From a virus (Duplodnaviria > Caudoviricetes), in IMG/VR virus record IMGVR_UViG_3300005758_000087, positions 17,683 through 81,682 of that record: a stretch of 64,000 nt of DNA, one strand, 5' to 3'. The notes below the pieces were generated by a model. The model made no database searches. It was not told the origin of the DNA and worked only from the letters and a program-made list of their open reading frames with translations. Positions 1-64,000 of the stretch are shown one piece after another. The translations under genes and the position numbers were made by a program. Numbering within the stretch: position 1 is the first letter of the stretch; every line of letters begins with the position of its first letter.

Positions 1-236
1 TTATATTCGTCGGGCATAAACCATTTACTTTGATTGGATAAATCAAACTCTTCTTTGGATATGTCTAATGGAACATATTTTGTAAATTCGGGAACATTTG
101 CTATTTCTAAATCCGCTGGAATAGAAATATCAGTTTCTGTTATTGCTTTTTTTATTATTTGATCAGGGTTACTAAGATACAACTCGCACAAATCATCTTC
201 GGTTAAGAGTTGTTGTCCAAAAAAATCAGATTTCAT
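1..236 (-). CDS. Partial gene running off the left edge; probable N-terminal part of a DnaE-like (GRGS-half) protein
   Basis: Not in the ORF track. ATG at 236, open to the edge: MKSDFFGQQLLTEDDLCELYLS...NQSKWFMPDEY. Product call rests on my recollection of this phage protein family; the diagnostic GRGS motif would lie outside the window. Confidence 0.45.
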   Translation of the reverse strand, partial: MKSDFFGQQLLTEDDLCELYLSNPDQIIKKAITETDISIPADLEIANVPEFTKYVPLDISKEEFDLSNQSKWFMPDEY

Positions 237-274
237 CTGTCAATGATGACATATTTTTTTGTTAAAGTCAAATG

Positions 275-874
275 TTATTTTTCCGTTTTGTTTTCAAAAC
301 TAACAAACACTATTTCACTGGGAGCCAAAGATTCTTTTTTGTCTACCCATCCCAATAACAAATCGTCCCATGTGATTGGTGTTTTTTTGAGAGTTACTAC
401 TTTTTTTGATTTATCTAAATGATTTGATATTTTGGGCGAAGGATCGTTCCACCAACCTTTAAATTTAAAGGGCCCCACGTTTTCTTCATTGCTGTGTAAG
501 CAGCTTACTCCGTCACTCATTTTGGATGTTATTGCAATGTCATCCGGAATTAGTCTACCCTCAGTAATAGAATCTATTTTAACTAATAGCATGATTCCTA
601 TGATTTGATCGTAGGGTTCTTCAGGAATTAAACAAAGCTTTAAATTAGCCTGAGTTAATTTTTCTATTGCTTCTTTATTTTTTTCATTAATGAAAATGTG
701 ATGTTCTAGAGTATGAATAAAATATTTTACTCTATCCATAGCAATATTTTGTTCTGTTATATCTTCGCTTTCAACTGAAAATTGAACATTTACATCATAA
801 ATGTTCATATATAATTCATTTTCAAAATGAACACCTGCTACAAATTGAAAGTCACGAGTAATTCTTGCCGTCAT
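275..874 (-). CDS. Hypothetical protein, possible degenerate QueD/PTPS (T-fold) homolog
   Basis: 199 aa; ITRDFQFVAG..IYDVNVQFSVE..MDRVKYFIHTLEHHIFINE parallels the QueD pattern but lacks the Zn-binding histidines. Confidence 0.5.
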   Translation of the reverse strand: MTARITRDFQFVAGVHFENELYMNIYDVNVQFSVESEDITEQNIAMDRVKYFIHTLEHHIFINEKNKEAIEKLTQANLKLCLIPEEPYDQIIGIMLLVKIDSITEGRLIPDDIAITSKMSDGVSCLHSNEENVGPFKFKGWWNDPSPKISNHLDKSKKVVTLKKTPITWDDLLLGWVDKKESLAPSEIVFVSFENKTEK

Positions 875-1107
875 TTAGTATCTTTAGAAATGTTTATTTT
901 GGTTTGTAAATTTTGTTTTTTGTACATTTCGTCGATTCGTTTATTATATTCAGACTTATAGCTTTCTAACGCCATACGTATCTGATTCGTCATGGTACTA
1001 TTTTGTGCCCTATGTACAAAATTTAATTTTTTAGTAAGATCGTTTATGGTATTTTGCAACTCGTCAATATTTTTATTAGACAAGTCTGTAATAAAGGGAT
1101 GCTGCAT
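871..1107 (-). CDS. Hypothetical coiled-coil protein
   Basis: 78 aa, heptad-rich, ATGA overlap with the downstream gene. Confidence 0.7.
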   Translation of the reverse strand: MQHPFITDLSNKNIDELQNTINDLTKKLNFVHRAQNSTMTNQIRMALESYKSEYNKRIDEMYKKQNLQTKINISKDTK

Positions 1108-1108
1108 A

Positions 1109-1918
1109 TTATACCGCCGTCAACGCTATCTTACCCCAAATATTTGTAGTTCCATTATATGTACCCACGCATACATATAGGTAACTTCCATCTGTACATA
1201 TAAGTCCTGGTGCATCGCCCTGAAGTCCTACTGCTGAAGGTTGTCTAATTGGTATTTGCGAGGCTTTTTGATTTCTATTTGTGGGCATTACATCCACTAT
1301 AGTGCCGCAATCCAAAGTAGTAAAAGTCAAATCAATGTACTTAACTCTATTGGGGAAACTTATTTGATTCGTGTATGTAACATTGGCTATTACATTAGCA
1401 TCACTTACGTTAGAATAATAATTTTCCAATAATCGCATACTAGCGCCCATTCCAGTAATTAAATTTCCACTAGAATTGATAGTTGTGTTGGGGAAGGTAA
1501 GGTATGCATTAGCATTTGCTACATACAATCGTAATTCTAAGTTACTCTGTGTTCCTGAGGGAGCCCAGCCACCAAAAGTTATTGAAGTATTTTGTGTTAT
1601 AGTGCCATATTGTACATCTGCTTTTGTAACATCAATCAAGACAGAACTTGATAAATTATCACCTAAATTATATGTTTTTGCTCTAAATCCTTGCACACTA
1701 GCATTACTAATTAAAGTATTAGCCATGTCATTGTTTAATACACTACCGTCTATTGCTGTTTTTACTAAAGCTTTATTTTGCAAATCAGAAATTTCCGCTG
1801 CTGCGGTATTTAAATTGTTTTTTATACTTGCAAAGTTATCTCTAAATCCCTGAGTGGTATTATTAACACCCGGTATAGGGTAGTTGGTATCGATTGAATT
1901 TGTGTTTATTGCGCTCAT
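1109..1918 (-). CDS. Virion structural (tail/baseplate-associated) protein
   Basis: 269 aa, N/T/S-rich, N-terminal NYPIPGVNNTTQGFRDNF plus coiled segment; late promoter CTAAATA upstream. Confidence 0.6.
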   Translation of the reverse strand: MSAINTNSIDTNYPIPGVNNTTQGFRDNFASIKNNLNTAAAEISDLQNKALVKTAIDGSVLNNDMANTLISNASVQGFRAKTYNLGDNLSSSVLIDVTKADVQYGTITQNTSITFGGWAPSGTQSNLELRLYVANANAYLTFPNTTINSSGNLITGMGASMRLLENYYSNVSDANVIANVTYTNQISFPNRVKYIDLTFTTLDCGTIVDVMPTNRNQKASQIPIRQPSAVGLQGDAPGLICTDGSYLYVCVGTYNGTTNIWGKIALTAV

Positions 1919-1940
1919 AATATAGTATCCGTACTGTTAT

Positions 1941-4115
1941 TTAGTAGTCTATGTTCTTAGGTAAAATTGTTTCTCTAGGAAATAATATAGGCAAGTCATA
2001 CCTATCGATAGGATCAGGAGTGGGTACTGCTGCTGGAAGTTGCTCCCAAGAAGGTTGTAATAAATTAGTATTATAATTATAAGTGGCGCTTTTATCCACA
2101 ATTAACCTATCGATTGAGAAATCTATTATGTTTAATTTATAATTCCAATTATTGTTTATATTATTTCTTATTACTTCGCTATAGCCAGGAAGAGTGTAAC
2201 AAATTACCCAAACCTGTATGAAACCCAATGTTTCCCCATTCGATTGCTGACTAGTCATCCATTTGGGCAATAGACTTTGATTGGTATTGTGCGGTAGTGT
2301 TTCTAGCACTTCGGCTCTCATATTACTTAGGCTAGCTGGGTATAATGTGCGTACTGAACCCGGAGTATAACTAGTATATACATTTTCAAAACTAGTAAAA
2401 TAATCTTCGTTAGCAACAAAATAAGGACCTTCATCCAATGTTATTTTTTTAGGCCAAACTATTTCTTTGGGAATGCTAACACCGTTTTTATTTACAAGGT
2501 CATCTATTATTTCAGAATATACCACTTCATACACAATATTATTGTTTTCATCTTTAGCAACTGCTGTTTTGATTTCCCCTAATACTAATTTTCTGTTGTA
2601 ATGATTTCTGCTAATTACATCAATATACTTTTCTATGTTCACTGGTTCTACACCGTATATATGAACATACTTAACATCTTTGGCTTTCCCATAATACGGA
2701 TCATTAGGTCTATACAAATATTCTTCGGGTATTAGTTCATTATTGTCTAATAAACTTTGAATTATTTTTTTACCGGCTATGTTTGGGCAAGCCTTCAAAT
2801 ATATATTGTCAACTGGGGTCTCGAATTGCTGTAAAATAGTTAAAGTAAAAGTCCTTTCACTATTAATCATAGGATATTGTGGATTAAAGGCTTCAACAGT
2901 AAATGAGTAAGTGCTAATATCGTTTAAATTTTTCAATGAGCTAGATGGTTGAAATGGGAATCTACCTACTAACTGCCCATTGTCTAGCAAACTAATATTA
3001 GGTGGCAATTGCCCAGCAACAAGTCTGTATTCTAGTGCATTTTCTGAATTAGCTTTTACGTATAAGTTAGAAGTAGATCCATTATTGACAATGCCCAAAT
3101 CGCTATTCGTTTCCCAAATAACATCTTTGTTAATGTTATTAGTTATAATTAGTCTATATGTTTCTATATCACTAACTATAGTAGGATCATTAGATTTACT
3201 AACCTGAACGCTAAAGATAAATTCAGTTATGCTATTTTCAGAAAGAACCGGAACACCGGCGATCCACCCAGTACTAGCATCGCCTATTAGACCCGGAGGC
3301 AATACTCCAAAATTATAATTTATTGGTTGCTGATCAAAATCATATCCTATGATTTTAAAAGAGAAATATTCACCTGCATTAATCACTGATAAAAAATTAT
3401 CTTCGGGTAAATAATACCTATAATATGGATCTAATTCTGATACTGGCTGAACCAATGGTGTATTATTTAATATCGCTGGTTTTCTAGTGTTGGGGGGATT
3501 AGACAATTGTTGATTTCTAATTATTATGCTATATGTTTTAGAATCTAATCCCAACTCACTAGTAAGTTGTACCGTAAATGTGTAAGTTTTAGTTTCAGGA
3601 GATCCGTTGATATTAGTTGGTGGTAAGGGAAAACCTGTAATTTTGCCTACACTACTCATTTGCAAACCGGGGGGCAGAGATCCCGAAGATATGGTTAAAG
3701 TATATGTATTATTTGGTGCTGGGTTATTTACATTAATTTGATAGTCTATATATGTACTGTCTTCTACAATGAGTAAATTGCCGGGAGGTGTAGAAATTTT
3801 TATACCATCGAATCCAAAAATATTTAAAGAAAATGTCCTATCTCTAAAATTTCCAAAGTCATCAGTTACACGTATAGTAAAAGAATATGTAGTTTCAACT
3901 AGTATATTTTTAGGTATACCCGACAAAAAGCCAGTTTCAGATAACACTATATTGCTGCCAGGAATGCCTTCAGGCAAGGATCCATTTAATAACTTATAAG
4001 TTAATAAATTAGCTCCGGGAACAGATGAATTAGCGATGAATTGCAAGTTAAGTGGAGTTCCTGAAGGAAATGTTCCTAAATTTTGTGCAGGTGTTACCCA
4101 AACTGGTTGAGACAT
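1941..4115 (-). CDS. Ig-like (He_PIG) repeat virion protein, probable baseplate wedge subunit
   Basis: 724 aa; repeated GSLPPGL..S..G.I.G.P......Y.FT motifs typical of putative Ig domains; tail operon context. Confidence 0.65.
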   Translation of the reverse strand: MSQPVWVTPAQNLGTFPSGTPLNLQFIANSSVPGANLLTYKLLNGSLPEGIPGSNIVLSETGFLSGIPKNILVETTYSFTIRVTDDFGNFRDRTFSLNIFGFDGIKISTPPGNLLIVEDSTYIDYQINVNNPAPNNTYTLTISSGSLPPGLQMSSVGKITGFPLPPTNINGSPETKTYTFTVQLTSELGLDSKTYSIIIRNQQLSNPPNTRKPAILNNTPLVQPVSELDPYYRYYLPEDNFLSVINAGEYFSFKIIGYDFDQQPINYNFGVLPPGLIGDASTGWIAGVPVLSENSITEFIFSVQVSKSNDPTIVSDIETYRLIITNNINKDVIWETNSDLGIVNNGSTSNLYVKANSENALEYRLVAGQLPPNISLLDNGQLVGRFPFQPSSSLKNLNDISTYSFTVEAFNPQYPMINSERTFTLTILQQFETPVDNIYLKACPNIAGKKIIQSLLDNNELIPEEYLYRPNDPYYGKAKDVKYVHIYGVEPVNIEKYIDVISRNHYNRKLVLGEIKTAVAKDENNNIVYEVVYSEIIDDLVNKNGVSIPKEIVWPKKITLDEGPYFVANEDYFTSFENVYTSYTPGSVRTLYPASLSNMRAEVLETLPHNTNQSLLPKWMTSQQSNGETLGFIQVWVICYTLPGYSEVIRNNINNNWNYKLNIIDFSIDRLIVDKSATYNYNTNLLQPSWEQLPAAVPTPDPIDRYDLPILFPRETILPKNIDY

Positions 4116-4118
4116 ATT

Positions 4119-4739
4119 TTACTTACCTAATAATTTAAGTGCCAATTCATAATGGTGTTTTCTATCTTCTAATCCAATAGTGCCACCATTAATGCGTCTA
4201 GTTAAGCCAACGAAGTCATCTTTATCGCAGAAAGAATTTAAATTATTTTGATCCCAAAACCATCCGGCGCTACTTACGGCACCTTCTGGTGTTTCTAAAT
4301 AAGCCACTGTTTCTTCTAAACTAATCCCTAAATCTTGAGAAAATCTAGTATAATTGTTCCTTCCAGTTAACTGTATAAGTCCACGGCCGCAAAATTTCCA
4401 ACCATCGCCGCTGGCTTCATTACCATTGCCCATTCTATTAGCGTATACCCTATTTGCTATTCTTTCCGGATTACGGGCGTATTGATTAGCTAAATCTTGA
4501 GTCGGAAAATACTTTTTGAAAGTAGTCATCAATCCTTTAGCACTATAATTTAAATTTTCTTTTACAAAGTTAAAGCTACCGCTTTCGTGAGCTATTTGAG
4601 CTATAAATGCGGCTGCTCTTTTTTTATTCACATACATATCATAATATTCTGCTGTTTCATGTATCGAAAGAGCATATTTTTTTAATGTGCTTTCTTTAGT
4701 TTTTGGGCACAATTGTTTTAATATTTCTAAAGTAATCAT
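4119..4739 (-). CDS. Glycoside hydrolase family 19 (chitinase-like) lysin
   Basis: FIAQIAHESG, GRGLIQLTGRNNY and TRRINGG motifs; start moved to ATG 4739 (SD AGGA). Confidence 0.92.
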   Translation of the reverse strand: MITLEILKQLCPKTKESTLKKYALSIHETAEYYDMYVNKKRAAAFIAQIAHESGSFNFVKENLNYSAKGLMTTFKKYFPTQDLANQYARNPERIANRVYANRMGNGNEASGDGWKFCGRGLIQLTGRNNYTRFSQDLGISLEETVAYLETPEGAVSSAGWFWDQNNLNSFCDKDDFVGLTRRINGGTIGLEDRKHHYELALKLLGK

Positions 4740-4750
4740 AAATTTTCCTA

Positions 4751-7700
4751 TTATCCGTAAACACCTACCATTGTATACCACTGAGTAGTACTAGTTGCTA
4801 TAATCAATAATCTTGCTCCCACACCTAATGAAAATGATCCGTTAACGCCTATCGAGTCAATAGTTCCTCCATTTGCCGGATAAATTTTGACTGGGTTCGA
4901 TGCAGTATTAATTATGACAATTTGCATACCCACAGTTGCAGCTGGCAATCTTACTCCGTCGTTGGTTCCTGTAGCAGATGAACTGACAACATTTACTTGT
5001 TTAGTTAATGGGGTAGCGGTAGATAAAGTAGTACCAGAAGCCGAAATACCAGAACCCACACTTACTAGCATATATCCGTTTGAACTAATGTCCCCGCCTG
5101 TTAATGAACCATTTAATGTTAGGCCAGTTAACGTACCTACACTAGTAATATTAGGTTGATTGCCATTTACTATATTTTCTGCTAGAGTTGATGCTACTGC
5201 TTTGGCGCCACCTAATATAGTTCCGCTTTGTATCATAGATCCAGTTGCCGAACCTGCCATAGTTACAGCAGTGGTAGTGCAAGAAAGCACAGTATATGTA
5301 CCATTATATCCAGACGGTGATATGCCGCTTACTGTTACACTTTGGCCAGCAGTAAAAGGTGCGTAGCTTTGTGCAGAAAAACTTAATGTTTGAATACTAC
5401 CGGTGCCGGCTGTGGCAGTAACTACAACACGCATTCCGGTATTAAACATATTAATATTAGTGATACTTGCTCCATTTCCACTGAATAATGTCGCAGTAAA
5501 TGTACTACCATTAATATTAGATCCAGAAATGTCCCCAGCAGAAACTAAACTTCCTACATTAGCTGATCCTTGAATTATCATTCCTACACCGGAGCTTCTT
5601 ACAAAACCAGCCTGTGTTACTGGGCCATTAGTTGGGTTGGCATAAGTAACGTGAGTGGTATTTGATGATATTACTGAATATGTTCCGTTATATCCGGATG
5701 GTAGAAGTCCTGAAACTATTATAGTTGCACCTGAAGGAAAGGGTGCAGATAACTGTGGTGAAGCAAAAGACATGCTAGCCACTGAGCCGTTTCCGCTAGA
5801 TCCAGATATTTGAATTTGTAGATTAGAGCCGATGGTAATCTGTCCGCCTACAGCGTAGGTATTATTAACTATGCCCGTAGCAACAGTTATTCTATTCGCA
5901 GATGCATCTCCTGCTACGGCTAAATAACCATTTGCTATTAAATTAGACCCACTGACATTTCCAGTAGCCTGTAATATTCCCGCTGCAATATTTGCAATAT
6001 TGGCTGCACCAGTGGGCATACTTAAAATGCCTGAAATATTAACATTATTTGCATTTGCAGATGCTACTGCAAAACTAGCCACTGCAAGGTTAACAATATT
6101 AGCATTACTTCCTGTAATATTTCCAGTTACATTAAGTGCGCTGCTAACTGTAGTGGAAGTTCCAGCAACAGTAAAATTGCCACTTACTGTTAAGCCACCT
6201 GTTTGTAGATTGCCGGTAGTTGCATTTCCGGTAACACTAAGTGTTCCGCCAGTAGCCAAATTGCCTGCTGATGCAGTACCCACTACGCTTAGAATAGAAC
6301 TGTTTAAAGTACCTACATTAGCAGTTGCACCTGATGCATTTATAACGGACGTAATCACTAACGCATTCATACTACCATTTGCCGCAGCAATATTACCCGG
6401 AGTGTTTATCGATGCAGCAGTAACAACACCAGAAGCATTAATACTACTAGAAACAATATTACCCACACTAGCATTTCCAGCTACACTTAAAAATCCGTTT
6501 GTTACTACGTTGCCACTAGTTAAGTTTCCGATAACATTAAGAAGCCCTGATTCCATAACAGAGGCTCCGGTTAAGCTACCGTTTACTGTTATGCTTTGGG
6601 TAGACATATTACCTAAAGTAGCGTTACCAGATACACTTAAACCACCGTTAGTAGATATGCTGCCGGCGGTAATATTGCCCGTAACACCCAACGAACCGCT
6701 AGTAGCTAAATTTCCAGCAGTTATGTTAGCAGTAGCAGCAATGGTCGCAGCAGACACAAATCCACTAGTAGTGAGATTTCCTATATTAGCATTTCCATCT
6801 ACTCGTAATATTCCTGAAGCTACTAAATTTGCACCCGAAATATTTCCAGAAACACTTACTATCTGACCGGTTAAGGTAGTAGTTGTTATGTTGCCGGCGC
6901 TGGCATTACCCGCTACATTTAAGAATCCATTAGTAGTGACATTACCTGAAAATTCAGCAGTAGAAGCTAAAACACCTACTGTTATCAAGTTGCCAGCAGA
7001 TACATTTCCGCCGGCTGACAATGAACCGCTAGCTGAAAGATTCCCCACAACACCATTTCCAGAAACCGTAAGTCCACCACTGGTTACTAAGTTTCCACCT
7101 GCTACATTGCCTGCAATGCTTAATAAATTAGTAGCTTTATTAAATGTCATTCCTGAAACAGCAGAGGTATTGCCGCCGTCATTGAATAAAATTTGTGTAT
7201 TGTTGCCTGGAGCTTGCAGTACAGTTCCCGGTGGTAATATAATATTTGCTGCAACATTGGTTGCCGTTATAGTGCCTGTAGTATTAATATTTGCAGCTTC
7301 AAGATTTCCTACAACACTTAATTCTCCACTACTTATGTTACCTGAAACAGAAAGATTGTTTAAAATACCTACATTAGTTATATTTGGTTGATTGCTGCTA
7401 GTAATAGTACCGTCGATAAATACCGCTGTTATGTTCCCCACAGCCAAATTACCACTGACAGTTGCACTAGGAATAGATATACCTCCTGTACCATTGTCAC
7501 TTACCGTTGCAGTGCCTAATCGTAACGAATTTCCACTAAGCCACAAGTCCCTGAATCTATGTGTATTATTACCTAAATCATAAAATTCATTTATTGAAGG
7601 TATGAAGTTAGATGTTATGTACCCGCTTACATTAATGTTAGCGATGTTAGCAGACGCTATATTAGCAGAAGTTATTGCAGCGGTTGAGAAGGTACCGAAG

Positions 7701-8245
7701 CTAGTAAAAATGTTATCAATTAATATTCCATTAGCATTAGAGCTAATAGCTCTAGTGCCAATACTTATTCCATTAGATCCTAAAAATATTGTACGCCATC
7801 TATTGGTGCTATTTCCGATATCGAGTGTTACATTGGTATTGGGATTTAATGCAGTGCTAATTGTACCGGTTACTGCTAAATTGGCAGTACGGGTGCTTAC
7901 TGTGAAATTTGCATTTCCAGTAGTAATACTATTAGCTAAATTGAAAACTATAGGTGTGCTATAGCTAGATATAGTAGCACTATTACTTGTGGCTGCACCT
8001 ACCCCCACCAATAAATTATTACTTACTTGAACGGTTAGATTAGGAAAATTGGTAGTAATAAGTATATTACCTACGTTACTGTTTTGCGAAAGTCCGGGTC
8101 CTACATCTAACGAAATAACACCAGCGGATAACTGTGTGTTATATAAATCTGTAAAGTTATTTTGTATCTTTTGAAATGCTGCACGTAACGGATCCGCAGA
8201 AGGATCATTAGGAAACGTACCAAAATCTATAAACTGTTGAGCCAT
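4751..8245 (-). CDS. Long tail fibre/baseplate fibre protein
   Basis: 1164 aa; gp9/gp10-like N-terminus IDFGTFPNDPSADPLRAAFQKIQNNF; many G/N/A/S/T-rich beta repeats; two VSG..PSGYNGTY domains. Confidence 0.8.
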   Translation of the reverse strand: MAQQFIDFGTFPNDPSADPLRAAFQKIQNNFTDLYNTQLSAGVISLDVGPGLSQNSNVGNILITTNFPNLTVQVSNNLLVGVGAATSNSATISSYSTPIVFNLANSITTGNANFTVSTRTANLAVTGTISTALNPNTNVTLDIGNSTNRWRTIFLGSNGISIGTRAISSNANGILIDNIFTSFGTFSTAAITSANIASANIANINVSGYITSNFIPSINEFYDLGNNTHRFRDLWLSGNSLRLGTATVSDNGTGGISIPSATVSGNLAVGNITAVFIDGTITSSNQPNITNVGILNNLSVSGNISSGELSVVGNLEAANINTTGTITATNVAANIILPPGTVLQAPGNNTQILFNDGGNTSAVSGMTFNKATNLLSIAGNVAGGNLVTSGGLTVSGNGVVGNLSASGSLSAGGNVSAGNLITVGVLASTAEFSGNVTTNGFLNVAGNASAGNITTTTLTGQIVSVSGNISGANLVASGILRVDGNANIGNLTTSGFVSAATIAATANITAGNLATSGSLGVTGNITAGSISTNGGLSVSGNATLGNMSTQSITVNGSLTGASVMESGLLNVIGNLTSGNVVTNGFLSVAGNASVGNIVSSSINASGVVTAASINTPGNIAAANGSMNALVITSVINASGATANVGTLNSSILSVVGTASAGNLATGGTLSVTGNATTGNLQTGGLTVSGNFTVAGTSTTVSSALNVTGNITGSNANIVNLAVASFAVASANANNVNISGILSMPTGAANIANIAAGILQATGNVSGSNLIANGYLAVAGDASANRITVATGIVNNTYAVGGQITIGSNLQIQISGSSGNGSVASMSFASPQLSAPFPSGATIIVSGLLPSGYNGTYSVISSNTTHVTYANPTNGPVTQAGFVRSSGVGMIIQGSANVGSLVSAGDISGSNINGSTFTATLFSGNGASITNINMFNTGMRVVVTATAGTGSIQTLSFSAQSYAPFTAGQSVTVSGISPSGYNGTYTVLSCTTTAVTMAGSATGSMIQSGTILGGAKAVASTLAENIVNGNQPNITSVGTLTGLTLNGSLTGGDISSNGYMLVSVGSGISASGTTLSTATPLTKQVNVVSSSATGTNDGVRLPAATVGMQIVIINTASNPVKIYPANGGTIDSIGVNGSFSLGVGARLLIIATSTTQWYTMVGVYG

Positions 8246-8266
8246 ATTTATGTCTACCTTATTACG

Positions 8267-8274
8267 TATTTATC
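8267..8274 (-). promoter_or_regulatory. T4-type late promoter GATAAATA
   Basis: Motif 21 nt upstream of the fibre gene start. Confidence 0.65.
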
Positions 8275-8299
8275 GTTTCTTTACCAGTAATTGCTAACC

Positions 8300-8329
8300 A
8301 AAAAAAAGCCCGGCTTAGCCGGGCTTTTT
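8300..8329. terminator. Rho-independent terminator (bidirectional)
   Basis: A8-GCCCGGC-TTA-GCCGGGC-T5. Confidence 0.85.
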
Positions 8330-8341
8330 GAATATAACATA

Positions 8342-10810
8342 TTATTTTATACCGCTTAACTTCATCCAGTCAGCTATTGATTCTTTAACTGAAACTTGCG
8401 TTGGATTCATTACGGTTTGGTCTTTTTTCATTTTATGAAGGTCATTTCCCAAAGACAACAACGCCTTTAGCTTAGCTAGTTCAGTCGCTGCCATGGCATC
8501 GCCGCCAGCATCATTTGCAAAATTTTCGTCTACTTTAGAACAACCACATTCTGATTCATTCATGTCGTGAACTTCGCACATTTTTTCTTCCATTGTCGCC
8601 GGTTGATCCAATGCTTCTTCTTCTAAATTGCTAGTGTCTTTGTATTTTTTACCGTCTAGTTCAAATTCTTCACCTTTCTTAGTTGCTGCCAACTTTCCTG
8701 TGAATGCATTGCCTTCTTCCATATCGTTATGATATGATTCTTCTACTTCCTCATCATCCTGATATGATTCTTCCACTTCTTCATCTTCAGCTTCACTTAC
8801 CGAAGATTGAGTTGAACTACCTGACATCTTTTTAATTAGAGCCAACATGTCATCGCCGTCACCCACTACTTTAGGACTAGCTTCCGGTTCTGTACCTGAT
8901 CCATCGGCGTGATCGGATTGAACGCTCATCAATGAGCTATCGCCGGTCTGTTCTTCCGGTGTTTCTGAACCAAAAACGCCAAGCCCTGCTTTGCGAACTA
9001 TACTTAATAATTCTGTTGCATCAGAGTCGGTAGCACTGATAGTAACGCTATCAGGAGATCCTTGCTGACCGGTACTAGAGGAAACAGTTAATCCTTCTAC
9101 TAGTAGTGTGTTTAGCTGCTTTTCCCAGCTTTCAAATTGAATATCTTTCATGGTATCTTCCAAACTTAATTCAGGTGCACCTGATCTAAAAGGCGAAATT
9201 TCTGCTTTATCAGTTTTCGCTAAACGTACTGCATTCATTGACTGTTGTGGCTCAGGTTTAGTATCACATTCTTCTAAACTTTCGTCATAATTTGTGAATC
9301 CAAATTCTTCCAAAGCATAATCGCGCAGTTGACCCTTTAAAGTTCCTGCCAAACGCTTATAGCGGTCACCGTGTTCTAAAGTGTTATTGATTACTCGTTT
9401 GGCAGCGGCTAAATCTTGCAACTCTACTGCATTGTTGATGTTGAATCCTCTAACCTTAGAAGTAGTTAAATCTTCAATGAATCTAGTAACTAAATCGCTC
9501 ATCGCCCCTTCGTTCAACAATGACTGGTCTTTAACTTCGACCCCCTCCATTGTAGGAATCTCAGGTTTTCCTTTTAAGAATCTACCGATATTTTTGACAA
9601 CGGTTCCGGCTTGTCCCAATTTTTGCTGAATTTTTCCCTTACCCATCCCAGCATGCGGGGCCAAACGTTCTTTAGGAGAAATCACATCTTTTCCGATGGC
9701 TGGGTTAGTGCCCTCTTCAGTTTTTTCTGATTTAACTTTTTCAGGTAACCCTTTATGTTTAGTTGCTGCAAAATCTTTAGCTGCTTTTTTACTCATAGTT
9801 TTTGCAACATCGGCTACCGCCTTACTTGCAGGCTTCTCGCCCTTCTGTGCAGCATGAACCATGCCCATAAACTTTTGCTGTGCTTTGCTTAATGCCTTTT
9901 CATTCATCGGGTGATTCATATTTTGACCCTGTAATCTTAATGCACCGTCTCCGTTAGTGGACTCTTCTATGCTCTCATAATGAGTGCCTTTTTTTGCAAT
10001 TGCGGTTTGTCCAATTTTTTGCATTGTTTTAGACAAGCCGCTTTTGTCATATGCAAAGGGATCAGATTTAGATGACTTTACTAAATTCCAAGCAGCATTT
10101 AACATTTGATCGTCAGGATTTGTTGGTCTTTGTATTCCCTGTTTGTTAGCTATAGCCCCCACAGCATTCCAAAGAAATTTGGCACTCATAGGAACATTAG
10201 GATTTGAGGAGTATGCACCACCTGCATTGTCTACCGTTGAGTACATTTTTCTTAGTCTATCAGGAGTTATTGTTTTGTTAACTCTGAAAAAATCTGCCAT
10301 ACTATCTAATACGCCTTCTTCTAGCTCGTCACCGGACAACGTCATTTCACCTTTACCGATACTCTGCTTTATTTGTGCAGCCAATTGAGGATTAGTAACA
10401 GTACCTAATGTTTTGTCTCCTTGCTTGATAACCTGTGTGTTTTGCTGCGCGGGCTGTATAGTAACTTGCTCTGCTTCATTTAAATGCACATTTTCTTCCA
10501 CATACTCAATCCAGTCTTTTAATGTATGTTTTTTAGAAGGTGCACCAATTGGTTTTTTTGGTGGTTTTCCTATGCCAAAAGCTTTTCCTAAAGCATCAGT
10601 ATCATATGATTTTTCATCAGATTGTTTTTTCGGCCGGCCGCGGCCTCTTTTTTCTTCAGGCTTTTTCTCGGCTTTTTCGTCACCTTCTTCATCGGTATCA
10701 AACTTTCTACCGTAGCCGCCTGGGCCAGCTTTGTGAACTCGACCTTTGCTTGTTTCTTGTGTTGCTTCACTTAGTTGGGTAAGTGAATTTAAAATATCTT
10801 TCAAATCCAT
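8342..10810 (-). CDS. Large acidic putative internal head protein with AT-hook and DUF3008-like segment
   Basis: 822 aa; KRGRGRPKK; SKAQQKFMGMVHAAQKGE...AATKHKGLPEK; many xxE prohead-protease-type sites. Confidence 0.6.
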   Translation of the reverse strand: MDLKDILNSLTQLSEATQETSKGRVHKAGPGGYGRKFDTDEEGDEKAEKKPEEKRGRGRPKKQSDEKSYDTDALGKAFGIGKPPKKPIGAPSKKHTLKDWIEYVEENVHLNEAEQVTIQPAQQNTQVIKQGDKTLGTVTNPQLAAQIKQSIGKGEMTLSGDELEEGVLDSMADFFRVNKTITPDRLRKMYSTVDNAGGAYSSNPNVPMSAKFLWNAVGAIANKQGIQRPTNPDDQMLNAAWNLVKSSKSDPFAYDKSGLSKTMQKIGQTAIAKKGTHYESIEESTNGDGALRLQGQNMNHPMNEKALSKAQQKFMGMVHAAQKGEKPASKAVADVAKTMSKKAAKDFAATKHKGLPEKVKSEKTEEGTNPAIGKDVISPKERLAPHAGMGKGKIQQKLGQAGTVVKNIGRFLKGKPEIPTMEGVEVKDQSLLNEGAMSDLVTRFIEDLTTSKVRGFNINNAVELQDLAAAKRVINNTLEHGDRYKRLAGTLKGQLRDYALEEFGFTNYDESLEECDTKPEPQQSMNAVRLAKTDKAEISPFRSGAPELSLEDTMKDIQFESWEKQLNTLLVEGLTVSSSTGQQGSPDSVTISATDSDATELLSIVRKAGLGVFGSETPEEQTGDSSLMSVQSDHADGSGTEPEASPKVVGDGDDMLALIKKMSGSSTQSSVSEAEDEEVEESYQDDEEVEESYHNDMEEGNAFTGKLAATKKGEEFELDGKKYKDTSNLEEEALDQPATMEEKMCEVHDMNESECGCSKVDENFANDAGGDAMAATELAKLKALLSLGNDLHKMKKDQTVMNPTQVSVKESIADWMKLSGIK

Positions 10811-10820
10811 TTTATAATCC

Positions 10821-11033
10821 TTACTTTTTTTGATCTAATTTATCTTCAATTCTAGAAAGTTGCTTTTGCAATCCTTCTAATTTTTGATTAGTTTGTTCGG
10901 CCTTAACAGTCATAACTTCTATCTTAGTTTTCATTTCTTTGAAGTTGCTATCCAGTGTCAAATAACCGGTGCCGCCGACACTGCAAGCTCCTATGACTAT
11001 CCAAGTTAACTGACTTGTATTAAAATCGATCAT
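10821..11033 (-). CDS. Small membrane-anchored coiled-coil protein (holin-like candidate)
   Basis: 70 aa; N-terminal hydrophobic segment, coiled-coil C-terminus. Confidence 0.5.
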   Translation of the reverse strand: MIDFNTSQLTWIVIGACSVGGTGYLTLDSNFKEMKTKIEVMTVKAEQTNQKLEGLQKQLSRIEDKLDQKK

Positions 11034-11629
11034 TTTTCCGCCTTCCTAGAACCAGTGGCGGGTCGGTTTGGTCTATTAACATGAGACATCGGGCTACTAG
11101 TGTATATACCCTCTTTTGTTTTGTTAGGTTGAGTGGGTGTTTTTTGACCAGCGTAAGGTATGTCTATACTAGGTTTTTTGGGGAGCACTCTATCTAGATA
11201 TTGATTTGCATACTCCTTGCTAGCTTCTTTACCGTTATCTTCTAGATTTGAATCTAATAACAAAGGATTACCTTGATTAGCATATGCTTCTGTTTCTTTG
11301 TTTATGCTATCATTGTAATCCGTTGTTATCATCCTAATTCTGTTGATTTGGCAACCGGATGCTTGAGCACATTGCTGAACCATTGGTTCGGTGGCCGGGT
11401 ATCTGAATTCCACTTTCATGATAGTCACTGATTCATTTTCTGCCTCAGGAAAACCATAAGGATTTTTTTGAACCGGAGTAGTTTTAGGATCCTCTATTTT
11501 TACTGGATCAAACTTACTTAAATTATGCTTAAACATATCTAAAAACTTAGAATCAACATCACCTAAGATTTTGATTGTATAATGGTATGTTCTAGCACTT
11601 TCTGTTAGATAATGACGAAGGCTTCTCAT
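11030..11629 (-). CDS. Hypothetical late protein
   Basis: 199 aa, MRSLRHYLTES N-terminus, late promoter upstream. Confidence 0.7.
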   Translation of the reverse strand: MRSLRHYLTESARTYHYTIKILGDVDSKFLDMFKHNLSKFDPVKIEDPKTTPVQKNPYGFPEAENESVTIMKVEFRYPATEPMVQQCAQASGCQINRIRMITTDYNDSINKETEAYANQGNPLLLDSNLEDNGKEASKEYANQYLDRVLPKKPSIDIPYAGQKTPTQPNKTKEGIYTSSPMSHVNRPNRPATGSRKAEK

Positions 11630-11648
11630 TGTATTATTCCTGTTTTAG

Positions 11649-11656
11649 TATTTATC
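11649..11656 (-). promoter_or_regulatory. T4-type late promoter GATAAATA
   Basis: Motif 19 nt upstream of the 11629 start. Confidence 0.6.
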
Positions 11657-12143
11657 AATCTGATGTTTTTTTACTAGCCAATATTGTCTTAAGTAATTCG
11701 TTTCGATCTAGAAGACTACCTTCACCAACCGGAACATTTTCAATTTCTTTAGTTTTAGATTCTATTTTTTGATCAAGTGCAGCCTTTTTTAGCTGTAATT
11801 CTATCATTTTAAGTTTCTTGTTAATTTTTGCTGTTTTTGCATTTATTGCATGACCCAACATTGTTCCCGCACTGTTAAAAATCTCACTAGCGAACCTACT
11901 ATCTACTTGCATACCCAAGTTCATTAAATCTTTATAGCTGTCAGTTGCTAACGTAGCCAAATTGTCTATTTCCATATCACTTGCTTCTAACCCCCTTACC
12001 TGAGGTAGTGCATTTTCTATTTTTTCTAGATTAGAATAAGCCTCTTTTATTATTTCTTGATTTTCTATAGTTAGTTCAGGTTCAGGAATAGTTTGAGGAA
12101 TATCCTCAGGTAGTTCAAAAAGTTCTGATAATTTTTTTGTCAT
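11655..12143 (-). CDS. Probable terminase small subunit (gp16-like)
   Basis: 162 aa helical protein; LMNLGMQVDSRFASEIF..AG..L and C-terminal DRNELLK parallel the gp16 architecture. Confidence 0.5.
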   Translation of the reverse strand: MTKKLSELFELPEDIPQTIPEPELTIENQEIIKEAYSNLEKIENALPQVRGLEASDMEIDNLATLATDSYKDLMNLGMQVDSRFASEIFNSAGTMLGHAINAKTAKINKKLKMIELQLKKAALDQKIESKTKEIENVPVGEGSLLDRNELLKTILASKKTSD

Positions 12144-12240
12144 GATATTTTATTTAGTGCGTCTTTAATACATTGGATGTATTTCGGAAGACCCCTATTA
12201 AAAATATTTTTATGCAGGGCAATTAAGAATAAGAATGATT

Positions 12241-12675
12241 TTATTTTTTCCCGTTGCGGAAAAGATCATCCTCAGTTATTACTCTAAACGTGAATCCATT
12301 TTGTTTACAATAAGCCATCGCACTTCCCCATTTTGCATGATTTACTGCTACCACTGCTCTATCTTTGGCGCTAGCTATCTTACTTTCAATAATACTTTGT
12401 TTTTTTGGTTTTATTTCTACTACTTCAGCTATCTGATTGCCGTATTTGTTTTGATATACAACGAAAAAATCGGGTATGTAATTAGCCATTTTTCCGGTTA
12501 GAGGATGTCTATAGGGAATAACCAATGCTTCACTAGCCCACTTGAGTACGGACTTGTTATTATCACAAAATTGCATAAAAGTAAATTCCCATCCTGACCG
12601 ATATTTTGGTCGATGTTTACCTATATACTTTTCAGGATTTTTTGGAGTAAATATACCCTGTGCGAAGTTAGCCAT
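12241..12675 (-). CDS. gp4: Head completion nuclease (T4 gp4, TnsA-like PD-(D/E)xK)
   Basis: G.FTPKNPEKYIG..YRSGWE..W.SE...IPY..YIPDF..EIKP motifs. Confidence 0.92.
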   Translation of the reverse strand: MANFAQGIFTPKNPEKYIGKHRPKYRSGWEFTFMQFCDNNKSVLKWASEALVIPYRHPLTGKMANYIPDFFVVYQNKYGNQIAEVVEIKPKKQSIIESKIASAKDRAVVAVNHAKWGSAMAYCKQNGFTFRVITEDDLFRNGKK

Positions 12676-13040
12676 TATGATATAATGTTTCGTTGAATTA
12701 GTTGATTTGGTTGGGGCACCAAACTTATTCCATATAACGTAGTTTTACTTTTAAAACTATTTAGGTAGAGTGTTAGCAATGCAGTTGATTTAAAATTAGT
12801 AGTGGTCTTTAATTGATCTAATAAATCTAAAGCGTTGGTTTGAGTAAAGTTAGCTATCCTAAATACAATAGAGGAAAAATTACTAGCAATGTTATCGCTC
12901 TTCGTAACTTCATAAAAATATGAATAAACCAACTCGTATTGATTTGAGTCTACTAGCAGGTCAAAGTTGTAAAACGCATCAAATACTCTAACCGTATTGT
13001 CTATCTGAGACTGAGGTCCTTCTAAAATTCTTGCTACCAT
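12675..13040 (-). CDS. Hypothetical protein
   Basis: 121 aa, coupled to both neighbours in the tail operon. Confidence 0.7.
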   Translation of the reverse strand: MVARILEGPQSQIDNTVRVFDAFYNFDLLVDSNQYELVYSYFYEVTKSDNIASNFSSIVFRIANFTQTNALDLLDQLKTTTNFKSTALLTLYLNSFKSKTTLYGISLVPQPNQLIQRNIIS

Positions 13041-13055
13041 TATTTTTTACTCCTA

Positions 13056-14237
13056 TTAACGAACTACCGGTGGTTTTGTTAGTATGTTTTTTATAGATTG
13101 ATTTACTGAAGTAGTAGCAGACTTTACATCACTTGAGTTTAATGTAGGAAAACCAAACGTATTCGTTCTATTTGGTTGACCCGACAACGAACCTGATACT
13201 GAATTTAGGATATCCTGTCTTCCTGCTTGAAGGATAGATTGTGGATTTTTGAATGTATTATAAGCAGTACCGGCTTTTTGTATAGCACCTACAAAATTAC
13301 CATTTTGTAAATCTTGTATTACGCCGCCGGCGGCATCTCTTAATCCGCCTTGACCCAAAATAGTCGCATTGGCTCCGGGTCTTGCAATTGGACTAATTGT
13401 CCTGTCGTAGTTTTCTTCATTACCAAAACCAGGTACAAATCTAGAAGGGTCTCTACCGTCTACTGCCCCTTCATAGTATTTTACAAATTCATACTGCAAC
13501 GTCATTTGGTGTTCCATAGTACCATTCGCCTGAGAATAGTCATATGTGTCATGAGAAAAAGATTCAATAATAGGATTCATCAATCTATACAAAACAAAAT
13601 TGTGTTGATTAAATCCATACACATCAATAGACTTAAAGAACGGCGCTTTAGATACTCCTAAATCTGATGCATAAGATGTTTCTGGCATCCTACTAGATTC
13701 GCCTATATATCCCCATTCGTTAGTATCATTGGGGTCAGATTTTGGATCGTAGATATCTCTGCGATTCAATCCTTTATTAAGATAGATCCCTTCACTATTA
13801 GTAGCATCTTTATAATAATAGGTATAATAGGTATACCACAATCTTCTTATTAAATTTGCATTATCATCATGAAAGGTAAGTTGTACCGGATCATACTTAA
13901 TTTTGGTCTGAATAACTCGTTTTCTATTATATTGATTTAATGTTTCTAATTCAAAGGTATATTTAGGAAGCTGTATGTTTTTTACTGCTAGTCCAAAATT
14001 TTGATCTTCTGGCCATTGACTTGCAGTAGGTATAAAATCTTTGTTTATGTCAAAAAATACATGAAATAAAAATTTATATTTAGGAGCGTAGGAATAACTA
14101 TCCGTCCTAAAGGTTTTACTTGCGTGAGTGTAGTCACGCAAGTAATCCGCAGTAAATATACCTCTTACTGCGTTACCTACTTCGTTCTTTACAGTACTAG
14201 TAGCATCACGCAGTAAATTTTGTATAAATCCAGACAT
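13056..14237 (-). CDS. Tail-tube-fold baseplate protein (gp54/gp48-like)
   Basis: VKNIQLPKYTFELETLNQYNRKRVIQTKIKYDPVQLTFHDD tube-fold motif; follows the tail tube gene. Confidence 0.7.
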   Translation of the reverse strand: MSGFIQNLLRDATSTVKNEVGNAVRGIFTADYLRDYTHASKTFRTDSYSYAPKYKFLFHVFFDINKDFIPTASQWPEDQNFGLAVKNIQLPKYTFELETLNQYNRKRVIQTKIKYDPVQLTFHDDNANLIRRLWYTYYTYYYKDATNSEGIYLNKGLNRRDIYDPKSDPNDTNEWGYIGESSRMPETSYASDLGVSKAPFFKSIDVYGFNQHNFVLYRLMNPIIESFSHDTYDYSQANGTMEHQMTLQYEFVKYYEGAVDGRDPSRFVPGFGNEENYDRTISPIARPGANATILGQGGLRDAAGGVIQDLQNGNFVGAIQKAGTAYNTFKNPQSILQAGRQDILNSVSGSLSGQPNRTNTFGFPTLNSSDVKSATTSVNQSIKNILTKPPVVR

Positions 14238-14866
14238 TAACTTCCAATACCGGTTACTGATCCGCCGCCAAATGCTCTTCCAACGTTTGTTCCTACACCA
14301 GACTGCAATGGTGACTGAATTGCATTATCATAACGCACAGTTAGTGAAACAGTTACTGGTTCGTTTGAGCTATAGTTCATGTTATTATAGTTTGCTTGTT
14401 GAATAAAGCATCCGTATAATTCCCATGTTTCCAATACATTAGGTGCTAGTGTTCCATTACCACCGTCTAACACTTCATAATTTATTTGGAACTTATAGTC
14501 TTGACCAGTTGCTGCACTTGCTTGCTCTACGAAATCCATTTGCTTCTGTAGTTGCTGCCCTACTAGTTTAGAAATGTTTCCTTGAGCATCATCACGTAAG
14601 TTAATTGTAGTAGTCGCCCATTCATGCTTACCTGCCAAATATATTTTACTGTTATAAATGTCAATTGGTATTTCGTTAAATGTTAAACTAGGACGACTGA
14701 TATCAATTACTTGTTTGGTTAATTCTGTTGTTGAACCACCTACGCCAAAGTTAAGAAACAATGCTCTAAAACGATATTGTAGTTTTGGCATCAATAGACC
14801 TTGACTATTAGTAGCATTATCTGCTGCTACGGTCATATTGAACAGTGATTGTGAGGCTGTTGCCAT
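14237..14866 (-). CDS. gp19: Tail tube protein
   Basis: 209 aa; LLMPKLQYRFR..SRPSLTF..YNSKIYLAGKHEW..TINLRDD; follows the sheath gene. Confidence 0.88.
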   Translation of the reverse strand: MATASQSLFNMTVAADNATNSQGLLMPKLQYRFRALFLNFGVGGSTTELTKQVIDISRPSLTFNEIPIDIYNSKIYLAGKHEWATTTINLRDDAQGNISKLVGQQLQKQMDFVEQASAATGQDYKFQINYEVLDGGNGTLAPNVLETWELYGCFIQQANYNNMNYSSNEPVTVSLTVRYDNAIQSPLQSGVGTNVGRAFGGGSVTGIGS

Positions 14867-14887
14867 TTTATATTTCTCCTATATTTT

Positions 14888-14895
14888 TATTTATC
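14888..14895 (-). promoter_or_regulatory. T4-type late promoter GATAAATA
   Basis: Upstream of the tail tube gene. Confidence 0.7.
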
Positions 14896-14921
14896 AGGGG
14901 CGATTTTTAAAAATCGCCCCC
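14896..14921. repeat. Perfect 26-bp palindrome
   Basis: AGGGGCGATTTTT/AAAAATCGCCCCT between sheath and tube genes. Confidence 0.85.
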
Positions 14922-14929
14922 TTAGCTAA

Positions 14930-17900
14930 TTAAAACGAAAAATTAGCCAATTCTCCGGTATTCAAGACACGAACAGGGATGTAAATAAATTCTGCTGCTT
15001 TCACTGGTTCAATCGCAACATCTATCCAAAGTTCATTTCTATCTATACGTGCCGGTGTGTTGTTGCTTTCGTCACATACCACTAAGTAGTCGAAAAGACC
15101 TCTCTTTGCAACTAAGTCAATGAACAATGACTGAACTACACCTGTTATTTCATTACGTGTTACAGAATCGTTAGGTTCAAACACAAATGGTCTTGCAGCT
15201 ACCTGCAAACGTTCACGAATGTATGCAACTAAACGAGCTACGTTGATTCGATCTAGTGCAGATTGACTATTAAAGCTATTTTTGTTTCCATAGTTTAATA
15301 AACCAACACCTGTAAAGAATGCCAATGGATTTATCTGATTAGTGTATAATACATCCCTTATGGACATACGATTCTTAATTGTGACAAATTCACCGGTAGC
15401 CGCATCTAAGTATCCAATATTAGTTGCGTTATCTATTGTACCCCTTCTTGTACCAGCTGGTGCAAACCAAGGATACGCAACGGTATCATTTCTTAATATA
15501 GTACGCAACATCATGTGACTTGCAGGAACAACAACTTCAGACCCAGATAGATCCGTTGTTATACCACTTGGATAGAATAGTCCCAAATAAGTATCACGTG
15601 TTACTAAACCATCTTCACCGGTTGAGGATGCACCTGCTTCATTATTTGCCCAATTGGTAATTGCTGTAGCTTGATCGGGCAATCTTAACGGTGTGTCACC
15701 GATAATATAAGCAGTGTTGTTTCTATCATTATTAAGAACTACCATATCTGGCTGTAATTCCGGATAGTTAGGACATGCAATCAAGTTAAAGAAGGTATCT
15801 TCTTCTCTTATACTTTGATTAGTGCCAATCGCTGCTTTTAGTGCCTGAACTACTACATTACGTTGAGCCTTACGTCCCATATATGGAGATCCGTTAGTCT
15901 TTAATCCGCTAGCACTTACCCATGTATACGAATATGAGGGTAAAGGACCTTCAGGGTAATTAGCAGCAGTAAAATAGTTTGTTCTAAATTGTTTTACATT
16001 ATATCCTGAACGGCGTGTGTTAAACAACAACATTCCCTGTGGGTACAAAGCTGGATCAGGCGCATCTAAATCTAAATAATTGCTGGTCAACAATGAAACA
16101 ATACTTGGTATAGGATCGCTTACTGGATCAGTTGTGCCGTTATTGGCCCAACGTGCATCTGCAAATAGTATACCATTTTGACTAGTTTGATCAGTGACAT
16201 CAATTCTTACCCATTGGTCTACTCCTTCTACTGCTTCCCAACGGCTGATCACTGGATAATTCTCTAAGTCGCTAGTGTCTAACCATAGATCACCATAGAC
16301 CAATGAAGTTCCGTCAGTTTGTGCTGTGGGTGCAGTAGTACTAATAATAGGACCTAGAGGATCTGTAGCATTTACTCCGGTTGTTATCGGATGTCCGGTA
16401 TTGTCATAGTTAGTATTTTTGTAGCCTATCCATGCTCCGTTTTTCTGCACCATTATATCTACTTGAGTTGCAGTACTATAGAACCAATTAGTGCCGTTCG
16501 CTGGGTTAGTCGCTGGCGCACCCTCATTAGCAATATAACTTATTTCTCTCCAATTAGATAACATTGTAGTTGGATTCAATCTAGGAGTTCCAGAATAGTA
16601 AGATACATCTACGACACCGCCTGCACTAACGTCTTGCACATATAACACTAAGTTATGTGCAGGAGTAACTCCGCCTATGTCCGCGCCTGCAATTGTTATC
16701 AAATCGCCAGCTGCGTAACCTGTACCAGGAGCTGTTAATGTGAACTCATAATAGTCACCCCAATTTCTAATAGTGAACTCTGCTCCGGTTCCTGAACCAG
16801 TTGTTGAAGATTGTGTTACGCCAACTAGTATAGGTGAAACGACAGGACCATAAGTAACACCTGGTGTTTGGAACGTGAAACCTATTTCGTCCAATAAACC
16901 ATTGCTTTGTTCACTCCCATCTACATCTAGTAAAATAATGTCGCCGCCTAATACGTGTTCTAATACAATGTATCCTTCATTAGACACACTTGCAGTAGTA
17001 TTAGGAATACCAGCTGCTAACCAAGAAGCAACAAATTCTTCAGCAGTTGGTCCAGTGGTAGTAACAGTGTAGACTGTAGGACCTGCATTAGGAACTAATG
17101 GAGTTTGACCTGGGGCCGAAACGATAACAAACAATTGTTGACCGCCAGTAATGCTAGGATTAGCAACTGTTCCCTGTACTATAGTAGGACCAACTGAAAA
17201 TCTACTTAATAATTTCATACCTACATTAGGTACAAATCTCGAAGGACCCATTGTAGCTATTACAGTGCCACTAGGTATAGATTTTCCACCTGAAGCATCA
17301 ATGTTAGCAGTAGCAACAGTAGGGTCACTGTAAATAGAAACGCTCTTATTCGCAAAAGAAGCAGTAGTATCGTCATACTGAGACACTAATAAGTTTGCAC
17401 CTTGTCCGGAAACGCTTGTTTTAATCCAAACTGAACCAGTAGGATGAGGCTGTGCTTGCCCTCTAGTCCAAAGTGGCATTTGAGCAGAATTACCAAACTC
17501 TACTTTAGGTGAATAATATGTTCCTACCTCAATACCCATATCAGTCAATGGAGTATTTGTAGTATTAGACAATGTAATGTAAGAATTGACGTTTCCTACG
17601 TCAGGATATCCTGATGATATCACTAGCAAACCGTTAAACACTACTGCACGTAGCCAACTATCATTGATATTATTAATTGCGTCTGCTACGTCTACTACGT
17701 TCCAACCACCATTAATAGTTATTGTTCTAGAATAAACGCCATTTACATTTATAGTAAACTCGTCTCCGCTTGTTAACACGGGGTTGGATACTGTACCTAA
17801 TACTGTAGGCTGAGACAATTTCCATTGGGTACTTCCTAATTCTACCCAATTATTAGCTATATTTTTATAGAAATATGTCGCACGTGAGTAAGAAAAACCT

Positions 17901-18478
17901 TCAATTTCAGTAGGAATTACTGCATAAGACCCTATTGTTCCCAAAAAGTCTGCAGGGAAGCCATCTACAATATTTACGGGATCAGTAATAACTATAGGAT
18001 TTTGTAAATTAAATTTTCCGGTATTTGCATTAAACTCGTAAATTCCCCATGTGCTATTAGTAGTGTCTAACCAATAGGTTCCGTTTTCAGGTGAGCCTAC
18101 CGGACGGCTTAGTGTGCCTACTAAACTTGCCATATCTACATCTGCACGAAGAACGAAGCAGCGGTTAGTGGCTCCTAAAACGGAATATGCCGCCAAAAGA
18201 CCATATTCATTAAGTTCATAACCTTGTATGCTAGTTCCGTTTGTTGTTTTGTAAAAAAATGGGTTGCCAAAAAGATTAACTAAGTCTCTTTGACTTGTAA
18301 CTTGATATAATTTGTTTGCATTTGCACTCGTTGTTGCAGGAGCAACTCCGGTTCCGGCTGCATTGGCCTTATTCTGTGCTGTAGCTAATAATATTAGCGG
18401 TACTGAGTTAGAAGATGCTGGAAGATATTGACTTTGATCAATAATTGAAACTTCTACTCCTGGAGATACTAGTGCCAT
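14930..18478 (-). CDS. gp18: Tail sheath protein with large insertions
   Basis: 1182 aa; MALVSPGVEVSIIDQSQY N-terminus; PWFAPAG.RRG, DRINVARL, FVFEPND C-terminal sheath motifs. Confidence 0.96.
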   Translation of the reverse strand: MALVSPGVEVSIIDQSQYLPASSNSVPLILLATAQNKANAAGTGVAPATTSANANKLYQVTSQRDLVNLFGNPFFYKTTNGTSIQGYELNEYGLLAAYSVLGATNRCFVLRADVDMASLVGTLSRPVGSPENGTYWLDTTNSTWGIYEFNANTGKFNLQNPIVITDPVNIVDGFPADFLGTIGSYAVIPTEIEGFSYSRATYFYKNIANNWVELGSTQWKLSQPTVLGTVSNPVLTSGDEFTINVNGVYSRTITINGGWNVVDVADAINNINDSWLRAVVFNGLLVISSGYPDVGNVNSYITLSNTTNTPLTDMGIEVGTYYSPKVEFGNSAQMPLWTRGQAQPHPTGSVWIKTSVSGQGANLLVSQYDDTTASFANKSVSIYSDPTVATANIDASGGKSIPSGTVIATMGPSRFVPNVGMKLLSRFSVGPTIVQGTVANPSITGGQQLFVIVSAPGQTPLVPNAGPTVYTVTTTGPTAEEFVASWLAAGIPNTTASVSNEGYIVLEHVLGGDIILLDVDGSEQSNGLLDEIGFTFQTPGVTYGPVVSPILVGVTQSSTTGSGTGAEFTIRNWGDYYEFTLTAPGTGYAAGDLITIAGADIGGVTPAHNLVLYVQDVSAGGVVDVSYYSGTPRLNPTTMLSNWREISYIANEGAPATNPANGTNWFYSTATQVDIMVQKNGAWIGYKNTNYDNTGHPITTGVNATDPLGPIISTTAPTAQTDGTSLVYGDLWLDTSDLENYPVISRWEAVEGVDQWVRIDVTDQTSQNGILFADARWANNGTTDPVSDPIPSIVSLLTSNYLDLDAPDPALYPQGMLLFNTRRSGYNVKQFRTNYFTAANYPEGPLPSYSYTWVSASGLKTNGSPYMGRKAQRNVVVQALKAAIGTNQSIREEDTFFNLIACPNYPELQPDMVVLNNDRNNTAYIIGDTPLRLPDQATAITNWANNEAGASSTGEDGLVTRDTYLGLFYPSGITTDLSGSEVVVPASHMMLRTILRNDTVAYPWFAPAGTRRGTIDNATNIGYLDAATGEFVTIKNRMSIRDVLYTNQINPLAFFTGVGLLNYGNKNSFNSQSALDRINVARLVAYIRERLQVAARPFVFEPNDSVTRNEITGVVQSLFIDLVAKRGLFDYLVVCDESNNTPARIDRNELWIDVAIEPVKAAEFIYIPVRVLNTGELANFSF

Positions 18479-18532
18479 TTTTATTTTCCTTTATGTTATG
18501 ATTATGAGGTTTAACTCCCTATATCGTTATTA

Positions 18533-18539
18533 TATTTAG
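18533..18539 (-). promoter_or_regulatory. Late promoter CTAAATA
   Basis: Upstream of the sheath gene, followed by a leader and SD AAGGA. Confidence 0.65.
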
Positions 18540-18584
18540 CGATTTATTTAAAAAATGACCAATAAGCGTGCCTTTAAAGGCTGT

Positions 18585-18592
18585 GATAAATA
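18585..18592 (+). promoter_or_regulatory. Late promoter GATAAATA
   Basis: 5 nt before ATG 18598. Confidence 0.55.
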
Positions 18593-18597
18593 TCTGC

Positions 18598-18942
18598 ATG
18601 AAACGCCCTGTGTGTAATTTATGTAATAAAAACCTATGCGCAATAAATTATATTCGCAAAGGTAAAACATACTATAGAAGCAAGTGCGATGAATGCGGAA
18701 GAACTAAAGAAAAGAAAAAACCCAGAGTACCTAAATGGCAGATGTCTGGGTATAAGAAAAAAGTAACATGTGATTCCTGCGGATTTAAAGCATCATATGC
18801 TACACAAATGACAGTTTATCATATAGACGGTAATTTAGAAAACACTGAGTTTATAAATCTTAGAACCATATGCTTAAACTGTGTTGAAGTAATAAAAAGA
18901 AAAGAAGTTAAATGGAAAAGGGGAGATTTAGAAGTTGATTAA
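18598..18942 (+). CDS. Zn-finger HNH-like protein
   Basis: CxxC pairs and YHIDGNLEN..NLRTICLNC; start moved to ATG 18598. Confidence 0.75.
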   Translation: MKRPVCNLCNKNLCAINYIRKGKTYYRSKCDECGRTKEKKKPRVPKWQMSGYKKKVTCDSCGFKASYATQMTVYHIDGNLENTEFINLRTICLNCVEVIKRKEVKWKRGDLEVD

Positions 18943-19560
18943 TTTATCAACTTCTCTGTATAAATCTTCCATAGAACCATCGTTGGTGATGTAATAATCA
19001 TAAATTAATCCAACACTACTGTATTCGCTTGCATGAATCCCTAATGATTCTAATTTATTTTTACAAGCCTCCCAATTTTCTGTTTTAGGAACCTTATTAC
19101 ACTCTACTGCATCGTTGTACCAAACTGGGTTCGGTCCTCTAGAAACTCTAATTACTATTCCGCCGGCACGCCGTATGCTTTCTATTTCATTTTTAAATCT
19201 ACAGTCAGTGATTACAATATTATCTTTAGTTTTTCTTAATTTGTTTTCTACACTGGCTATCCAAATTTCTGAATGAAATTTGTCTCGAAATAGATCAGTT
19301 CCCCAATTTTGCAACACCCACCTTGGACTAAGATCAGGAATAGATAGTCTGTTACTCCACCAAACATCTACCTGCTCTCTCCAAATTCTACTTTCTTTTG
19401 TAGATCCCTCAAGTAACTGTCTATCCCAACCAAATATGTTTGAAACGGCATCTTTTAATGATGCTGCAAAACTTATTCGCTGAAACCCATGTGCAGACGT
19501 TAGATAGTCTGCTATTGTATCTTTGCCGCTAGCAATAAATCCAGTAATTCCGATAATCAT
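18928..19560 (-). CDS. Deoxynucleoside monophosphate kinase (T4 gp1-like)
   Basis: MIIGITGFIASGKDT P-loop; SFAASLKD; VITDCRFKNE. Confidence 0.93.
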   Translation of the reverse strand: MIIGITGFIASGKDTIADYLTSAHGFQRISFAASLKDAVSNIFGWDRQLLEGSTKESRIWREQVDVWWSNRLSIPDLSPRWVLQNWGTDLFRDKFHSEIWIASVENKLRKTKDNIVITDCRFKNEIESIRRAGGIVIRVSRGPNPVWYNDAVECNKVPKTENWEACKNKLESLGIHASEYSSVGLIYDYYITNDGSMEDLYREVDKLINF

Positions 19561-19597
19561 AAAAAAGCCCTGTAATACTTAGCATATCACAGGGCTT
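19561..19597 (-). terminator. Rho-independent terminator after gp13
   Basis: AAGCCCTGT/ACAGGGCTT stem followed by T6 on the minus strand. Confidence 0.7.
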
Positions 19598-19615
19598 AGG
19601 AAAAATTATTTAAAA

Positions 19616-20377
19616 TTAACCTATTATGAACGTGTAGGGCTGGCTGTAATCTACGAAGTTTTTGAGATCGATTAATAATTGTTCTTGCATAGCCTTACCC
19701 TCAGCTTTCAGTGCGGTTCCATTCAACGTAGTCCCCCCGCTGGGTCCCGCAATACTAGCAAATTTTTCTCTGGCTTCACCTAGAGTCATTTTAAGCTGAC
19801 TTAGTGTCCAATCGCCTATCCAAACACTTGCTCCGGGGTCCTGCAATAATTGTTGCTCAGGTCTAATGATATCAGCCCAAATTAATATTTGTTCGCCAGA
19901 ACCTTTGGGATCTCTAACTAGTTTTATTTGTTTAGTCACCGGATTAAATGTATAGATTACATATCCACCGAACATTCTAGCTGCCAATTCAATGTATTGT
20001 GCATAAAAGTCGTATGTGGCTAGCCCTCCGGCATAATTGTAATTTAGAAGATAGGTATTTAAAATAGCACTACTAAATGGGTCAAAACTGCTTGCTGCAG
20101 GACCAGTTTCCAATCCAACTGTTCGTCTAAATATTGCCCTGACGTTTATGAACTCTTCTGGTAAGGTATATACATTTACATTTTTTTCTATTTTCATTAA
20201 TGTATATGATTCCTGAGTGGAATTTTGTGCTCTCTGTCGATAGATTTTTATAGCATAGCGGTACGCTGCTTCATAATGCTCAGGATCTAACTCTACGTCT
20301 ACCATTCCGTCGCCTAATCGTAAACGTAAATTTTTAAATAATTCGTCTTTAAGTTCTTGTAAGTTATTGCCCGACAT
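19616..20377 (-). CDS. gp13: Neck protein
   Basis: LRLRLGDGMVDVELDPEHY; LGEAREKF..I.GP.GGTTLNG.ALK.E. Confidence 0.9.
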   Translation of the reverse strand: MSGNNLQELKDELFKNLRLRLGDGMVDVELDPEHYEAAYRYAIKIYRQRAQNSTQESYTLMKIEKNVNVYTLPEEFINVRAIFRRTVGLETGPAASSFDPFSSAILNTYLLNYNYAGGLATYDFYAQYIELAARMFGGYVIYTFNPVTKQIKLVRDPKGSGEQILIWADIIRPEQQLLQDPGASVWIGDWTLSQLKMTLGEAREKFASIAGPSGGTTLNGTALKAEGKAMQEQLLIDLKNFVDYSQPYTFIIG

Positions 20378-20396
20378 AGTATATTCCTTTATATAC

Positions 20397-20404
20397 TATT
20401 TATC
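20397..20404 (-). promoter_or_regulatory. Late promoter GATAAATA
   Basis: Upstream of gp13. Confidence 0.65.
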
Positions 20405-20412
20405 GGGCGTAT

Positions 20413-21045
20413 TTAAACAAACCTAACTAGATTATTTCTAGAAATTGCAGAATTGGACATTTTGATCAACTTTTTCATAGAAGCCGATGGTATTCTTAAT
20501 TTAACTTGATTTTCATTGTACTCTAGAACCATAAATTTGTTCGCGGCTCTGAAAGTTTGAAAAGGCGAGAATGTAACCTCACCGGTAATTTTTCTATGAA
20601 TCTTCACATAGTCAACTAGTTGCTTGTTAATATCCTCATACGCTTCTTCCATAATATACTGAATGTCAGGATAATTCAAATAGCATAAATCATACCTGAC
20701 TATTTTATTGATTTTTGCGTCATAAGCAACTAATAACAGTGCCTGAAGTTTTTGAAAAAACTTACTAGATTTATATGATTTTAACAAAAATTCAGATAAA
20801 GTTACTGTACCTATTGTCCAATTAGAATCAGATTCTATATTTTTTGATTTAATTTCTATTCCGTATTCTGATATATCTACTACGCCTTCAATATCAATTC
20901 TCAACTGTCGGCCGATATAATTGTGTATATATGTTCCCAAATGACTGGGATCTACCATGTCCTCAGGTAAGTTCAAGTCGTATAAAAATGCAAAGGTTTT
21001 TTCACTTAATCGAGTATTCATTGAATTACTTTTGGTAGAGGTCAT
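20413..21045 (-). CDS. Putative MutH/Sau3AI-fold endonuclease
   Basis: D.SEYGIEIKSK..WTIGT..KSSKFFQKLQALLLV resembles the MutH/Sau3AI core; start moved to ATG 21045. Confidence 0.5.
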   Translation of the reverse strand: MTSTKSNSMNTRLSEKTFAFLYDLNLPEDMVDPSHLGTYIHNYIGRQLRIDIEGVVDISEYGIEIKSKNIESDSNWTIGTVTLSEFLLKSYKSSKFFQKLQALLLVAYDAKINKIVRYDLCYLNYPDIQYIMEEAYEDINKQLVDYVKIHRKITGEVTFSPFQTFRAANKFMVLEYNENQVKLRIPSASMKKLIKMSNSAISRNNLVRFV

Positions 21046-21046
21046 G

Positions 21047-21478
21047 TTAAATATCCCCATCTTTACGGTTTTCACTATAGTGAGGATCAAAGTTTCCACC
21101 TGGGTATCGTGCTTCAAGCTTCTTGACATTCTCCGCAATTACTTCATTGGGATCTAAATCAAGTGCCCTACATGCGTTAATCCAATACCAAATAACATCT
21201 CCCAATTCTCTTTTCATGTGGTATACATTTTCTTCATTAAGTGGTTTGCCCTGAAAGAACATTTTTTTGGGAATTTCACAAAACTCACCTGTCTCTGCTG
21301 CAAGTCCTAATGCTGCTGTTAAAAGTAAAGGCACATTAATATCAGGTCCATGCGAGCCATCTTCACTACTATAATTTGCATCTAGTTCATCACAGCGGTT
21401 CATGAAAGTAGTTAAATCATTGCTTGATTTACTTGTTACCGCTTTTACAAAATCTTTATACTTGTTTAAGTCAATCAT
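21047..21478 (-). CDS. mazG: MazG-like NTP pyrophosphohydrolase
   Basis: GLAAETGEFCEIPKK..RELGDVIWY..NVKKLEARYP. Confidence 0.93.
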   Translation of the reverse strand: MIDLNKYKDFVKAVTSKSSNDLTTFMNRCDELDANYSSEDGSHGPDINVPLLLTAALGLAAETGEFCEIPKKMFFQGKPLNEENVYHMKRELGDVIWYWINACRALDLDPNEVIAENVKKLEARYPGGNFDPHYSENRKDGDI

Positions 21479-21657
21479 TCGTCATCATCTCCAAATAAAT
21501 ATGCTGCCATTTTTCGTTGTGTCGTGTCTGGATCCTTTTTTGCGCACTCAAAACAAATTTCTTCGTCATTAGGACCATATGGTCTACATTCATCAATTAC
21601 ACCACATATTTGACATGCTTGCGGTGGTTCTTCTGCTATAAATCCTCGCCCGCTCAT
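21475..21657 (-). CDS. Small CxxC protein
   Basis: 60 aa; CQICG..CFEC; coupled overlap. Confidence 0.7.
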   Translation of the reverse strand: MSGRGFIAEEPPQACQICGVIDECRPYGPNDEEICFECAKKDPDTTQRKMAAYLFGDDDE

Positions 21658-21660
21658 TTT

Positions 21661-21771
21661 CTACCCTTTAATCTGATTGGTAATTTTATTACATTTCTCA
21701 TACAAAACACCCATGCAAAAACCGAATCCTGTCCATCCTATAATCATTAGCGCGTACCAAATGTGTTTCAT
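21661..21771 (-). CDS. 36-aa membrane micropeptide
   Basis: Below the track cutoff; MKHIWYALMIIGWTGFGFCMGVLYEKCNKITNQIKG; starts at a GGAG junction. Confidence 0.65.
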   Translation of the reverse strand: MKHIWYALMIIGWTGFGFCMGVLYEKCNKITNQIKG

Positions 21772-21774
21772 TTT

Positions 21775-21972
21775 TCAACTCCGAAAAAGTGGAACACCGT
21801 CGGTTAACATCCTAACATAGATCAAGTTGGGAAAAGTGTCAAGTGTGCCACGATGCCGCTCAATTTTGATCGACCATTGTTCTGGGACTTCTGGGTCAGT
21901 TTCTAGACCATAGAAAAACTGATCCCGAGCACCCGATTCAATTTGCTGTTTGAAATACACTTCAATGTTCAT
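21775..21972 (-). CDS. Hypothetical protein
   Basis: 65 aa, tiled in the early operon. Confidence 0.7.
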   Translation of the reverse strand: MNIEVYFKQQIESGARDQFFYGLETDPEVPEQWSIKIERHRGTLDTFPNLIYVRMLTDGVPLFRS

Positions 21973-22142
21973 TTTAACAACTCCATAATGATAATAAAGA
22001 CACTGGGCATGGCAAAAACTAGTGCCAATGCCAAAAAAATGCTGTCACGATACCACGGAACATATGGAATATTCAATGTTTTACACAGTTCTTTATCGGA
22101 CATTTTGCTGACATCAATGTAGTGTACTTTTCGTTCGTTCAT
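21969..22142 (-). CDS. 57-aa protein with C-terminal transmembrane helix
   Basis: Below the cutoff; MNERKVHYIDVSK...IFLALALVFAMPSVFIIIMELLK; ATGA overlaps at both ends. Confidence 0.7.
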   Translation of the reverse strand: MNERKVHYIDVSKMSDKELCKTLNIPYVPWYRDSIFLALALVFAMPSVFIIIMELLK

Positions 22143-22282
22143 TCTTTAACTCCATTAACAATTTGCCATTTTCTAAAAGCACCCCAAGCAGTTGGAAAGT
22201 ATGTTGTTTGTGTTCCAATCAGATTACAACTCCATAAAGGTTCACCAAAATCTAATACTGTTTTATGCAAATGTGGTTTCAT
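22139..22282 (-). CDS. 47-aa hypothetical protein
   Basis: Below the cutoff; MKPHLHKTVLDFGEPLWSC...GVKE; ATGA overlaps at both ends. Confidence 0.65.
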   Translation of the reverse strand: MKPHLHKTVLDFGEPLWSCNLIGTQTTYFPTAWGAFRKWQIVNGVKE

Positions 22283-22506
22283 TCTTCAACTCCAAAATGT
22301 TCTGCTACATTACAAACACGATTGATAACTTCTAGCATCTTGCCATCACCTGGTTCGGGCAAGTCTTTACTGAATACTTCCATACATTCAGCCACAATCA
22401 ACTCAGCGAACTTTTCCAATTCGTCTGCATAGAATTGATACACACCTAGATTTTGTTTATGTGTTGATCCAGCCTGTTCAGCAAGTTCTCGAATTCGTTC
22501 GTTCAT
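22279..22506 (-). CDS. MNERI-family paralog A
   Basis: MNERIRELAEQAG..LEKFAELIVAEC..HFGVEE. Confidence 0.85.
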   Translation of the reverse strand: MNERIRELAEQAGSTHKQNLGVYQFYADELEKFAELIVAECMEVFSKDLPEPGDGKMLEVINRVCNVAEHFGVEE

Positions 22507-22670
22507 CAGTTAATCCCATCAAGATAAAATTTGTATTCCAGACGCATTGCTGCTTCAATTTCCGCATCAGCATCGATGTTATGAAGTTCTTGCAGTTGCG
22601 ACTTTATATCATCACCAAATGATACTGTGTATCGTTTACGCCATTCTTCGTATGTTAGTTTTTCGTTCAT
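22506..22670 (-). CDS. 54-aa protein with gp23-like HxxDADAE segment
   Basis: Below the cutoff; MNEKLTYEEWRKRYTVSFGDDIKSQLQELHNIDADAEIEAAMRLEYKFYLDGIN. Confidence 0.7.
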   Translation of the reverse strand: MNEKLTYEEWRKRYTVSFGDDIKSQLQELHNIDADAEIEAAMRLEYKFYLDGIN

Positions 22671-22897
22671 TCTTCAACTCCAAAATGTTCTTTAATAGTG
22701 TCGGCACAGTCCAGTACCCCACGACGATAATCGTAGCGATATCGGGTATCGGTTTCGTCCATGGATTTACATAATGCCATACATTCTCTCACAATCAACT
22801 CGGCGAATTTTTGCATTTCTTCATCAATGCCCATCGATTCAATAACAAAATCGTATAGTCCGGCCTGTTCCATCAGTTCTTTAATTCGTTCGTTCAT
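22667..22897 (-). CDS. MNERI-family paralog B
   Basis: MNERIKELMEQAG..KFAELIVREC..IKEHFGVEE; start moved to 22897. Confidence 0.85.
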   Translation of the reverse strand: MNERIKELMEQAGLYDFVIESMGIDEEMQKFAELIVRECMALCKSMDETDTRYRYDYRRGVLDCADTIKEHFGVEE

Positions 22898-22944
22898 CGC
22901 AATATCCATACAATAAGTACCACCCCAATCATAAACCAGAACAT
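22894..22944 (-). CDS. 16-aa hydrophobic micropeptide
   Basis: MFWFMIGVVLIVWILR; TAATG overlap upstream and ATGA overlap downstream, fills the gap exactly. Confidence 0.55.
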   Translation of the reverse strand: MFWFMIGVVLIVWILR

Positions 22945-23360
22945 TATACGCTCACTTCAAATCTAAAGTTGTCAGGATCATCTACTAGCTGAGATTCTTG
23001 TACCTCAGTCCATTTACCATCTATTCTAATTTCGATCTTAATTTTTGTCAACTCTTCGGCAACCTTGCGATCAATTTGGTCCAGCATACCAGTGCGCCTT
23101 AACGTTTCGAGCCGGTGCCATTCTTTGAATTCTTTCGTTTCGCACATTTTGACGAAGGCGTCTCTTCGGTTTTCAAGTTGACTACGGCTAGATTCACTGT
23201 AACCTTTGGCGCCTGATTCTCTATGGCGACAATGAACTGCACTTGAAGTTTTATTCTTTTTTTGTCCGCCACTTCCAGTTCCTCGTGTATAGCTCCAGTC
23301 ACAATCATCCTTGGTTACGCTAAACAACAGTTCACGTTTCTTTTCCATAATATTATCCAT
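22944..23360 (-). CDS. Stand-alone class I release factor GGQ domain (ArfB/PrfH-like peptidyl-tRNA hydrolase)
   Basis: YTRGTGSGGQKKNKTSSAVHCRH..SRSQLENRRDA; alternative start 23348. Confidence 0.88.
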   Translation of the reverse strand: MDNIMEKKRELLFSVTKDDCDWSYTRGTGSGGQKKNKTSSAVHCRHRESGAKGYSESSRSQLENRRDAFVKMCETKEFKEWHRLETLRRTGMLDQIDRKVAEELTKIKIEIRIDGKWTEVQESQLVDDPDNFRFEVSV

Positions 23361-23363
23361 TAG

Positions 23364-23753
23364 TTAAACTAAATCCACTTCTTTAGTCAATTCTTTTACA
23401 TACAGGTATGGCAATAGTAATAGTACAGCAGGATGTGGGTCTAGTTCAGACCACATCAATAGTTGGTCATAGGACATGTTTAGGTATTTCTCGCAGTTAT
23501 CGTAGGCAATAAAAGCTAGTATCGCGTCCCTTGCCGCATAACTTGCCGTATTCCATACCGCATCCATTGCCGCATTCAATGCCGCATCTTTTGCTGGATC
23601 CCCTGCCGCATAACTTGCCGTATTCCATACCGCATCCCATTTCGCACTTTTTGCTGAATCCCATGCCGTAATCCATGTGTCGGCGTTATCTTTCAATGTT
23701 TGGAGTACCCAATCAATATGCTTCGCATTTGGCAGTTTTGACCACTCAGACAT
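23364..23753 (-). CDS. MSEW-family Trp/Ala-repeat paralog 1
   Basis: MSEWSKLPNAKHIDWVLQ..(AVWN/TASY/AA)n..AYDNCEKYLNMSY..HPA.LLLPYL; start moved to 23753. Confidence 0.85.
   Translation of the reverse strand: MSEWSKLPNAKHIDWVLQTLKDNADTWITAWDSAKSAKWDAVWNTASYAAGDPAKDAALNAAMDAVWNTASYAARDAILAFIAYDNCEKYLNMSYDQLLMWSELDPHPAVLLLLPYLYVKELTKEVDLV
23532..23637. repeat. 34-nt exact direct repeat inside MSEW paralog 1
   Basis: 23532-23565 = 23604-23637 (72-nt period). Confidence 0.9.
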
Positions 23754-24213
23754 TTTCAATCTCTTTATCTTCGATCTTTTCTTTTACGAACAAGTACGGG
23801 AGCAACAGCACACAAGCAGGGTGTGGGTCTAGTTCAGACCACATCAATAGCTGGTCATAGGACATTTTTAGGTACTTCTCGCAGTTATCATACGCAATTA
23901 AGGCACGAAGCACACACCTTGCCGCCTCCATTTCTGTAACCCTTGCCGGATCCCATACTGCCGGATCACTTGACGCATCCGATATCTCATCCCATATCGC
24001 GAGCAATGCCGGATTCCATGCCTGCAACACATCCTCGTATGCCGTAACTCTTGCCGCCTGCAATATATCATCGTATGCCGTAACTCTTGCCGCCTTCAAC
24101 TCCCCATTCCTTGATGTGGTTAGTGACCCGGCCCATTCTTTGGGGTTATCTTTCAATGTTTGGAGTACCCAATCGATGTGCTTTGCGTTTTGTAGGTGTG
24201 CCCACTCAGACAT
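23746..24213 (-). CDS. MSEW-family Trp/Ala-repeat paralog 2
   Basis: Same constant ends; central AARVTAY repeats. Confidence 0.85.
   Translation of the reverse strand: MSEWAHLQNAKHIDWVLQTLKDNPKEWAGSLTTSRNGELKAARVTAYDDILQAARVTAYEDVLQAWNPALLAIWDEISDASSDPAVWDPARVTEMEAARCVLRALIAYDNCEKYLKMSYDQLLMWSELDPHPACVLLLPYLFVKEKIEDKEIENV
24035..24095. repeat. 25-nt exact direct repeat inside MSEW paralog 2
   Basis: 24035-24059 = 24071-24095 (36-nt period). Confidence 0.9.
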
Positions 24214-24637
24214 TCGCAGTCTCCTTGCTTCTGGTTTCTTCTTTTACGAACAAGTACGGAAGTAACAAAACACAAGCAGGGTGTGGATCTAACTTATTCC
24301 ACATCAGTAATTCCTCATATGACATGTTTAGGTACTTCTCACAATCATCATACGCAATTAAGGCGCGAAGCGAACCCCTTGCCGCCTTCCATGTCGCCTC
24401 CCATACCGTACTCCTTACCGCACCTCTTGTTCCGATCCATGCCGCATCCCAGGCCTCTTCTCGTCCCGCATCCCATATCGCGAGCAATACCGCAGCCCTT
24501 GCCGAATGCCATGCCGCAATACCTACTACGGGTTTCGCTGCGGTCCATGCATTAACCCACGTGTCGAGATTAGCGTTTACTGACTGAAGTACCCAGTCAA
24601 TATGCTTCGCATTTGGCAGATGTGACCATTCGCTCAT
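24206..24637 (-). CDS. MSEW-family Trp/Ala-repeat paralog 3
   Basis: Same constant ends; central AW/IWDA repeats. Confidence 0.85.
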   Translation of the reverse strand: MSEWSHLPNAKHIDWVLQSVNANLDTWVNAWTAAKPVVGIAAWHSARAAVLLAIWDAGREEAWDAAWIGTRGAVRSTVWEATWKAARGSLRALIAYDDCEKYLNMSYEELLMWNKLDPHPACVLLLPYLFVKEETRSKETANV

Positions 24638-24879
24638 TTTTCAACTCCGAAAGTTGGTTGCGGATATCCAAAACGATCCTCAATTAGTGATACATAGTAT
24701 CCTGCTTTTCTTGTTTCACTTTCCATTATTGAGTTGGCGCATTCAGCAACAATCAACTCGGCGAACTTTTCCAATCCGTCGTAGGTATAAACCATACAAC
24801 CTTTTTCGCCGCCAACATGTTGATTGAGATCAACAAAACCTTTAGCCTGTTCAGCAAGTTCTCGAATTCGTTCGTTCAT
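24634..24879 (-). CDS. MNERI-family paralog C
   Basis: MNERIRELAEQA..LEKFAELIVAEC..FGVEK. Confidence 0.85.
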   Translation of the reverse strand: MNERIRELAEQAKGFVDLNQHVGGEKGCMVYTYDGLEKFAELIVAECANSIMESETRKAGYYVSLIEDRFGYPQPTFGVEK

Positions 24880-25058
24880 GCATTCCTCAATCCTATTCTA
24901 CTATATCCAAGTTTTGATTTAGTTTCTCGACGGCTTTCTCTTTGATTACCAAATCGTTTTAAACAAGCAAGGTAACCTGCTAGGTAGCTATCCCAGTCTA
25001 ATTTGGAATCTTCTGCAACATAATCTCGCTTGACTCGTTCGACGAATTCTGGTGTCAT
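24876..25058 (-). CDS. Hypothetical protein
   Basis: 60 aa; starts at a GGAGTTGAAGAATGA junction. Confidence 0.7.
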   Translation of the reverse strand: MTPEFVERVKRDYVAEDSKLDWDSYLAGYLACLKRFGNQRESRRETKSKLGYSRIGLRNA

Positions 25059-25061
25059 TCT

Positions 25062-25382
25062 TCAACTCCACCTCAATAACCAAATAGTTTTTTCATGAGG
25101 ATCATTGAACCTTAGTCTCAGATCCCATTTCATTTTGTCGGTATTGTAGTACTGTTCTACAGTATAGTTACCGGGATACTTCTTCTGCATCCACTTATAT
25201 GCATTGGCTTCGATGTCTGCTTCGGTAACAGTGGTGGTGCCGCCTGCTCCCACTACACCATTGATACCGTTGCCCAATCTACTCAAATAACTCTGCCAAG
25301 TATCCTTAACAGGTTGTGGAATGTTTGAAGCATAAAAGGCTCCTGCATCTGATGTAGAAGTTCCCTTGTATCTCACGGTCAT
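25062..25382 (-). CDS. Chimeric small protein: gp23-like N-terminal peptide plus F..D/E..F.L.W domain
   Basis: TVRYKGTSTSDAGAFYA N-terminus; C-terminus LRFNDPHEKTIWLLRWS. Confidence 0.75.
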   Translation of the reverse strand: MTVRYKGTSTSDAGAFYASNIPQPVKDTWQSYLSRLGNGINGVVGAGGTTTVTEADIEANAYKWMQKKYPGNYTVEQYYNTDKMKWDLRLRFNDPHEKTIWLLRWS

Positions 25383-25624
25383 TCTTCAACTCCGAAATGT
25401 TGTTTAATCTTCTGACTGGCATTTTGTATAGTCCAAAAATAGGGGTCGCTATCTTCAGGATCGGCCATGTCATCTACAACTGCTACACATTCTCTCACAA
25501 TCAATTCGGCGAACTTTTCTAATTCAGATTCAGCAACTTCATATTTGGTCGGGGTTCCAGAAAACTGAAATGAAGATAGATTTACTCCAGCCTGTTCAGC
25601 AAGTTCTCGGATTCGTTCGTTCAT
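25379..25624 (-). CDS. MNERI-family paralog D
   Basis: MNERIRELAEQAG..LEKFAELIVREC..IKQHFGVEE. Confidence 0.85.
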   Translation of the reverse strand: MNERIRELAEQAGVNLSSFQFSGTPTKYEVAESELEKFAELIVRECVAVVDDMADPEDSDPYFWTIQNASQKIKQHFGVEE

Positions 25625-26815
25625 TTAGAAGCACCTCAAGATGATCATATTTTCATTAAAGCGACCGTTTGGTTGAGTCACTACTGCTTTGATGCTATCA
25701 AAGAATTTACGTGCTGCAGGTTTACTACCCATCACCTCTTTAATTTGCTCACCTGGCTTACGAAGTGTTTTAACTTCACTTTTAGCGGTATCGAAGCCAA
25801 GAATTGTATTACCCTTTACAGTGAAAGTCTGACTGTACTGGTCAGCAATGTAGTGATGTAGTTTGCGTTTTGCAGTGTCATATACCCACGCTTCACTAGC
25901 ACCATGCAGTTTAGTAGGATGCACACTTACCAGATCAAGCTTGAGTGCAGGATCCTTATACTCTTTGAGGTACTTGAGTTTAGCTACAATTTTCTCTACC
26001 GGTACAGGCTTCCGCTTACGTGGAGTCTTTGCTGCCTTCTTCACACTGATATAACTATTGAGGTCGCTCATTACCGTTTCAATAGCTTTAATCATGTTTT
26101 TGATTTGCACCTTGCCGAATTGACTGTAACCTTCAACTAGTTGCGGGTCTTTACCTTCTTGCACTTCTTCAAACTCTGTTAGAGTTTTCTTCCAAGTATC
26201 TAGGATAATAGGAATATGTTGCGGAAGAATATTATACTTTGCAAGAATGTCAATAGGCTTGCCCGGCAAGCTTCCTTTTGCACCTGCAATAACAAACTCG
26301 TCAAACAAGCCAGCAATCTCGCCTGCTGCTTCACGTGTTTTTTCTTTCATAATTTCTTGAACGTTAGGGCGATTTACCGGTTCTTTTTCTTCTACTTCAA
26401 TTTCTTGAGGCGTCAGTTGCGACTTAAACACAGTTTCAGGCTTGTGTACACAAGTCATGAGCCGGGTCAATTCATTTTGCAGCGACATTTCCTCATGTTC
26501 GGTAAGTTGCAAGCCGCGCAACGTCATACGTGCTAGCCAACCATATGTACTAAGAATTTCGCTTTCGGGTACTTTAGCTAGTACTTTTGCATCGGCTTTT
26601 CGGTCATTGTATTCCATATATTGGATCATCAATTCTTTGGCTTCTTTTCTACCATAAAAACGATTGTACCAACCAAATGCTCGGGCTAGTGCGCTTGTAC
26701 GGAATTCTGGATCTGGCTGGACTGCAAAGAATGGCTCGTCACCAGTGTATTTTGTGTCGGGGTCTTTTGGATTTAGGGCTTTAATGTATTGATCTTCTGA
26801 TTTCTTTTTAGCCAT
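25625..26815 (-). CDS. Conserved myophage early protein of unknown function
   Basis: 396 aa; first gene after a perfect sigma70 promoter; C-terminal WVYDT.KRKL..FTVKG.T..GFD..KTLRKP block. Confidence 0.8.
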   Translation of the reverse strand: MAKKKSEDQYIKALNPKDPDTKYTGDEPFFAVQPDPEFRTSALARAFGWYNRFYGRKEAKELMIQYMEYNDRKADAKVLAKVPESEILSTYGWLARMTLRGLQLTEHEEMSLQNELTRLMTCVHKPETVFKSQLTPQEIEVEEKEPVNRPNVQEIMKEKTREAAGEIAGLFDEFVIAGAKGSLPGKPIDILAKYNILPQHIPIILDTWKKTLTEFEEVQEGKDPQLVEGYSQFGKVQIKNMIKAIETVMSDLNSYISVKKAAKTPRKRKPVPVEKIVAKLKYLKEYKDPALKLDLVSVHPTKLHGASEAWVYDTAKRKLHHYIADQYSQTFTVKGNTILGFDTAKSEVKTLRKPGEQIKEVMGSKPAARKFFDSIKAVVTQPNGRFNENMIILRCF

Positions 26816-26845
26816 AATTTGCTCCTATACTTAATGATGTTGATG

Positions 26846-26874
26846 ATTATACATGAATCTCATTTTATTGTCAA
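26846..26874 (-). promoter_or_regulatory. Sigma70-type early promoter
   Basis: TTGACA-17 nt-TATAAT, perfect consensus. Confidence 0.9.
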
Positions 26875-26881
26875 GTGTTGT

Positions 26882-26889
26882 CATAAATA
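26882..26889 (+). promoter_or_regulatory. Late promoter CATAAATA
   Basis: Upstream of gp14, divergent from the early promoter. Confidence 0.6.
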
Positions 26890-26908
26890 TAATTAACAGG
26901 ATTATAAC

Positions 26909-28828
26909 ATGCCACGAATATCATTATATCGCCCCGAAAAAGCAAACGATTACAAATTTCTTGATAAAACTATAAAAGAAATGTTGGTTGTGGGCGGAAC
27001 GGACTTATATGTACATAAATATTTAGGAGTAGCCAACACCGGACCAAGTAGAGATTTCACACAACCGCAATATGATCAATTAGACCCTACCAATATTCAA
27101 GACTTGCTATTTTTAGAAAACCGAGATAGAAAATACGATAGCACTATTTACAGAATTCGCGGGCATTATAATGTACAAAATTTAGATTTTGATTTAAGTC
27201 AATTTGGGCTATTTTTAAATAACGATATTGTTTTCATTACCGTGCATTATAACGAAATGATTGAATTATTGGGTAGAAAACTAATGGTAGGTGACGTTTT
27301 AGAATTACCTCATCTAACAGATTATCATCCATTAAATGACCAAATACCAATTGGTCTGCGCAGATACTATCAAATAACTGATGCCAACTTTGCCAGTGAA
27401 GGATTCAGCCAAACTTGGTATCCGCATCTGTGGAGAATCAAATGTGAGCCATTGATTGACAGCCAAGAATTTTCTAACATTCTCAGTCAGCCACTAGAAA
27501 AAGATAATTATTTAGGAGACTGGGATTCTACTAAAGAGTACATAGCAGGATATACGGTAACATATGGCGATAACACATACACTCCCAAATTACCCGGCCC
27601 GGTGCCGGCAGGAATCGCACCCACTGACAATACATATTGGGAGCTTAGCACTGCTGATAATTTAAGAGATATAATAGCCAGATATAATAAAAACATAGAA
27701 GTTAATAACGCAGTTATAGCAGAGGCTGCTAGACTAGTTCCTAAAAATGGCTATGACAGAAGCCAATTATATGTAGTACCCACGCAAAATGGTGAGCCAG
27801 CACCCCCAGTAAATATAGTAGTTTCACCCGGAAGTCCTACTCCAACCCGAGCTACGGTATTCATGATGCGAAGTAGTGCCTATAGCAATCCTAGTCCGGT
27901 ATTACGAATCGGTGCAGAAGCTAGAAAAAAACTCTTTGAACTTAGCACAGATGACCAAAATGCCTTGCGCGAATTTATTGCATTAAGTTTAAAAACCGCA
28001 AAATTAAATCCCGAAAGGACTGATACTGGAAGCGGGCAGGTCGACGGTACTCTAGTGCTGACTGCCAAAGCAAATGGACCAATAACCGGTCCATATGGGA
28101 CTGCGGATAATACATATAGCACCGCTGATCAGTTTCCTCCGTTTACTGTAACTAGTTCTATAAATATTCCCATAAGAAGTCAAACTATTTCGATTTTAGG
28201 GTTAGAACCTAACCAAGACATAGCACCACAAAATTTAATTAGTGCCGCGGTTACTAGCTTAGCCGGAATAACAAATAACATATTTGCAGAAAACACAAGA
28301 GTAGTAAGTGTTAATAAGTTAAACAACACCTTTACTATTGATAAACCCACAATTTATGCTATGCCTGCTGGTACTGCTATTAATGTCGAACCAAATTTTG
28401 ATCTTACTAAAAATCCAATAAGTTTGCAAATGAATTATAGGGCGGACTGTGATCCTAGATTTGCATATATAGCGCGTAGTACACCAAACGGATTTGGTTA
28501 TAGTGATGGATACATGATCGGCGACGGTACTGCTCCAAACGGGTTACCAGTTGGCTCAGGTATTGTGTTTCCGGCTAATCCCAATTTAGGAGATTACTTC
28601 TTAAGAACTGATTACTTACCTAATTTATTGTATAGATATGACGGAAATTTATGGGTAAGAATAGGTGTTAATACACGTTCTAGTGTAGGATTCGAGAGTA
28701 CTGATCCTAGCAATCAATCACAAATGGCTAGCTTTATCAATAACGAACAAACACTTACATTGACTGACGGAACTGTTATACCACAGCAACAACCCCTAAG
28801 CTCAATTTTAACTATACAACCGGATTAA
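26909..28828 (+). CDS. gp14: Neck/head-closure protein with extra C-terminal domains
   Basis: IQDLLFLENRDRKYD..DLSQFGLFL..GDVLELPHL; 639 aa with a WDSTKEYIAGYTVTY CBM-like insert. Confidence 0.8.
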   Translation: MPRISLYRPEKANDYKFLDKTIKEMLVVGGTDLYVHKYLGVANTGPSRDFTQPQYDQLDPTNIQDLLFLENRDRKYDSTIYRIRGHYNVQNLDFDLSQFGLFLNNDIVFITVHYNEMIELLGRKLMVGDVLELPHLTDYHPLNDQIPIGLRRYYQITDANFASEGFSQTWYPHLWRIKCEPLIDSQEFSNILSQPLEKDNYLGDWDSTKEYIAGYTVTYGDNTYTPKLPGPVPAGIAPTDNTYWELSTADNLRDIIARYNKNIEVNNAVIAEAARLVPKNGYDRSQLYVVPTQNGEPAPPVNIVVSPGSPTPTRATVFMMRSSAYSNPSPVLRIGAEARKKLFELSTDDQNALREFIALSLKTAKLNPERTDTGSGQVDGTLVLTAKANGPITGPYGTADNTYSTADQFPPFTVTSSINIPIRSQTISILGLEPNQDIAPQNLISAAVTSLAGITNNIFAENTRVVSVNKLNNTFTIDKPTIYAMPAGTAINVEPNFDLTKNPISLQMNYRADCDPRFAYIARSTPNGFGYSDGYMIGDGTAPNGLPVGSGIVFPANPNLGDYFLRTDYLPNLLYRYDGNLWVRIGVNTRSSVGFESTDPSNQSQMASFINNEQTLTLTDGTVIPQQQPLSSILTIQPD

Positions 28829-28836
28829 TATAAAAT

Positions 28837-30207
28837 ATGGCAAATTACTTCTATGATTCTCAAATACGCAGATTTTTAATTCAATTTGCTCGAATATTTT
28901 CTAACTGGCAAGTTACTAAGGGAAAAGATCCTGCAGGAAATAATATTTTAGTGAGAGTTCCTATACAGTACGGCGACTCAAGCAGGTTAGCCTCTGCAAT
29001 TCAAGCTAATAACAGTGCAAGTAGTTTACCGTCAGCTCCATTAATAACATATTACATTACTGGATTAGAGTATGATCAAAAAAGAACACAAGATCCTTAT
29101 TTCATAGACAAAACTAGTGTTCGGCAACGGCAGTACAATCCAGAAACACAAAGCTATACTACCACACAAGGTCAAGCATTTACTGTTGAAAGAATAATGC
29201 CGGTACCTTATACATTAAGAATTACCGTAGACTTTTGGACTACTAATTATCAGCAAAAATTAGAGTTAATAGAACAATTAGGAGTGCTGTTTAATCCTAG
29301 TATGGAATTACAAAGTACGGATAACTTTATCGACTGGACTTCACTTAGCGTAGTATATCAGGATGGATTAACATTTAGCAGTAGGACTATACCGCAAGGA
29401 ACAGGTAACCCAATAGATATTTTAAGTTGGAAATTTTACATGCCCATATGGATAAGTTCCAGTTCTAAAATCAAAAAACTGGGAGTTATTCATAAAATCA
29501 TTGCAAGTATTTTTAAAGGAAATGCTTTAACAGATATGCAAGACGATGATTTATTATTGGGGACCAGACAAAAAATAACACCATATGGATATAAACTATT
29601 ACTGATAGGCAATAGCTTACAGATACTTCCAGCAGATCAAGATTTTTATCCTAGAAATAATTCGTTAGACTTGCCGAATAATCCCAATACTGACGTATAT
29701 TGGCAAAGTGTCTTAAATGTATACGGAACTGTAAGACCCGGTATTAGTCAAATTTGGCTTCAAAATCCATATATGGAGACAGAAATTGTCGGAACTATAG
29801 CATTTAATCCCACAGATGACCGTTTACTAATCTATAATATAGATCCTGATACCTTACCAGAAAACACATTAGATCCGGTGAATAGTATTATAAATCCATT
29901 AGTAAAGGGTCCCGGACATGGATTACCAGAAGCCGAACTAGGCCAGCGATACTTAATAGTAGAGGATATAGGCAATGACGTTAACGATGCACCTTCATTA
30001 GCCTGGGGCGGATTGGTAGCCAAAGCCAATAGTATTATAGAATATGACGGATCGAATTGGTTTGTAAGTTTCGATAGCCAAAGTTTTACTGATGTTCAAT
30101 ATGTTACCAACTTAACAACCGGAGTTCAATATAGGTATGCTGAAAATATTTGGATGAAATCATATGAAGGTTGGTACGGTCAAGGAGATTATTCTATTGT
30201 AATCTAA
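28837..30207 (+). CDS. gp15: Tail terminator / sheath stabiliser
   Basis: YFYDSQIRRFL..RVPIQYG..MPVPYTL..QKLELIEQL..LFNP. Confidence 0.88.
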   Translation: MANYFYDSQIRRFLIQFARIFSNWQVTKGKDPAGNNILVRVPIQYGDSSRLASAIQANNSASSLPSAPLITYYITGLEYDQKRTQDPYFIDKTSVRQRQYNPETQSYTTTQGQAFTVERIMPVPYTLRITVDFWTTNYQQKLELIEQLGVLFNPSMELQSTDNFIDWTSLSVVYQDGLTFSSRTIPQGTGNPIDILSWKFYMPIWISSSSKIKKLGVIHKIIASIFKGNALTDMQDDDLLLGTRQKITPYGYKLLLIGNSLQILPADQDFYPRNNSLDLPNNPNTDVYWQSVLNVYGTVRPGISQIWLQNPYMETEIVGTIAFNPTDDRLLIYNIDPDTLPENTLDPVNSIINPLVKGPGHGLPEAELGQRYLIVEDIGNDVNDAPSLAWGGLVAKANSIIEYDGSNWFVSFDSQSFTDVQYVTNLTTGVQYRYAENIWMKSYEGWYGQGDYSIVI

Positions 30208-30224
30208 CCTAGATAAATCATAGT

Positions 30225-30653
30225 ATGAACGTTCAAACTATAGCCGCCGGAATTTTTTTTTATAGCACTACTACAAAAAGATTTTTATATTTGCTACGAG
30301 CCATTGATAAAAATGCCAATTCCAATAATTGGGGGCTGCCCGGCGGAAAAATAGAAAAAAATGAAACGTTGTACGCCGGGTTAGAAAGAGAATGCATGGA
30401 AGAATTAGATTACTTCCCACATGAGGCTAAACTAATTCCTATACAAAAATTTGTGAATAATTCTTTCGTTTATCACACCTTTTTCTGCAAACTAGAAAAA
30501 GAATTTATTCCAAAATTAAACGAAGAGCACATAGGATACTGCTGGATAGATCGTCACAACTTTCCTAAACCATTGCATCCCGGTTTGTTTAATACTGTAA
30601 ATTTTGAAATAGTAAAAGAAAAATTAGAAAAATTATTATCTAAGATTGAATAA
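30225..30653 (+). CDS. NUDIX hydrolase
   Basis: Nudix box GGKIEKNETLYAGLERECMEEL. Confidence 0.92.
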   Translation: MNVQTIAAGIFFYSTTTKRFLYLLRAIDKNANSNNWGLPGGKIEKNETLYAGLERECMEELDYFPHEAKLIPIQKFVNNSFVYHTFFCKLEKEFIPKLNEEHIGYCWIDRHNFPKPLHPGLFNTVNFEIVKEKLEKLLSKIE

Positions 30654-31319
30654 TAAAATTTCAGGCTCTTCTTCAGGATCAGTGATGTTTAATTCAGATT
30701 CATTTTCAAAACTAAAACCAGAACCCACATATCCTTCAATACCATTAATCGTAGCAGACCCGTTAATTATGTACAGATAATATCTTCTATTACTGTCCAA
30801 ATTACACTTATAATTTTTTGTAAAAATTCCTGCACTTAATTTTGCGTAACTTTGTATAACAATAGGACCCTCACTGCTTGCTATGGGACAAAAGGTATCA
30901 AGTTTTTCTTCTCTATCGAATACCCAAACATCGTATTTAGGTGCAAAATTATGTCTTGCTGCACGTAACCATATTTGCAAATAATGTATTGGTTCATCGC
31001 TTAAATTACCCTCGCAATGCCATATTCCTGTGCCGCAACTCATTCTTTGTACAGCCCCGCTCGGTACTTCATGCGTGTTCATTAAATTATCGTTATGAAA
31101 ACAGGGTCCTTTTACTACGTATCCTAAAATTTCAATATCGTTATGTTGATGCACTGGGGTAAAATTTTTAGGCTGTACTATGTCATCATTAATTACTTCA
31201 ATATCGCTATAGTTTGTGTAATTTGGATCATTGTATGTATTATTACTAAATGAACGTTTGGATTGAATCCATCCAAAATCGAAATGTCCTCTGGTTTCTG
31301 GTAATCTATGCTTGATCAT
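30636..31319 (-). CDS. Pirin-family bicupin (YhhW-like)
   Basis: RG..DFGW..S.RSFS..INDD.V.P..H.H.DIEI..H.DN..VQRMS.GTGI.H.E.N. Confidence 0.92.
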   Translation of the reverse strand: MIKHRLPETRGHFDFGWIQSKRSFSNNTYNDPNYTNYSDIEVINDDIVQPKNFTPVHQHNDIEILGYVVKGPCFHNDNLMNTHEVPSGAVQRMSCGTGIWHCEGNLSDEPIHYLQIWLRAARHNFAPKYDVWVFDREEKLDTFCPIASSEGPIVIQSYAKLSAGIFTKNYKCNLDSNRRYYLYIINGSATINGIEGYVGSGFSFENESELNITDPEEEPEILLFNLR

Positions 31320-31332
31320 GCATATATTTAAT

Positions 31333-31357
31333 AAAAAAGCGGCAGCTGCCGCTTTTT
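31333..31357. terminator. Palindromic terminator
   Basis: AAAAAGCGGCAGCTGCCGCTTTTT perfect palindrome at 31334-31357. Confidence 0.75.
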
Positions 31358-31381
31358 GTTTTTGAAACTAATTATTGTCGA

Positions 31382-32482
31382 TTAGCAAGAATAATCTATA
31401 TCCACAGTAATTAGTCCGGTTGCTGCATCAGGTGTATTTGTTTTAGCATCGAATGAAACTAAAACCTTTGAGCCTGGATTTTCATCTGTGCCGTTATCTG
31501 TAAAGTCTAATGCAAACTTGTTAGATATTGTAGATGCTTTAACATCAGAACTAGGATCTTCCTTATCTAATACAATACTCATTTGTCCAATAGTTAAATT
31601 GGCCTCGTCTGCATCAACTAAAGTACATATGCCTGCAGCATATACTGTTCCGGTAGTGGATAATCCTAAACCATCCCTAGTAGCAACGAAAATTTTGCCT
31701 TCGCCAGCATCAGGTCCTGCACCCAAAGCTTGCCAATCAGTATTACCTACGGATCTAATGTAGTATGTACCTCCGGCAGCAATATGCTCGTCATTGACAG
31801 TATCTTCTTTTACTACTAAAAACTTCTTCTTACCTTTCTGACGTATTATGTATCCGTCATCAGGAGCAGCAACTGTTATTCTTTCACCATTAAGTGCTAT
31901 TGCTGCGTCGTCTGTTAATGTAATTGTTTCTTCTTGAATTGCAGTTGTTGTAACTGTATCGTCTGTTAGTGGTAGTACTGCGCCACCAATAGTTGCACTG
32001 ACAGTAAAAGTTGTTCCACTGGCAACTGTCTTTACGAAGTAAACAGTGCCGGCTACCAATCCACCTATGTTTGCACCAAACACTACAGAACCGTCGGCTA
32101 CCAATCCGGTTGTATCATCTACGGTTACTGTGTCAGTAGAAGCAGTTGTTGCTGAAGTTGTCATACTTACGGTTGTGCTTTCAGATAAAACAGCTCCCAC
32201 CAACGTACCGTTAAAGTATATTAATGCGTCACCGTCTAGTTCGCCGGAGTTTAGTGTTCCTGCATTTCTTGAACTAATTACTGGAGAACTGGTGCTTGCA
32301 TAGTAGCTTCCATACCAAGCTTCTGCTACACAAACCTTAGGATAAGCAGCAACATCTTCTACTCCGCCTACTACACCCACTGCAGAGGTAGTAAAGCCAT
32401 TGTCGGTAGTGCCATCGTTAGGATAACCAAGATCCACATCTACTGATCCATTTGTTTTATAAATTTTTAAAGGGCGTCCCAT
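31382..32482 (-). CDS. Virion structural protein
   Basis: 366 aa, T/D/G/A-rich; FGANIGGLVAGTVYFVK..TFTVSAT.GG domain; own late promoter, structured leader and terminator. Confidence 0.7.
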   Translation of the reverse strand: MGRPLKIYKTNGSVDVDLGYPNDGTTDNGFTTSAVGVVGGVEDVAAYPKVCVAEAWYGSYYASTSSPVISSRNAGTLNSGELDGDALIYFNGTLVGAVLSESTTVSMTTSATTASTDTVTVDDTTGLVADGSVVFGANIGGLVAGTVYFVKTVASGTTFTVSATIGGAVLPLTDDTVTTTAIQEETITLTDDAAIALNGERITVAAPDDGYIIRQKGKKKFLVVKEDTVNDEHIAAGGTYYIRSVGNTDWQALGAGPDAGEGKIFVATRDGLGLSTTGTVYAAGICTLVDADEANLTIGQMSIVLDKEDPSSDVKASTISNKFALDFTDNGTDENPGSKVLVSFDAKTNTPDAATGLITVDIDYSC

Positions 32483-32575
32483 TTTGTTTTGTCTCCTTTA
32501 TGTTAGACGTTCTAGGTCCTACGCGGTTGGGGAACCGCATAAGTCTCCCATATAGAGAGAGAACATAAGTATTTA
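32483..32575 (-). promoter_or_regulatory. Late promoter plus structured 5' leader (candidate cis-regulatory RNA)
   Basis: TAAATA at 32570-32575, then three hairpins and SD AAGGAG. Confidence 0.55.
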
Positions 32576-33769
32576 TTAAATTTGGGTGAGATTTATTTGA
32601 TACGTGTTTCCACTGCCGCTATCAGTTAAAAATATTCCATCAGCATTTGCAAACATAGACCAACTGTTGGCTCCGGAATCATAAAACAAATTAGCGGTGT
32701 TTACTGAAACAACATTACTTATAATATTATCAGCAACCTCGACGTTGCCGGCATTTATGTTTCCGGAAACATTAGCATTGTTGACAACAGTAATACTTGT
32801 AAAACTAGCCAAATTTGGAGCTGAACACCCAATAGCACCGTTAAAGGAACCTAAAACGTTTCCTAATATGTTAGTAGCATCGACGTTGCCGGTTACAGTT
32901 AGAACATTGGTTACTTTATTAAAAGTTAAATTCGAGCTGGCCCCGAAACTTCCACCGTCATTAAACTGAACTTGTGTGTTACTGCCATTAACTACTGCGT
33001 TTCCTACCGGGGCGATTTGACCTAAAATGTTTGCACTATTGGCGGTGTATCCGGCCCATATAGGATTATAAGTAACTAAACTAGATGTAGCAGCAACATT
33101 AGATTCATCATGAATACTAAAGGTGGTGTTGCTTAATCTTCTAGTAAAAAACTGATTGGTCCCAGCAACACCAGCAGTCTCTATACTAGACTGAACTGCA
33201 CCGGAGGGCAAGACTCCGTTTATTGTTACTGAAGTACCTGTACCGAAAAAATGATCAGTGCTGGTAGTTACGATTGTTCCATCCGCAAAATTTGCACCAT
33301 TTGCCGGACTAAATCCTAAAATTTTATATACTAATGATCCGTTAGTGGTCCAAGTTAAATTGCCGGTACCGTCAGTCTGCAATACATACCCGTTGATTCC
33401 TCCGGATATTTTTACATCATTGATCTGTCCTAAATCGATTTCGCCACCAGCATTACCGCCTACGTTTACTATAGTAGCAATATTAGATGCTACGTTAATT
33501 CCTAATAATTGACCATTTTCAATATTGTTTAAATCTAAAGTAGTGTTACTAGACCCGTTTAATCTAGAAAAATCTAACGGGCTAGCTGTAGTTAAAATTT
33601 CAGTTTGTGTAGTTGCACCTACAGTAACCGGAGGAACAATATTAGGATCATTACCTATATACACTCGTTGCTCATCTACTGCGAACCCAATTTCACCGAT
33701 GTCTAGTTGTGGTAAATCAACGTTTGCCCCGGTTCTATGAATTATTTTTGAAATTTGATAAATGGCCAT
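32576..33769 (-). CDS. Tail fibre/adhesin with Mtd-N-like N-terminus
   Basis: LPQLDIGEIGFAVDEQRVYIGN; QVQFNDGG..G..NLTF motif shared with the 4751-8245 fibre. Confidence 0.72.
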   Translation of the reverse strand: MAIYQISKIIHRTGANVDLPQLDIGEIGFAVDEQRVYIGNDPNIVPPVTVGATTQTEILTTASPLDFSRLNGSSNTTLDLNNIENGQLLGINVASNIATIVNVGGNAGGEIDLGQINDVKISGGINGYVLQTDGTGNLTWTTNGSLVYKILGFSPANGANFADGTIVTTSTDHFFGTGTSVTINGVLPSGAVQSSIETAGVAGTNQFFTRRLSNTTFSIHDESNVAATSSLVTYNPIWAGYTANSANILGQIAPVGNAVVNGSNTQVQFNDGGSFGASSNLTFNKVTNVLTVTGNVDATNILGNVLGSFNGAIGCSAPNLASFTSITVVNNANVSGNINAGNVEVADNIISNVVSVNTANLFYDSGANSWSMFANADGIFLTDSGSGNTYQINLTQI

Positions 33770-33793
33770 AATATAATCTTTGTTTGATTATAT

Positions 33794-33801
33794 TATTTAT
33801 C
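33794..33801 (-). promoter_or_regulatory. Late promoter GATAAATA
   Basis: Upstream of the 33769 start. Confidence 0.6.
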
Positions 33802-33806
33802 AACCA

Positions 33807-34493
33807 TTATAAGAACTTGGAATAGTATTGTTCGCAGCGGTCAAACCACTTCCCCACATAGTGTTGAAACTCATTTCCCTCAAGAATAAATTCCTGATAA
33901 TTGAAATCTGCACTACACATAAAAATTACCCCCTTTTTTATGTTCGTGCCGTAGATTTCATTATGCGCTGTTGCATATGCTGCCAACTGTAGGAAATAAT
34001 CGTCAATCCATTCTCTTTTTTTTGGTTTATTGGTTTGTTTGTGATCCATTATGGCTTCTTCACCATTATGTACACCGCACAAATCAGTTGTACCAGCATA
34101 TATCTTTGGGAAGTATAAAGGCACTTCTATACCCCAATACTCGTTACAATTAATCAAACCTTTAGCAATAATTTCTTGTGCCATTTTGTGCGCTTGTATG
34201 CTGTACATATTACTACCTGCATCTTTGAGAATTCCGGTTCGAATGTAATCCTCAATAAATTTATGCATTCTTGTACCGCGGCCAGCAGCCTCAGTCGTTA
34301 TCTCAGTAGCTTTTTTATGTCCTACTCTATTTCGCCATTCATTTAGTGCTTTTTTGGCTTCCTCTGGTTTGGTTGCATCTAGAATTGTGGTAACACTGGG
34401 TAATTTTTCTCCGTCGGGAGTAGCGTATCTTCTAGCACCATCTTCGGTTACTCGGTTAATATTGATGTAATTAAATTTGTTTGGATTATACAT
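33807..34493 (-). CDS. PD-(D/E)xK exonuclease (Cas4/lambda-exo-like)
   Basis: LPSVTTIL; RGTRMH..IE; YAGTTD; IMDHKQ; LQLAAYA. Confidence 0.9.
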   Translation of the reverse strand: MYNPNKFNYININRVTEDGARRYATPDGEKLPSVTTILDATKPEEAKKALNEWRNRVGHKKATEITTEAAGRGTRMHKFIEDYIRTGILKDAGSNMYSIQAHKMAQEIIAKGLINCNEYWGIEVPLYFPKIYAGTTDLCGVHNGEEAIMDHKQTNKPKKREWIDDYFLQLAAYATAHNEIYGTNIKKGVIFMCSADFNYQEFILEGNEFQHYVGKWFDRCEQYYSKFL

Positions 34494-34530
34494 AAAAAAA
34501 TTGTACTATATTTTTCAACATAGTACAATT
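34494..34530 (-). terminator. Hairpin plus T-run terminator
   Basis: TTGTACTAT/ATAGTACAA stem followed by a T-run on the minus strand. Confidence 0.6.
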
Positions 34531-34537
34531 TATATGG

Positions 34538-34879
34538 TTATAATTTTTTGATTTGTTTAGACGCCATTTGTTTTAACGTCTTTTCGTGATCGGGGGTTTT
34601 TCCCTGCTCAGGTTTGGATTTGGGGACTTTATGTTCCTGACCCTTAAATACAACCTGATCATTATTTACATTAGAAATTATATTAACTAAGGGTTCTTTT
34701 TGCACTATATCAAATAAATCTTCTTTATCTAGTATAATGTCTCTTGTTTTTAAAAAGTTTAAAAATTCGTCGGTAGACCAAGTTCTAGCTGAACCTTTTA
34801 GCTTTTCTTTAAGTTGATTCGAGACCGCCATCAATTTAACACGTAGCGGATCTCGGTCATCAAATTCAAATAAACGCAT
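34538..34879 (-). CDS. Hypothetical late protein (MRLFEF N-terminus)
   Basis: 113 aa; capsid-targeting-like N-terminus. Confidence 0.7.
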   Translation of the reverse strand: MRLFEFDDRDPLRVKLMAVSNQLKEKLKGSARTWSTDEFLNFLKTRDIILDKEDLFDIVQKEPLVNIISNVNNDQVVFKGQEHKVPKSKPEQGKTPDHEKTLKQMASKQIKKL

Positions 34880-34880
34880 T

Positions 34881-35603
34881 TTATTTACGTTCGGAACGTC
34901 CTACTCCGGCAACTGGTTCAGTTTCATCTGGTTCCTCTGGTAAATCAGGTAAATCAGAATCAGGTTCTTCTCCGCCCAAATCTTCCATATCTTCAGAATC
35001 GGATGCTTCTAGATCATCGTCTGAACCCATATCCATTTCAGGTTCAAACATACTGTCGCCCTGTCCAGTAATACTATTTAAAGAAGCCTGCAATGTTCCT
35101 TTACTTTGCGTAATAGCCGCCTGAAGTGAAGATAATGCTTCAGAAACCGAAGAGTTAAATTGCTCACCCTCTGTGGTTCCTACCTCACTGTTCACCCCGT
35201 CTACTACTGCAGGTAGCTCCTTGACTAGCATATCACTAACTTGTTCAACCATTTTTTGTAGGCTATCGACCATTTCTTGTGCAGCCAATATAACCTGAGA
35301 TTTTTCAACTTCTTCGTTTTCTAATACAATACGTGTATTATATAAAGGAAGAGATTTTAATTCTCCGTAGTGATGTTGTAATGCTTGTTCCATAAATACC
35401 AACTTCAAATATGCAGGATTTTGTTCGGTATTGATTCCATTACTGCTTTTGCGCATTTCGTTCATTAAGCCATTGACTTTTCTCATCATACGCTCGGTGT
35501 CATACAATGACATATTGTCTAAATTTATGCTAGTATCAAAGTGCTCTTTTAAAGCTTTTTTTGCTACTAAGCTTGGCTTAGCGTTAAATTCTGTAAGTTT
35601 CAT
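34881..35603 (-). CDS. Acidic coiled-coil protein, candidate prohead core/scaffold component
   Basis: MKLTEF start (moved to 35603); helical core, very acidic tail; late promoter at 35630-35637. Confidence 0.55.
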   Translation of the reverse strand: MKLTEFNAKPSLVAKKALKEHFDTSINLDNMSLYDTERMMRKVNGLMNEMRKSSNGINTEQNPAYLKLVFMEQALQHHYGELKSLPLYNTRIVLENEEVEKSQVILAAQEMVDSLQKMVEQVSDMLVKELPAVVDGVNSEVGTTEGEQFNSSVSEALSSLQAAITQSKGTLQASLNSITGQGDSMFEPEMDMGSDDDLEASDSEDMEDLGGEEPDSDLPDLPEEPDETEPVAGVGRSERK

Positions 35604-35647
35604 AATTTTTCCCAAAGTTACATATTATATATTTATCTTCATTCAAC

Positions 35648-36124
35648 TTATTTTGAGGCATTCGCAAAATGCTTATATTGCCATTTTTTCACTTCTTTTG
35701 CATAATTATTAAGTTGACCAATTATTTGTTTTTTTCTATTTTTGTCTTCTATTAATTTAACTTGATACAATCCCAAAGAGTCTATATTTTTTGTTTTCTT
35801 GATCAACGTAGAATGTAGATGAATACTTGCCTCTGTTCCCTCTAATAACTTGTCTAGAACTAATATTTGATTGCATTCTATAATCTTATTACGTTTATCC
35901 AATGTAGCGTACATTACTGCGTTTCGCAATGAATAAAACTCTTTATTCAAATGTGTGTCAAAGCATGTTAATGTATACTTTGACGAGCGGTTTGGTTGAA
36001 TCCTATATTTATTAAATAACACGTACCCGTTACCATCTTGAATTATTGATATTCCGGAAAGTCCACTAAGTTCTTCTTCAGTTAGTAAACTTTTCAAAAC
36101 AGTATACACATTTAAATCATCCAT
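35648..36124 (-). CDS. Hypothetical protein
   Basis: 158 aa ORF in the late operon. Confidence 0.7.
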   Translation of the reverse strand: MDDLNVYTVLKSLLTEEELSGLSGISIIQDGNGYVLFNKYRIQPNRSSKYTLTCFDTHLNKEFYSLRNAVMYATLDKRNKIIECNQILVLDKLLEGTEASIHLHSTLIKKTKNIDSLGLYQVKLIEDKNRKKQIIGQLNNYAKEVKKWQYKHFANASK

Positions 36125-36572
36125 TTTCTAATACCTCAAAATAGATATTTCTAAGTTCCGGAGTAGTATCTAAAAAATTAGGCAATTTTTCCCACTCAAA
36201 ACCCGTTATTAGCATAGGAACCTCATTGCAATCATCATACAGATGTCCTAACGGTTGAATGCCATCATCAAACACATTTTTATGACTTACTGTAAAGTCA
36301 AAAACCGCACATTTTTGATGATCTTCATTTTCGTATAAAAATCCAAATTTTTTAAATGTTTTAAAATCTATTGTGTCGGTGTTTACTGAAGATACATTTT
36401 CTGGTTGACTTCTTAATGAAATTATTTGTAAAATGGTATCTAAATTAATTTGGCGTTTTCTATTGTTGTTCCACTCGGTCAATCTTTCGGGATCTAAATC
36501 CGCAGGTGGCTTTCTGTTAGTAATTCCTGTATCTTTTACATCGAATAATGTATAGCAGCGAAATTGCGTCAT
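36117..36572 (-). CDS. Hypothetical protein
   Basis: 151 aa; perfect TATAAATA just upstream. Confidence 0.75.
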   Translation of the reverse strand: MTQFRCYTLFDVKDTGITNRKPPADLDPERLTEWNNNRKRQINLDTILQIISLRSQPENVSSVNTDTIDFKTFKKFGFLYENEDHQKCAVFDFTVSHKNVFDDGIQPLGHLYDDCNEVPMLITGFEWEKLPNFLDTTPELRNIYFEVLENG

Positions 36573-36577
36573 ACAGT

Positions 36578-36585
36578 TATTTATA
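36578..36585 (-). promoter_or_regulatory. Late promoter TATAAATA (exact T4 consensus)
   Basis: Exact match 5 nt before ATG. Confidence 0.7.
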
Positions 36586-36590
36586 ATGGT

Positions 36591-36620
36591 AAAAAAGCCC
36601 GAAAAATTCTCGGGCTTTTT
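36591..36620. terminator. Rho-independent terminator (bidirectional)
   Basis: A6-GCCCGA-loop-TCGGGC-T5. Confidence 0.85.
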
Positions 36621-36638
36621 GTTTATACGAAACTAATA

Positions 36639-37028
36639 TTAGTTAGTAAATGTTGCGCTAGCTACGATAGATACTGCTTCGCCTACTGCTGTAGTTAATG
36701 CAGCGTCTAGTGATCCGGCGCCAGTTGCAGTTACGTCACCCCATGCACCTGTTGGGTAGAATGCAACTGCTAGTGTATCGTCGGTAGCAGTTGTGAATTC
36801 GTACATGTAAACGGTTGCTAATTGTTGAATTGTGTCAATAGCAGCTTTGACTTGCGCACCAGTTGTGCTTGAACCAGTGAAAGTGATGGTTGCAAAGTCT
36901 AATTTTGGACCCATTGCGTTAACTACAACACCGCTTGTAACTGCATTAACTGCACCGGTGGTGTATGAGCTAGCGTCTACGTTCATTACTGGCTGAAAAT
37001 CGCCATGTACTCTTGTTACTTGTGCCAT
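36639..37028 (-). CDS. Small abundant virion protein (capsid decoration candidate)
   Basis: 129 aa A/T/V/G-rich; monocistronic with late promoter (37074-37080), leader hairpin GAACC/GGTTC, SD and terminator. Confidence 0.6.
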   Translation of the reverse strand: MAQVTRVHGDFQPVMNVDASSYTTGAVNAVTSGVVVNAMGPKLDFATITFTGSSTTGAQVKAAIDTIQQLATVYMYEFTTATDDTLAVAFYPTGAWGDVTATGAGSLDAALTTAVGEAVSIVASATFTN

Positions 37029-37108
37029 TTTATTTTCCTCTTAAAGTTTATTGAACCCTATAGGTTCTATTTTTATTTAGTCCAAAACTAAAAAAGTTTG
37101 GGTTTTGG

Positions 37109-38254
37109 TTAGGTTCTAGAAGCTAAATTTTGTCTACTGAACCCCAGTCTATCCACAAACTTGAATCCATAACTTACGAATCCTTCCTGAGTTTGCTGAC
37201 CTGTTTGTAGATAACCTTTTACTGGACTACTCGCTGCCGCTTTATCTAATTGCGTTACAATATTCATTTTTAGTTTATACATTTCAGACCAAATTAAAAA
37301 TGCACCAGCTAAACCTTCTTTATTCTCTGATAAATGGTACATTATTTTTTCTCTTACTGCATCAGACATAGGTCTAGATTGTATAAATTCAAGAAAATCT
37401 TTTACTAAATTAGATAAGTTGCCTGAAACCACTTTTCTGTTTATATAAACTGTAAATAAGTTGCTGTTAAACACACTTTTGGTTCCTGCAGGACCGATCA
37501 ATAATTGATCTACGGCAGATCCATATGCAGAAATTGCGTTCTCGCAATTTCTTAACATTTTTTCGTTTAACTTTAATTTTGGTGGGTTGGGCATAGCACT
37601 GGGAACTATAGCAACATTGCTATTATTTTTTAAATTTCCTATGCTGCCGTTCAAACTTGAAGCGTCATCTGTGCTTTGCGCGGTGACTGGTAAATACTGA
37701 TGTACTGCTATTCCAGCTACCTTATTAGTTAATAATTTACCTATTTCGCTATTTGTATCTACCGTATATGTAATTCCATTGGGATTAGCTCTGAATGTAT
37801 AAAGACCATTATTTTCTTTTAATGGCTCACTGAACAGTAAATCACCCCAATAATATCCTAAACCCTGATCTTGCTTACTTAAGCCCGGCCAAATTTTTTC
37901 TAAAATTTGGTGCAATTGACTCCTGTCTACACCACGCTGAATATCATACTGTTTAAACATTGCTGGACTATAGATATTTCTGGCTGCACCGTCTTTTTTA
38001 TTGAACATGTGTTTATCCATAATAGCAAATTTACCATTGCTTCCCCTACCAAAAATCAAAGCAGGGTAACCGTCCCATTTAATGGTTACTAAATTTGGAT
38101 TTTTAACAGTGCTTGATATTGCATTTAAGGCGGTTTTTGCATAGGAACTTCCACCAATAAAAATAGCGTCTTCTGGATGGTCTAAGTGCCCTTTAGCTTC
38201 AGTGATAATATTGGTTATTTTATCCTGAAGTTCACGATATTCGAAAGAACTCAT
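37109..38254 (-). CDS. KxDG nucleotidyltransferase/ligase-fold protein (DUF6267-like)
   Basis: HLDHPED..VTIKWDGYPALIFG..KHMFNK; C-terminal EGFV..KFVDR..FS..N. Confidence 0.6.
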   Translation of the reverse strand: MSSFEYRELQDKITNIITEAKGHLDHPEDAIFIGGSSYAKTALNAISSTVKNPNLVTIKWDGYPALIFGRGSNGKFAIMDKHMFNKKDGAARNIYSPAMFKQYDIQRGVDRSQLHQILEKIWPGLSKQDQGLGYYWGDLLFSEPLKENNGLYTFRANPNGITYTVDTNSEIGKLLTNKVAGIAVHQYLPVTAQSTDDASSLNGSIGNLKNNSNVAIVPSAMPNPPKLKLNEKMLRNCENAISAYGSAVDQLLIGPAGTKSVFNSNLFTVYINRKVVSGNLSNLVKDFLEFIQSRPMSDAVREKIMYHLSENKEGLAGAFLIWSEMYKLKMNIVTQLDKAAASSPVKGYLQTGQQTQEGFVSYGFKFVDRLGFSRQNLASRT

Positions 38255-38892
38255 TTTTTGTATTTTTTGGATTCAGTATAACCACGTACTATGTTTGAAT
38301 TGTCATCTTGATCTACTCCAGTGGTTATTTCTTTATATAACTTTGTATAGGCTGCGGGGTTTTGTTTGTACAGCATAGCCATAGCTACTTTAGCTATCGT
38401 TTCTAAATCATCTAAATTGGCGGCACCTGACATTTGCTGTATAGAAGTCACTAATTGATTAGTTTTAGTAGAGAGAGCGGGTGCTGAATTACTCGCCGGC
38501 TGATTATTTAATGTAGGTTCTATTCTCTGCTGTTTTCTGGTCGCTTCCTTTTTTTCGCCCATTGTTAGTAAAAATTCGGCTAAAGAAACTACCTTTTCAT
38601 TTGACGGGGTCGATCCAAATGCATTTAATAACGTACCTAATTGTTGCAATTCTTCTCTGTCAGGCTGCCATCTGTAATCTCTTAAAAACTGTGCTACTGT
38701 GGATTTCGCTGCATCTAGTTGATTATCATAGTTTGATTTTTCTGATTTAAATTTTTCTTTAAACTTTTTGATAAATTTTTCTCGGAAAAGAATATTCAAT
38801 GCTTCTTTTTCACCCGTGCCGGTCATCTTATACTGAAGCTTTTTAGCCCAATTTTTTATTGCAGATTCATTTACGATTTCGTCAAGCTTCAT
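38251..38892 (-). CDS. Hypothetical protein (MKLDEIVNES N-terminus)
   Basis: 213 aa; capsid-targeting-like N-terminus. Confidence 0.7.
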   Translation of the reverse strand: MKLDEIVNESAIKNWAKKLQYKMTGTGEKEALNILFREKFIKKFKEKFKSEKSNYDNQLDAAKSTVAQFLRDYRWQPDREELQQLGTLLNAFGSTPSNEKVVSLAEFLLTMGEKKEATRKQQRIEPTLNNQPASNSAPALSTKTNQLVTSIQQMSGAANLDDLETIAKVAMAMLYKQNPAAYTKLYKEITTGVDQDDNSNIVRGYTESKKYKK

Positions 38893-39127
38893 CGTTTTTC
38901 CTTAAACTCTTGCTAAATCTACCCTGATCTTTGGCTTTTATGGCATTAAGTAATTTTTTTTCTAAAATAGCCGCTTTTTCAGCATCATAATGCTTATTGA
39001 TCATTTCTATTAAATTTATGGCGCTTGTTATAATATTATGAGCCCTACTTTCAATGAGGTGTTTGGCGTCACGGTTCTGCCCAAGAGCTTCTAATTCTTC
39101 TAATAAACTACGGGTTTTTCGTTGCAT
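38882..39127 (-). CDS. Hypothetical helical protein
   Basis: 81 aa; late promoter GATAAATA at 39146-39153. Confidence 0.7.
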   Translation of the reverse strand: MQRKTRSLLEELEALGQNRDAKHLIESRAHNIITSAINLIEMINKHYDAEKAAILEKKLLNAIKAKDQGRFSKSLRKNDEA

Positions 39128-39151
39128 GATGATAGATCCTATTAGTATTTA

Positions 39152-40561
39152 TCACTTAGATAGATTATTAAGCAACGCTTTGAGCTTTGCAGACCCCACA
39201 TCCGCTACTACTCGTGTAGTAGGAACATTTATCTCATCTTGTACCTTTTCGTTTGTAGTAACCTTAGCTACAGGTTTTAACTTACTTAGTATGTCATTTC
39301 CGCTAGGTTGTGGCTTTTGATAATTGGTACTTTCTTCGGGGTTAGGGTCAGTTATTCGAAGCGTTTCTACATCGAAAGCTAATTCAATTTTCTGACCAAC
39401 TCCTGAACTGCTTCGAGTTTTCATTAACTGCAATTGATATTGTCCCCGTTCTCTCATACTGCGACTTGTGAAAATACCGAACACATTATCGGCAGTATTA
39501 ATTTTAGAAATACCCCCCGAAATATGACTATGATCAAATTCAATTTCTTCTACTGCACTTCGATTAAGTTGAGAAGCGGTCACAAATAATACATTAAGTT
39601 CTTTAGCCAAATTACGCAATTCTTCGGACACATACTTGTCTTTCACGAACAAATCACTAGGACTAACTTTTGCGGATACGGGCATCAGCAAATCCAAATA
39701 GTCTACACACAGGAAATCAACCTTCATACCAGTTTGAATTTCCAGTTCTTTGCAATATGCTCGTAGGTCGTTGACTGTGCTCTGAGCCGGCATATATTTA
39801 ATCCGCAACTTTCCGGATTTTTTAGACATCATTTTGACCTTCATTTCAACATCGTCAATTGATTTAAATATGTCTCTGCTACTTGTGTCAGTCATCATAC
39901 TGTCTATACGCATAGAGCATAGTCCTTCACTAAGTTCCAGTGTTACGTAAACACCGTTTAATCCTGCCTGTACCCAATTAACTGCAAGATTTTGCATAAA
40001 CAAGCTTTTACCTGATCCTGACCCGCCTGCAAAAATTTGTAGTTCACCGCGATTAAACCCACCATATAACTTACTATCCATGCATGGCCAACCCGTACTA
40101 TTTTGACCATTGTTTGACTTTAAGTTCATTAGACGGGCTTTTGGGTCTAAGAAGTAATCGGTTCCCATATCTTTTTGCAAACTGATTTGAACCGCATCTT
40201 TGATTAATTTTTCAACCGGGTCGTAATTGCCTTTTTCTAGATAATCAGCAGCCTTTAATATAGCCCGTTCCAGTTCTTGCCGCCTTGTGAATTTCTCAAA
40301 TTCATCCAAAAACCATTCATAGTGCCCGTCGGTCAATTCTTCAATCGGTTCAATTTCTACACCAGTGACTGCTTTGATTTGATTGGTATCGGGCAAAACA
40401 TTATATTTTTCTGTATGTTCTTTGAACAAATCCGCAACTTCTCTTAATGACTTATCAAAATTCAACGGATTAATTATGTTGGTTACTCTTGTGTATAGCT
40501 CAGAATTTGTGAGCATCATACGCAAAAATAATTTTTGTATGTCTAGATTATACTCTACCAA
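39152..40561 (-). CDS. gp41: Replicative DnaB-like helicase
   Basis: GGSGSGKS Walker A; VTLEL; LCVDYLDL; TASQLNR; ISKINTAD. Confidence 0.95.
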   Translation of the reverse strand: MVEYNLDIQKLFLRMMLTNSELYTRVTNIINPLNFDKSLREVADLFKEHTEKYNVLPDTNQIKAVTGVEIEPIEELTDGHYEWFLDEFEKFTRRQELERAILKAADYLEKGNYDPVEKLIKDAVQISLQKDMGTDYFLDPKARLMNLKSNNGQNSTGWPCMDSKLYGGFNRGELQIFAGGSGSGKSLFMQNLAVNWVQAGLNGVYVTLELSEGLCSMRIDSMMTDTSSRDIFKSIDDVEMKVKMMSKKSGKLRIKYMPAQSTVNDLRAYCKELEIQTGMKVDFLCVDYLDLLMPVSAKVSPSDLFVKDKYVSEELRNLAKELNVLFVTASQLNRSAVEEIEFDHSHISGGISKINTADNVFGIFTSRSMRERGQYQLQLMKTRSSSGVGQKIELAFDVETLRITDPNPEESTNYQKPQPSGNDILSKLKPVAKVTTNEKVQDEINVPTTRVVADVGSAKLKALLNNLSK

Positions 40562-41516
40562 TCTTTTTCTTCCTCATTTCTAATTTTATTTTACTTGTAG
40601 TGGCGTTTTCTAATATACTTAACAATGTAGCCAATTTACCGTATTTTATTACAGCGTCGTTCACATCTTTAACATCTTCGTCCCAGTTGGGTAAACTAAC
40701 ATGATAGCCTAATTGCAATGCTTTGTCGATTACCTTTAATCCAGTTTTATCTCTGTCTGGAACCAAAATGATTTTTTTATTTAATTGAGATAACAATACC
40801 GCTTGGTCATTGCTTATATCGTCGTGCATCAAAGCTACACCATCTATACTTAATGCATCAAAAATTCCCTCAGTTACAATACATACTTGCCAATTTTCTT
40901 GTTGCCTGTCGATGTTGAATACATATCCGGGCTGTTGATCATTAATAAATTTAGGTAATTTTCCGTCTATAAATCTAGTGGTATGACCTACTATATTATT
41001 ATTATAAGTGTACGGAATAATTATGCCATGTTTGGTTCTACTATCTGCGTTAGGATTCACATAAAATGTATATTTTTCTATATCAATTTTTCTTCTACGT
41101 AGATAATCTACATACACTGAGTGATCCTCATTAGTAGAGTCCAACACCTCACAGTCAGGTAATTTTTTATTCTTAAATTTTACGGTGTGTGTTTTTTTCT
41201 TTTCTAAGAGAACGTCTAATAGGTCCCGATGTTTTAAACTTTCTAGGCTCCACCGTTGCACTTGGTCTGAATCTACCCCTAACCATTGCAAAAATTGTTT
41301 AGTTTTGTTTGAAATGGTTTTACCTAAGGTAAAACTACATGAGTACCCGCAATTAAAACAGTGCATTACCCAGTCATTTCCCGAAATTTTTAAGCCGCCT
41401 CGAAAACGTGTGTCCGGTCGATGCCCTCGATGGCTGCAACAAATAGCGTTAAAGCTGATCCAACCGCTATTTGTTGCCCTTTTTTTACCGGAGATTAGTG
41501 ATAGGATATCAAACAT
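40548..41516 (-). CDS. gp61: DNA primase
   Basis: Zn-binding C..C..HCFNC; TOPRIM TEGIFDA, PDRD, VKDVND. Confidence 0.93.
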   Translation of the reverse strand: MFDILSLISGKKRATNSGWISFNAICCSHRGHRPDTRFRGGLKISGNDWVMHCFNCGYSCSFTLGKTISNKTKQFLQWLGVDSDQVQRWSLESLKHRDLLDVLLEKKKTHTVKFKNKKLPDCEVLDSTNEDHSVYVDYLRRRKIDIEKYTFYVNPNADSRTKHGIIIPYTYNNNIVGHTTRFIDGKLPKFINDQQPGYVFNIDRQQENWQVCIVTEGIFDALSIDGVALMHDDISNDQAVLLSQLNKKIILVPDRDKTGLKVIDKALQLGYHVSLPNWDEDVKDVNDAVIKYGKLATLLSILENATTSKIKLEMRKKKIGRV

Positions 41517-41554
41517 ACTTAGTATTTTAACATACTATGTATCTGATAACAATA

Positions 41555-42301
41555 TTATCTGGCTAAAATTTTAGTAATATTGCCCTGAGTACTTACAAAC
41601 TTTAATCTAATATAGGGGTGGTATCCATTTATCACGTATCCGTCTGTATCCGTACTATTCAAGTAAGAGTGCGGGGACTCAATGTCATACCAATCACTGT
41701 CTGGAACAGTCGATCCCTGAATTTGTATGTTTCCGGAGTAATTATCCATATATGGTTGAATAGTTATTATCGGATTATCATTGGTGTATACTACACTACT
41801 GTAGTATGTTTCAGTACTGGCATTAGGAGTAGGATGACTGGGTATAGTAACCTCGGTCGCCGGAACAAAACTAGGAAGTATGCTGTCTACAACTTCAATA
41901 ACTCCTCGGGAACTAGCATCGCTACCAACAAAAACCGGAAGGTCAAGCCCCGAACTAGATATTTCTAAACTATAATAACAAAGTTGGGTATCTATGTTTT
42001 CTATCTCACTGCTGGTCACTAGTAGTTCAGCCAGTCCATTTAATGCTAATGTAGGGGTAAGTGACTTTCTTAAAAGAATTTCAGTTCCGTTGTTATTGAG
42101 CAACCTAAAACCTATTTCAATTTGACTTATATTTACTGGTTTTTGTTCTTGATTTAGGAACTGAAACTGTAATTTATTGTCAACGCCCTTGTTCAATTTT
42201 AAATTTTTTGCATACACTAGTTGGTACCTCCGTGGTGAGTTTCCGTCGAAAAAGACAACAATTTGTCTAGGTGTAAATATATAAACACTGGTCGAATACA
42301 C
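41555..42301 (-). CDS. Hypothetical late (likely virion) protein, BppU-N-like
   Basis: GTG start, SD GGAG, TATAAATA at 42319-42326; KGVDNKLQFQFLNQEQKPVNI. Confidence 0.6.
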   Translation of the reverse strand: MYSTSVYIFTPRQIVVFFDGNSPRRYQLVYAKNLKLNKGVDNKLQFQFLNQEQKPVNISQIEIGFRLLNNNGTEILLRKSLTPTLALNGLAELLVTSSEIENIDTQLCYYSLEISSSGLDLPVFVGSDASSRGVIEVVDSILPSFVPATEVTIPSHPTPNASTETYYSSVVYTNDNPIITIQPYMDNYSGNIQIQGSTVPDSDWYDIESPHSYLNSTDTDGYVINGYHPYIRLKFVSTQGNITKILAR

Positions 42302-42350
42302 AGTAAACTCCTTTATACTATTTATAAAAATGTATTGGGTAACCTAGTTT

Positions 42351-42367
42351 GATAAATACCCTAAATA
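42351..42367 (+). promoter_or_regulatory. Tandem late promoter motifs GATAAATA and CTAAATA
   Basis: Upstream of ATG 42375, back-to-back with TATAAATA on the minus strand. Confidence 0.55.
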
Positions 42368-42374
42368 AATCGCA

Positions 42375-42755
42375 ATGATACATAACGAATTTTTTAAAAA
42401 ACTAAGCGAAAATCATCCGTTCATAACTGTGTGCTCCTACGCCGGGCAAGATTACGTAGGCATAGTACAAAATCGTGATGATGTGGTAACCACAATATAC
42501 GATTACGGGGCTATAATTCACCAAGAATTAAGAGAAAAATTTTTAGAATTAGGCGACGTATGGTGGTGGGAAAGTAATAGACTAGTACCTATAAATATGT
42601 TTTTAAAAGACGAGTGGGACATATTTAAACCCTATATAAGAACATTCAATAACAAAAGCTTAACTATTCTTCATGGCCCAATTTGCAGTATGCTAGAATT
42701 AAGTAAAAGAAAATCAAAAAGAAAATCAATTACCCTCGTTAAAAGAATGATCTAG
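42375..42755 (+). CDS. Hypothetical protein
   Basis: 126 aa; HPFIT..Y.G.DYVGIVQN..WWWESNR..PIN.FL. Confidence 0.8.
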   Translation: MIHNEFFKKLSENHPFITVCSYAGQDYVGIVQNRDDVVTTIYDYGAIIHQELREKFLELGDVWWWESNRLVPINMFLKDEWDIFKPYIRTFNNKSLTILHGPICSMLELSKRKSKRKSITLVKRMI

Positions 42756-43319
42756 TTCCTCCAACAAATTCATGTGTACTACTACCAAATGAGCATAACT
42801 GATGGAATGTGACTTTTTAAAAGTATATCCATCTTCTGATTTATTCCATACTGTTTCGGCAACTTCTTTCCAAGTCTTTCCTATTAAATGCTTTTTTCCG
42901 GGTCTTATGCAAGCCAAAAACATTGCTAATCTGGGTATGCTATCGATAGGTTCCGGCATTTTTAAAATGTTATGATATTGATTTCCCAAATGTATTAGTT
43001 TTTCTACGAAACTTCTTTCTTTCAACCTAGCCCAGTTAGGATCCTTCATTAAAGAAATTAAATGCTCCTCGTTTTTAATTTTATCGTAGACATGAACATT
43101 TAAAAAATCTAATTTTATATACCCGCGTTGCTCCGCTTCTGTATAGTCGATATTAGCCATGTCATTTATGGCATCGTATGGGATTTCAGTGACATGTATT
43201 CCGGTTGCATGTTTTCTAATCGGAGTTACATTTCGCATAGCTGCAGGAATATATTTTATATGCTCTAAAATTTTACTCCTATCAGAAAAATCGATATCTA
43301 TGTCACTGTTAAATTTCAT
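42726..43319 (-). CDS. dnaE: Miniature DNA polymerase III alpha (DnaE) catalytic fragment
   Basis: DIDIDF, RKHATG, GYIKLDFL, LA.IRPG and GYTFKKSHSISYA in order within 197 aa. Confidence 0.85.
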   Translation of the reverse strand: MKFNSDIDIDFSDRSKILEHIKYIPAAMRNVTPIRKHATGIHVTEIPYDAINDMANIDYTEAEQRGYIKLDFLNVHVYDKIKNEEHLISLMKDPNWARLKERSFVEKLIHLGNQYHNILKMPEPIDSIPRLAMFLACIRPGKKHLIGKTWKEVAETVWNKSEDGYTFKKSHSISYAHLVVVHMNLLEELDHSFNEGN

Positions 43320-43333
43320 GATTATATATTTGG

Positions 43334-43891
43334 TTAAGGTAATAGTCGAGCAGCAACTAGTTTTTTATATGCTGCCTGTACCACAATAGCTTGTCTTTCT
43401 GCATCTTCTACTGCTTTATGTGTAGTCACGTGTCCGCCGTCTTTAAGTTTAACCTTAGTCATTTCAAATAACGTTCTTGTATCTCGAACAGTGTAGAATG
43501 GCCATGGGATAGGATTGGGTTTATCAGTCAATGTTTGTCTCATGGCAGTCTCCATAACTACTACATCAAATGGTGCTCCGTGGCTCCAAACTGCTCGTCT
43601 GTTCCAGCAAAATTTATAGAGTGTTTCCATACAGTCTTTTAGTGACTGTCTGTTCTCTTCTGAGAAAGCTTCTTCTAACGCAGCCGGATTTTGTGTTGAC
43701 CACCATCTGATAGTATCCTCATTAATCACTCTATTATAGATTTCAGTTTGATCCTCAATTGTGGGTCGTAATTCTAATTTTTCAACTATACCGTCGCCGT
43801 ATGGATCAAACCTCACTGCACCTATTGTAAGAATTACACAATATGGACTAGTGTCCAATGTTTCTAAATCTATCATTATGTCGTTAGCCAT
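43334..43891 (-). CDS. DEDDh 3'-5' exonuclease
   Basis: IMIDLETL; WSHGAPFDV; RDTRT; H.AVEDA. Confidence 0.92.
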   Translation of the reverse strand: MANDIMIDLETLDTSPYCVILTIGAVRFDPYGDGIVEKLELRPTIEDQTEIYNRVINEDTIRWWSTQNPAALEEAFSEENRQSLKDCMETLYKFCWNRRAVWSHGAPFDVVVMETAMRQTLTDKPNPIPWPFYTVRDTRTLFEMTKVKLKDGGHVTTHKAVEDAERQAIVVQAAYKKLVAARLLP

Positions 43892-43892
43892 A

Positions 43893-44159
43893 TTATTGTG
43901 TTAAAATATCAATCAATTCTTTCTTTCGTTCTTCTTGCCATATATGGAATGTCTGATCGTTGTCGCATTCTCTGATATAGCGCATTACATTTTTATACCC
44001 AGCTGCATTTATGGCTTCCCCCAAATACCAAACTAGTACGGGTACACCATAATTATAAACAACGAATGACATAGGATCGGTCGGGTGCTGATTCCAGCAA
44101 AATTCAAGAAATTTTGCCTCTTCTAATATAGGAATTTTTTCTAAATATGTTTTGCTCAT
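43893..44159 (-). CDS. Hypothetical protein
   Basis: Start moved to 44159 (ATGA overlap). Confidence 0.65.
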   Translation of the reverse strand: MSKTYLEKIPILEEAKFLEFCWNQHPTDPMSFVVYNYGVPVLVWYLGEAINAAGYKNVMRYIRECDNDQTFHIWQEERKKELIDILTQ

Positions 44160-44440
44160 ATCATCCACATTTCATACATTGTTTTCAATCGATCTTCCCA
44201 TACCTCTATTATAACACAGCCGCCGGCAAAATAGAAGTCCCAACCCACTGATCTTTCGCCGAAGTTTTTTCTTAACCATTTTACAATTTTTGTGGGGTCT
44301 TCTTTTCTATGTTTACAATCGTAAGTGTATACAGTTTTATTACCAGAATGCCATTTGTTGTCTCTAGATTCAGGTGAATGTTTTACATTAGATATTGGAA
44401 CTAGTAGCCCTGCGTTTAGTCCGGTGTTTAGTTTAGCCAT
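44156..44440 (-). CDS. Small aromatic alpha/beta domain family, member 1
   Basis: KWLRKNFG..W.F..IEVWED..YEMW. Confidence 0.75.
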   Translation of the reverse strand: MAKLNTGLNAGLLVPISNVKHSPESRDNKWHSGNKTVYTYDCKHRKEDPTKIVKWLRKNFGERSVGWDFYFAGGCVIIEVWEDRLKTMYEMWMI

Positions 44441-44447
44441 AATTATT

Positions 44448-44672
44448 TTATTTAAATTTTATTGCAAACCATGTAGCTATTTCTTCTTTGTAGAAGGAAA
44501 AGACCACATAACGATCTTGTTTTGGTTCTTGGTCATATGAATAACTATCAAATATGGGAGGGTGGTATTCAAACGCAAAGTCAATTCCTTGAGCATATCC
44601 CAAATCTCTGATAATTCTTACTACATCCATGGCCTTCGCCGGCGACCACCCATCGCATATTACTTTCGTCAT
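44448..44672 (-). CDS. Small aromatic alpha/beta domain family, member 2
   Basis: VFSFYKEEIATWFAIKF. Confidence 0.75.
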   Translation of the reverse strand: MTKVICDGWSPAKAMDVVRIIRDLGYAQGIDFAFEYHPPIFDSYSYDQEPKQDRYVVFSFYKEEIATWFAIKFK

Positions 44673-44884
44673 AAATGTTTAAGCATAAAAAAAGTTGCCA
44701 GTTCCTCATCTTGAATAAAAAGTTGCCAAGTAACTCCTTTTAATTCAGTATCATATATCTTTTTTACTACCCAGCCCTCGCCACCTATAGCATTGTGAAA
44801 ATAAAACATTCTAGGACCAATATGTTTTAACAACCAATCTTCTTGCTCAGGAGTTAAAGTTTTCTTAAGATTAATTACAGCCAT
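44669..44884 (-). CDS. Small aromatic alpha/beta domain family, member 3
   Basis: DWLLKHIG..LFIQDEELATFFMLKH. Confidence 0.75.
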   Translation of the reverse strand: MAVINLKKTLTPEQEDWLLKHIGPRMFYFHNAIGGEGWVVKKIYDTELKGVTWQLFIQDEELATFFMLKHL

Positions 44885-45159
44885 TTTAAAGAAAATAATG
44901 TTGCATCTTTACTGTCTTCAAACGCAATCTGTGACCCCCCACATATTTTATATTTTCCTATACAGTTCTGCTTCAACCAATTATTATAATTTGATACTAT
45001 CATATTTGATGGGTTTGTAATATGCGACAATTTTATTCCAGTCCAATTGCTGCAATTAACTAACAACCAATATTCTACATCGTCATCTATGGCTCTAATC
45101 ATTTCATTAGCCATATCTTCTATTACTATATTAGCTAACGGTTCATGTTTATTATTCAT
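44875..45159 (-). CDS. Small aromatic alpha/beta domain family, member 4
   Basis: NWLKQNC..IAFEDSKDATLFSLKW. Confidence 0.75.
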   Translation of the reverse strand: MNNKHEPLANIVIEDMANEMIRAIDDDVEYWLLVNCSNWTGIKLSHITNPSNMIVSNYNNWLKQNCIGKYKICGGSQIAFEDSKDATLFSLKWL

Positions 45160-45388
45160 ATCTTAGAACAAACCAATTTCTATCTTGTGCTTTTTTAAAA
45201 TAAAACCCTGAATTATTCAAAAACCAATTATTTTTTTCAAAATTTGCAAGACACCAATTATACATGTTAACTTCATGAAAGATCGTATCGAGCCCGAATG
45301 GACGCCATTCAATTTGTGCCAAGTAGTATACTAATCCATTGATCTTAGTTTCTTCAGTTAGTATAACATATTCGAATCTATCACTCAT
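45152..45388 (-). CDS. Small aromatic alpha/beta domain family, member 5
   Basis: NWCLANF..W..FYFKKAQDRNWFVLRY. Confidence 0.75.
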   Translation of the reverse strand: MSDRFEYVILTEETKINGLVYYLAQIEWRPFGLDTIFHEVNMYNWCLANFEKNNWFLNNSGFYFKKAQDRNWFVLRYE

Positions 45389-45831
45389 GAAAATTTCAGA
45401 TTAAACCACATATAATCTTTATCGCTAACAAATGCAAAAACAACAATATCTTCTGCCCCAAAATCATTAATCAGCCATTGCTTACTAACCAACATGTCTT
45501 TATAATCTACTCTCTCGACTTCCATAACTCTATGAATGTCTGTCCTCCAAAAGTGCTTACAGTTTAAAATACACCAATTTTTTAAATTATCAAGCGCAAT
45601 ATCACAATTATCACAATTATCAAATTTATTGATTATAGTTCGAGCAGTGAAAATAACAGTATACGGATAAAGTTTATAAAATTCATGTATAGTATCAGCA
45701 TATCGATTAACTAAAATGTCGTTTTTTCTGTGATATTGGTACCAACTATTTACCCGTGCTTCTTTAAATAGAATTTTTCTAAAACTTAGTTTAAAATAAG
45801 CTTTGACTTTTCTGACAAGATTCATAGCCAC
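45385..45831 (-). CDS. Small aromatic alpha/beta domain family, member 6
   Basis: NWCILNC..W..FAFVSDKDYMWFNLKF. Confidence 0.75.
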   Translation of the reverse strand: MAMNLVRKVKAYFKLSFRKILFKEARVNSWYQYHRKNDILVNRYADTIHEFYKLYPYTVIFTARTIINKFDNCDNCDIALDNLKNWCILNCKHFWRTDIHRVMEVERVDYKDMLVSKQWLINDFGAEDIVVFAFVSDKDYMWFNLKFS

Positions 45832-46040
45832 CTAAGCGCAAATCTTATTGCATCTTCTTCATTTGAAAAGTAAAAATTCATAGCTTCCTCATGAAACTCA
45901 CAATAATATGTTCCATAACCAGGAAAACCAAATGTTTCTAAAGCCCAAATAGAAGCATTAGTCCATTGTGACGTATCATATGGTAACCGTACTTTAGTAC
46001 CCTGCTTGCTTGAGCGTGTCTTTAACTTCTCTTGTAACAT
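45822..46040 (-). CDS. Small aromatic alpha/beta domain family, member 7
   Basis: IWALETFG..FYFSNEEDAIRFALRW. Confidence 0.75.
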   Translation of the reverse strand: MLQEKLKTRSSKQGTKVRLPYDTSQWTNASIWALETFGFPGYGTYYCEFHEEAMNFYFSNEEDAIRFALRWL

Positions 46041-46692
46041 CTGGTTCTCTTTTAAATTTTAAAGCCCACAGTTCCGGATTAATATATTCAATAATCATCC
46101 TAACATGGTCTTGATTTAACTTATCTAAAAATTGAGTTCCACTGACACTTTGATATAGAATCCATGGGCTTATTTTTCCATTGGTAATAGCATAACATAT
46201 TTTATTGACATTCCCATATCTTAACATGTCTGAAAATTGTATATTTTCTGCTTCTGCCAGTTCTATGCAAGTTTGGACACTCCTAGAAATGGCATCAAAC
46301 GGATTCTCGTACCGTAAATACTCTATCAAAAACTTGTTATAATTGCTGTCAGATGTCCAATTATCAATCTTAATATTATCTCTTAATAACCACTCTACAT
46401 ATCTAGATACGTTGATCGCATTTATTTCTACACAGTAATTGCCAAACTTTACAAAAGCCAAATAATACGGTGAGTTTATAAAATCTTCATATGTTTTTAT
46501 TTTTTTAGATGCGGTATGTTTAGTGCAAAAATCCACAAAACTTTGAAAACCAATTTGATTACCTCGCTCGTCTTTACTGAGCCATCGACGTTTCTTTTCG
46601 CATAGATGTGTGAATAGTGATTTTTCTCGCAAAAAACTACGTTTACAAAACTCGCAAACATTTGTTGTGTTAGTTGCCGAGGCTTCTTTCAT
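45994..46692 (-). CDS. Zn-finger-containing hypothetical protein
   Basis: CEFCKRSF..LFTHLC; start moved to 46692. Confidence 0.7.
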   Translation of the reverse strand: MKEASATNTTNVCEFCKRSFLREKSLFTHLCEKKRRWLSKDERGNQIGFQSFVDFCTKHTASKKIKTYEDFINSPYYLAFVKFGNYCVEINAINVSRYVEWLLRDNIKIDNWTSDSNYNKFLIEYLRYENPFDAISRSVQTCIELAEAENIQFSDMLRYGNVNKICYAITNGKISPWILYQSVSGTQFLDKLNQDHVRMIIEYINPELWALKFKREPDVTREVKDTLKQAGY

Positions 46693-47260
46693 GTTGAACA
46701 ATATCATCATCAGTAATTAAATCTGCAAGAACTTCAATATCTGCGTACTTTAAATTGGGGAATTTTTCTGCCAAATATACTTTTTTATGTTGCAATTCTA
46801 CATACGCCTTTGAAATTTCATTTATATCTTCAGTAGATGCGTGAGAATATATTTTTGAAAAATAGTCTTTGACTTCTTTTTCTTTAGCCTTTTCTTTAAA
46901 TTTAGAAATTCTATCACTTAAATGAGGCACCCATTGATGAAATTGTTTTCCGAAATTAGGACTACTTGCACATAACATCAGCCATTGCAATTTAGGATGC
47001 TGCTGGACGAATTCGTTAAACAGATGTTTATTGCTATATGCATCTACACTACAAACATAATATTTTTGCATGTCTCCCCGAGCCTTTACCTGACTCATCC
47101 AATGAATCATCATATAAGGTACAAACTTTTTCTTTTGTTCTTCTGTGAGCGCATCGTACCAGTTATAATTTTTTTTGTCCATTGCTTCCATAGCCGAAAA
47201 TAAATCAAAATCAATATTTTCAAATTTTTCGTCTTTGGGTGTTTGTTTTTTTGCTGTCAT
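46670..47260 (-). CDS. Probable clamp loader small subunit (gp62-like)
   Basis: FVPYMMIHWMS..NKHLF..HPKLQWL..KQFHQW pattern. Confidence 0.55.
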   Translation of the reverse strand: MTAKKQTPKDEKFENIDFDLFSAMEAMDKKNYNWYDALTEEQKKKFVPYMMIHWMSQVKARGDMQKYYVCSVDAYSNKHLFNEFVQQHPKLQWLMLCASSPNFGKQFHQWVPHLSDRISKFKEKAKEKEVKDYFSKIYSHASTEDINEISKAYVELQHKKVYLAEKFPNLKYADIEVLADLITDDDIVQHERSLGN

Positions 47261-47761
47261 TTAAAATGCTTGTTTATAATCTACAATTTCACAGTTACGA
47301 CTTATTTCTTTGACAAAGTAAACGCAACGCGGTTTTTTACTGTCATCGATCGGTACGCATAGAAACTGTCCATTTTTTAGTCTAGGCGCGTACCAGGTAA
47401 CATCATGGTAGATATCTACGATTTCTACATCAATGAAACTAGGTCTAAACGAACTAAGTGGGTTAAATTCAAATGCTTTAAAACCTCTATCATTTATACT
47501 AGTTAAAGGTAATGTTTCCAAATCGCCTATTTCAGGTTCTCCGATAAGTATTTGCCAGTCCACTGGCATTTTTATTATTTTATTCGCAATCCTCAGAACT
47601 AATGCCGGGCTATTGAAGCTTTCTAGAAAGATTAAAGGTATATAGTGATAATCTACGTTTTGCGGATTACTGTTATCCAATATTGCAAATCGTAAATCAT
47701 CTACTTCTTCCGGCAGTGTTTCTAGATTGTAAAAAACATCATCAAGTGTTAGAATTCTCAT
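47261..47761 (-). CDS. Beta-rich hypothetical protein
   Basis: 166 aa directly downstream of uvsW. Confidence 0.75.
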   Translation of the reverse strand: MRILTLDDVFYNLETLPEEVDDLRFAILDNSNPQNVDYHYIPLIFLESFNSPALVLRIANKIIKMPVDWQILIGEPEIGDLETLPLTSINDRGFKAFEFNPLSSFRPSFIDVEIVDIYHDVTWYAPRLKNGQFLCVPIDDSKKPRCVYFVKEISRNCEIVDYKQAF

Positions 47762-47767
47762 ATTATA

Positions 47768-47796
47768 ATAATATCATTAAATCAGCGGTATGTCAA
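47768..47796 (-). promoter_or_regulatory. Sigma70-type promoter
   Basis: TTGACA-17-TATTAT overlapping the uvsW 3' end. Confidence 0.7.
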
Positions 47797-49239
47797 CTTT
47801 TCTACATCAAACGGGTATTGTGCTTCTTTATAAAATGTCTTGCGTTGTGTGAGGTGCCTTTTTGCAAATTTACAAGAACTGGTTATGTCCCAAATTTGGA
47901 CGAAATCTTTGTCTTCAGCTTTTCTGATACCTCGACCAATCGATTGTATAACCCGAACGAAGCTTTTTCCAGGCTCAATGAGTACAAGATTAAAGATACG
48001 GGGTATATTGATACCCACAGCAGCAACACCATAAGTCGCAACAGCAATCTTATCATTACTCGTTGCAAATTCATCATATTCTTCTTTTCTTTCTGTTAAT
48101 TTAGTTTCACCACTTACAAATACTGCACCGGGCAGTCTATCTATTAATTCTTTACCTGCATTAACTCTGTCAACCAATACTAATGTGTTTCCGGTTTCTT
48201 TAATGTTTAATATAAGTTGCGCGATAGTATCCAACCTAGTAGGATTTTCTAGCAAGTGCTTAAGTTCACTTTGGTAATTAGTAAATTCTACATCATCCTG
48301 TAGTTGAACAATGTTAACATGACAATTAGCGAGAACTCCCCTATCTTGCAGTTCACTTGCTGCTAGTTTATTGATTACGGGACCAATACTAACAAATAAT
48401 GATTGACTCGCAAATAATTCTTTAGGGATAGTTCCAGTTAGTCCCCAACGAATAGGCACGTGTGCGAATGTACTAGTAAGAATAGTTTTAAGAACATCTG
48501 CTTTGGCTTGATGCACTTCATCAATCATGATACATACAACATCTTTCATGAACTCTCCGAGCTTTACCCAAACTTCTAATTCTTCTTTATTCTTAATAAG
48601 GTTATTTAAACTTTGCCAAGTGCAAATCGTGTGTGTTCTACCCAATTCTTTTCTGTCCCCGAAGTACACACCTACATCAAGTCCAAGATTAATATAATCT
48701 GCTTCTGTTTGAACGACCAAAGATTTATTAGGAACAATAACAACACTTCTTCCGTATTTTTCTACACTATGGCTAAGTGCGGCTGTCATCAATGTTTTGC
48801 CTGCACCTGTTGCTACTTCTTGAATGCATTGAGGATTTTCTAGAAAACTGTTGACAATCTCAATTTGATAATCTCTAAGTTTAATTGACTGACCTGCTAT
48901 CGGATGACCTTTTGGCCAAACTTTATGTGCGAATGTGTCCTCGGACACTTGATCAAATTCAAACGAATGTGTGCTCTCACGTAAATCTTCTAGTTCAATA
49001 TCATAACCTGCGTGATCAATAACCGGAACTATTTTATCTAATAAGTTGATGTAAGTGCTACCACCCAAACTAAAATAGCTAACCTTACCGTTCCATCTTC
49101 CCAACTTCACCGATGGAAGATATCTAGCACCGGGAACTTCATATTCAAATAGTTTTAGTAAAGCTTTTCGTTCAGATAATTCTAACCCCTCTATCTTACA
49201 GTTAACTTCATCTTTTATAATTATTTTACAGGTTTTCAT
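47782..49239 (-). CDS. uvsW: UvsW SF2 DNA helicase
   Basis: LRDYQ; ATGAGKT; DEVH; GLTGT; GINIPRI; QSIGRGIR. Confidence 0.95.
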   Translation of the reverse strand: MKTCKIIIKDEVNCKIEGLELSERKALLKLFEYEVPGARYLPSVKLGRWNGKVSYFSLGGSTYINLLDKIVPVIDHAGYDIELEDLRESTHSFEFDQVSEDTFAHKVWPKGHPIAGQSIKLRDYQIEIVNSFLENPQCIQEVATGAGKTLMTAALSHSVEKYGRSVVIVPNKSLVVQTEADYINLGLDVGVYFGDRKELGRTHTICTWQSLNNLIKNKEELEVWVKLGEFMKDVVCIMIDEVHQAKADVLKTILTSTFAHVPIRWGLTGTIPKELFASQSLFVSIGPVINKLAASELQDRGVLANCHVNIVQLQDDVEFTNYQSELKHLLENPTRLDTIAQLILNIKETGNTLVLVDRVNAGKELIDRLPGAVFVSGETKLTERKEEYDEFATSNDKIAVATYGVAAVGINIPRIFNLVLIEPGKSFVRVIQSIGRGIRKAEDKDFVQIWDITSSCKFAKRHLTQRKTFYKEAQYPFDVEKLTYR

Positions 49240-50261
49240 TTTATGTTTATGGGAGAGCTATTTACTACGTTTAATGTTTTCGCAATAACAGGGGTTGTTT
49301 GAGAAAACATTTTGTCACTTATCCTAATAATATATTCTTTATGATTCAAATCTAGATATTCATTTGGTGCCAGTGTATTGCAAGTTATACCATTTAATAC
49401 TAGCTTATGTTTAAGGGTGTTAAAATAATCAACAGACTGGTTGGAATTAATTCCAAAAACTACCCTGTCAGGAAAAATAGAAATAATTTTGTCTATAATA
49501 GACATATCACCGTACTCTACTGTATATTTGTGATCTTTTGCAAAATCCACAAAATCACTATCATATTTTATCAGATATTCGTCTATAACAGATGCATCGA
49601 TGTTTATTCCATATCTTACTAATCTTGAAAGAGTAATTAGTTCACCATCAAACGTAATGTGATTGATTGCATTATTTAACGATTCATTGATGCCCTTAAT
49701 AAGGTATCTACCATTAAAGGTATATGTAGGATCCCAGTATCCATAATTAGCATAAGATTTTACCTCTGCAAGCATGGCTGATATTTTTTCGCAATAGTTT
49801 ATTTTTTGATAGTGTTTTTCTAATAAAGAAGTCACTGCCTTCAGTGTAAATGTATTTGCAGGTATTGACCAGTATTTTTCATCTTTGTGCCAAACTCCGT
49901 AAGTGCCCATTTTGTTGAATTCGCTTAGAAATTCTTTTTTGTATGGGCTACGCAAAATCATGCTATCATCGGTTAATGTTAAGTGTGCTTCCGTATATTC
50001 CGGAAGACTTGGTATAGGATCTTTTTCCCATGGCAAAGCGACCATGCGAGTCGCATCAATCTCTAACTTACTGAATTGCTTAAAATAACGTAGCACTATT
50101 TTATTCAACAAATCAGCCTGGTTAGTTGTCAGGGGCTTGCCTAACACCAAATTCAACAGTTGTAGATTATTCAAAAACTTTTTATCATATGTTCCCAAAC
50201 TAATATAACTAATCATAAAATGAATTAGTTGCTCTTTGGTCGAAGGTATTACTTTTAACAT
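49236..50261 (-). CDS. Hypothetical protein with possible HARP-like domain
   Basis: RSPYKKEF..WHKDEKYWSIP; start moved to ATG 50261. Confidence 0.65.
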   Translation of the reverse strand: MLKVIPSTKEQLIHFMISYISLGTYDKKFLNNLQLLNLVLGKPLTTNQADLLNKIVLRYFKQFSKLEIDATRMVALPWEKDPIPSLPEYTEAHLTLTDDSMILRSPYKKEFLSEFNKMGTYGVWHKDEKYWSIPANTFTLKAVTSLLEKHYQKINYCEKISAMLAEVKSYANYGYWDPTYTFNGRYLIKGINESLNNAINHITFDGELITLSRLVRYGINIDASVIDEYLIKYDSDFVDFAKDHKYTVEYGDMSIIDKIISIFPDRVVFGINSNQSVDYFNTLKHKLVLNGITCNTLAPNEYLDLNHKEYIIRISDKMFSQTTPVIAKTLNVVNSSPINIK

Positions 50262-50304
50262 AGTTGCATTATACAGTAAAACAGCGTGGATATTAAAACA
50301 TAAA

Positions 50305-50332
50305 GGTAAAAGGGACATACGTCCCTTTTACC
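50305..50332. terminator. Hairpin terminator
   Basis: GGTAAAAGGGAC-ATAC-GTCCCTTTTACC 12-bp stem. Confidence 0.7.
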
Positions 50333-50348
50333 ATATAAAACTATTTTA

Positions 50349-51371
50349 TTAGTGTGCCCTCATGCACGTACTCTCAGTTAGCATTTTCCAATTATTAGGA
50401 GAAATTTTAACCAAATCCGCAATCTTAAGACACATCCGCAGGCTAATTTCACGCAGACGGGCACGATTTTCCCACATGAAACTCATAATTTCTTCTGCTT
50501 CACCGTTGACGAAATTATAATCCTGAAAAAGATTGTTATCACGGTGAACCTGCTTAATGCGAAGCATTTTGTCCCTATCATTATTGATAGTGAGATCCAA
50601 ATAGTGGCAACGTGACTGCAATGCTTCTAGATGATCCTGCAATTTTTTAGACCTAAGATTTTCAAACTTAAGGTTTGTGATAAAAATTGCAGATCCCTGA
50701 AAATTAAAGCTATTAGGGATACCCTCGTCACGCAGTAGTCGAGAATCACTATTCCAACAAATTTTACGATTCTTACCTGAATCTAGTGCAGCCTTAAGAA
50801 TGTTCAGCGCCAAATCATCCATAAAAATAGAATCGCAGTCATCAAATACCAGTACATTTTTCTTGTCTGAATATTTGTATAGCTGGGCATACAAGCCCAA
50901 TGCTGTCATAGCACCCTTAACTACTTCATAACGAAGCCTTTTTCCAGCGATGCGGTCAAATGTGCTAGCCTTTTCCATTTGTCGTTCAACACCGTAACTT
51001 TTGCCTACGCCCGGCGGGCCAGAAACAATCATCGCCCTAATGTCGCCGGCGATACATGCACGAGACATTTCATCAAGTACTTCGAACCTAGTTGCGATTC
51101 TATTCATAGCCTGTTCATCTGTTTCTGTTTTTTGAACAGTCTCACCTTTATTTTCGGTCAATGCCATCCTGTCTCCGTTAACAAACTCAATTTGATCAAT
51201 ACTATCAACTTTAATTTTAATTTCATCAATGGCAACATCAAAATGTCCTTGATTTTTTACAGTAACATAGTTACCCTTTTTGCCTGTTTGAAATCCTTTG
51301 ACTAGAGTAAATGTTTGGTCGACAACCGGACGATTACGATAGGTACCAGAAATAATTTTAATAGCTGACAT
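50349..51371 (-). CDS. AAA+ ATPase
   Basis: GPPGVGKS Walker A; VFDDCD Walker B; LQSRC arginine finger. Confidence 0.9.
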   Translation of the reverse strand: MSAIKIISGTYRNRPVVDQTFTLVKGFQTGKKGNYVTVKNQGHFDVAIDEIKIKVDSIDQIEFVNGDRMALTENKGETVQKTETDEQAMNRIATRFEVLDEMSRACIAGDIRAMIVSGPPGVGKSYGVERQMEKASTFDRIAGKRLRYEVVKGAMTALGLYAQLYKYSDKKNVLVFDDCDSIFMDDLALNILKAALDSGKNRKICWNSDSRLLRDEGIPNSFNFQGSAIFITNLKFENLRSKKLQDHLEALQSRCHYLDLTINNDRDKMLRIKQVHRDNNLFQDYNFVNGEAEEIMSFMWENRARLREISLRMCLKIADLVKISPNNWKMLTESTCMRAH

Positions 51372-51401
51372 ACAAATCTCCTAAAGTTTCAATATGACCA
51401 T

Positions 51402-51430
51402 ATTATATACGATATTGATTTTTATGTCAA
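51402..51430 (-). promoter_or_regulatory. Sigma70-type early promoter
   Basis: TTGACA-17-TATAAT, perfect consensus. Confidence 0.9.
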
Positions 51431-52185
51431 GCCGGAACTAGCTTCCATTTATCTGTTGTCAAAAATGCAAAATTATCAAATTTTTTACTAAAAAAATCCC
51501 CACGTATTTCTAATTTACTAACATTGTCAAACATGTAATCAAACATATGAAGTAATGGGTTTCCAACTTCAAACTCTAGCATGAATGCGGTATTATCCGA
51601 ATCCTTAAACCAGTATTGAATTGTATGGTACTTACGCCTTGTTTTTTCAAATTTAGCAATAGGAGAAAAAAATTTGTTTTCATCAAAAATTTTAATATGT
51701 CCTACTCTCCAGTCACTATTTGATTGTACGCAAGACCTGACCTTATCTAGATTGATGTCATATTCATAGAGATTCGGCAAATAATATATCATACCCAAAT
51801 GTTCTTCTTTCACTACTTTGGACTCATTGAGAATAAAGCTAGCCAAATCTTTCCTAAACGGGGTCATTCTAGATTCGTCCATCAATGAAACTAGCATCAG
51901 CTTTTTGCTGTAATAGTTTTTTATTTCTGTAGACAATGCGCGATCGGAATCCGTTACCTTTTCTAAAAGTGTTCTGTCGGTCAGCCGAAGATAGGCGTTG
52001 TAACCCTCGCTGCGTAATCTTTTGCAGGCAATACTTAAAGCTAATACATCCTCAGCTAATTCGAATAACTGATATTGCTTATTTTTTGAATTAAAATCCA
52101 TACTCTTAAAAATATCAAATAGATTTGATTGATGGGTTGTGTTGGCAGCTAGGTTACTACTGCTTGAATTAGTGGTTAAAGTCAT
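51427..52185 (-). CDS. Hypothetical protein
   Basis: 252 aa, coupled to uvsY. Confidence 0.75.
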   Translation of the reverse strand: MTLTTNSSSSNLAANTTHQSNLFDIFKSMDFNSKNKQYQLFELAEDVLALSIACKRLRSEGYNAYLRLTDRTLLEKVTDSDRALSTEIKNYYSKKLMLVSLMDESRMTPFRKDLASFILNESKVVKEEHLGMIYYLPNLYEYDINLDKVRSCVQSNSDWRVGHIKIFDENKFFSPIAKFEKTRRKYHTIQYWFKDSDNTAFMLEFEVGNPLLHMFDYMFDNVSKLEIRGDFFSKKFDNFAFLTTDKWKLVPA

Positions 52186-52637
52186 ACTGAAATATCTTCC
52201 ATTCCTGCCGCTCGTAAGCGAACAACATGTCCTAACATAAAATTCTTACTATCTAAGCCTTTCATGACGCCCAGCCATCGATTTCTTAATAAAGCTACCT
52301 CGTTTATTAGTGTTTCAAAATCAATAACTTCCTGTTCTCCGTCTACGTACTTTTCAGCATCACGACTAGACAATGATCTATTATACGCCTCTAGGTATTT
52401 TTGAAAATGCTTTCGGCGAATTTTTCTTAACTGTATATTTAAAAAATTCAATACCGCTTCAATTTCTTGCAATTGGTTAAATCTATGTTCAGTAATTCCG
52501 GGAAGAGCCGAAATGTTTTTTTCTACGTTACCGAATATTCTTACATCATTTTTTGCAGAGGATAATTCCGCATCATAGTGACCAATAAAATCCGGTAACG
52601 CTGAAAGATCAGTAGTTACTTTGGTATACCAAGTCAT
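52182..52637 (-). CDS. uvsY: UvsY recombination mediator
   Basis: KYLEAYNRSLSSRDAEKYVDGE..KGLDSK.F.L..VRLR.AG; uvsX context. Confidence 0.88.
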   Translation of the reverse strand: MTWYTKVTTDLSALPDFIGHYDAELSSAKNDVRIFGNVEKNISALPGITEHRFNQLQEIEAVLNFLNIQLRKIRRKHFQKYLEAYNRSLSSRDAEKYVDGEQEVIDFETLINEVALLRNRWLGVMKGLDSKNFMLGHVVRLRAAGMEDISV

Positions 52638-52640
52638 TTA

Positions 52641-52883
52641 TTACCAATCATCTTCATCAGAATCTTCATAGTCTTCATAGTCTTCATCTTGGTCATGTTC
52701 CTCAATGTAGGCTTTTAAAGCATTGCGTATATCCTTATCATTAAACGAATTTTTAATTTCATCCGTTTCATAATTATTGTCAATTAATAAATTTACCAAA
52801 ACATCCGCTGCTTCTGAACGACTATTAAAATCAATATGGTCTCTCAATGCGTCCCATACCTCTGCTACTAGGTCTAAGCTCAT
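52641..52883 (-). CDS. Small acidic hypothetical protein
   Basis: 80 aa with D/E-rich tail. Confidence 0.7.
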   Translation of the reverse strand: MSLDLVAEVWDALRDHIDFNSRSEAADVLVNLLIDNNYETDEIKNSFNDKDIRNALKAYIEEHDQDEDYEDYEDSDEDDW

Positions 52884-53947
52884 TCTACATTCTCCTCTTC
52901 AGTAGTAACAGTACTTAGCTGATTCGCCCCCTTTTTCTGATATTCTGTCATAACTTTATCTAGGCAACCTTCTGAATTAGTTTCCCATCCCTTACGGAAA
53001 AGCTTGATAACTTCGCCCTCTTCGGTAGTATATGAAAGTCTATTACCTTCTTTTACTAACAAGTTTGCTTTCTCAAAAAGATCAAGCAATCCACTATAAG
53101 GGTTCATTCCAGTAGAATAAGGGATTTTAACCTGTACACTTTCAAAAGGTTTAGCATATCGTGTTTTCATAACCTTACAAGCAGAGCGAATACCTAAAAC
53201 TTCGCTTACCTTGTTACCGTCTTCGTCTTCTTTTAACTTAAGTTTTTTCATAGCAACAACAATGCTTGATGCGTAGATAAAACCTTGACCACCGCTAATT
53301 TTATCATCCGGATCAAACATATCCTGACTAGCATATGTGTGATTAGTTGCCACAAGTCCCACGTTATGGCTACCAAACATATTAACACAATTTCGAACCA
53401 ATGCAGTTAGTGCTTTGGGTTTACGACCCATATCACCCTTCATATCACCTGCTTCGAACTGATTAACGTCAGTTGGCGTTAACAGCATACCAAGTGAGTC
53501 GATAATAAACAACACCTTAGGTCGCTCACCGTCCGGCATAGCCCTATATCCTTTCATAAACTCACTAATAGTTTTAGCCACATCATCAATCATGGCCATA
53601 TTTAATTTTAGTAATTTATCTTCACTAGTATCAACTCCTAAATTATGAAGCCAATCTTCGTCAAGGGCGTTTTCACTATCAACGAGTACAACGAATATAC
53701 CTTGTTGCTGAGCATGCCTGACGAGATTTCCTGAACAAATATAGCTTTTTCCTGAACCGCTTTCACCAGCGAATACAGTAACTTTGCCAAGAGGCACGCC
53801 TTTGTGGAAATCACCGCTAATAAGATAATTAAGTGCGTAATTTCCTGTGCTAATCCAATCAGTAGGGTCATTAAATCCAATGCTCAATCCTTCAATGCTT
53901 TTTGTAATATCTTTTCTAAACTTTGCTACATCAAACGGCTTTACCAA
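52880..53947 (-). CDS. uvsX: RecA-like recombinase UvsX
   Basis: GESGSGKS; DSENA; IIDSLG; SGG.GF.YASS; start moved to TTG 53947 (SD GGAGA). Confidence 0.95.
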   Translation of the reverse strand: MVKPFDVAKFRKDITKSIEGLSIGFNDPTDWISTGNYALNYLISGDFHKGVPLGKVTVFAGESGSGKSYICSGNLVRHAQQQGIFVVLVDSENALDEDWLHNLGVDTSEDKLLKLNMAMIDDVAKTISEFMKGYRAMPDGERPKVLFIIDSLGMLLTPTDVNQFEAGDMKGDMGRKPKALTALVRNCVNMFGSHNVGLVATNHTYASQDMFDPDDKISGGQGFIYASSIVVAMKKLKLKEDEDGNKVSEVLGIRSACKVMKTRYAKPFESVQVKIPYSTGMNPYSGLLDLFEKANLLVKEGNRLSYTTEEGEVIKLFRKGWETNSEGCLDKVMTEYQKKGANQLSTVTTEEENVE

Positions 53948-54188
53948 TTTTATCTCCAATCTTAGATACGTTAGTAGTGTGAACTCCAAACGGTTGTTTG
54001 TCAAGTAACTCGGGGCATTTTTCAGCAATAATATCAATTTCCCAATCAAGTGGAAAATGTCTAAGTGCTGTTCTAGCCTTGTCTCTCACTGTGCTGGGAA
54101 CTCTGGGAGTTTTGCCTGGATCACATAATTCTTCTAACAATTTTTTACCTTGCTTGAGGGCACGGTATCTTTCATCACTTGTTGTCAT
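53931..54188 (-). CDS. Small conserved hypothetical protein (BPSL0761-like)
   Basis: MT..DERYRAL..TPRVP..VR..AR..LRHFP. Confidence 0.75.
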   Translation of the reverse strand: MTTSDERYRALKQGKKLLEELCDPGKTPRVPSTVRDKARTALRHFPLDWEIDIIAEKCPELLDKQPFGVHTTNVSKIGDKIGKAV

Positions 54189-54201
54189 TTTTATCTCCCG
54201 A

Positions 54202-54226
54202 AATGAGGACGAATCTCGTCCTCATT
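54202..54226. terminator. 11-bp hairpin after gp32
   Basis: AATGAGGACGA-ATC-TCGTCCTCATT; no clear U-tract. Confidence 0.5.
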
Positions 54227-54238
54227 GTGCCTTACATA

Positions 54239-55237
54239 TTAGGCAGTTTTTGCCTGACGAGCACGAATCATTGCTAGAATGTCCTGAGCTTTGTCGCTAC
54301 TGGGCGTAGACTTCGGTACTACTACAGGGGTAGCCGCTTCTTCGGGTTCATCGTCCCATGGTTTGACTTTTTCAGAGGAAGCCGAAGAAGATTCAATAGC
54401 TGCTTCTGGCTGACTAAGCGCAGTAGAAGTTGCAGTACCACCGGCTGGAGCTTCCAAACCATACGGACGATAATATGCTCCCCAACGTTCCGCATCGTAT
54501 GGGCGACCATCGACACTTGCCTCAAACATTTCTTTAATGATTCGTAGCTCTGCTTCGCTGGGTTTTTTAGGTAAGAAATCTGCTAAATTAAACAAGCCAT
54601 GTGCCTCAATTGCAGCTTGTTCTGCTTCAGTTAGTGCTGATTCTTTGCGTGACCAGTTACTGGTGCTATAGTCTGCATAGCCGCCCTTGCTAGTTTTCTT
54701 AATGTTAAAATCCAAACCTTTCATAAAATCGGTAGGGAGTTCTTCCATTTCGGGATCCATTAAACTAGACTTAATAATGGTAAAAATCTGTGGGCTAATA
54801 ACAAATCTACGAATTGGATTTGCTGGATTTTTATCGTCACCTAGAGGGTTTTGACGAACAAACCCTTGAAATAAATAACTGCGCTTTTTCCAATATTTAT
54901 TAGCTAAATCTTTAAGACTTTCATCCTTATACCAAGGACGTACTTCAGCTAGAATCGGGCAGTTATCACCGTACATTTCCACACAAGGAACTTGTACTTG
55001 AATTTGTTTTACGTTCGAGTCGCCCTTAATTCCATTAAATGGTAATTTAATAATTTGGCGTTCTACCCAAAAGAAAGTATTTTTATTATCTGCGTCTGGT
55101 AAAAAGCGAACAGTGGCAATAGTGCCTTCGTCCATATTCCAGTGGAGATAAATTGCGTTGTCTGATTGTTGTGTAGAACCAGTTGATTTGTTTTCTTGTG
55201 CCGCGATGCGGGCACGGATTTCTGCTAGACTTGCCAT
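54239..55237 (-). CDS. gp32: Single-stranded DNA-binding protein
   Basis: VRFLP; CPILAE..YWKKRSY; G.DF..KK..KGGYADY; acidic tail. Confidence 0.95.
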   Translation of the reverse strand: MASLAEIRARIAAQENKSTGSTQQSDNAIYLHWNMDEGTIATVRFLPDADNKNTFFWVERQIIKLPFNGIKGDSNVKQIQVQVPCVEMYGDNCPILAEVRPWYKDESLKDLANKYWKKRSYLFQGFVRQNPLGDDKNPANPIRRFVISPQIFTIIKSSLMDPEMEELPTDFMKGLDFNIKKTSKGGYADYSTSNWSRKESALTEAEQAAIEAHGLFNLADFLPKKPSEAELRIIKEMFEASVDGRPYDAERWGAYYRPYGLEAPAGGTATSTALSQPEAAIESSSASSEKVKPWDDEPEEAATPVVVPKSTPSSDKAQDILAMIRARQAKTA

Positions 55238-55319
55238 AATAATTCTCCTTTAAAAATGTGCCTAAGTTGAGCCTAAATATGCCTATGTGTTGTACGGAGA
55301 CAACTGACACATTGAAGCT
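55238..55319 (-). promoter_or_regulatory. gp32 leader: hairpin plus three TAGGC repeats before the SD (candidate autoregulatory operator)
   Basis: Hairpin 55285-55312; TAGGC at 55281-85, 55271-75, 55260-64; SD AAGGAG. Confidence 0.55.
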
Positions 55320-55347
55320 ATTATAACACTAGCTTCAAAAGTGTCAA
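55320..55347 (-). promoter_or_regulatory. Sigma70-type promoter with extended -10
   Basis: TTGACA-16-TATAAT with TGn; a late GATAAATA sits at 55351-55358. Confidence 0.85.
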
Positions 55348-55399
55348 TAGTATTTATCCCGTATGTGGGTAAATACACTTATTTTAACTACTAAATTAA

Positions 55400-56884
55400 T
55401 TATTCTAACCCAGAAAGCCCTTTTATACGAAGTAATGGGTCAGCACTCTCACCGCCTACCAATTTGCCTCGTAATCCTTTTTGACTTTGTGGCTTGTTAC
55501 CTAAAATTTTATTAGTTGATACTTTATCTGTGGGGCCTAACTGACCTACCCTTTTTTGATCTGCATCTAGGCCTTCTTTAGGAATCTGTTTATCATACGC
55601 CTTTTGTGCAGATGAAAATCCACGATCATCATCCCATTTAACCGGTTTATTAGGAAAAATGTCTGACCCGCCTTGAATACCACCAACTCGTTCTGCTTTA
55701 ACTACATTCTTTCCCTTTTTCGCATAATGCTTTTTTATATCATAATCATCACTACTGACTTCAATCTCTCCAGTAGATCCGTCATCAAAGGTAACTTTGT
55801 AAAGATAGTATTCACCGGGTCTCAACGCTTCATCCAATTCTTGCTCACCCACATCAGATGTTGTTGCATTGCTGTGTTGATCACCTTCAATTACTGTATC
55901 TACCCAGTTTTCTAATTCTTTAATTTGCTTCATTTCAGCCTCTGAAATATTTTTTGTTAGTTTGCTTAATATAGGCATTACTTGTTCTATTCTAGGATCA
56001 ATGGAGCTTTGAATAAACATCTCACTTAAATCAGGTGAGCTTTCATCCTCATTCAATACTGGAGAATAATTTTCAAAATATTCTTTGTACCCTTTTTTTC
56101 CTGATAACTTTTTTAAAGTTTCTCTTAGTGAAGAATAATGATTTAGACCTTCATTAACCAACTTGAGTGCTGATTCATTAAATTGTCTGTTTTTTACGGC
56201 ACGTGCGAAACCTGCCATTTTAGTGTATTCTTCGACCAAACTGGTTATATGTGAGCCCCTCTCATCATACGGTGTTCCCCCCTCAGCAATATGCCTAGCA
56301 TATACTCTTGCTATTCCGGGCTTGTTTGTGGGGATTAAAAAGCGTTCGCCCTTTATGTTTTCCACAAATATTTTTTCAATATGTCTATAACGCTGGTCAC
56401 TATCTTGTAGTATTTTAGAATGCTGTAAAATTATTTTAGTAGAGGGAACACTGTCATTGTAGCTGGCTTTTTTCCCCATAGCATGATAGCCTTCATTAAG
56501 TCCCTCTTTTTTATTATGTTCTCTTTTAGCCATATCATGCTCTAAGCTATCTTCATCACTTAATTCAAAACCCAATCCATTATTTTTTGCAAATCTTTTT
56601 AAATGCTGTTTAAGTGTACTAAAACTAAAGCTTTCATGCGTGTCTGCGCTAGGACTATCATTTACATCAGACCCATAATAAAGCACCAATCTATGTAATC
56701 CATCAAGAGTAGCAGTTACTTTGCCGTATTCTTTACCGTCCATAATAAAGGTAAACTGAAATGCGTCTGCTTCTTCGGGTACACTCACTTTTTTTCCAGA
56801 ACTGCTAAACATGTCGGGTTTGTATCCCCTAGTTTTCAGTAATCCGTATAATTCTCTGTTAATAGTTTCTATATTTGCTGGCAT
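55400..56884 (-). CDS. Hypothetical late protein, candidate internal head protein
   Basis: 494 aa; late promoter 56906-56913; xxE sites (LNEG, LDEA); C-terminal LLRIKGLSGL. Confidence 0.65.
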   Translation of the reverse strand: MPANIETINRELYGLLKTRGYKPDMFSSSGKKVSVPEEADAFQFTFIMDGKEYGKVTATLDGLHRLVLYYGSDVNDSPSADTHESFSFSTLKQHLKRFAKNNGLGFELSDEDSLEHDMAKREHNKKEGLNEGYHAMGKKASYNDSVPSTKIILQHSKILQDSDQRYRHIEKIFVENIKGERFLIPTNKPGIARVYARHIAEGGTPYDERGSHITSLVEEYTKMAGFARAVKNRQFNESALKLVNEGLNHYSSLRETLKKLSGKKGYKEYFENYSPVLNEDESSPDLSEMFIQSSIDPRIEQVMPILSKLTKNISEAEMKQIKELENWVDTVIEGDQHSNATTSDVGEQELDEALRPGEYYLYKVTFDDGSTGEIEVSSDDYDIKKHYAKKGKNVVKAERVGGIQGGSDIFPNKPVKWDDDRGFSSAQKAYDKQIPKEGLDADQKRVGQLGPTDKVSTNKILGNKPQSQKGLRGKLVGGESADPLLRIKGLSGLE

Positions 56885-56915
56885 AATTAAAATCTCTGAT
56901 TTTAATATTTATCAA

Positions 56916-58460
56916 TTATCCTATAACTGCGTAAAAGGGCAGTGGTTCAACATATTCTTCATGGTCTCGAATATGCTGATCTAAATCGTAATTAAAATTA
57001 CTAATTTGTTGCATTATTCTAACCACTAATAAAGTTGACGTAACTAGATCATCCGTTTCTCCTATTTTTGCGGCGTAACTGCCACCCGAAGCTATGAAAT
57101 TTTTAAGTTCTGAAACTAAACTTTTACTATTAATTTTTAACTTTTTTCCCTCTACTAGAGTTTTAAATTTAGAACATGCGGTTAATTTACTTTTATTAGT
57201 TGTGTTGAATCCGCGCCTTTTTTTGCCCGGCTCACTTAAAAATATTCCCGGTATATTATGATACCCGTATTCATTTAAACTAACTAATGCCGCCTCACCT
57301 ATTCCGTTTACTTCAACAGAATAATATATGTTATCTGGTTCATTGGTGCATTCCGCTATATACTTGTTAATTTGAGATAGCAACTTAATCTGATTGGGTA
57401 TATCAGTTTGATTATGCTTCCATTCAGCAACTTGTGTGGTTGTGTTGGCCTCGTATACCTGTATGGCTGCAGGGTCGCCTCCGGTGCCCACTGCAGGATC
57501 TAAAGCAACGACATATATATTACCCCGTTCCGGTTTTTTATACCAACGAATTTGTCCCTGCTTAAACGCAGGCTCTATTCCCTCCAACTCAAATAGCGCA
57601 GATGGACTTATTAATGTTTCATCTGCAATAATGAATTCGCAGTCCATTTCTCGTCTAAATCTGTCGGTGCCTAATTGGGCCCTCATTTCAGCAGCCCATT
57701 TTTCATCACGTTCAGGGTGTTCATTCCAATATGCTCTATAAGCTTTAAAACCATTAACACCTACTTCTGTTTGATTGCCGAATGAGTCTTCGGTTTTGTT
57801 AGCTTGTTTCCAAATCAACGCGAATTGGTCTTCATCACTGTTCGGCGTGCTTGTTATTATTGCTTTACCGCCTGTTGCAAGAGTAGGTGTAATAGATGTC
57901 CAAAATTCACTAGCTATTGTGGGTCTAACGAATGCAAATTCGTCAAGATATAATAATGAGATAGATAAACCACGACCTGTGTTTTCAGTAGTAGTTGCAC
58001 TTATTATACGACTACCGTTATCAAAATCAAGCGATCCTTTATTGTATGTGACAACACCAGCCTTAATATGGTTCGGACAATTCTCATATGCGTAACGAAT
58101 ACGTTGCATAATTTCTTGTGCGCCTGCATATTTATGAGCAGCAATAAGAATTGTACTGTCTGGAACAAACATAGCATACCATAATAAATAACCTGCCGCG
58201 CTAGTAGACTTACCTGTTTGTCTAGGCATTAATGATATTGAAAACCGATATTTGTGATATGTTTCAATTAATCTTTTTTGATAGTCCCATGGGTGATATA
58301 ACATACTTCCACGTGTTGGGTGTTGTATGTAGAAGAAATTATCCATAAAATACAAATACCCAGTTACTGGGTCGCAGCATTTTAAGAAATCATTTAGTTG
58401 TTCATCACTAGCAAATGCTGTTTTTGTATATGGAGTTTTAATTAAGGTAGGTGTGCTCAT
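56916..58460 (-). CDS. gp17: Terminase large subunit
   Basis: PRQTGKS; YLDEFAF; STPN; DPAVG; E.NGIG; DDLV. Confidence 0.96.
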   Translation of the reverse strand: MSTPTLIKTPYTKTAFASDEQLNDFLKCCDPVTGYLYFMDNFFYIQHPTRGSMLYHPWDYQKRLIETYHKYRFSISLMPRQTGKSTSAAGYLLWYAMFVPDSTILIAAHKYAGAQEIMQRIRYAYENCPNHIKAGVVTYNKGSLDFDNGSRIISATTTENTGRGLSISLLYLDEFAFVRPTIASEFWTSITPTLATGGKAIITSTPNSDEDQFALIWKQANKTEDSFGNQTEVGVNGFKAYRAYWNEHPERDEKWAAEMRAQLGTDRFRREMDCEFIIADETLISPSALFELEGIEPAFKQGQIRWYKKPERGNIYVVALDPAVGTGGDPAAIQVYEANTTTQVAEWKHNQTDIPNQIKLLSQINKYIAECTNEPDNIYYSVEVNGIGEAALVSLNEYGYHNIPGIFLSEPGKKRRGFNTTNKSKLTACSKFKTLVEGKKLKINSKSLVSELKNFIASGGSYAAKIGETDDLVTSTLLVVRIMQQISNFNYDLDQHIRDHEEYVEPLPFYAVIG

Positions 58461-58515
58461 AAAATTATTTATTTGGTATTTTCTACTTTAATTAAAGTTT
58501 TAGGACCCGATAATA

Positions 58516-60372
58516 TTATGTCCAATTACCTATGCTTACCGTAGCATTGCCTACGCCAATTGGATATAGTTCTATGCTGCTTGCTACGGCAACGTAACTA
58601 CCTGCACCGGGCAGGCCGCTAAATGCAATTAGTGGATTAAATGTTCCTCCGGTAGTTACATTTATGATACCTGTAACAGTCAAAGTATAATATCCTGCAC
58701 CATTTAATGCAGCAGTAACAGTTACAGGAGTCGAGAAACCTGTAGTGAGAATATTTTTTAAATGACTTGGTGTACTTAATGTTGCTAATGCAGTAGCCGC
58801 AGTAGTAATAGTTTGATAACTATGGCGTGCTAATACCGATGTGCCTTGTACCGCATATGCCATAGTTATATTATTAGCGGTTTTATAAACAATAACATTT
58901 ATAGAATAAGCATATCTAGTGTTCGAACTTACTGCTGCCGTAACTCCAAAAAGACTTTGACCTGCAGTTTGATCGATTAAATTATGGTCGGCATTTAAAA
59001 CATAAATTTGCGCTGTCTTGAGTAAACCTCTTTCTTGCCCTTGTGGAGTAGCATAAAAGATTCTTCCATCATAATTAACTGCACCCGGAGATGGTGTTGT
59101 TAACAATGTAGTAGCAGGTGTGAACACAAGCGGGGCAACTGTTGCATTGCCTGCAGGCAATGTAACATAACTATTAACATTACCAGCATTAATATTTCCT
59201 GAAACACTTAATGATGTCAGTGTACCCACGCTAGTTACATTCGGCTGTGCGTTGGTTGTTAATGTACCTGTAATAAGATTTGCAGTTAGCGTGGTTCCCG
59301 AAACATTACCGCTAATATTACCTGTTACGGATATGTTAGAAAATACAGCATTGTTAGCTCCTATATTTCCTACATTGGCATTGCCGGATGCGGTTATTGT
59401 TCCATCTGTGGTAAATTTAGTTGCATTAAATCCATTAGCAACATCTACTGTTGCTATTTTCGTAAGGGTATTACTTCCAATTGCTGCTGCCCAAAAACTT
59501 AAATTACTACCGGTGTTAGTAGGAGTAAAATTTTCTATTGCTTGGAAAACAATACGTGCGCTTCCAGTACCAGCAACTTCTGTACCATTATACCCAGTGC
59601 TAGATATTCGTATGATCTCATCGCCCGCCTGTACAGGAGTAGGTGCAACTATATTCCCGTTAATCCTACGACCAACAAAGGCTGCAAAATTTCCTATACC
59701 GTCATTGTAAAATCTAGAAGGAATATCATTTTGACCGGTTAGATGTAACATTACTCCAGTGTTAACTGGTGGGGAGACTTGTCCACTGGTGCTACCTATA
59801 ATTCTTACTGCTCCTGCAGTTGGATCCACATTGGGAACAAAAACAGTAATCTGACCATCATCTGTAGCACTAAAGTATCTATTGACTAAATTAGGTGGAA
59901 AACCATTTGTTTTATAAAATCCAATATTACCAACTAACTGAACTTCAGCATTGCCTTTAGTAGCCAATATCATGTTTTGATCTACATTTACCAATGTAAG
60001 CAAGTTATTGTTAGCAGTAAAGTCGCCAAAACTTAATGGCAACCCTGCCGTATCAATGGTTAGCGTGCCGTCGTTTGAAATATTTGCCCCTGGGCCTGCT
60101 TTAACTCCGCCGATCTTAGTGTCAGTGGCAGGTGAGATGTTACCACCCACTATTAAATCACCTATGATATTGCCTGAGTTAGCGGTAAATGTATTAATTG
60201 TAAGATTAGCATCAATAGCTAAATCAATTGGTAGTCCGCCCGGGGTGTTGCCGTCACTTATCCTAATCGTATTGGTATCAGGATTGTACCACAGACGATC
60301 TTTTTGTCCTACATACGCCTCTGTGTTGGCGTTATTGTCTCTACTAGAAAAAAAGTTTTGAATAAATGACAT
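58516..60372 (-). CDS. Tail fibre/adhesin with Mtd-N-like N-terminus
   Basis: YVGQKDRLWYNPDTNTIRISDGNTPGG; ATDTKIGGVK; QPNVTSVGTLT.L motif shared with the 4751-8245 fibre. Confidence 0.75.
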   Translation of the reverse strand: MSFIQNFFSSRDNNANTEAYVGQKDRLWYNPDTNTIRISDGNTPGGLPIDLAIDANLTINTFTANSGNIIGDLIVGGNISPATDTKIGGVKAGPGANISNDGTLTIDTAGLPLSFGDFTANNNLLTLVNVDQNMILATKGNAEVQLVGNIGFYKTNGFPPNLVNRYFSATDDGQITVFVPNVDPTAGAVRIIGSTSGQVSPPVNTGVMLHLTGQNDIPSRFYNDGIGNFAAFVGRRINGNIVAPTPVQAGDEIIRISSTGYNGTEVAGTGSARIVFQAIENFTPTNTGSNLSFWAAAIGSNTLTKIATVDVANGFNATKFTTDGTITASGNANVGNIGANNAVFSNISVTGNISGNVSGTTLTANLITGTLTTNAQPNVTSVGTLTSLSVSGNINAGNVNSYVTLPAGNATVAPLVFTPATTLLTTPSPGAVNYDGRIFYATPQGQERGLLKTAQIYVLNADHNLIDQTAGQSLFGVTAAVSSNTRYAYSINVIVYKTANNITMAYAVQGTSVLARHSYQTITTAATALATLSTPSHLKNILTTGFSTPVTVTAALNGAGYYTLTVTGIINVTTGGTFNPLIAFSGLPGAGSYVAVASSIELYPIGVGNATVSIGNWT

Positions 60373-60384
60373 ATTAAATTTTAA

Positions 60385-60732
60385 TTAATTATCCATTGGC
60401 TCATCGTCGGATAGTGTCATTATTGCGGTAGTGTTAGGACTAATTCCTGCATTTTTCTTTATTAAATCCAACTCGTCACATGCACATCCGTCAGTGTCTT
60501 CATCGTAGTAATTATCTACCCCTACTGATTTTTTAAGTAATTCTAATTTTTGTTGAAGAGGTGGAATAAATTCACCTAAATTTTCTTCAGCTTCTTCTGC
60601 TTTTTCCGAATTATCTGAGATTGCAGATTTGATATTTGACAGATGTTGTTCTGTGGGAGATGGTGTTGGTTTTTCTCCACTTAAATTGTCTAGCATGTCA
60701 GCTAGACTTCTTAAAATTTCACTAGATTTCAT
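60385..60732 (-). CDS. Small acidic late protein
   Basis: 115 aa; MKSSEIL; FIPPLQQKLELLKK; DELDLIKKNAGI. Confidence 0.7.
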   Translation of the reverse strand: MKSSEILRSLADMLDNLSGEKPTPSPTEQHLSNIKSAISDNSEKAEEAEENLGEFIPPLQQKLELLKKSVGVDNYYDEDTDGCACDELDLIKKNAGISPNTTAIMTLSDDEPMDN

Positions 60733-61001
60733 TATAGTACCCCGGTTGTTCCTAATTCAGTTACGCTGCAAACCCCATTAGCTGCTACTGCAAGAACGCT
60801 TACATAATTGCCGGCACCCACAAAAACGCTTCTTTCGGGTGATCCAGCTAAAATAATTGGGTTAGATGTGGTTGCTTGAACCGAACTATTTCCGCTTATA
60901 AAATAAATGTCTACTGTGCTAGCCACGCGAACTTTATCAGTAGCAATTAATTGAGCACTGCTAGGCGCAGAATTACTTGCGGATATATTATAATTTGCCA
61001 T
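60732..61001 (-). CDS. Small beta-rich virion protein
   Basis: 89 aa; late promoter at 61021-61027. Confidence 0.6.
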   Translation of the reverse strand: MANYNISASNSAPSSAQLIATDKVRVASTVDIYFISGNSSVQATTSNPIILAGSPERSVFVGAGNYVSVLAVAANGVCSVTELGTTGVL

Positions 61002-61052
61002 ATTCTTAATCCTTATTAAGTATTTATTATAAAAATTTTTTCCTTAGGATGA

Positions 61053-61334
61053 TTATTTTTTGATGGGTTTTTCGCCGGTTAAATAAGGTAAGCTGAACCA
61101 TAATTTAAACCATTCGGGAGTTCCGGGTTTTATATTATGTTTTTTCATGAGTCGAGACTTTTCGGTTCCGGTGTAACTCATATTCATCTCGTTGGTACTA
61201 GCATGAGCGTTGCTAATTCCAGCAAGGCGCCGCATTTCTTCCAAATCATCTGTTACCCGAGCCGGTAAAGGAACGGTCTTGAGTTTATCAAGACCGTTTT
61301 GTATTTTAGCTTGTTTCCATACGTCAAAGGTCAT
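61053..61334 (-). CDS. Small late protein
   Basis: 93 aa; DDLEEMRRLAGI; IKPGTPEWFKLWF. Confidence 0.7.
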   Translation of the reverse strand: MTFDVWKQAKIQNGLDKLKTVPLPARVTDDLEEMRRLAGISNAHASTNEMNMSYTGTEKSRLMKKHNIKPGTPEWFKLWFSLPYLTGEKPIKK

Positions 61335-61341
61335 AACGTAT

Positions 61342-62034
61342 TTATTTAATGTCTAACATATTCTTCTTTGTGGCTAAAATTGCAAAATACTTTTCTTTAA
61401 TAGTTTTTTGTTCTTCTTCATCAGTCGCTACTGAGGTCAAATCAAATTCAATATCATTGAATCTTTCTACTTTAAACCCAGTTCGGTTTAGTAATGCGTC
61501 TAGTTGTTTGTGGCCCATTATACTATAATGATTGGGATTATACTCATGCGGCCTTTCGCAGTCTGGACTAGGTACTTCAATGAATATTTTTCCCTTAAGC
61601 TTCAGTAGACGATTATATTCTATAAGACTGAAAATTGGATAGGGGCTGTGATGCAAATAGTGTCTACAATAGATAAAATCTACGGATTCATCTAAAAATC
61701 CGTCACTTTGGGGTAAGAAAGTAGGATCATATAACTTTACATTATGTCCTTTTTCTTTACACTGTTTTGCGTTAACTTCACTCAACGTAATTCCAGTTAC
61801 GTTGGTGTATCCTCGCTCTTTCATTGAATCCAAAAAGTACCCAGTTCCACAGTAAACATCTAAAATATTTGCATCTTTGGGTAAACCCAAAGTATCAAAA
61901 TAAGATGAAACCATTTCATCATTGAGCTTTTTATGTAGTTCTGTCTCACCTTCGTCATACAGGTGCGAACTATATAACCACTCGTTAAAAAACTTGAGTT
62001 TAACTAAATCTAGTGTTTTATTGATATCTAACAT
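61342..62034 (-). CDS. Class I SAM-dependent methyltransferase
   Basis: ILDVYCGTG; VDFIYCRHYLHH; RLLK.KG.IFIEVP. Confidence 0.88.
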   Translation of the reverse strand: MLDINKTLDLVKLKFFNEWLYSSHLYDEGETELHKKLNDEMVSSYFDTLGLPKDANILDVYCGTGYFLDSMKERGYTNVTGITLSEVNAKQCKEKGHNVKLYDPTFLPQSDGFLDESVDFIYCRHYLHHSPYPIFSLIEYNRLLKLKGKIFIEVPSPDCERPHEYNPNHYSIMGHKQLDALLNRTGFKVERFNDIEFDLTSVATDEEEQKTIKEKYFAILATKKNMLDIK

Positions 62035-62081
62035 ATTTCCCCTACGTAATAACTATTACTTAGTAAGAAAAATAGGTTCAA

Positions 62082-62477
62082 TTATTTTTTTGTTTTTTTA
62101 TTTGATTTTTCTTGAGAGAAACCCTTAAATCCTACTACTGGGCTTTTTGTATAGGTATCTTGTAACTCCTGACTGCGCAAATCGCCCTTAGTCAAATCTT
62201 CATGATGAGATCCTACTACATCAAACGCCTGAGATAGCATTTTTTGTTCGATGGGGCTATAGGGCACTGCTACGTTTTCTCTGCCTGACCAACTTTCGTG
62301 GTCCATATCTATGGGATTAATTCCGTCTGCCATTGCAGCAGCCATCATTACTCGGTTAAGTTCATATATTCTATCTGCAAATCTTTTATCCCTAAACAAA
62401 TCTATACCAACACTAGCTCTTCCTTGTCGGTTAGTTATTTTTCCCCTAGATTCTGATATAAATTCGTATGCTCTCAT
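62082..62477 (-). CDS. Putative internal head protein
   Basis: MRAYEFISES resembles the T4 capsid-targeting sequence MKTYQEFIAE. Confidence 0.6.
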   Translation of the reverse strand: MRAYEFISESRGKITNRQGRASVGIDLFRDKRFADRIYELNRVMMAAAMADGINPIDMDHESWSGRENVAVPYSPIEQKMLSQAFDVVGSHHEDLTKGDLRSQELQDTYTKSPVVGFKGFSQEKSNKKTKK

Positions 62478-63253
62478 TATTCGTTTGATATATTGTATGA
62501 ACCTTCGTGTATCATTGAAGTATTTAATAATGGATTAACCATTACTCTAACATTTCCATAACCAATGTCAACTTCGTAATTGGTTAATGCTGGTCCTATG
62601 AACATGGTTCCGTAGACGCTAAATTTTACAGTAGCGTTAGTGGGAGATTTAGTTATGTCTATTGTTACTGTTTGTGAATTATTGTTTTGAACTGTCTTTA
62701 AGTTTATTTTTCCAAATTTAAAATTAGAAGCCGGATATTCAAAAATAACTTGATCAGGACTGTTATCAGTGGTATTTGCGGTAAAAGATCCTATACTAAC
62801 TTTATTGACGGTTAAAGTACCGTTAGCAGTAATATTGCCATCCGAATTCAAGTTATTGATAGAAATGCTAGCTTTTAAAGAAGGAAAAACTCTTACCGGA
62901 AAAGTCAGTGTATTGCCGGACTCTATTACGTTTATGTTGCCGATATAAAAGCCCGAGTTGCCCATATAAAAATTAGCAACTGTGTTAGAGGTCGTACCGA
63001 TAGTTACATCACCGGTGGGCAATATGTTTGCAGACAGTGTAATAGTATTGTTTGATTCTATATAGGTAAAATTTGCGGTACCGTTACTTTCACCATTTGC
63101 ATTATATTGAAATGATCCTTCTGGGCCGGCGGGGAGTCCGTTAGCCAAATCGATAAAGTTTTGATTTATTTTTTCAAAAGCAATACGCAGCGGATCGCCG
63201 GTGCCGTCGTTAGGTAAAGTACCTATATCGATATTTGCTACAGTTATAGTCAT
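62477..63253 (-). CDS. Baseplate/fibre protein with gp9/gp10-like N-terminus
   Basis: IDIGTLPNDGTGDPLRIAFEKINQNF. Confidence 0.75.
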   Translation of the reverse strand: MTITVANIDIGTLPNDGTGDPLRIAFEKINQNFIDLANGLPAGPEGSFQYNANGESNGTANFTYIESNNTITLSANILPTGDVTIGTTSNTVANFYMGNSGFYIGNINVIESGNTLTFPVRVFPSLKASISINNLNSDGNITANGTLTVNKVSIGSFTANTTDNSPDQVIFEYPASNFKFGKINLKTVQNNNSQTVTIDITKSPTNATVKFSVYGTMFIGPALTNYEVDIGYGNVRVMVNPLLNTSMIHEGSYNISNE

Positions 63254-63273
63254 TTCATGTTCCTAATATTATG

Positions 63274-63294
63274 TATTTATCGCAAAGATAAATA
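63274..63294. promoter_or_regulatory. Divergent pair of late promoters (GATAAATA on each strand)
   Basis: 63274-63281 minus and 63287-63294 plus. Confidence 0.65.
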
Positions 63295-63301
63295 ATACAC
63301 T

Positions 63302-63739
63302 ATGAAAAAACTATTATTTTTACTACTGCTGACCGTGTCGGCTACGTGCGTCGCCAAAAAAAGTCCTCAGGGAATAACATATGACGCACAAATTCTTCGC
63401 GTAAACGACGGTGACACTATCGTAATTTCTGCACCTTTTTTGCCTCCACCACTGAAGCAAGAGTTAGCAGTTAGAATTTATGGAGTAGACACCCCTGAAA
63501 AAGGATTTAGAGCAAAATGTCCTCAAGAAGATGAACGAGGCAAGCAAGCTACTAAATTTACCAGCACTATGATTGCAAAATCAGTAAAGAGACAAGTTAC
63601 TATTTACGATTGGGATAAATTTGGCGGTAGAATTTTAGGCGATATCATTTTAGATGGACAAAGCCTACGTGCAATGCTTATTTCTAATGGTTTCGCTAGA
63701 GAATATTATGGTGATGCAAAAGGAAGTTGGTGTAACTAA
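63302..63739 (+). CDS. Secreted thermonuclease (SNase fold)
   Basis: Signal peptide MKKLLFLLLLTVSATCVA; RVNDGDTI; RIYGVDTPE; DKFGGRILG. Confidence 0.92.
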   Translation: MKKLLFLLLLTVSATCVAKKSPQGITYDAQILRVNDGDTIVISAPFLPPPLKQELAVRIYGVDTPEKGFRAKCPQEDERGKQATKFTSTMIAKSVKRQVTIYDWDKFGGRILGDIILDGQSLRAMLISNGFAREYYGDAKGSWCN

Positions 63740-64000
63740 CTACTTTCCCGCATTTTCATAAATGTGTTTCTGAGCTTGATACCAATCTTGCCAACCTTCG
63801 ACTAGCACTGCACATTCATAATAGGATGTGTAGTTGTTTACCACAACAGTAGCTACTTCACTTAGTTTTGCGTCTTCTTTTACTTTTGACAATGCAGGAC
63901 ACTTAGACATTAGCTTATCGGGTGCTTCTGGAAATTTAGCTGTTACTGGAACTGTAGTTGAGCATCCGGCTACCATTATGGATAGAATAACAACAATTTT
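63740..64000 (-). CDS. Lipoprotein, probable outer-membrane spanin (Rz1-like), 5' end off window
   Basis: Frame open to the edge: KIVVILSIMVAGC lipobox; Pro-rich KFPEAP..LMSKCPAL. Confidence 0.75.
   Translation of the reverse strand, partial: KIVVILSIMVAGCSTTVPVTAKFPEAPDKLMSKCPALSKVKEDAKLSEVATVVVNNYTSYYECAVLVEGWQDWYQAQKHIYENAGK

Follow-up and report, generated by a model that had tools for sequence, protein, structure and literature searches.

The early operon and its variable slot

The window, a stretch of 64,000 nucleotides within an 81,682-nt viral record of a large, uncultured phage, carries on its minus strand an early operon in which 19 open reading frames of at least 36 aa extend from position 26815 to 20413. 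An earlier note on this DNA had counted 20 ORFs behind a perfect TTGACA-17-TATAAT promoter, with all gaps at most 3 nt. The promoter is present as described and most of the ORFs are indeed tiled (11 of the 18 within-operon gene junctions overlap by 1-8 nt), but there is a 34-nt gap at 22910-22943, of which 11 nt are left when one includes a 12-codon mini-ORF at 22894-22932. The view that the genes are promoterless is less certain in the light of a promoter-like TTGACA-17-TAGAAT (11/12 matches) at 23051-23023, upstream of the operon's only sizeable gap. At several gene junctions lies a 15-mer, GGAGTTGAAGAATGA, which is also the 3′ end of the genes for a family of small proteins, MNERI. The features are the following:

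26846..26874, minus strand, sigma-70-type promoter TTGACA-17-TATAAT, driving the operon (12/12 match)
25625..26815, minus strand, g1, conserved 396-aa protein of phrog_11903 (function unknown), upstream slot anchor
25379..25624, minus strand, MNERI paralog A, 81 aa, ending in an exact junction copy (last 15 nt, 25379-25393) that is read GVEE-stop
25062..25382, minus strand, g3, 106 aa, between two exact junction copies, of a family ending WLL[KR]WS (from 81 homologs, their C-termini and 3′ DNA)
25055..25069, minus strand, orphan junction copy, exact, read TGG AGT TGA by g3
24876..25058, minus strand, g4, 60 aa, whose conserved tail is of a second type (GYSRIGLRNA-stop, which overlaps ATGA)
24634..24879, minus strand, MNERI paralog B, 81 aa; its tail (24634-24648) is GGAGTTGAAAAATGA (FGVEK-stop)
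23364..24637, minus strand, three tandem MSEW paralogs, slot cargo, with their own 8-nt overlap ATGTCTGA
22944..23360, minus strand, stand-alone RF-1 (GGQ) domain protein, slot cargo (Pfam RF-1 2e-12; phrog_3122)
22667..22909, minus strand, MNERI paralog C, 80 aa, or 76 aa if the start is the ATG at 22897, with an exact junction copy as tail (22667-22681)
22506..22670, minus strand, g11, 54 aa, starting from the paralog C junction
22279..22506, minus strand, MNERI paralog D, 75 aa, likewise with an exact junction copy as tail (22279-22293)
22139..22282, minus strand, g13, 47 aa, ending NGVKE-stop; its tail (22139-22153, GGAGTTAAAGAATGA) is an orphan junction copy
21969..22142, minus strand, g14, 57 aa, matching the MNERI 5′ block over its first 13 nt; its own tail is MELLK-stop
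21775..21972, minus strand, g15, 65 aa, ending PLFRS-stop via an MNERI-type tail
21768..21782, minus strand, orphan junction copy of sequence GGAGTTGAAAAATGA, read as CGG AGT TGA; including the TTTC before it, 19 nt are identical to the paralog B tail
21661..21771, minus strand, g16, 36 aa, hydrophobic
21475..21657, minus strand, g17, zinc-ribbon-like 60-aa protein, phrog_18256
21047..21478, minus strand, MazG-like pyrophosphatase, downstream slot anchor
20413..21045, minus strand, g19, 210 aa, last early-operon gene
52880..54049, minus strand, RecA/UvsX-type recombinase of the same phage (PF00154, 58 bits, E 2.6e-17)

Comparison with related loci indicates that the operon fills a hypervariable slot between the conserved 396-aa gene and MazG. 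The interval from g1 to MazG, 4146 nt long here, ranges in 74 relatives from 9 to 1510 nt with a median of 192. Of 80 relatives, 79 keep the operon promoter ahead of their g1 homolog, and in 51 it is perfect. As regards the cargo, MSEW copy number differs in a relative's contig and the RF-1 protein has an 88% identical homolog in L008, while g19 occupies a second, smaller variable slot ahead of the adaptor gene.

The junction as the tail of the MNERI genes

A minus-strand scan recovered the 15-mer at the positions given in the earlier note, exact at 22279, 22667, 25055, and 25379 and with one mismatch at 21768, 22139, and 24634. Matches with at most 3 mismatches number 10 versus 2.3 expected, a count reached in none of 100 shuffles. 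The genome-wide count and codon-aware null that the note had suggested give, respectively, all seven copies (at most 1 mismatch) within the early operon and zero outside it in the whole 81,682-nt record, and a probability of 0.02 for the 15-mer given GVEE-stop, from this genome's codon usage. A further variant had been claimed at 21969 (GGAGTTGTTAAAATGA). It needs an indel and is the own C-terminus of g14, whose homolog in L089 ends IMEMI* (ATGGAGATGATATGA), and it was rejected as a junction copy.

The four MNERI paralogs account for four of the seven copies in the window, which form their HFGVEE/K-stop ends. The frame is GGA GTT GAA GAA TGA at the ends of 25379-25624, 22667-22909, and 22279-22506, and the end of 24634-24879 is in the same frame with an AAA codon in the tail. 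At the ends of 25062-25382 (TGG) and 21775-21972 (CGG) the upstream ORF reads the shifted frame TGG/CGG AGT TGA, as had been stated. The shared start ATGAACGAA reported at 22142 and 22670 is likewise present. The MNERI proteins are an uncharacterized phage family of roughly 75-85 aa and three helices with more than 3301 homologs found (MNERI...KFAELIVREC...HFGVEE), for which the consensus is MNERIxELAEQAG, a variable segment, LEKFAELIVREC, a second variable segment, and IKxHFGVEE. The four paralogs have only three nucleotide blocks in common, their likeness ends exactly at the ATG and the TGA, and their variable segments are mutually unrelated. A DNA profile of the family found only tail-sized patches outside the four genes, and no 15-mer stands ahead of MNERI genes unless a junction-bearing gene sits upstream. 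In 80 anchor-fetched loci and this genome there are 12 MNERI members, and 13 of 13 tails in this set read CATTTY GGA GTT GAA, in which only TTY varies. In IMG/VR the exact 15-mer has 179 copies on at least 120 stretches, 153 of them in the GVEE-stop frame and 123 after CATTTY. The 15-mer thus belongs, as the conserved tail, to a single and very large family of small proteins and is not, as had been proposed, a free-standing cassette element.

The remaining window copies are orphans at the ends of genes outside the family. The copy at 25055-25069 is a hybrid that combines the LRW tail native to g3 with that of the MNERI genes; in distant homologs of g3 the end is TTGAGGTGGTCATGA, and the window and L214 have TGG followed by AGTTGAAGAATGA. 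The orthologs of g15 end PLFKEAE-stop or PLFRNQ-stop, and the g15 tail departs from all of them beyond CCA-YTK-TTT; it equals the paralog B tail over 19 nt. The orphan copies join at microhomologies, at differing positions, with no one fixed cut. Three such tails of 15-19 nt in one 3.6-kb stretch are not a matter of chance, because none occurs elsewhere in the 81.7-kb record.

Codon choice and translation start at the junction

Codon choice was assessed in 80 MNERI family copies without the exact 15-mer, which were not picked by the motif. In their tails Gly is GGA in 70 of 79, versus 212/830 (26%) in the rest of the same genes; GTT makes up 51 of 68 Val codons (75% versus 40%) and TGA 61 of 80 stops (76%), versus 15/61 (25%) genome-wide; the tail Phe varies freely between TTC and TTT (50/30), and GAA is the majority Glu codon anyway (77-81%). 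Moreover, tails are kept despite a 1-nt deletion (LLGVKND-stop) and upstream frameshifts (..KRTFRS-stop), and in other phages the tail is also used directly after a stop codon (TAA). The codon bias for Gly, Val, and stop, the shifted and deleted copies, and the use after a stop bear out the earlier proposal that the element is kept as nucleic acid and not only as peptide, and indicate that the junction bases are under selection as RNA. Some of the strictness with which the tail is conserved could be due to a role of the unstructured GVEE end as a peptide.

These observations bear on the reading in which the MNERI genes were simply duplicated with a conserved C-terminal peptide, the bases having no role and the copies in other frames being chance. 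It agrees with the four window copies and the 153 of 179 IMG/VR copies that are MNERI tails in the GVEE-stop frame, and with the unrelatedness of the sequence at 21969. We nevertheless regard it as quite improbable: synonymous sites are constrained (GGA 89% versus 26%, TGA 76% versus 25%), the unrelated variable segments show that the paralogs did not arise by recent duplication, tails survive where the frame has shifted, where 1 nt is deleted, and where the gene body is gone, and the three orphan tails cannot be chance. The earlier note had set one outcome against its own idea, namely that MNERI gene duplication would be the sole explanation of the 15-mer, and this is mostly but not fully what was found.

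In the mRNA the junction lays out GGAG, 7 nt, and an AUG that overlaps UGA. The exact 15-mer in IMG/VR precedes 166 ORFs, of which 51 are MNERI genes and 115 are others that fall into 101 clusters, and this supports the portable ribosome-binding site postulated in the earlier note; the junction would serve as ribosome-binding site and start for whatever gene comes next. In this genome 62 of 111 genes have no Shine-Dalgarno sequence, and junction copies make up five of the seven GGAG-7-ATG sites that it contains. No structure was found in the junction RNA, and the 15-nt site is non-palindromic. In bacterial and phage operons translational coupling works through a stop/start overlap (AUGA) with the Shine-Dalgarno sequence inside the upstream gene, normally with its own sequence for each gene pair. 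The junction has the same arrangement, with 7 nt between its GGAG and an AUG whose bases overlap the UGA of the upstream gene, but differs in that an identical site is reused across unrelated gene pairs and distant phages; coupling is here read from the sequence, from which we infer it.

Conservation of this kind might also mark an operator, at which one factor recognizes the initiation region and controls many early genes. In phage T4, RegA is a translational repressor and RegB a nuclease that cuts GGAG in early mRNAs, and a factor like either would fit a conservation that extends beyond GGAG (GTT 75% versus 40%), the same leader on more than 100 unrelated genes, and the concentration of GGAG at 7-nt spacing in this early operon. 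The V-E-E peptide constraint and the AUGA overlap already account for the spacer, however, GAA prevails among Glu codons in any case, and such a factor remains hypothetical here, so that we consider this reading unlikely.

Gene gain and loss between relatives

Relatives differ in gene content with breakpoints in the junction, as the earlier note had anticipated. One example is L214, which matches the window over 25407-25055 (89%) and then over 22146-21762 (87%) and has 7 nt where the window has 2908 nt carrying 10 genes. Its homology ends fall in two junction copies, 25055-25069 on the left and the g13 tail, where it resumes at 22146; outside the matched segments L214 is unrelated. More than one event is needed between the two, as judged from the 7 unmatched bases and an ATG-to-ATA change in g14. 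Another contig is about 96% identical across g13-g15 and lacks g16; its left break comes after GGAGTT, and GGAGTT-AAGCG-ATGA connects g15 straight to g17. Contigs of other phages diverge at 25379, 22506, 24879, and 25624, which are MNERI coding-sequence ends. Synteny was broken more often at junctions (38 vs 6) than at neighboring small-gene boundaries (21 vs 15; Fisher p = 0.006), a test confounded by loci fetched via the motif, non-independent pairs, and paralogous MNERI matches counted as breaks. Gene-boundary mosaic breaks are expected in any phage from selection alone, and therefore an excess at the tail is no proof that crossovers start there.

Exchange is also seen within the MNERI genes. 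L100 and L135 hold gene-size blocks of 85-98% identity in shuffled order and chimeric MNERI genes, similar var1 segments go with unrelated var2 segments in 39 of 43 pairs (the reverse in 24 of 27), and the var1 segment of paralog B is 96% identical to an L125 copy having an unrelated var2. Crossovers in the internal conserved block are as common as at the tail. Of the recombination handle that had been suggested, the swapping of gene blocks at the junction stands, but the term holds only for a by-product of dispersed MNERI homology. The RecA/UvsX-type recombinase of this phage is a plausible agent of homology-driven exchange.

Two exact 15-mers that flank g3, single- and multi-gene indels that end in junction copies, and promoterless genes behind one promoter could also be read as a dedicated cassette system, in which the junction is a specific recombination site, comparable to an integron attC or a PeSL (described below), where a specialized enzyme excises single genes in circular form and inserts them. 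This we find very improbable, in view of a 15-nt, non-palindromic, unstructured site that always lies within upstream coding sequence, internal MNERI block exchanges of equal frequency, and orphan joints at differing microhomologies. No integrase, tyrosine integrases included, was found in the record (about 24% complete), and the search found no att-like structure at the junction and no circles. Integron arrays combine an IntI integrase and structured attC sites with promoterless cassettes behind one promoter. The operon resembles them in its row of promoterless single-gene units behind one promoter and in unit-wise gain and loss, but no IntI was found, there is neither a structured attC nor a single point at which crossovers are fixed, and the "site" forms part of coding sequence.

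Two known phage systems are also close. The promoter-early stem-loop (PeSL) cassettes of T4-type hyperplastic regions are intergenic, with a sigma-70 promoter and a terminator stem-loop ahead of the Shine-Dalgarno sequence, and PeSL mini-circles have been demonstrated (Arbiol et al., 2010, PMC2839356; Comeau et al., 2014, PMC4122927). Both are short repeated expression signals at gene boundaries of variable regions that feed whichever ORFan follows, and in both indels and replacements between relatives end in the motif, PeSL exchange being attributed to homologous recombination between copies. The junction differs in having no promoter, terminator, or stem-loop, in lying as 15-21 nt inside the upstream coding sequence, where it would act at translation, in belonging to the C-terminus of one protein family, and in the circles, found for PeSL only. 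In mycobacteriophage Island3 the adjacent genes gp67 and gp68 share about 50 bp of C-terminal coding sequence, and boundary "linker" sequences have been proposed for phage mosaicism, though they are not findable at most mosaic boundaries (Pope et al., 2011, PMC3029335). Here, too, unrelated neighbors have the same 3′-terminal coding bases, an indel is bounded by both copies, and general recombination is proposed; in contrast to those linkers, one sequence of only 15-21 nt is shared by at least 120 viral contigs and stands in front of at least 101 gene clusters, with codon-level evidence of selection as a ribosome-binding site.

We favor, with a probability of roughly 0.7, an explanation in which a dual-coded MNERI tail and homology-driven shuffling suffice, with no dedicated cassette machinery. 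The tail block encodes the peptide G-V-E-E-stop and, in the mRNA, a GGAG Shine-Dalgarno sequence, a 7-nt A-rich spacer, and the AUG overlapping UGA, so that ribosomes finishing an MNERI gene may restart on whichever gene follows, along a long transcript from one conserved sigma-70-type promoter. With many MNERI copies within and between phages, the three conserved nucleotide blocks (5′, central, and 3′) would offer patches at which homologous or microhomology-mediated recombination can act, probably through the UvsX-type machinery of the phage itself. What the comparisons show are MNERI genes that are chimeric, a gene order that is shuffled, and blocks that are gained or lost. Recombinants would survive best if the downstream gene retains a working initiation region, and breakpoints would pile up at the tail because the survivors keep that region. 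The three genes outside the family that end in an MNERI tail, g3, g13, and g15, would have acquired it in this way, in whatever frame results.

The junction and the MNERI tail

The early operon runs on the minus strand from a perfect TTGACA-17-TATAAT promoter at 26874-26846 through 19 ORFs of 36-396 aa down to 20413. The earlier note had described 20 ORFs, tiled with overlaps or gaps of at most 3 nt behind this promoter. The promoter and most of the tiling were confirmed, with 17 of the 18 within-operon junctions being overlaps of 1-8 nt or gaps of ≤3 nt (range -8 to +3 nt); however, we count one ORF fewer, and a 34-nt gap at 22910-22943 is the sole exception. A possible mini-ORF of 12 codons (22894-22932) lies in the gap region, its TGA overlapping the MNERI start codon (ATG at 22897), and a promoter-like site matching at 11/12 positions (23051-23023) precedes the gap. 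Besides the perfect promoter at the operon start, this 11/12 site is the only sigma-70-like promoter, so individual elements do not carry one each. Since junction-joined genes overlap or are ≤3 nt apart, the junctions leave no room for a promoter. No convincing terminator was found inside the operon, and a search of 19500-27500 against Rfam returned no RNA family.

Features of the early operon, in order of transcription
26874-26846, minus strand: perfect promoter
25625-26815, minus strand: g1, first gene
25379-25624, minus strand: MNERI paralog A
25062-25382, minus strand: g3
24876-25058, minus strand: g4
24634-24879, minus strand: MNERI paralog B
23364-24637, minus strand: three tandem MSEW paralogs
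22944-23360, minus strand: stand-alone RF-1/GGQ-domain protein (Pfam 2e-12; phrog_3122)
22667-22909, minus strand: MNERI paralog C
22506-22670, minus strand: g11
22279-22506, minus strand: MNERI paralog D
22139-22282, minus strand: g13
21969-22142, minus strand: g14
21775-21972, minus strand: g15
21661-21771, minus strand: g16
21475-21657, minus strand: g17
21047-21478, minus strand: MazG
20413-21045, minus strand: g19

The repeated 15-nt junction that had been noticed in this operon was borne out. The sequence GGAGTTGAAGAATGA is exact at 25379, 25055, 22667 and 22279 and has one mismatch at 24634, 22139 and 21768, and these seven are all the copies with ≤1 mismatch in the 81,682-nt record; an eighth site that had been claimed, at 21969, is the native tail of g14. 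Of the seven copies, four form the last five codons (G-V-E-E/K-stop) of MNERI paralogs A, B, C and D, members of a family of phage proteins of about 75-85 aa. The four paralogs are alike in DNA only in three blocks; the intervening segments are unrelated, and the likeness stops at the ATG and the TGA.

Blocks of likeness from the DNA comparison of the four MNERI paralogs
5' block: ATGAACGAACGAAT…GAACAGGC
Central block: GAAAAGTTCGCCGAGTTGATTGT…GAATG
Tail block: CATTTY GGAGTTGAAGAATGA

The family is very large, with more than 3301 proteins matching at E ≤0.001 among at most 8000 scored candidates, almost all of them unnamed or 'hypothetical'. Neither Pfam (E up to 0.01) nor PHROGs gave a match for the window's MNERI paralogs, and the same two collections gave none for g3, g4, g11 and g13-g16; one MNERI homolog, P0057, scores 24.5 bits against DUF5814 (PF19131), under the gathering cut-off of 25. 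AlphaFold models paralog A as three helices (pLDDT 85), and a PDB fold search with the model found no significant match.

A scan of IMG/VR for exact matches located the 15-mer in at least 120 stretches, often as arrays with as many as 8 copies on one contig; among the matches listed there are 179 copies, 153 in the GVEE-stop frame and 123 preceded by CATTTY (that is, HFGVEE-stop). MNERI genes have a junction upstream only where a junction-bearing gene precedes them, which argues that the element belongs to the upstream gene and not to a mobile downstream cassette. A candidate g3-type tail in another phage (L184) was rejected, the 15-mer there being read in a third frame within an unrelated gene of a GC-richer phage. 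In the MNERI homolog of the closest relative (L008:5129-5143), the junction has TCA in place of TGA and the ORF reads through to 99 aa.

Constraint on the bases and a shared start site

Given the codon usage of this genome, the 15-mer is the expected spelling of GVEE-stop in 2% of cases. Among loci retrieved by way of g1, an unrelated anchor gene, 13 of 13 MNERI-type tails (including the four in the window) have GGA GTT GAA, and the Phe codon alone varies. A less biased sample is given by 80 family members without the exact 15-mer, from loci fetched for other reasons.

Codon use in the tails of 80 MNERI family members without the exact 15-mer
Gly: GGA in 70/79 (89%); background 212/830 (26%) elsewhere in the same genes
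Val: GTT in 51/68; background 40%
Stop: TGA in 61/80; background 15/61 long ORFs of this genome
Phe: TTC/TTT 50/30; free

Because GGA, GTT and TGA are enriched in these 80 members, the tail is constrained as nucleic acid (GGAG, 7 nt, then an AUG overlapping the UGA). A tail with 1 nt deleted, GGAGT-GAAGAATGA, is still kept in two loci (L089 and L092), where it is read LLGVKND-stop. Moreover, tails persist where the frame has shifted upstream of them (…KRTFRS-stop) and on relics of truncated genes, and stand directly 3' of a TAA stop in L133 and L175. Folds of seven junctions gave z-scores from -1.7 to +1.0 with no common structure, and the junction RNA is unstructured.

With regard to translation, five of the seven GGAG-7-ATG sites in this genome are junction copies. 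The Shine-Dalgarno GGAG lies at 7-nt spacing inside the upstream coding sequence, and stop and start overlap as ATGA at five of the seven 15-mer junctions. The genes served are diverse: in the IMG/VR sample the exact 15-mer precedes at least 166 ORFs of ≥30 aa, comprising 51 MNERI genes and 115 others in 101 clusters. We infer from this arrangement that the site probably couples the translation of the adjoining genes. Across the 81.7-kb record, 62 of the 111 predicted genes have no recognisable Shine-Dalgarno 3-11 nt from the start, and the strong GGAG sites cluster in the early operon.

Breakpoints, orphan copies and crossovers

Comparison with a 24-kb Logan contig (L214), which was found via a g3 homolog (P0122), places breakpoints at the junctions. 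Its first match, to window 25407-25055 at 89% identity, spans an MNERI tail, the junction, g3 and a second junction, and ends at the final base of the 15-mer; its second, to 22146-21762 at 87% identity, begins inside the g13 junction and spans g14 and g15. Between them L214 has seven unmatched bases where the window has 2908 nt with ten genes (g4, paralog B, the three MSEW genes, the RF-1-domain gene, paralog C, g11, paralog D and g13). Outside the two matches L214 shows no relation to this genome, so that the matched blocks have different surroundings; the difference, be it gain or loss, takes more than one event to explain. Where the window has the ATG of g14, L214 has ATA, and there the gene takes its start at the junction. 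Gene g16 is missing from a 939-nt contig of an aquatic-labelled run that has about 96% identity to the window in g13-g15; in this contig GGAGTT-AAGCG-ATGA links g15 and g17.

The contig comparison, made on assembled contigs of other samples, is informative only for the covered parts of the region. Hundreds of contigs from other phages cover MNERI genes only, and their points of divergence (25379, 22506, 24879 and 25624) coincide exactly with ends of coding sequences. Apparent contig joints such as 22506 to 25379 were considered as deletion variants and rejected, since their sides are <30 nt and come from the MNERI-MNERI arrays of other phages. At junction copies, homology ends 2-8 nt past the shared ATG or begins 11-32 nt before it. 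The same short sequence thus stands at the mosaic joints of both partners, L214 included, and indels or replacements end in the motif in the 2908-nt block of L214, in the g16 indel and in the break-rate comparison. In that comparison, in which loci were ascertained by the motif, pairs are non-independent and paralog cross-matches were scored as breaks, synteny between 15-mer-fetched loci and any related locus broke at 38 junction boundaries and continued at 6, versus 21 and 15 at boundaries of other small genes no more than 2 kb away (odds ratio 4.5, p = 0.006) and 11 and 46 at large-gene boundaries.

Three copies in the window end genes outside the MNERI family. Five g15 orthologs end PLFKEAE-stop or similar (TTT AAGGAA…ATGA) and that of L214 ends PLFRNQ-stop; in the window's g15, CCA CTT TTT is followed by 19 nt identical to the tail of paralog B, giving PLFRS-stop. 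The g3 family (81 homologs in the protein database; no match in pattern scans of IMG/VR and JGI metagenome contigs) natively ends WLL[KR]WS, which distant members write as TTGAGGTGGTCATGA; g3 in the window and in L214 has TGG and then AGTTGAAGAATGA, a hybrid joined at GG. The g13 tail (NGVKE-stop) is one base off the 15-mer. One explanation would be that these genes carry deletion scars, i.e. decayed MNERI bodies, but an MNERI DNA profile run across g3, g13 and g15 found tail-sized patches and no body remnants. This rejects the model and confines any scar to the last 16-25 nt. The orphan tails are best read as putative products of joins at microhomology, which would leave the gene that follows with a functional start.

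Other conserved tails were seen as well. More distant phages have a second dual-coded type (..[WF]F.L[RK]W[SALG]-stop, written TTGAGGTGGTCATGA) with Shine-Dalgarno GAGGTGG and a stop overlapping ATG, which ends many unrelated small genes in arrays (L215:800-4100, L216-L219 around 1800-3300, window 25062-25091); g3 belongs to this class. A third, ..GYSRIGLRNA/V-stop overlapping ATGA, ends g4 (window 24876-24905) and occurs at L089:3170-3197 and L092:262-327, being fused in L092 to an MNERI-like N-terminal half as another tail-swap chimera. Three of the 81 g3 homologs have a precomputed Pfam match to PF07068 (major capsid protein Gp23), and several have alternative N-termini.

The tail is not the sole crossover point of MNERI genes. 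Two further loci (L100 and L135) have gene-sized blocks in common at 85-98% identity, in different order, together with MNERI chimeras whose parts meet at the central block. Among 202 family members, the second variable segment is unrelated in 39 of the 43 pairs whose first segments are ≥70% identical, the first is unrelated in 24 of the 27 pairs with similar second segments, and only 3 pairs have both in common. The two variable segments assort almost independently, in the window (22279-25624) and in loci L093-L212; one homolog, P0002, has its first segment in common with paralog B and its second with paralog A. On a speculative note, such near-free assortment would fit a role in an arms race. 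The 36-nt 5' block is nearly identical in the window's paralogs A, B and D, and because these blocks are closer to each other than to the copies of other phages, gene conversion among the three is suggested.

A hypervariable slot and its relation to known systems

In 80 IMG/VR relatives, with g1 61-86% identical, there is a conserved backbone composed of a divergent 639-aa gene, the promoter (kept in 79 of the 80), g1, a slot, MazG, a small slot and an adaptor gene. The g1-to-MazG interval ranges from 9 to 1510 nt in the relatives (median 192; the two genes adjacent in 31 of 74) and is 4146 nt in the window. The commonest occupants of a filled slot are MNERI genes, and the genes after their tail differ between phages. 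The RF-1/GGQ-domain gene has an 88% identical copy directly before MazG in L008. The MSEW paralogs have common ends, an 8-nt overlap junction (ATGTCTGA) and repeat-rich cores, and in a relative's contig (run X3) the array is about 410 nt shorter, so that copy number or core length differs. Since g19 is present in just 3 of the 80 relatives, at about 30% identity, the MazG-to-adaptor interval (42-1180 nt) is a second variable slot; g19 itself has a weak MutH-like Pfam match (E 0.0013, under the cut-off). The adaptor gene starts at 20377, and about 20 nt ahead of it is an ATAAATA (20397-20403) that several relatives (L008, L013, L024) have in the same position; it resembles a late promoter of the T4 type and would mark where the early operon ends.

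The record, which CheckV puts at about 24% complete, is a fragment of a large phage that is a distant relative of the T4-like phages. Proteins 24-34% identical to g1 occur in phages of Stenotrophomonas, Caulobacter, Sinorhizobium and Pseudomonas, and the IMG/VR relatives reach 352 kb. Megablast of the region and tblastn of one MNERI paralog found no match among 50,697 phage records, and on these searches the clade appears to be without a cultured relative in that collection. Sequencing runs contained only small shares of the stretch, with short near-identical contigs in runs labelled aquatic and estuary.

In its working the junction is comparable to the PeSLs in hyperplastic regions of T4-type phages (PMC2839356, PMC4122927); however, the promoter and stem-loop that define PeSLs are absent from it. 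A second parallel is with conserved boundary sequences, a subject of discussion in lambdoid phages and mycobacteriophages (PMC3029335). The junction's mechanism of expression is probably ordinary stop-start coupling. In contrast to the integron attC, which is an imperfect inverted repeat that folds into a hairpin, the 15-mer is non-palindromic and the junction regions are unstructured, and no tyrosine integrase of the IntI type (PF00589) was matched in the 81.7-kb record (about 24% complete), all controls being positive. Searches of the fragment for RegA (PF01818) and RegB (PF10715) had no match, their controls being equally silent. The source phage encodes a RecA/UvsX-type recombinase. The junction had been interpreted as a portable ribosome-binding site and recombination handle, and of this interpretation the constraint at the nucleic-acid level, the shared start and the breakpoints held; a mobile downstream cassette, however, did not, and neither an integrase (in the fragment) nor an att-like structure was found.

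We give a probability of about one in five to the reading that the constant blocks of MNERI genes, above all the stop-start junction, are kept partly for exchange. They would then form a recombinase-independent, homology-guided cassette network across the uncultured jumbo-type phages of a very large aquatic clade; in this network translational coupling would take the place of the per-cassette promoter of PeSLs, and single genes and MNERI halves would be swapped combinatorially in co-infection, possibly via junction-bounded circles. What seems to be new here is a putative coupling site embedded in the tail of a protein family, its reuse over a very large uncultured clade in front of more than 100 downstream gene clusters, and codon-level evidence for a tail that would be dictated by translation of the next gene.

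Hyperplastic regions are home to most of the unknown genes in large phages, and detailed knowledge of their turnover is limited to promoter-bearing PeSLs in a few cultured T4-type phages. The analogous part is played here by a 15-nt ribosome-binding/stop/start site within the tail of a huge family of small proteins. This 15-mer recurs over hundreds of environmental phage contigs, marks the gain or loss of blocks between relatives, and is a simple handle with which to find early-gene arrays in metagenomic phage contigs; the tail is a clean case of codon choice set by the translation of the next gene.

Follow-up and report, generated by a model that had tools for sequence, protein, structure and literature searches.

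The promoter-early stem-loop (PeSL) cassettes in the hyperplastic regions of T4-type phages were described by Arbiol et al. (2010, PMC2839356); these intergenic elements combine a sigma-70 promoter with a terminator stem-loop and carry a Shine-Dalgarno sequence and a start codon at their 3' end. The gp38 tail-fibre adhesins of T-even phages, according to Trojet et al. (2011, PMC3157838), consist of hypervariable segments between conserved glycine-rich motifs. The T-even internal proteins are, according to a third source (PMC3012670), small and very diverse with a common short N-terminal capsid-targeting sequence, and at least one, IPI*, inhibits a restriction enzyme of the host.

The 64,000-nt stretch of DNA analysed here (the window), from an uncultured aquatic phage, contains four MNERI open reading frames (ORFs) of 75–81 codons, all on the minus strand (Table 1). 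The earlier note had described them as paralogs with three constant boxes around two unalignable segments, V1 and V2, and this architecture was borne out: all 23 invariant columns of the four-copy protein alignment fall in MNERI.EL.EQA, KFAELIV.EC or FGVE. DNA identity among the copies is 78–100% in the boxes, 37–54% in V1 and 46–58% in V2, the last two being no higher than in random pairs of the family (V1 mean 44%, maximum 67%; V2 mean 47%, maximum 70%). The variable regions are thus unalignable rather than gradually diverged. The box 1 identity claimed in that note was reproduced, copies 1 and 3 agreeing at 36 of 36 nucleotides and copy 4 at 35 of 36. The 14-nt start of box 1, ATGAACGAACGAAT, occurs six times in the window with at most two mismatches, against 0.60 expected. 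ORF 21969–22142 opens with 13 of these 14 nucleotides. A profile built from the four copies retrieved exactly those four from the 81,682-nt virus record.

Table 1. Positions in the window of the MNERI genes and their parts, the junction words, the operon promoter and the recombinase gene
Feature	Positions	Strand	Remarks
MNERI copy 1	22279..22506	-	75 aa; ORF list, protein alignment, profile, breakpoint alignments
Copy 1: box 1; V1; box 2	22471-22506; 22414-22470; 22384-22413	-	
Copy 1: V2; box 3; stop	22300-22383; 22282-22299; 22279-22281	-	
MNERI copy 2	22667..22897	-	76 aa; 80 aa with alternative start 22909; ORF list, alignment, profile
Copy 2: box 1; V1; box 2	22862-22897; 22811-22861; 22781-22810	-	
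Copy 2: V2; box 3; stop	22688-22780; 22670-22687; 22667-22669	-	
MNERI copy 3	24634..24879	-	81 aa; ORF list, alignment, profile, AF2 pLDDT 70
Copy 3: box 1; V1; box 2	24844-24879; 24769-24843; 24739-24768	-	
Copy 3: V2; box 3; stop	24655-24738; 24637-24654; 24634-24636	-	Box 3 is a TFGVEK variant
MNERI copy 4	25379..25624	-	81 aa; ORF list, alignment, profile, AF2 pLDDT 85
Copy 4: box 1; V1; box 2	25589-25624; 25517-25588; 25487-25516	-	
Copy 4: V2; box 3; stop	25400-25486; 25382-25399; 25379-25381	-	
Junction word GGAGTTGAAGAATG	25380..25393	-	Ends copy 4; starts ORF 25062-25382
Junction word	25056..25069	-	After unrelated ORF 25062-25382, other frame (..RWS*); starts ORF 24876-25058
Junction word, 1 mismatch	24635..24648	-	Ends copy 3; starts MSEW paralog 24206-24637
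Junction word	22668..22681	-	Ends copy 2; starts ORF 22506-22670
Junction word	22280..22293	-	Ends copy 1; starts ORF 22139-22282
Junction word, 1 mismatch	22140..22153	-	After unrelated ORF 22139-22282; starts ORF 21969-22142
Junction word, 1 mismatch	21769..21782	-	After unrelated ORF 21775-21972, other frame (..FRS*); starts ORF 21661-21771
Sigma-70 promoter TTGACA-17-TATAAT	26846..26874	-	Perfect, 12/12 positions; heads operon of four copies
UvsX-like recombinase	52880..54049	-	phrog_97, E 1.6e-67

The size and multi-copy state of the family, as well as the role of box 3 as a translation joint, had escaped the earlier note. A profile search scored 8,000 candidates, picked by shared five-residue words and hence favouring matches that share a V segment with a query, of which 7,830 proteins passed at E ≤ 1e-3. 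Relatives, every one of them from metagenome assemblies, are encoded in 487 of the 625 matched IMG/VR stretches, and a hidden Markov model picked out 279 ORFs of the family across the window and 80 loci, as many as 10 of them within one 12-kb locus. The family is very large, unnamed and multi-copy, and consists of small phage proteins of about 75–85 residues in which V1 spans 9–56 and V2 14–53 residues. None of the four copies matched Pfam (140 members gave a best E of 0.00092, in one member) or obtained an accepted PHROG match (sole hit E 0.0042), and no match to the family was found in NCBIfam or among 50,697 GenBank phage records. A PDB sequence search reached a best E of 0.31, Foldseek against the PDB returned no match at E ≤ 0.001, the VIA-align fold comparison gave a best Z of 5.5, and matches in BFVD were confined to uncharacterised proteins of uncultured phages. 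In a neighbour scan that took one ORF per locus and covered 66 of the 151 candidates, the largest neighbouring ORF had its best PHROG in DNA, RNA or nucleotide metabolism in 27 of the 66 and in the tail category in two.

Reassortment was assessed by clustering 302 unique combinations of V1 and V2 at 70% identity, and it is real: almost identical V1 segments are found joined to unrelated V2 segments, and vice versa. At least two V2 partners were found for 24 of 189 V1 clusters (maximum 46), and at least two V1 partners for 37 of 217 V2 clusters (maximum 15); the V1 cluster of copy 3 is paired with 46 V2 clusters, although the word-based choice of candidates makes the partner numbers too high for cassettes from the window. 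The many-to-many pairing remains at 90% clustering (13 V1 and 22 V2 clusters) and with genes from loci only (18 and 22). Three independent four-cycles, or four-gamete rectangles, were also found, two of them taking in copies 1 and 4; none of the three survives a clustering threshold of 80% identity or higher. In the DNA, copy 1 is 36% identical to its relative in L057 over V1 and 90% over V2, the reverse holds against L011 (89% and 46%), and copy 3 compares with L073 at 91% and 46%; identity steps abruptly between about 90% and background inside box 2. A pair of adjacent paralogs is common to the related contigs L047 and L034, but between the two contigs the V2 segments of the pair have changed places, the edges being box 2 and box 3. 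On the related backbones L003, L058 and L028 the family genes sit at different positions, and contigs of four metagenome runs pile up on the four genes only, with loose ends at 22506, 22897, 24879 and 25379. The claim that interchangeable variable parts are reshuffled in the constant boxes was thus upheld by the collected homologs.

The variable segments are discrete cassettes held by purifying selection: synonymous to nonsynonymous changes within clusters stand at 499:185 in V1 and 229:152 in V2, where about 0.25:1 is possible, albeit that clusters defined by amino-acid identity bias this ratio in the same direction. In the three boxes, conservation extends to the DNA and to silent positions. 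Across 201 unique genes, box codons were compared with codons for the same residue in the V regions, and the shares were 0.89 versus 0.28 for AAG (K), 0.84 versus 0.19 for GAG (E), 0.84 versus 0.21 for GCC (A), 0.95 versus 0.28 for GGA (G) and 0.86 versus 0.21 for CGA (R).

Box 3 lays out a GGAG, a 7-nt spacer and the ATG of the next gene, with an ATGA overlap with the stop. The box-3 word GGAGTTGAAGAATG occurs eight times in the window against 0.59 expected, seven of these on the minus strand of the operon. It is not confined to MNERI genes, as it closes three unrelated operon ORFs (junctions 21769, 22140 and 25056); two of these (21769 and 25056) use a different frame, and the third, ORF 22139–22282, shares the family's frame and has ..GVKE as its C-terminus. 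The ATGA overlap is found at 185 of 249 unique family gene ends and the exact 15-mer at 101 of 249, and the ORF after a coupled family gene belongs to another family in 102 cases and to this one in 50, with no ORF of at least 40 residues in 33. Genes of the operon, which also holds MazG and small ORFs, abut or overlap (ATGA, TGATG, TAAATG). Perfect sigma-70 sites number three in the window against 0.09 expected. Promoter-like sites in the operon region are at chance (20 versus 18.9), only that at its head being perfect, and none of the 20 falls on one of the seven junction words. Terminator-like sites between 20300 and 27100 are likewise at chance (4 versus 4.4 expected), none at a junction; box-to-box duplex energies differ from those of shuffles by less than 1 sd, and the minimum free energies of whole genes give z from -0.86 to +1.04.

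The likeness to the PeSLs is considerable: both are short repeated DNA motifs flanking small, variable, mostly unknown early genes in large myoviruses, both place a Shine-Dalgarno sequence and start at the 3' end, and both are credited with modular shuffling by recombination between copies. Unlike PeSLs, the MNERI boxes lie inside coding sequence with no gaps between the genes, the entire operon depends on one promoter, the joint acts in translation, and a crossover in box 2 splits the gene into exchangeable halves. Abutting genes leave no room for a promoter per cassette, and neither a promoter-like site nor a PeSL-type stem-loop terminator or attenuator was found at the MNERI junctions. PeSL cassettes are reportedly treated in a further paper by Comeau et al. 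of 2014.

A prediction for copy 4 (pLDDT 85, pTM 0.72) places helices at residues 3–11, 32–53 and 61–77; copy 3 was modelled at pLDDT 70, falling to about 51–53 over the C-terminal third. The earlier suggestion of variable loops on a helical bundle is only partly borne out by these models: V1 is a predicted loop or small hairpin, and V2 is predicted to form the distal half of helix 2, the turn, and the proximal half of helix 3. Across 217 cluster representatives, the flanks of V2 retain a hydrophobic pattern of helical type. A homodimer model reached an ipSAE of 0.52 (runs 0.52, 0.52 and 0.57; best control 0.00), a value attained, in rough counts made with our own alignment, by 20 of 30 solved homo-pairs and one of 23 single chains. 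The runs share at least 90% of contacts, with a partner pLDDT of 70–75. These models suggest a three-helix unit that would pair as a symmetric dimer through constant residues, the putative interface comprising the near-invariant F38, A39, I42, V43, E45, C46, H76 and F77, and a variable surface that may be formed by V1 and the tip of the helix 2/3 hairpin. The gp38 adhesins similarly have constant motifs that form a structural core between interchangeable hypervariable segments of one small protein. However, gp38 is a single-copy virion adhesin with glycine-rich motifs, whereas the MNERI proteins are multi-copy, without similarity to gp38 in sequence or fold; their boxes are helical, and they belong to an early-type, sigma-70 operon with MazG rather than to a late fibre locus.

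Taken together, the constant boxes with shuffling, the translational coupling and the scaffold make up an explanation that we consider probable. Each MNERI gene is a mosaic with the order box 1, V1, box 2, V2, box 3, its cassettes exchanged between genes and phages by crossovers within the boxes, with half-genes swapping at box 2 and whole genes also being placed at different sites of related phage backbones. Since box 3 supplies the next gene's ribosome-binding site and start codon, each family gene carries a ready translational joint for any gene that comes after it. The exchange may proceed by homologous recombination on the 18–36-nt boxes via the phage's own UvsX-type machinery, and the operon would be transcribed early by the host RNA polymerase from its sigma-70 promoter.

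Compatible with this explanation, and not exclusive of it, is the idea that selection acts mainly on the box DNA as portable joint and recombination handles while the mini-protein matters little, the phage capturing, expressing and passing on any small cargo gene by a translation-level counterpart of the PeSL; we hold this to be unlikely. It agrees with the fixed silent sites of the boxes, with junction words closing non-family ORFs both in the window and across loci (24 of 201 occurrences), with the non-family ORF that follows in 102 of 185 coupled cases, and with the longer relatives, which are heterogeneous read-through fusions with downstream sequence (14 of 91 inspected). It accords poorly with the purifying selection on V1 and V2, the recurrence of cassettes at 79–91% DNA identity in different phages, the mid-gene position of box 2, where no joint is needed, and the coherent fold and dimer interface predicted from near-invariant residues.

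That box 1 is a capsid-targeting-type leader, making the proteins a packaged, protease-trimmed and injected anti-restriction set, is decidedly improbable. The T-even internal proteins are likewise a set of small diverse proteins with a constant short N-terminus, yet they share the leader only, whereas the MNERI proteins share three boxes, the first within the predicted fold. Because boxes 2 and 3 are conserved like box 1, which a leader does not explain, the MNERI bodies are not unrelated. The size is close to that of the 76-residue IPI*, and I-R-E and L-A-E in box 1 resemble the L/I-x-E cleavage motif of the prohead protease. Box 1 nevertheless lies within the predicted dimer interface, the operon promoter is of sigma-70 type, the late-promoter word TATAAATA is absent from 20000–27000 (four in the whole window against 11.9 expected), and in other phages it is mainly replication genes that lie next to the family.

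Very little probability attaches to ordinary paralogs with a conserved core and fast-diverging loops, although fast divergence is frequent in small phage proteins and the helical flanks make the V2 segments structurally analogous; such divergence is contradicted by near-identical cassettes with unrelated partners in both directions and the four-gamete rectangles, by the abrupt breakpoints inside box 2, and by codons at silent sites of the boxes that run counter to those preferred in the V regions. It is scarcely credible that the reassorted forms are metagenome-assembler chimeras at the 30–36-nt repeats, even though every relative stems from a short-read assembly and box length is close to common k-mer lengths: individual reassorted proteins turn up on multiple contigs (P0106 on 20; P0011, P0032 and P0098 on six each; P0026 on four), scattered substitutions separate L047 from L034 in their shared parts, as between diverged genomes, and the four window copies lie with intact frames on one 81.7-kb contig. 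Sequencing reads are typically longer than one box. Targeted hypermutation by a diversity-generating retroelement or other mutator, which hypervariable segments between constant ones might bring to mind, can practically be dismissed, given V segments that are unequal in length, unalignable and not point-mutated, cassettes that recur unchanged in other phages, and no reverse transcriptase (PF00078) match in the record, itself an estimated 24% complete.

As to what the shuffled cassettes would serve, a role in binding variable host factors during take-over or counter-defence is our tentative suggestion. A combinatorial binder system, in which the phage population would hold a mix-and-match repertoire against variable host defence or take-over targets, is a bolder proposal to which we give a rather small chance. 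As the predicted dimer interface is made of the constant boxes, any two paralogs in one cell could pair. If this were true, a phage with n genes would show up to n(n+1)/2 distinct two-faced surfaces, possibly organised on a Cys2His2 site to which each chain contributes C46 and H76. Exchange of half-genes at the boxes, whether inside one phage or from phage to phage, would then continually replenish the parts.

Four paralogous genes in which three conserved boxes surround two variable segments had been described in the earlier note, and this description is confirmed as written because the ORFs, the invariant columns, the identities of boxes and variable segments, and the profile search agree. 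The four MNERI proteins (75-81 residues) share 23 invariant alignment columns, every one of which lies within box 1 (MNERI.EL.EQA), box 2 (KFAELIV.EC), or box 3 (FGVE). Box 1 DNA is identical between copies 1 and 3 (36/36 nt) and carries a single mismatch in copy 4 (35/36), just as first noticed, and box DNA is 78-100% identical among the four copies. The inter-copy DNA identity of the first and second variable segments (V1 and V2) is 37-54% and 46-58%, respectively, no different from that of family members paired at random (means of 44% and 47%, maxima of 67% and 70%). A four-copy profile run against the 81,682-nt record, for which CheckV estimates a completeness of 24%, returned these four copies and no others. 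Two unrelated small minus-strand ORFs also open with the box 1 start, namely 21969-22142 (MNERKV..., 13/14 nt of the box 1 start, with a hydrophobic C-terminal helix) and 22506-22670 (MNEKL...); judged by sequence, these starts may be a trace of box 1 exchange or a favoured start context.

Beyond the record, 7,830 of the 8,000 candidate proteins scored with the four-copy profile matched at E ≤ 1e-3, and 487 of 625 IMG/VR pattern matches encode relatives. A family HMM trained on the top 120 hits and run on 80 fetched loci plus the window yielded 279 family ORFs, with up to 10 per 12-kb locus. Boxes and variable segments could be delimited in 221 of these ORFs but not in the other 58; once 118 of the 120 database hits were added to the 221, the set comprised 302 unique V1/V2 combinations.

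The reassortment of V1 and V2 across homologues, proposed at the outset, was borne out by many-to-many clusters, four-cycles, switches in DNA identity, and one reciprocal swap. At 70% identity, 24 of 189 V1 clusters have at least two V2 partners (the copy 3 V1 has the most, 46) and 37 of 217 V2 clusters have at least two V1 partners (the copy 4 V2 has the most, 15), with the database candidates having been picked by shared words in a manner that favours the window's own cassettes; such pairing persists with locus-derived genes alone (18 V1 and 22 V2 clusters). The bipartite V1-V2 graph at 70% contains three independent four-cycles: the V1s of copies 4 and 3 linked to the copy 4 V2 and one further V2; the V1s of copies 1 and 3 linked to the copy 1 V2 and one further V2; and an adjacent paralog pair on two metagenome contigs, L047 and L034, in which V2 is reciprocally swapped. 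The cycles are gone at clustering of 80% or more, and many-to-many pairing persists at 90% (13 V1 and 22 V2 clusters). When the DNA of L047 and L034 was aligned, both genes were near-identical over box 1, V1, and box 2, and the identity switched exactly between box 2 and box 3. Among other related loci, copy 1 is 36% identical in V1 and 90% in V2 to L057 and 89% and 46% to L011, while copy 3 is 91% and 46% identical to L073. Assembly chimeras are an unlikely source of the reassorted forms because these recur on up to 20 contigs. The MNERI genes are mosaics with crossovers in the boxes, and the exchanges would be made by homologous recombination through the UvsX-type machinery of the phage (UvsX-like gene at 52880-54049).

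The boxes are also conserved as DNA. Across 201 unique genes, their codons are nearly fixed, often on what is a minority codon for the same residue in the V regions, as is seen for AAG (Lys; 0.89 in boxes, 0.28 in V regions), TTC (Phe; 0.74, 0.20), GCC (Ala; 0.84, 0.21), GAG (Glu; 0.84, 0.19), GGA (Gly; 0.95, 0.28), and CGA (Arg; 0.86, 0.21). RNA structure as the cause of this silent-site conservation was rejected by box-to-box duplex energies within 1 sd of shuffles and by whole-gene folding z-scores of -0.86 to +1.04. Contigs of four metagenome runs (at least 90% identity) accumulate exclusively over the four genes, with a summed depth of 10^2-10^3 on the genes and about 0 between them, and loose contig ends fall on gene borders (22506, 22897, 24879, and 25379). 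The V segments themselves are real protein, being cassettes under selection: the ratio of synonymous to nonsynonymous differences within clusters is 499:185 for V1 and 229:152 for V2, where about 0.25:1 is possible by chance, with the caveat that cluster definition relied on amino-acid identity. V1 spans 9-56 residues and V2 14-53; the V2 flanks retain a helical hydrophobic pattern, and a cysteine stands seven residues ahead of box 3 in 27 of 217 V2 clusters.

Box 3 has a double use as protein end and gene joint. Its terminal codons G-V-E-E-stop read GGAGTTGAAGAATGA, in which a GGAG Shine-Dalgarno motif is followed, after a spacer of 7 nt, by the ATG that starts the downstream gene and overlaps the stop. 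This junction 14-mer occurs with at most one mismatch at seven minus-strand sites between 21769 and 25393, three of which close unrelated ORFs; the upstream ORF is in another frame at 21769 and 25056 (ending ..RS-stop and ..WS-stop) and in the frame of the MNERI family at 22140 (ending ..GVKE). An eighth match, at two mismatches, lies on the plus strand elsewhere in the window, so that eight matches stand against an expectation of 0.59. Among relatives, the ATGA overlap is present at 185 and the exact 15-mer at 101 of 249 unique family gene ends, and the ORF downstream of coupled genes is non-family in 102 cases and family in 50, with none of at least 40 aa in 33. The junction word (at most one mismatch) occurs 201 times in relatives, closing 160 family genes, 24 other ORFs, and none in 17 instances. 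The longer relatives (n = 91) look like read-through at the overlapping stop and start; the 14 inspected are heterogeneous fusions with no consistent partner, including tandem units, zinc ribbons, methyltransferase pieces, and a halogenase, and fusion partners were set aside as a clue to function owing to this heterogeneity. A Cys-rich C-terminal zinc ribbon follows box 3 in three database proteins (P0130, P0141, and P0149) and at 6001-6357 of locus L028, and one zinc-ribbon relative is annotated Lar_restr_allev (PF14354), a possible link to anti-restriction that is taken as a lead only.

Whole MNERI genes move as well. L003, whose helicase is 78% identical to that of the window, has five family copies upstream of its counterpart to window gene 50349-51371; in L058, three lie between the homologue of the same gene and the helicase, and in L028 three lie downstream of the UvsX homologue, while the window has no family copy at any of these sites.

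The record derives from a large contractile-tailed phage encoding tail sheath, tail tube, terminase, DnaB-like helicase, primase, a UvsX-like recombinase, a gp32-like SSB, and MazG, whose gene shares about 70% DNA identity with T4-like cyanophages and was the sole match of a 6-kb blastn. The tail sheath protein (14930-18478, minus strand) is unusually long (1,182 aa), and sheath profiles match its C-terminal half only (637-1175). The four copies reside in an operon of closely packed minus-strand genes that extends from 26815 down to about 20413; an RF-1-domain protein (22944-23360) and several tiny ORFs are also part of it. Three perfect sigma-70 sites (TTGACA, 16-18 nt, TATAAT) are found in the window against 0.09 expected, and these are likely early phage promoters; since one of these rare sites heads the operon, the latter would be transcribed early by host polymerase. 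The T4 late-promoter word TATAAATA is absent from the operon and under-represented in the window. When the largest neighbouring ORF of 66 loci was taken from 151 candidate ORFs, the best PHROG fell in DNA/RNA/nucleotide metabolism for 27 (ligases, helicases, exonucleases, and polymerases) and in the tail category for two, with no PHROG match for 20. Three tandem paralogs of another small family in the operon are constant at the N-terminus (MSEW.HL.NAKHIDWVLQ) and throughout the C-terminal half, with a variable middle rich in Ala, Trp, and Asp repeats, their only family match being phrog_8332 (function unknown). In metagenome contigs, distant parts of these genes are joined (23314-23504 with 24160-24628, and 23467-23585 with 24050-24327), and the three paralogs thus also vary in copy number or mosaicism.

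Coordinates of the MNERI copies, neighbouring genes, and consensus promoters in the window
Feature	Position	Strand	Remark
MNERI copy 1	22279-22506	-	ORF
MNERI copy 2	22667-22897 (alternative start 22909)	-	ORF
MNERI copy 3	24634-24879	-	ORF
MNERI copy 4	25379-25624	-	ORF
Tandem small-family paralogs (three)	23364-23759, 23746-24213, 24206-24637	-	same operon
RF-1-domain protein (peptidyl-tRNA hydrolase, ArfB-like), 138 aa	22944-23360	-	PF00472 E 2e-12; phrog_3122 E 4.4e-23
Zinc-ribbon-like 60-aa ORF, two CxxC pairs	21475-21657	-	between MazG and small-ORF run
Perfect sigma-70 site, TTGACA-17-TATAAT	26846-26874	-	head of operon; consensus scan
Perfect sigma-70 site	51402-51430	-	consensus scan
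Perfect sigma-70 site	55320-55347	-	consensus scan

Searches of Pfam, PHROGs, and NCBIfam gave no usable family match for the MNERI proteins (phrog_15865, "sigma factor", was too weak for copy 1 at E 0.0042), and no Pfam domain was found on the best 120 profile hits. The PDB sequence search gave no match, its best hit, tick salivary proteins (E 0.31), being rejected; tblastn of copies 4 and 2 against 50,697 GenBank phage records found none even at E ≤ 1, and the ESM Atlas returned unnamed viral clusters only. Searches of the main text of published papers found no printed description of the family; among the papers listed, none contains the peptide words FAELIV or HFGVEE, and MNERI matches species names and similar. 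Among public sequencing runs, no RNA run is listed for expression of the genes, and no habitat is named from the matching DNA runs because their shares are small (0.05-0.13).

Copy 4 was modelled by AlphaFold2 from a 140-row alignment (pLDDT 85.2, pTM 0.72) with helices at 3-11, 32-53, and 61-77 and V1 as a less confident loop; the copy 3 model (pLDDT 70) has the same helices 1 and 2, with two short strands in V1. A solved-fold search of the PDB gave no match (best E 1.6), a second comparison gave generic helical hairpins only (best Z 5.5), and BFVD returned only MNERI-family members. The two-copy model scored an ipSAE of 0.52 (runs 0.52, 0.52, and 0.57) against 0.00 for the best of three controls, with at least 90% of contacts agreeing between runs and a partner pLDDT of 70-75; an ipSAE at this mark was attained by 20 of 30 proteins with a solved homo-pair structure and by one of 23 with a solved single-chain structure, counts that are only rough given the in-house alignment used. 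The model supports pairing through a predicted interface of the near-invariant F38, A39, I42, V43, E45, C46, H76, and F77, in which C46 contacts C46' and H76' and may form a shared metal site or disulfide. The MNERI protein would then be a dimeric scaffold; a host-directed binding role, as envisaged in the earlier note, is a tentative and somewhat doubtful proposal.

The closest known systems are the PeSL (promoter-early stem-loop) cassettes, described as intergenic regulatory cassettes tied to modular shuffling (PMC2839356), the GRM/HVS design of gp38 (PMC3157838), and the T-even internal proteins bearing CTS (PMC3012670). The MNERI family belongs to none of them, since its joints carry no promoter or stem-loop, unlike PeSLs, its boxes are without the glycine-rich motifs of gp38, its genes have no virion context, and it has three boxes where the CTS proteins have a leader alone.

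Aquatic phage metagenomes contain thousands of MNERI genes that carry no annotation, and a single genome often has several, which places the family among the larger portions of viral dark matter whose logic can be read. Its diversity design is compact, with three short DNA blocks providing both protein core and crossover points and box 3 acting also as translational joint; because the blocks serve all these purposes at once, expression stays intact when half-genes, whole genes, or foreign cargo are exchanged. The idea of modular shuffling is hereby extended from intergenic regulatory cassettes to the coding sequence itself, and the MNERI protein offers a naturally occurring scaffold in which two segments can be exchanged. 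Should these proteins bind factors of the host, the catalogue of cassettes would map phage-host conflict in lakes and estuaries.

Follow-up and report, generated by a model that had tools for sequence, protein, structure and literature searches.

Segments of the major capsid protein on accessory mini-proteins of gp23-type jumbo phages

Our analysis of a 64,000-nucleotide stretch of viral DNA (positions 17,683 to 81,682 of IMG/VR record IMGVR_UViG_3300005758_000087; hereafter the window) revealed that the gp23-like peptides which a first-pass annotation had noticed in small open reading frames are genuine segments derived from the major capsid protein (MCP) and no chance resemblances, as judged by both single-ORF and family statistics. 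As far as descent can be read from protein sequences, we show that the N-terminal parts of the ORF A and ORF C families are old copies of the most conserved MCP blocks. Moreover, ORF A and ORF C are shown to represent conserved accessory mini-protein families of gp23-type jumbo phages, and so, with less certainty, is ORF B. The window comes from a PA5oct/Phosso-like jumbo phage and includes no capsid gene, and a nucleotide search found no close cultured relative. Since the phage's own gp23 is absent from the entire 81.7 kb record, the MCPs of related complete genomes were taken as reference. All sequences quoted in the first-pass annotation were found on the minus strand where it had placed them (Table 1).

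Table 1. Coordinates of mini-genes, grafted segments and neighbouring features in the window.
Feature	Position	Strand	Description
ORF A, 106 aa	25062..25382	-	MCP C-block graft and LRW-type alpha-beta-beta-alpha domain
ORF A graft, residues 2-24 (TVRYKGTSTSDAGAFYASNIPQP)	25311..25379	-	copy of MCP motif VGYKG..DAG.[FY]YAPY.P; predicted disordered
ORF B, 54 aa	22506..22670	-	stand-alone helical mini-protein; 18 homologue clusters
ORF B residues 19-47 (GDDIKSQLQELHNIDADAEIEAAMRLEYK)	22530..22616	-	matches MCP segment leading into spine helix (G001 MCP residues 177-205); hhalign P 4.6e-6
ORF C, 94 aa	44875..45159	-	LRW-type protein; long N-terminal helix resembling MCP spine helix
ORF C residues 6-44	45028..45144	-	align to MCP residues 190-226 (spine helix)
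Tandem array of six LRW-type mini-genes, including ORF C	44448..46040	-	products end ..F.L[KR][WFYH]
MNERI paralog 1	25379..25624	-	3' end (GVEE, stop) is the junction overlapping the ORF A start codon
MNERI paralog 3	22667..22909	-	3' end is the junction overlapping the ORF B start codon
15-nt junction closing ORF A	25055..25069	-	other frame (W S stop), then next ATG
Perfect sigma-70 consensus promoter (TTGACA-17-TATAAT)	26846..26874	-	upstream of 396-aa gene and mini-gene array
DnaB-like replicative helicase	39152..40561	-	context: its Walker A region is the source type copied into sister mini-proteins of other phages; not itself a graft

To evaluate the ORFs individually, we ran hmmsearch without filters on the complete set of 1030 six-frame ORFs of the record, using two MCP profiles built from 7 and 11 sequences. 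The best match was ORF A (E 4.5e-5 and 1.1e-4 with the two profiles), and the segment aligned at E 4.5e-5 is the graft at residues 2-24; ORF B ranked second with E values of 0.035 and 0.042, which are marginal alone, and the third and later matches had E values of 0.24 or worse. The N-terminus of ORF A, MTVRYKGTSTSDAGAFYAS, corresponds to TVGYKGDNEMDAGIYYA at the homologous place in the MCP of a T4 relative (Krischvirus G2248), with 10 identical residues among 17. Residues 25-50 (TWQSYLRRLGNGINGV) align collinearly with the MCP stretch FKTRYG..NPF, an alignment that is not significant alone (P 0.11), and an extension of the graft into these residues is a possibility. When compared by tblastn with 50,697 phage genomes, ORF A yielded nothing better than E 4-5, nine of its ten matches being MCPs at the homologous motif, and neither ORF B nor ORF C matched an MCP. 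A related-locus search with ORF A as single-protein query found nothing, the Pfam Gp23 profile did not match ORFs A, B or C at E up to 1, and there were no matches for the three in Pfam and PHROGs. An all-against-all BLAST of small against large ORFs of G001 and our record was dominated by off-frame repeat ORFs and lacks the sensitivity needed for grafts of about 20 aa.

In the family test, mini-protein family alignments were compared with MCP alignments by hhalign. The ORF A family comprises at least 81 protein clusters and includes members with N-block, C-block and hybrid grafts; its N-block type matched the MCP with P 1e-8 to 4.5e-7 and its C-block type with P 1.2e-8 to 4.6e-8, while the ORF B family gave P 2.5e-6 to 4.6e-6. 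ORF C, previously proposed as a weaker third case, is noise when searched alone among the 1030 ORFs (E 34) and gains its match only at the family level (P 1.2e-5 to 1.7e-5). Each of these alignments sits at the collinear MCP position, and the observed family scores were not attained in any of 150 column permutations. With reversed sequences as control, P was about 0.55 for both ORF A types, a helical scaffold protein used as decoy remained far below the MCP scores for all four families (P 0.19-0.58), and so did 50 other large proteins of the record compared with the ORF B and ORF C families. Furthermore, six small ORFs of relatives exceed the gathering cut-off of Pfam Gp23 (PF07068; 24.4 bits), with 25.8-46.2 bits over 39-84 of the 376 profile positions each, and the ORF C family member in genome G011 scores 35.4 bits. 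A 126-aa ORF of Phosso matches more than 1000 MCPs, and further graft carriers are G010_124, G011_147 and Phosso_226.

ORFs A and C belong to what we define here as the LRW superfamily, a non-curated group in which a helix with a conserved W/C is followed by a hairpin of two strands and by a C-terminal helix that ends in [FWYML]x[LIMFV][KR][WFYH]; ORF B has no LRW domain. Homology of the ORF A-type and ORF C-type LRW domains rests on the order of secondary-structure elements and the C-terminal motif, with no significant alignment between them. The predicted models consist of a helix-strand-strand-helix domain whose N-terminus is either disordered, as in ORF A (pLDDT <50 at residues 1-17, on a folded core), or helical, as in ORF C, where the MCP-like helix is integral to the domain (pLDDT >90). 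Fold searches with both models returned nothing above Z 4.3 or Foldseek E 0.25 and no informative match for the LRW fold, and an Atlas search returned only viral hypothetical clusters and a weak resemblance to the reverse-transcriptase palm. Three MCP blocks recur on this scaffold, at positions 2-62, 136-219 and 306-354 of the Pfam Gp23 profile, and the same blocks are found on at least five scaffold subfamilies with differing boundaries. The N-block, which is found only in sister proteins of other phages, is the commonest graft (70 of the 120 KYKFSR members listed); at least 187 clusters make up the KYKFSR family, and I22, G24 and Q26 of its ILGVQPM motif are invariant. Accordingly, gp23 segments appear again and again among the accessory genes of numerous related phages, as the first-pass annotation had suggested might be seen, and the return of the same three blocks speaks against random pieces of gp23.

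The genes lie in a variable neighbourhood. The shared junction that had been noticed before both ORFs, GGAGTTGAAGAATGA, does precede ORF A and ORF B, but it is the end of an MNERI gene and no feature of the grafts: its 15 nt are where the MNERI paralogs finish (..G V E E stop) and overlap the ATG that follows. Four exact and three one-mismatch copies were counted in the window versus 0.22 expected. Early expression, as proposed earlier, is plausible given the perfect predicted sigma-70 promoter upstream of the array, and relatives are located in small-gene arrays adjoining rIIB. The region is an indel hot spot, and SegE-type and HNH genes are present in neighbouring arrays. The gene block is missing from relative L011, whose neighbouring 396-aa gene is 86% identical, and no homologue of ORF A or ORF B was found in 80 loci syntenic for the 396-aa gene and the complete G001 genome, together 1.3 Mb, where MCP-like small ORFs were seen in G005 only.

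Such surroundings might suggest that hyperplastic mini-gene arrays simply gain gene scraps by illegitimate recombination, and that these are functionless and recognisable only where they contain a conserved motif. The indel hot spot with its repeated 15-nt junctions would fit this explanation, as would the many family members without a graft or with N-termini of no recognisable origin, the apparently fresh fusion of MCP residues 1-97 in P0162, and the bias of detection towards conserved blocks. We nevertheless consider it clearly unlikely because of the pattern of constraint. Residues G4, Y5, K6, G7, G14, A18, P19 and P22 are each retained in 26-29 of 31 ORF A family members, so that MCP-invariant residues are kept at 85-95%, while the constrained core of the same 31 proteins has diverged to 73% identity; neutral decay of the captured segments, which would have undermined the first-pass annotation, is therefore not what we observed. 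Moreover, the use of the same blocks by different subfamilies and the large size and age of the families (at least 81 and 187 clusters) are not expected of debris, and a clade-specific MCP profile, able to detect any recently captured part of the MCP, found nothing but these blocks in the 1.3 Mb of related DNA.

At the DNA level, the grafts share 48-54% identity with the MCP gene of their own genome, which is no nearer to them than other MCPs are. An identity of about 50% with MCP-invariant residues kept indicates that the grafts are of old origin and that selection acts on the protein. Gene conversion from the phage's own MCP gene was rejected as unlikely in view of this identity, and nucleic-acid mimicry appears unlikely from the same comparisons. 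Inteins and homing endonucleases classically insert at the major capsid protein, the helicase P-loop, the catalytic loop of the reductase and motif B of the polymerase. A role at the nucleic-acid level, in which grafts copy such target sites or serve as gene-conversion donors or acceptors for the parent genes, could draw on this choice of parent motifs, on the SegE-type and HNH genes nearby and on P0162, which may be a recombinant with the MCP gene. However, the DNA identity is just what the amino-acid identity leads one to expect, amino acids rather than bases are conserved, and the grafts span both sides of the motifs with no end at the insertion point, which makes this role very improbable.

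The capsid is not the only source of grafts. At the graft position, sister families carry the Walker A region of DnaB-like helicases (P 4.4e-6), the catalytic NLCxEI loop of ribonucleotide reductase (P 1.3e-5) or polymerase B motif B (P 2.9e-5; PolB ranked first among 209 templates), sometimes concatenated on one mini-protein, and the negative control against the MCP gave P 0.35. Since these motifs reside on the same scaffold family, capsid sensing alone cannot be the whole story.

The reading that we tentatively prefer, although we give it somewhat less than even chances, is that the mini-proteins are mimics of nascent hallmark-protein segments and antagonise a host factor that reads those segments. 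The genes would be expressed early from a host-type promoter, and the grafted peptide, which is flexible in ORF A, could act as a protein-level mimic of a segment exposed only in the nascent or unfolded parent protein. It would thereby tie up a cellular factor by which such segments are read and, through competition, weaken the effect of that factor on the real proteins; the factor might belong to quality control or be a Lit/Gol-EF-Tu-type defence sensor or protease, with the LRW domain as a putative stable carrier or blocking module. Several observations count against mimicry. ORF A itself is off-consensus at two graft positions conserved elsewhere in the family (R4 and S19), the graft is lost in many family members, and the gene is sporadic, being absent from the complete genomes G001-G003. 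The MCP-like helix of ORF C is no flexible bait, and a trigger mimic ought normally to activate the sensor unless it binds without activation. Furthermore, Walker A and the catalytic loop of the reductase lie buried in active sites, and we know of no sensor that reads either of them. A broader version of the mimic reading, which we regard as doubtful, would see the LRW mini-proteins as a modular peptide-display system of jumbo phages, in which a stable 60-aa carrier, made early, presents invariant hallmark peptides (three capsid blocks, helicase P-loop, reductase loop and polymerase motif B) and antagonises host immune sensors or proteases reading nascent segments that the phage cannot mutate.

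The grafts might also be dominant-negative, with their core strand or helix pairing with complementary parts of the folding or assembling gp23-type capsid protein (or the helicase and other parents) and poisoning its folding or assembly, either in a co-infecting competitor or in the phage's own protein before the proper time. The three MCP blocks are presumably HK97-fold core elements, so a free copy could meet only an unfolded partner. For ORF A-type grafts, a T4-like MCP profile outscores the own-clade profile in 24 of 31 members, including ORF A itself (15.3 versus 8.0 bits), which would fit sparing of the own capsid, but the comparison of bit scores is weak because the two profiles differ in diversity. 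The sporadic, accessory distribution is compatible with such an activity, and the underlying principle has been established for microProteins in plants (PMC7534434). On the other hand, N-block and helix grafts match their own clade best and would hit the own MCP too, and a Walker A or NLCxEI peptide of 12-20 residues is unlikely to disrupt a folded enzyme. On balance, we find poisoning of this kind fairly unlikely.

Known properties of gp23 offer a further explanation, namely that the grafts are targeting tags which recruit the carrier to the chaperonin or EF-Tu handling nascent gp23, so as to fold the mini-protein or to titrate or induce chaperones before the late capsid burst. The N-terminus of gp23 is able to bring fusion proteins to GroEL (PMC3012670) and the Gol region associates with EF-Tu (PMC3014915); among the grafts, the N-block is the most frequent, and PA5oct encodes a Cpn10-like co-chaperonin. 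Yet sporadic presence and frequent loss or swapping of grafts do not fit a housekeeping role, the helicase, reductase and polymerase motifs are left unexplained, a 60-aa domain should not need a chaperonin, and neither the record nor G001-G003 yielded a chaperonin gene. We therefore judge targeting quite improbable.

Whatever their function, these proteins indicate that small accessory genes can arise when invariant motifs from essential genes are fused to a shared scaffold, and that selection maintains chimeras of this kind in hundreds of protein clusters of uncultured jumbo phages. Pfam Gp23 matches on metagenome proteins of 100-150 aa are thus not always truncated capsid genes. If the mini-proteins are functional mimics, the grafts would point to short capsid, helicase, reductase and polymerase segments that some cellular factor recognises, and would provide testable peptides for how abortive infection senses conserved proteins and how phages answer when the target is immutable. 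If the peptide-display version is true, the grafts would represent a ready-made catalogue of peptide epitopes read by bacterial immunity.

Among known systems, the e14 exclusion system Gol/Lit is similar in that Gol, a short and highly conserved part of gp23 within its first quarter, is a free-standing functional peptide; its 29 residues, described as the most conserved region, bind domains II/III of EF-Tu and thereby activate the Lit protease (PMC3014915). However, Gol lies inside the capsid protein and acts as a trigger, whereas here a block has been copied onto a separate, probably early, mini-protein, and the three ORFs of the window carry the C-block and the helix block rather than the conserved N-terminal Gol block. 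The N-block grafts of the sister proteins, which we take to be Gol residues 93-122, cover the most conserved block of that part of the MCP. T4 Srd and Srh are small early proteins which resemble pieces of host sigma factors and are thought to be decoys; they are likewise early phage proteins looking like fragments of a larger protein, but they mimic host proteins instead of the phage's own hallmark proteins and have no shared scaffold with swappable N-terminal modules. T4-type hyperplastic regions contain mobile small-gene cassettes with PeSL-type shuffling and share with our region the tiny early gene arrays, the short repeated junctions and the variable presence between close relatives. The junction described here, in contrast, is a 15-nt Shine-Dalgarno/stop/start overlap with no promoter stem-loop, and cassette shuffling explains the movement of genes but not the presence of hallmark motifs. 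Finally, plant and animal microProteins are small proteins built from one interaction element which act by competition on their parent or its partners (PMC7534434), an action that is only proposed here. By sequence and family statistics, ORFs A, B and C are likewise small proteins derived from part of a larger one, with 54-106 aa against the roughly 400 residues of a complete HK97 fold. Known microProteins comprise a complete dimerisation domain from one parent, whereas the viral proteins combine core motifs of 12-65 residues from several unrelated parents with a common unrelated scaffold; if they are functional mimics, they would be the first viral counterpart of microProteins.

The first-pass annotation proposed that three small ORFs carry peptides resembling gp23, the T4-type major capsid protein (MCP), one of them (ORF C) more weakly, and at the sequence level this observation is confirmed and extended. 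MCP profiles based first on 7 and later on 11 capsid proteins (from three complete IMG/VR relatives, PA5oct, Phosso, phiM12, Vibrio SUMAE, S-RIM50, HTVC008M, Asfd_1 and the T4-relative G2248) were searched unfiltered against the complete set of 1030 six-frame ORFs (30 aa or longer) from the record. ORF A ranked first (E 4.5e-5 and 1.1e-4), its residues 2-24 aligning to the MCP block VGYKG..DAG.YYAPY.P, and ORF B second (E 0.035 and 0.042), with all further ORFs at E 0.24 or above and ORF C on its own amounting to noise. Metagenomes supplied at least 81 homologue clusters for ORF A, 18 for ORF B and about 35 for ORF C, and each family's hhalign match to the MCP alignment sits at the collinear MCP position. 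P values were 1.2e-8 to 4.6e-8 for ORF A-family members with the C-block part of the MCP, 1e-8 to 4.5e-7 for those with its N-block, 2.5e-6 to 4.6e-6 for the ORF B family and 1.2e-5 to 1.7e-5 for the ORF C family. In 150 column permutations no score as high as those observed arose, and reversing the sequence, done for the ORF A types only, gave P of about 0.55. With a helical scaffold-protein alignment as comparison, the four families reached scores of 11.5-14.7. Matched to 50 further large proteins encoded by the record, the ORF B family scored 20.7 at best and the ORF C family 16.5; their MCP scores reached 31.6 (single MCPs) and 33-36 (own-clade MCPs), respectively. The case of ORF C is settled, beyond its family P values, by a 112-aa ORF in the complete genome G011, which belongs to the ORF C family (E 8e-20) and exceeds the curated Pfam Gp23 cut-off (35.4 bits, profile positions 136-219), thereby bridging the two.

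The ORF A family combines a conserved body, in which W29, Q30, Y32, L33, R35, G39, N41 and G42 are (near-)invariant, with an N-terminus that varies across 81 representatives. About 33 of these carry the C-block (M..GYKG....AG.FYAP..P), 16 the N-block (..LRK.IP..IA.EIVGVQPM), including about seven hybrids that retain a C-block tail, and about 25 have a short, graft-free N-terminus. The AlphaFold model of ORF A is disordered over residues 1-17 (pLDDT <50), followed by helix, helix, strand, strand and helix; that of ORF C is confident (pLDDT 91.9), with a long helix and then strand, helix, strand, strand and helix. Both terminate in a helix ..F.L[KR]W that defines what we call the LRW domain, and fold searches with the two models returned no informative structural match. 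Seven LRW-type genes lie in the window, namely ORF A and a tandem of six, and ORF B is a stand-alone helical protein of 54 aa without this domain.

Segments of gp23 recur in small genes of related phages, on various LRW subfamilies and with differing boundaries. Pfam Gp23 matches were found for ORFs of 126 aa (25.8 bits, profile 306-354) and 226 aa (37.1 bits, 9-62) in Phosso, 139 aa (46.2 bits, 2-56) and 124 aa (29.6 bits, 4-61) in G010 (364 kb, terminal repeats), 147 aa (37.0 bits, 6-44) in G011 (382 kb), and 112 aa (47.9 bits in a genome search, 4-48) in G005; the 126-aa Phosso ORF matches more than 1000 MCPs by tblastn. In genome G007, an ORF A-type gene is immediately preceded by an ORF C-type gene. 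The same genome (L120:3736-7538) has at least 10 LRW-type mini-genes arrayed downstream of a Peptidase_S11-like gene, and the same peptidase also adjoins ORF B homologues on contigs L130-L132.

Motifs of other hallmark proteins appear in the relatives of the G005 112-aa protein, the KYKFSR family, which comprises at least 187 homologue clusters with a conserved C-domain (KYKFSRAKWY..AWCTEQFGP..DAWSRW..FRDEKDY.WF.LRWS) and modular N-termini. Among 120 listed proteins, 115 of them with a scorable module, the MCP N-block is present in 70. A module IY.TNLCKEI.LP (32 of 120) aligns with the ribonucleotide reductase catalytic loop from the related genome G001 (P 1.3e-5), a match whose single-query E-values are weak after multiple testing and whose support is the family-level test. 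For GGF..GEM.LYSAGR.TGKS (17 of 120), the aligned counterpart is the Walker A region in the DnaB-like helicases encoded by the record and G001 (P 4.4e-6), and for K.ALNS.YG (6 of 120) it is motif B in the family-B polymerase of G001 (P 2.9e-5), which ranked best among 209 templates. Permutation nulls stayed below 19, and the helicase-type set scored 13 against the MCP as a negative control. Some motifs are concatenated: at the N-terminus of P0209, a polymerase motif-B-like peptide directly abuts the reductase NLCKEI peptide (..RKMQLNSIYGTNLCKEIILPG..).

G010, G011 and Phosso each encode an MCP alongside a chimera, and these three genomes allowed comparison with the phage's own capsid protein. 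Their grafts share 38-52% protein and 48-54% DNA identity with it and are no nearer to it than to the MCPs of other phages, so that the captures are old. The low DNA identity also makes mimicry of nucleic acid unlikely, and we consider a DNA-level role tied to homing endonucleases very improbable. Gene conversion as the cause of graft conservation was ruled out, the grafts being no closer to their own MCP. Among 31 C-block members, grafts are 46% identical in pairwise comparison and cores 73%, and the MCP-invariant residues G4, Y5, K6, G7, G14, A18, P19 and P22 are each kept in 26-29; in the KYKFSR family, I22, G24 and Q26 of ILGVQPM are invariant. The segments are thus neither random pieces of gp23 nor neutrally decaying, and, the profile matches being significant, neither outcome named as refuting in the first-pass annotation is borne out. 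P0162 (L134:71-574), whose gene comes first in an array of small genes on a 4.5 kb contig, joins MCP residues 1-97, nearly unchanged (E 8.8e-41 against the G001 MCP), to a KYKFSR LRW domain in 167 aa and may have arisen by recent recombination with the capsid gene or be an assembly chimera. That the grafts at large are recombination debris is unlikely. On sequence grounds we show that the N-terminal modules descend from the MCP or, among sister proteins, from further hallmark proteins, and that they are under constraint at the protein level.

The 81.7 kb record that includes the window is an estimated 24% complete (CheckV) and holds no capsid gene. The large terminases of Pseudomonas phage PA5oct, Sinorhizobium phage Phosso and Agrobacterium phage Atu_ph07 share about 50% identity with the one it encodes, and it carries a long tail sheath and further T4-type virion genes, which makes it a jumbo phage from the gp23-type-capsid group (PMC7824862). 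Between 21.6 and 26.8 kb of the window, every gene is on the minus strand and tightly overlapping. Four MNERI paralogs of 81 aa start with MNERIRELAEQAG.. and end with ..HFGVEE; their 3′ end, GGAGTTGAAGAATGA, reads G V E E stop and has the following ATG inside the stop, with a GGAG seven bases upstream of that ATG. This 15-mer has four exact and three one-mismatch copies (0.22 expected). ORF A and ORF B had been noted to begin at a shared junction, and they do so because each directly follows a MNERI-type gene ending in the 15-mer. Around ORF A it reads GVEE-stop upstream and, in another frame, W S stop downstream, so that the repeat is kept regardless of the preceding gene's frame. One of two tiny ORFs nearby starts MNERK, as compared with MNERI and the MNEK of ORF B, and the first codons may therefore be part of the repeated junction. 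In the relative L011 (396-aa gene 86% identical), the RF-1 (GGQ) gene is kept directly after the 396-aa gene, so that the ORF A/MNERI/MSEW block is an accessory insertion. RF-1 domain genes also lie close to ORF A-type genes on contig L115. No homologues of the MSEW paralogs were found among the related loci examined.

Features of the window bearing on the grafted mini-genes
Feature	Position	Strand	Remarks
Sigma-70 promoter, TTGACA-17-TATAAT	26874-26846	-	perfect, 12/12; upstream of operon-heading 396-aa gene
15-mer GGAGTTGAAGAATGA	25379-25393 and 25055-25069	-	on both sides of ORF A
ORF A	25062-25382	-	
MSEW paralogs	23364-24637	-	three in tandem, 131/155/143 aa, start MSEW..LPNAKHIDWVLQ; middle repetitive, Trp/Ala-rich
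RF-1 (GGQ) domain-only protein	22944-23360	-	138 aa; Pfam 47.5 bits, PHROG 3122; within mini-gene array
Sigma-70 promoter	23051-23023	-	11/12; ahead of MNERI paralog 3, within RF-1 gene
ORF B	22506-22670	-	
Tiny ORFs	21969-22142 and 22139-22282	-	57 and 47 aa; after one-mismatch junction copies
LRW-type tandem	44448-46040		six genes
ORF C	44875-45159	-	

The first-pass interpretation of these peptides, as early-expressed mimics or decoys that titrate capsid sensors or interfere with assembly of competing phages, is partly supported. An early promoter, an accessory distribution, modules that are frequently swapped or lost, and conservation of precisely those residues immutable in the parents fit a role in conflict better than housekeeping. 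Judging from the HK97 fold and the enzymes, the copied pieces are probably core or active-site elements, which in the parent proteins are presumably exposed only prior to folding. Factors known to read such a piece of gp23 are EF-Tu, and via EF-Tu the Lit protease, at the Gol region, a 29-residue stretch within the first quarter of gp23 that is described as the most conserved part of the protein (PMC3014915), and GroEL, to which the gp23 N-terminus directs fusion proteins (PMC3012670). Given the conflict-type features, we tentatively favour grafts that would act as competitive mimics, opposing a host factor that acts on nascent hallmark proteins. The main logical weakness of a decoy is that a mimic of a trigger should itself trigger, so that binding without activation would be needed; no known sensor reads peptides of the P-loop or the reductase loop. 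Dominant-negative interference, by which folding or assembly of competing phages would be disturbed, seems to us doubtful.

Our literature search revealed no described viral protein family in which a single scaffold presents invariant motifs from several essential proteins, nor do we know of one. Compared with competitive mimicry, targeting of the chaperonin or EF-Tu by the grafts is a distinctly unlikely reading. No Cpn10-like co-chaperonin was detected in G001-G003 or the 81.7 kb record. PA5oct gp194 (NC_071039.1 188381-188707) is such a protein, an analogue of T4 gp31 (21.2 bits).
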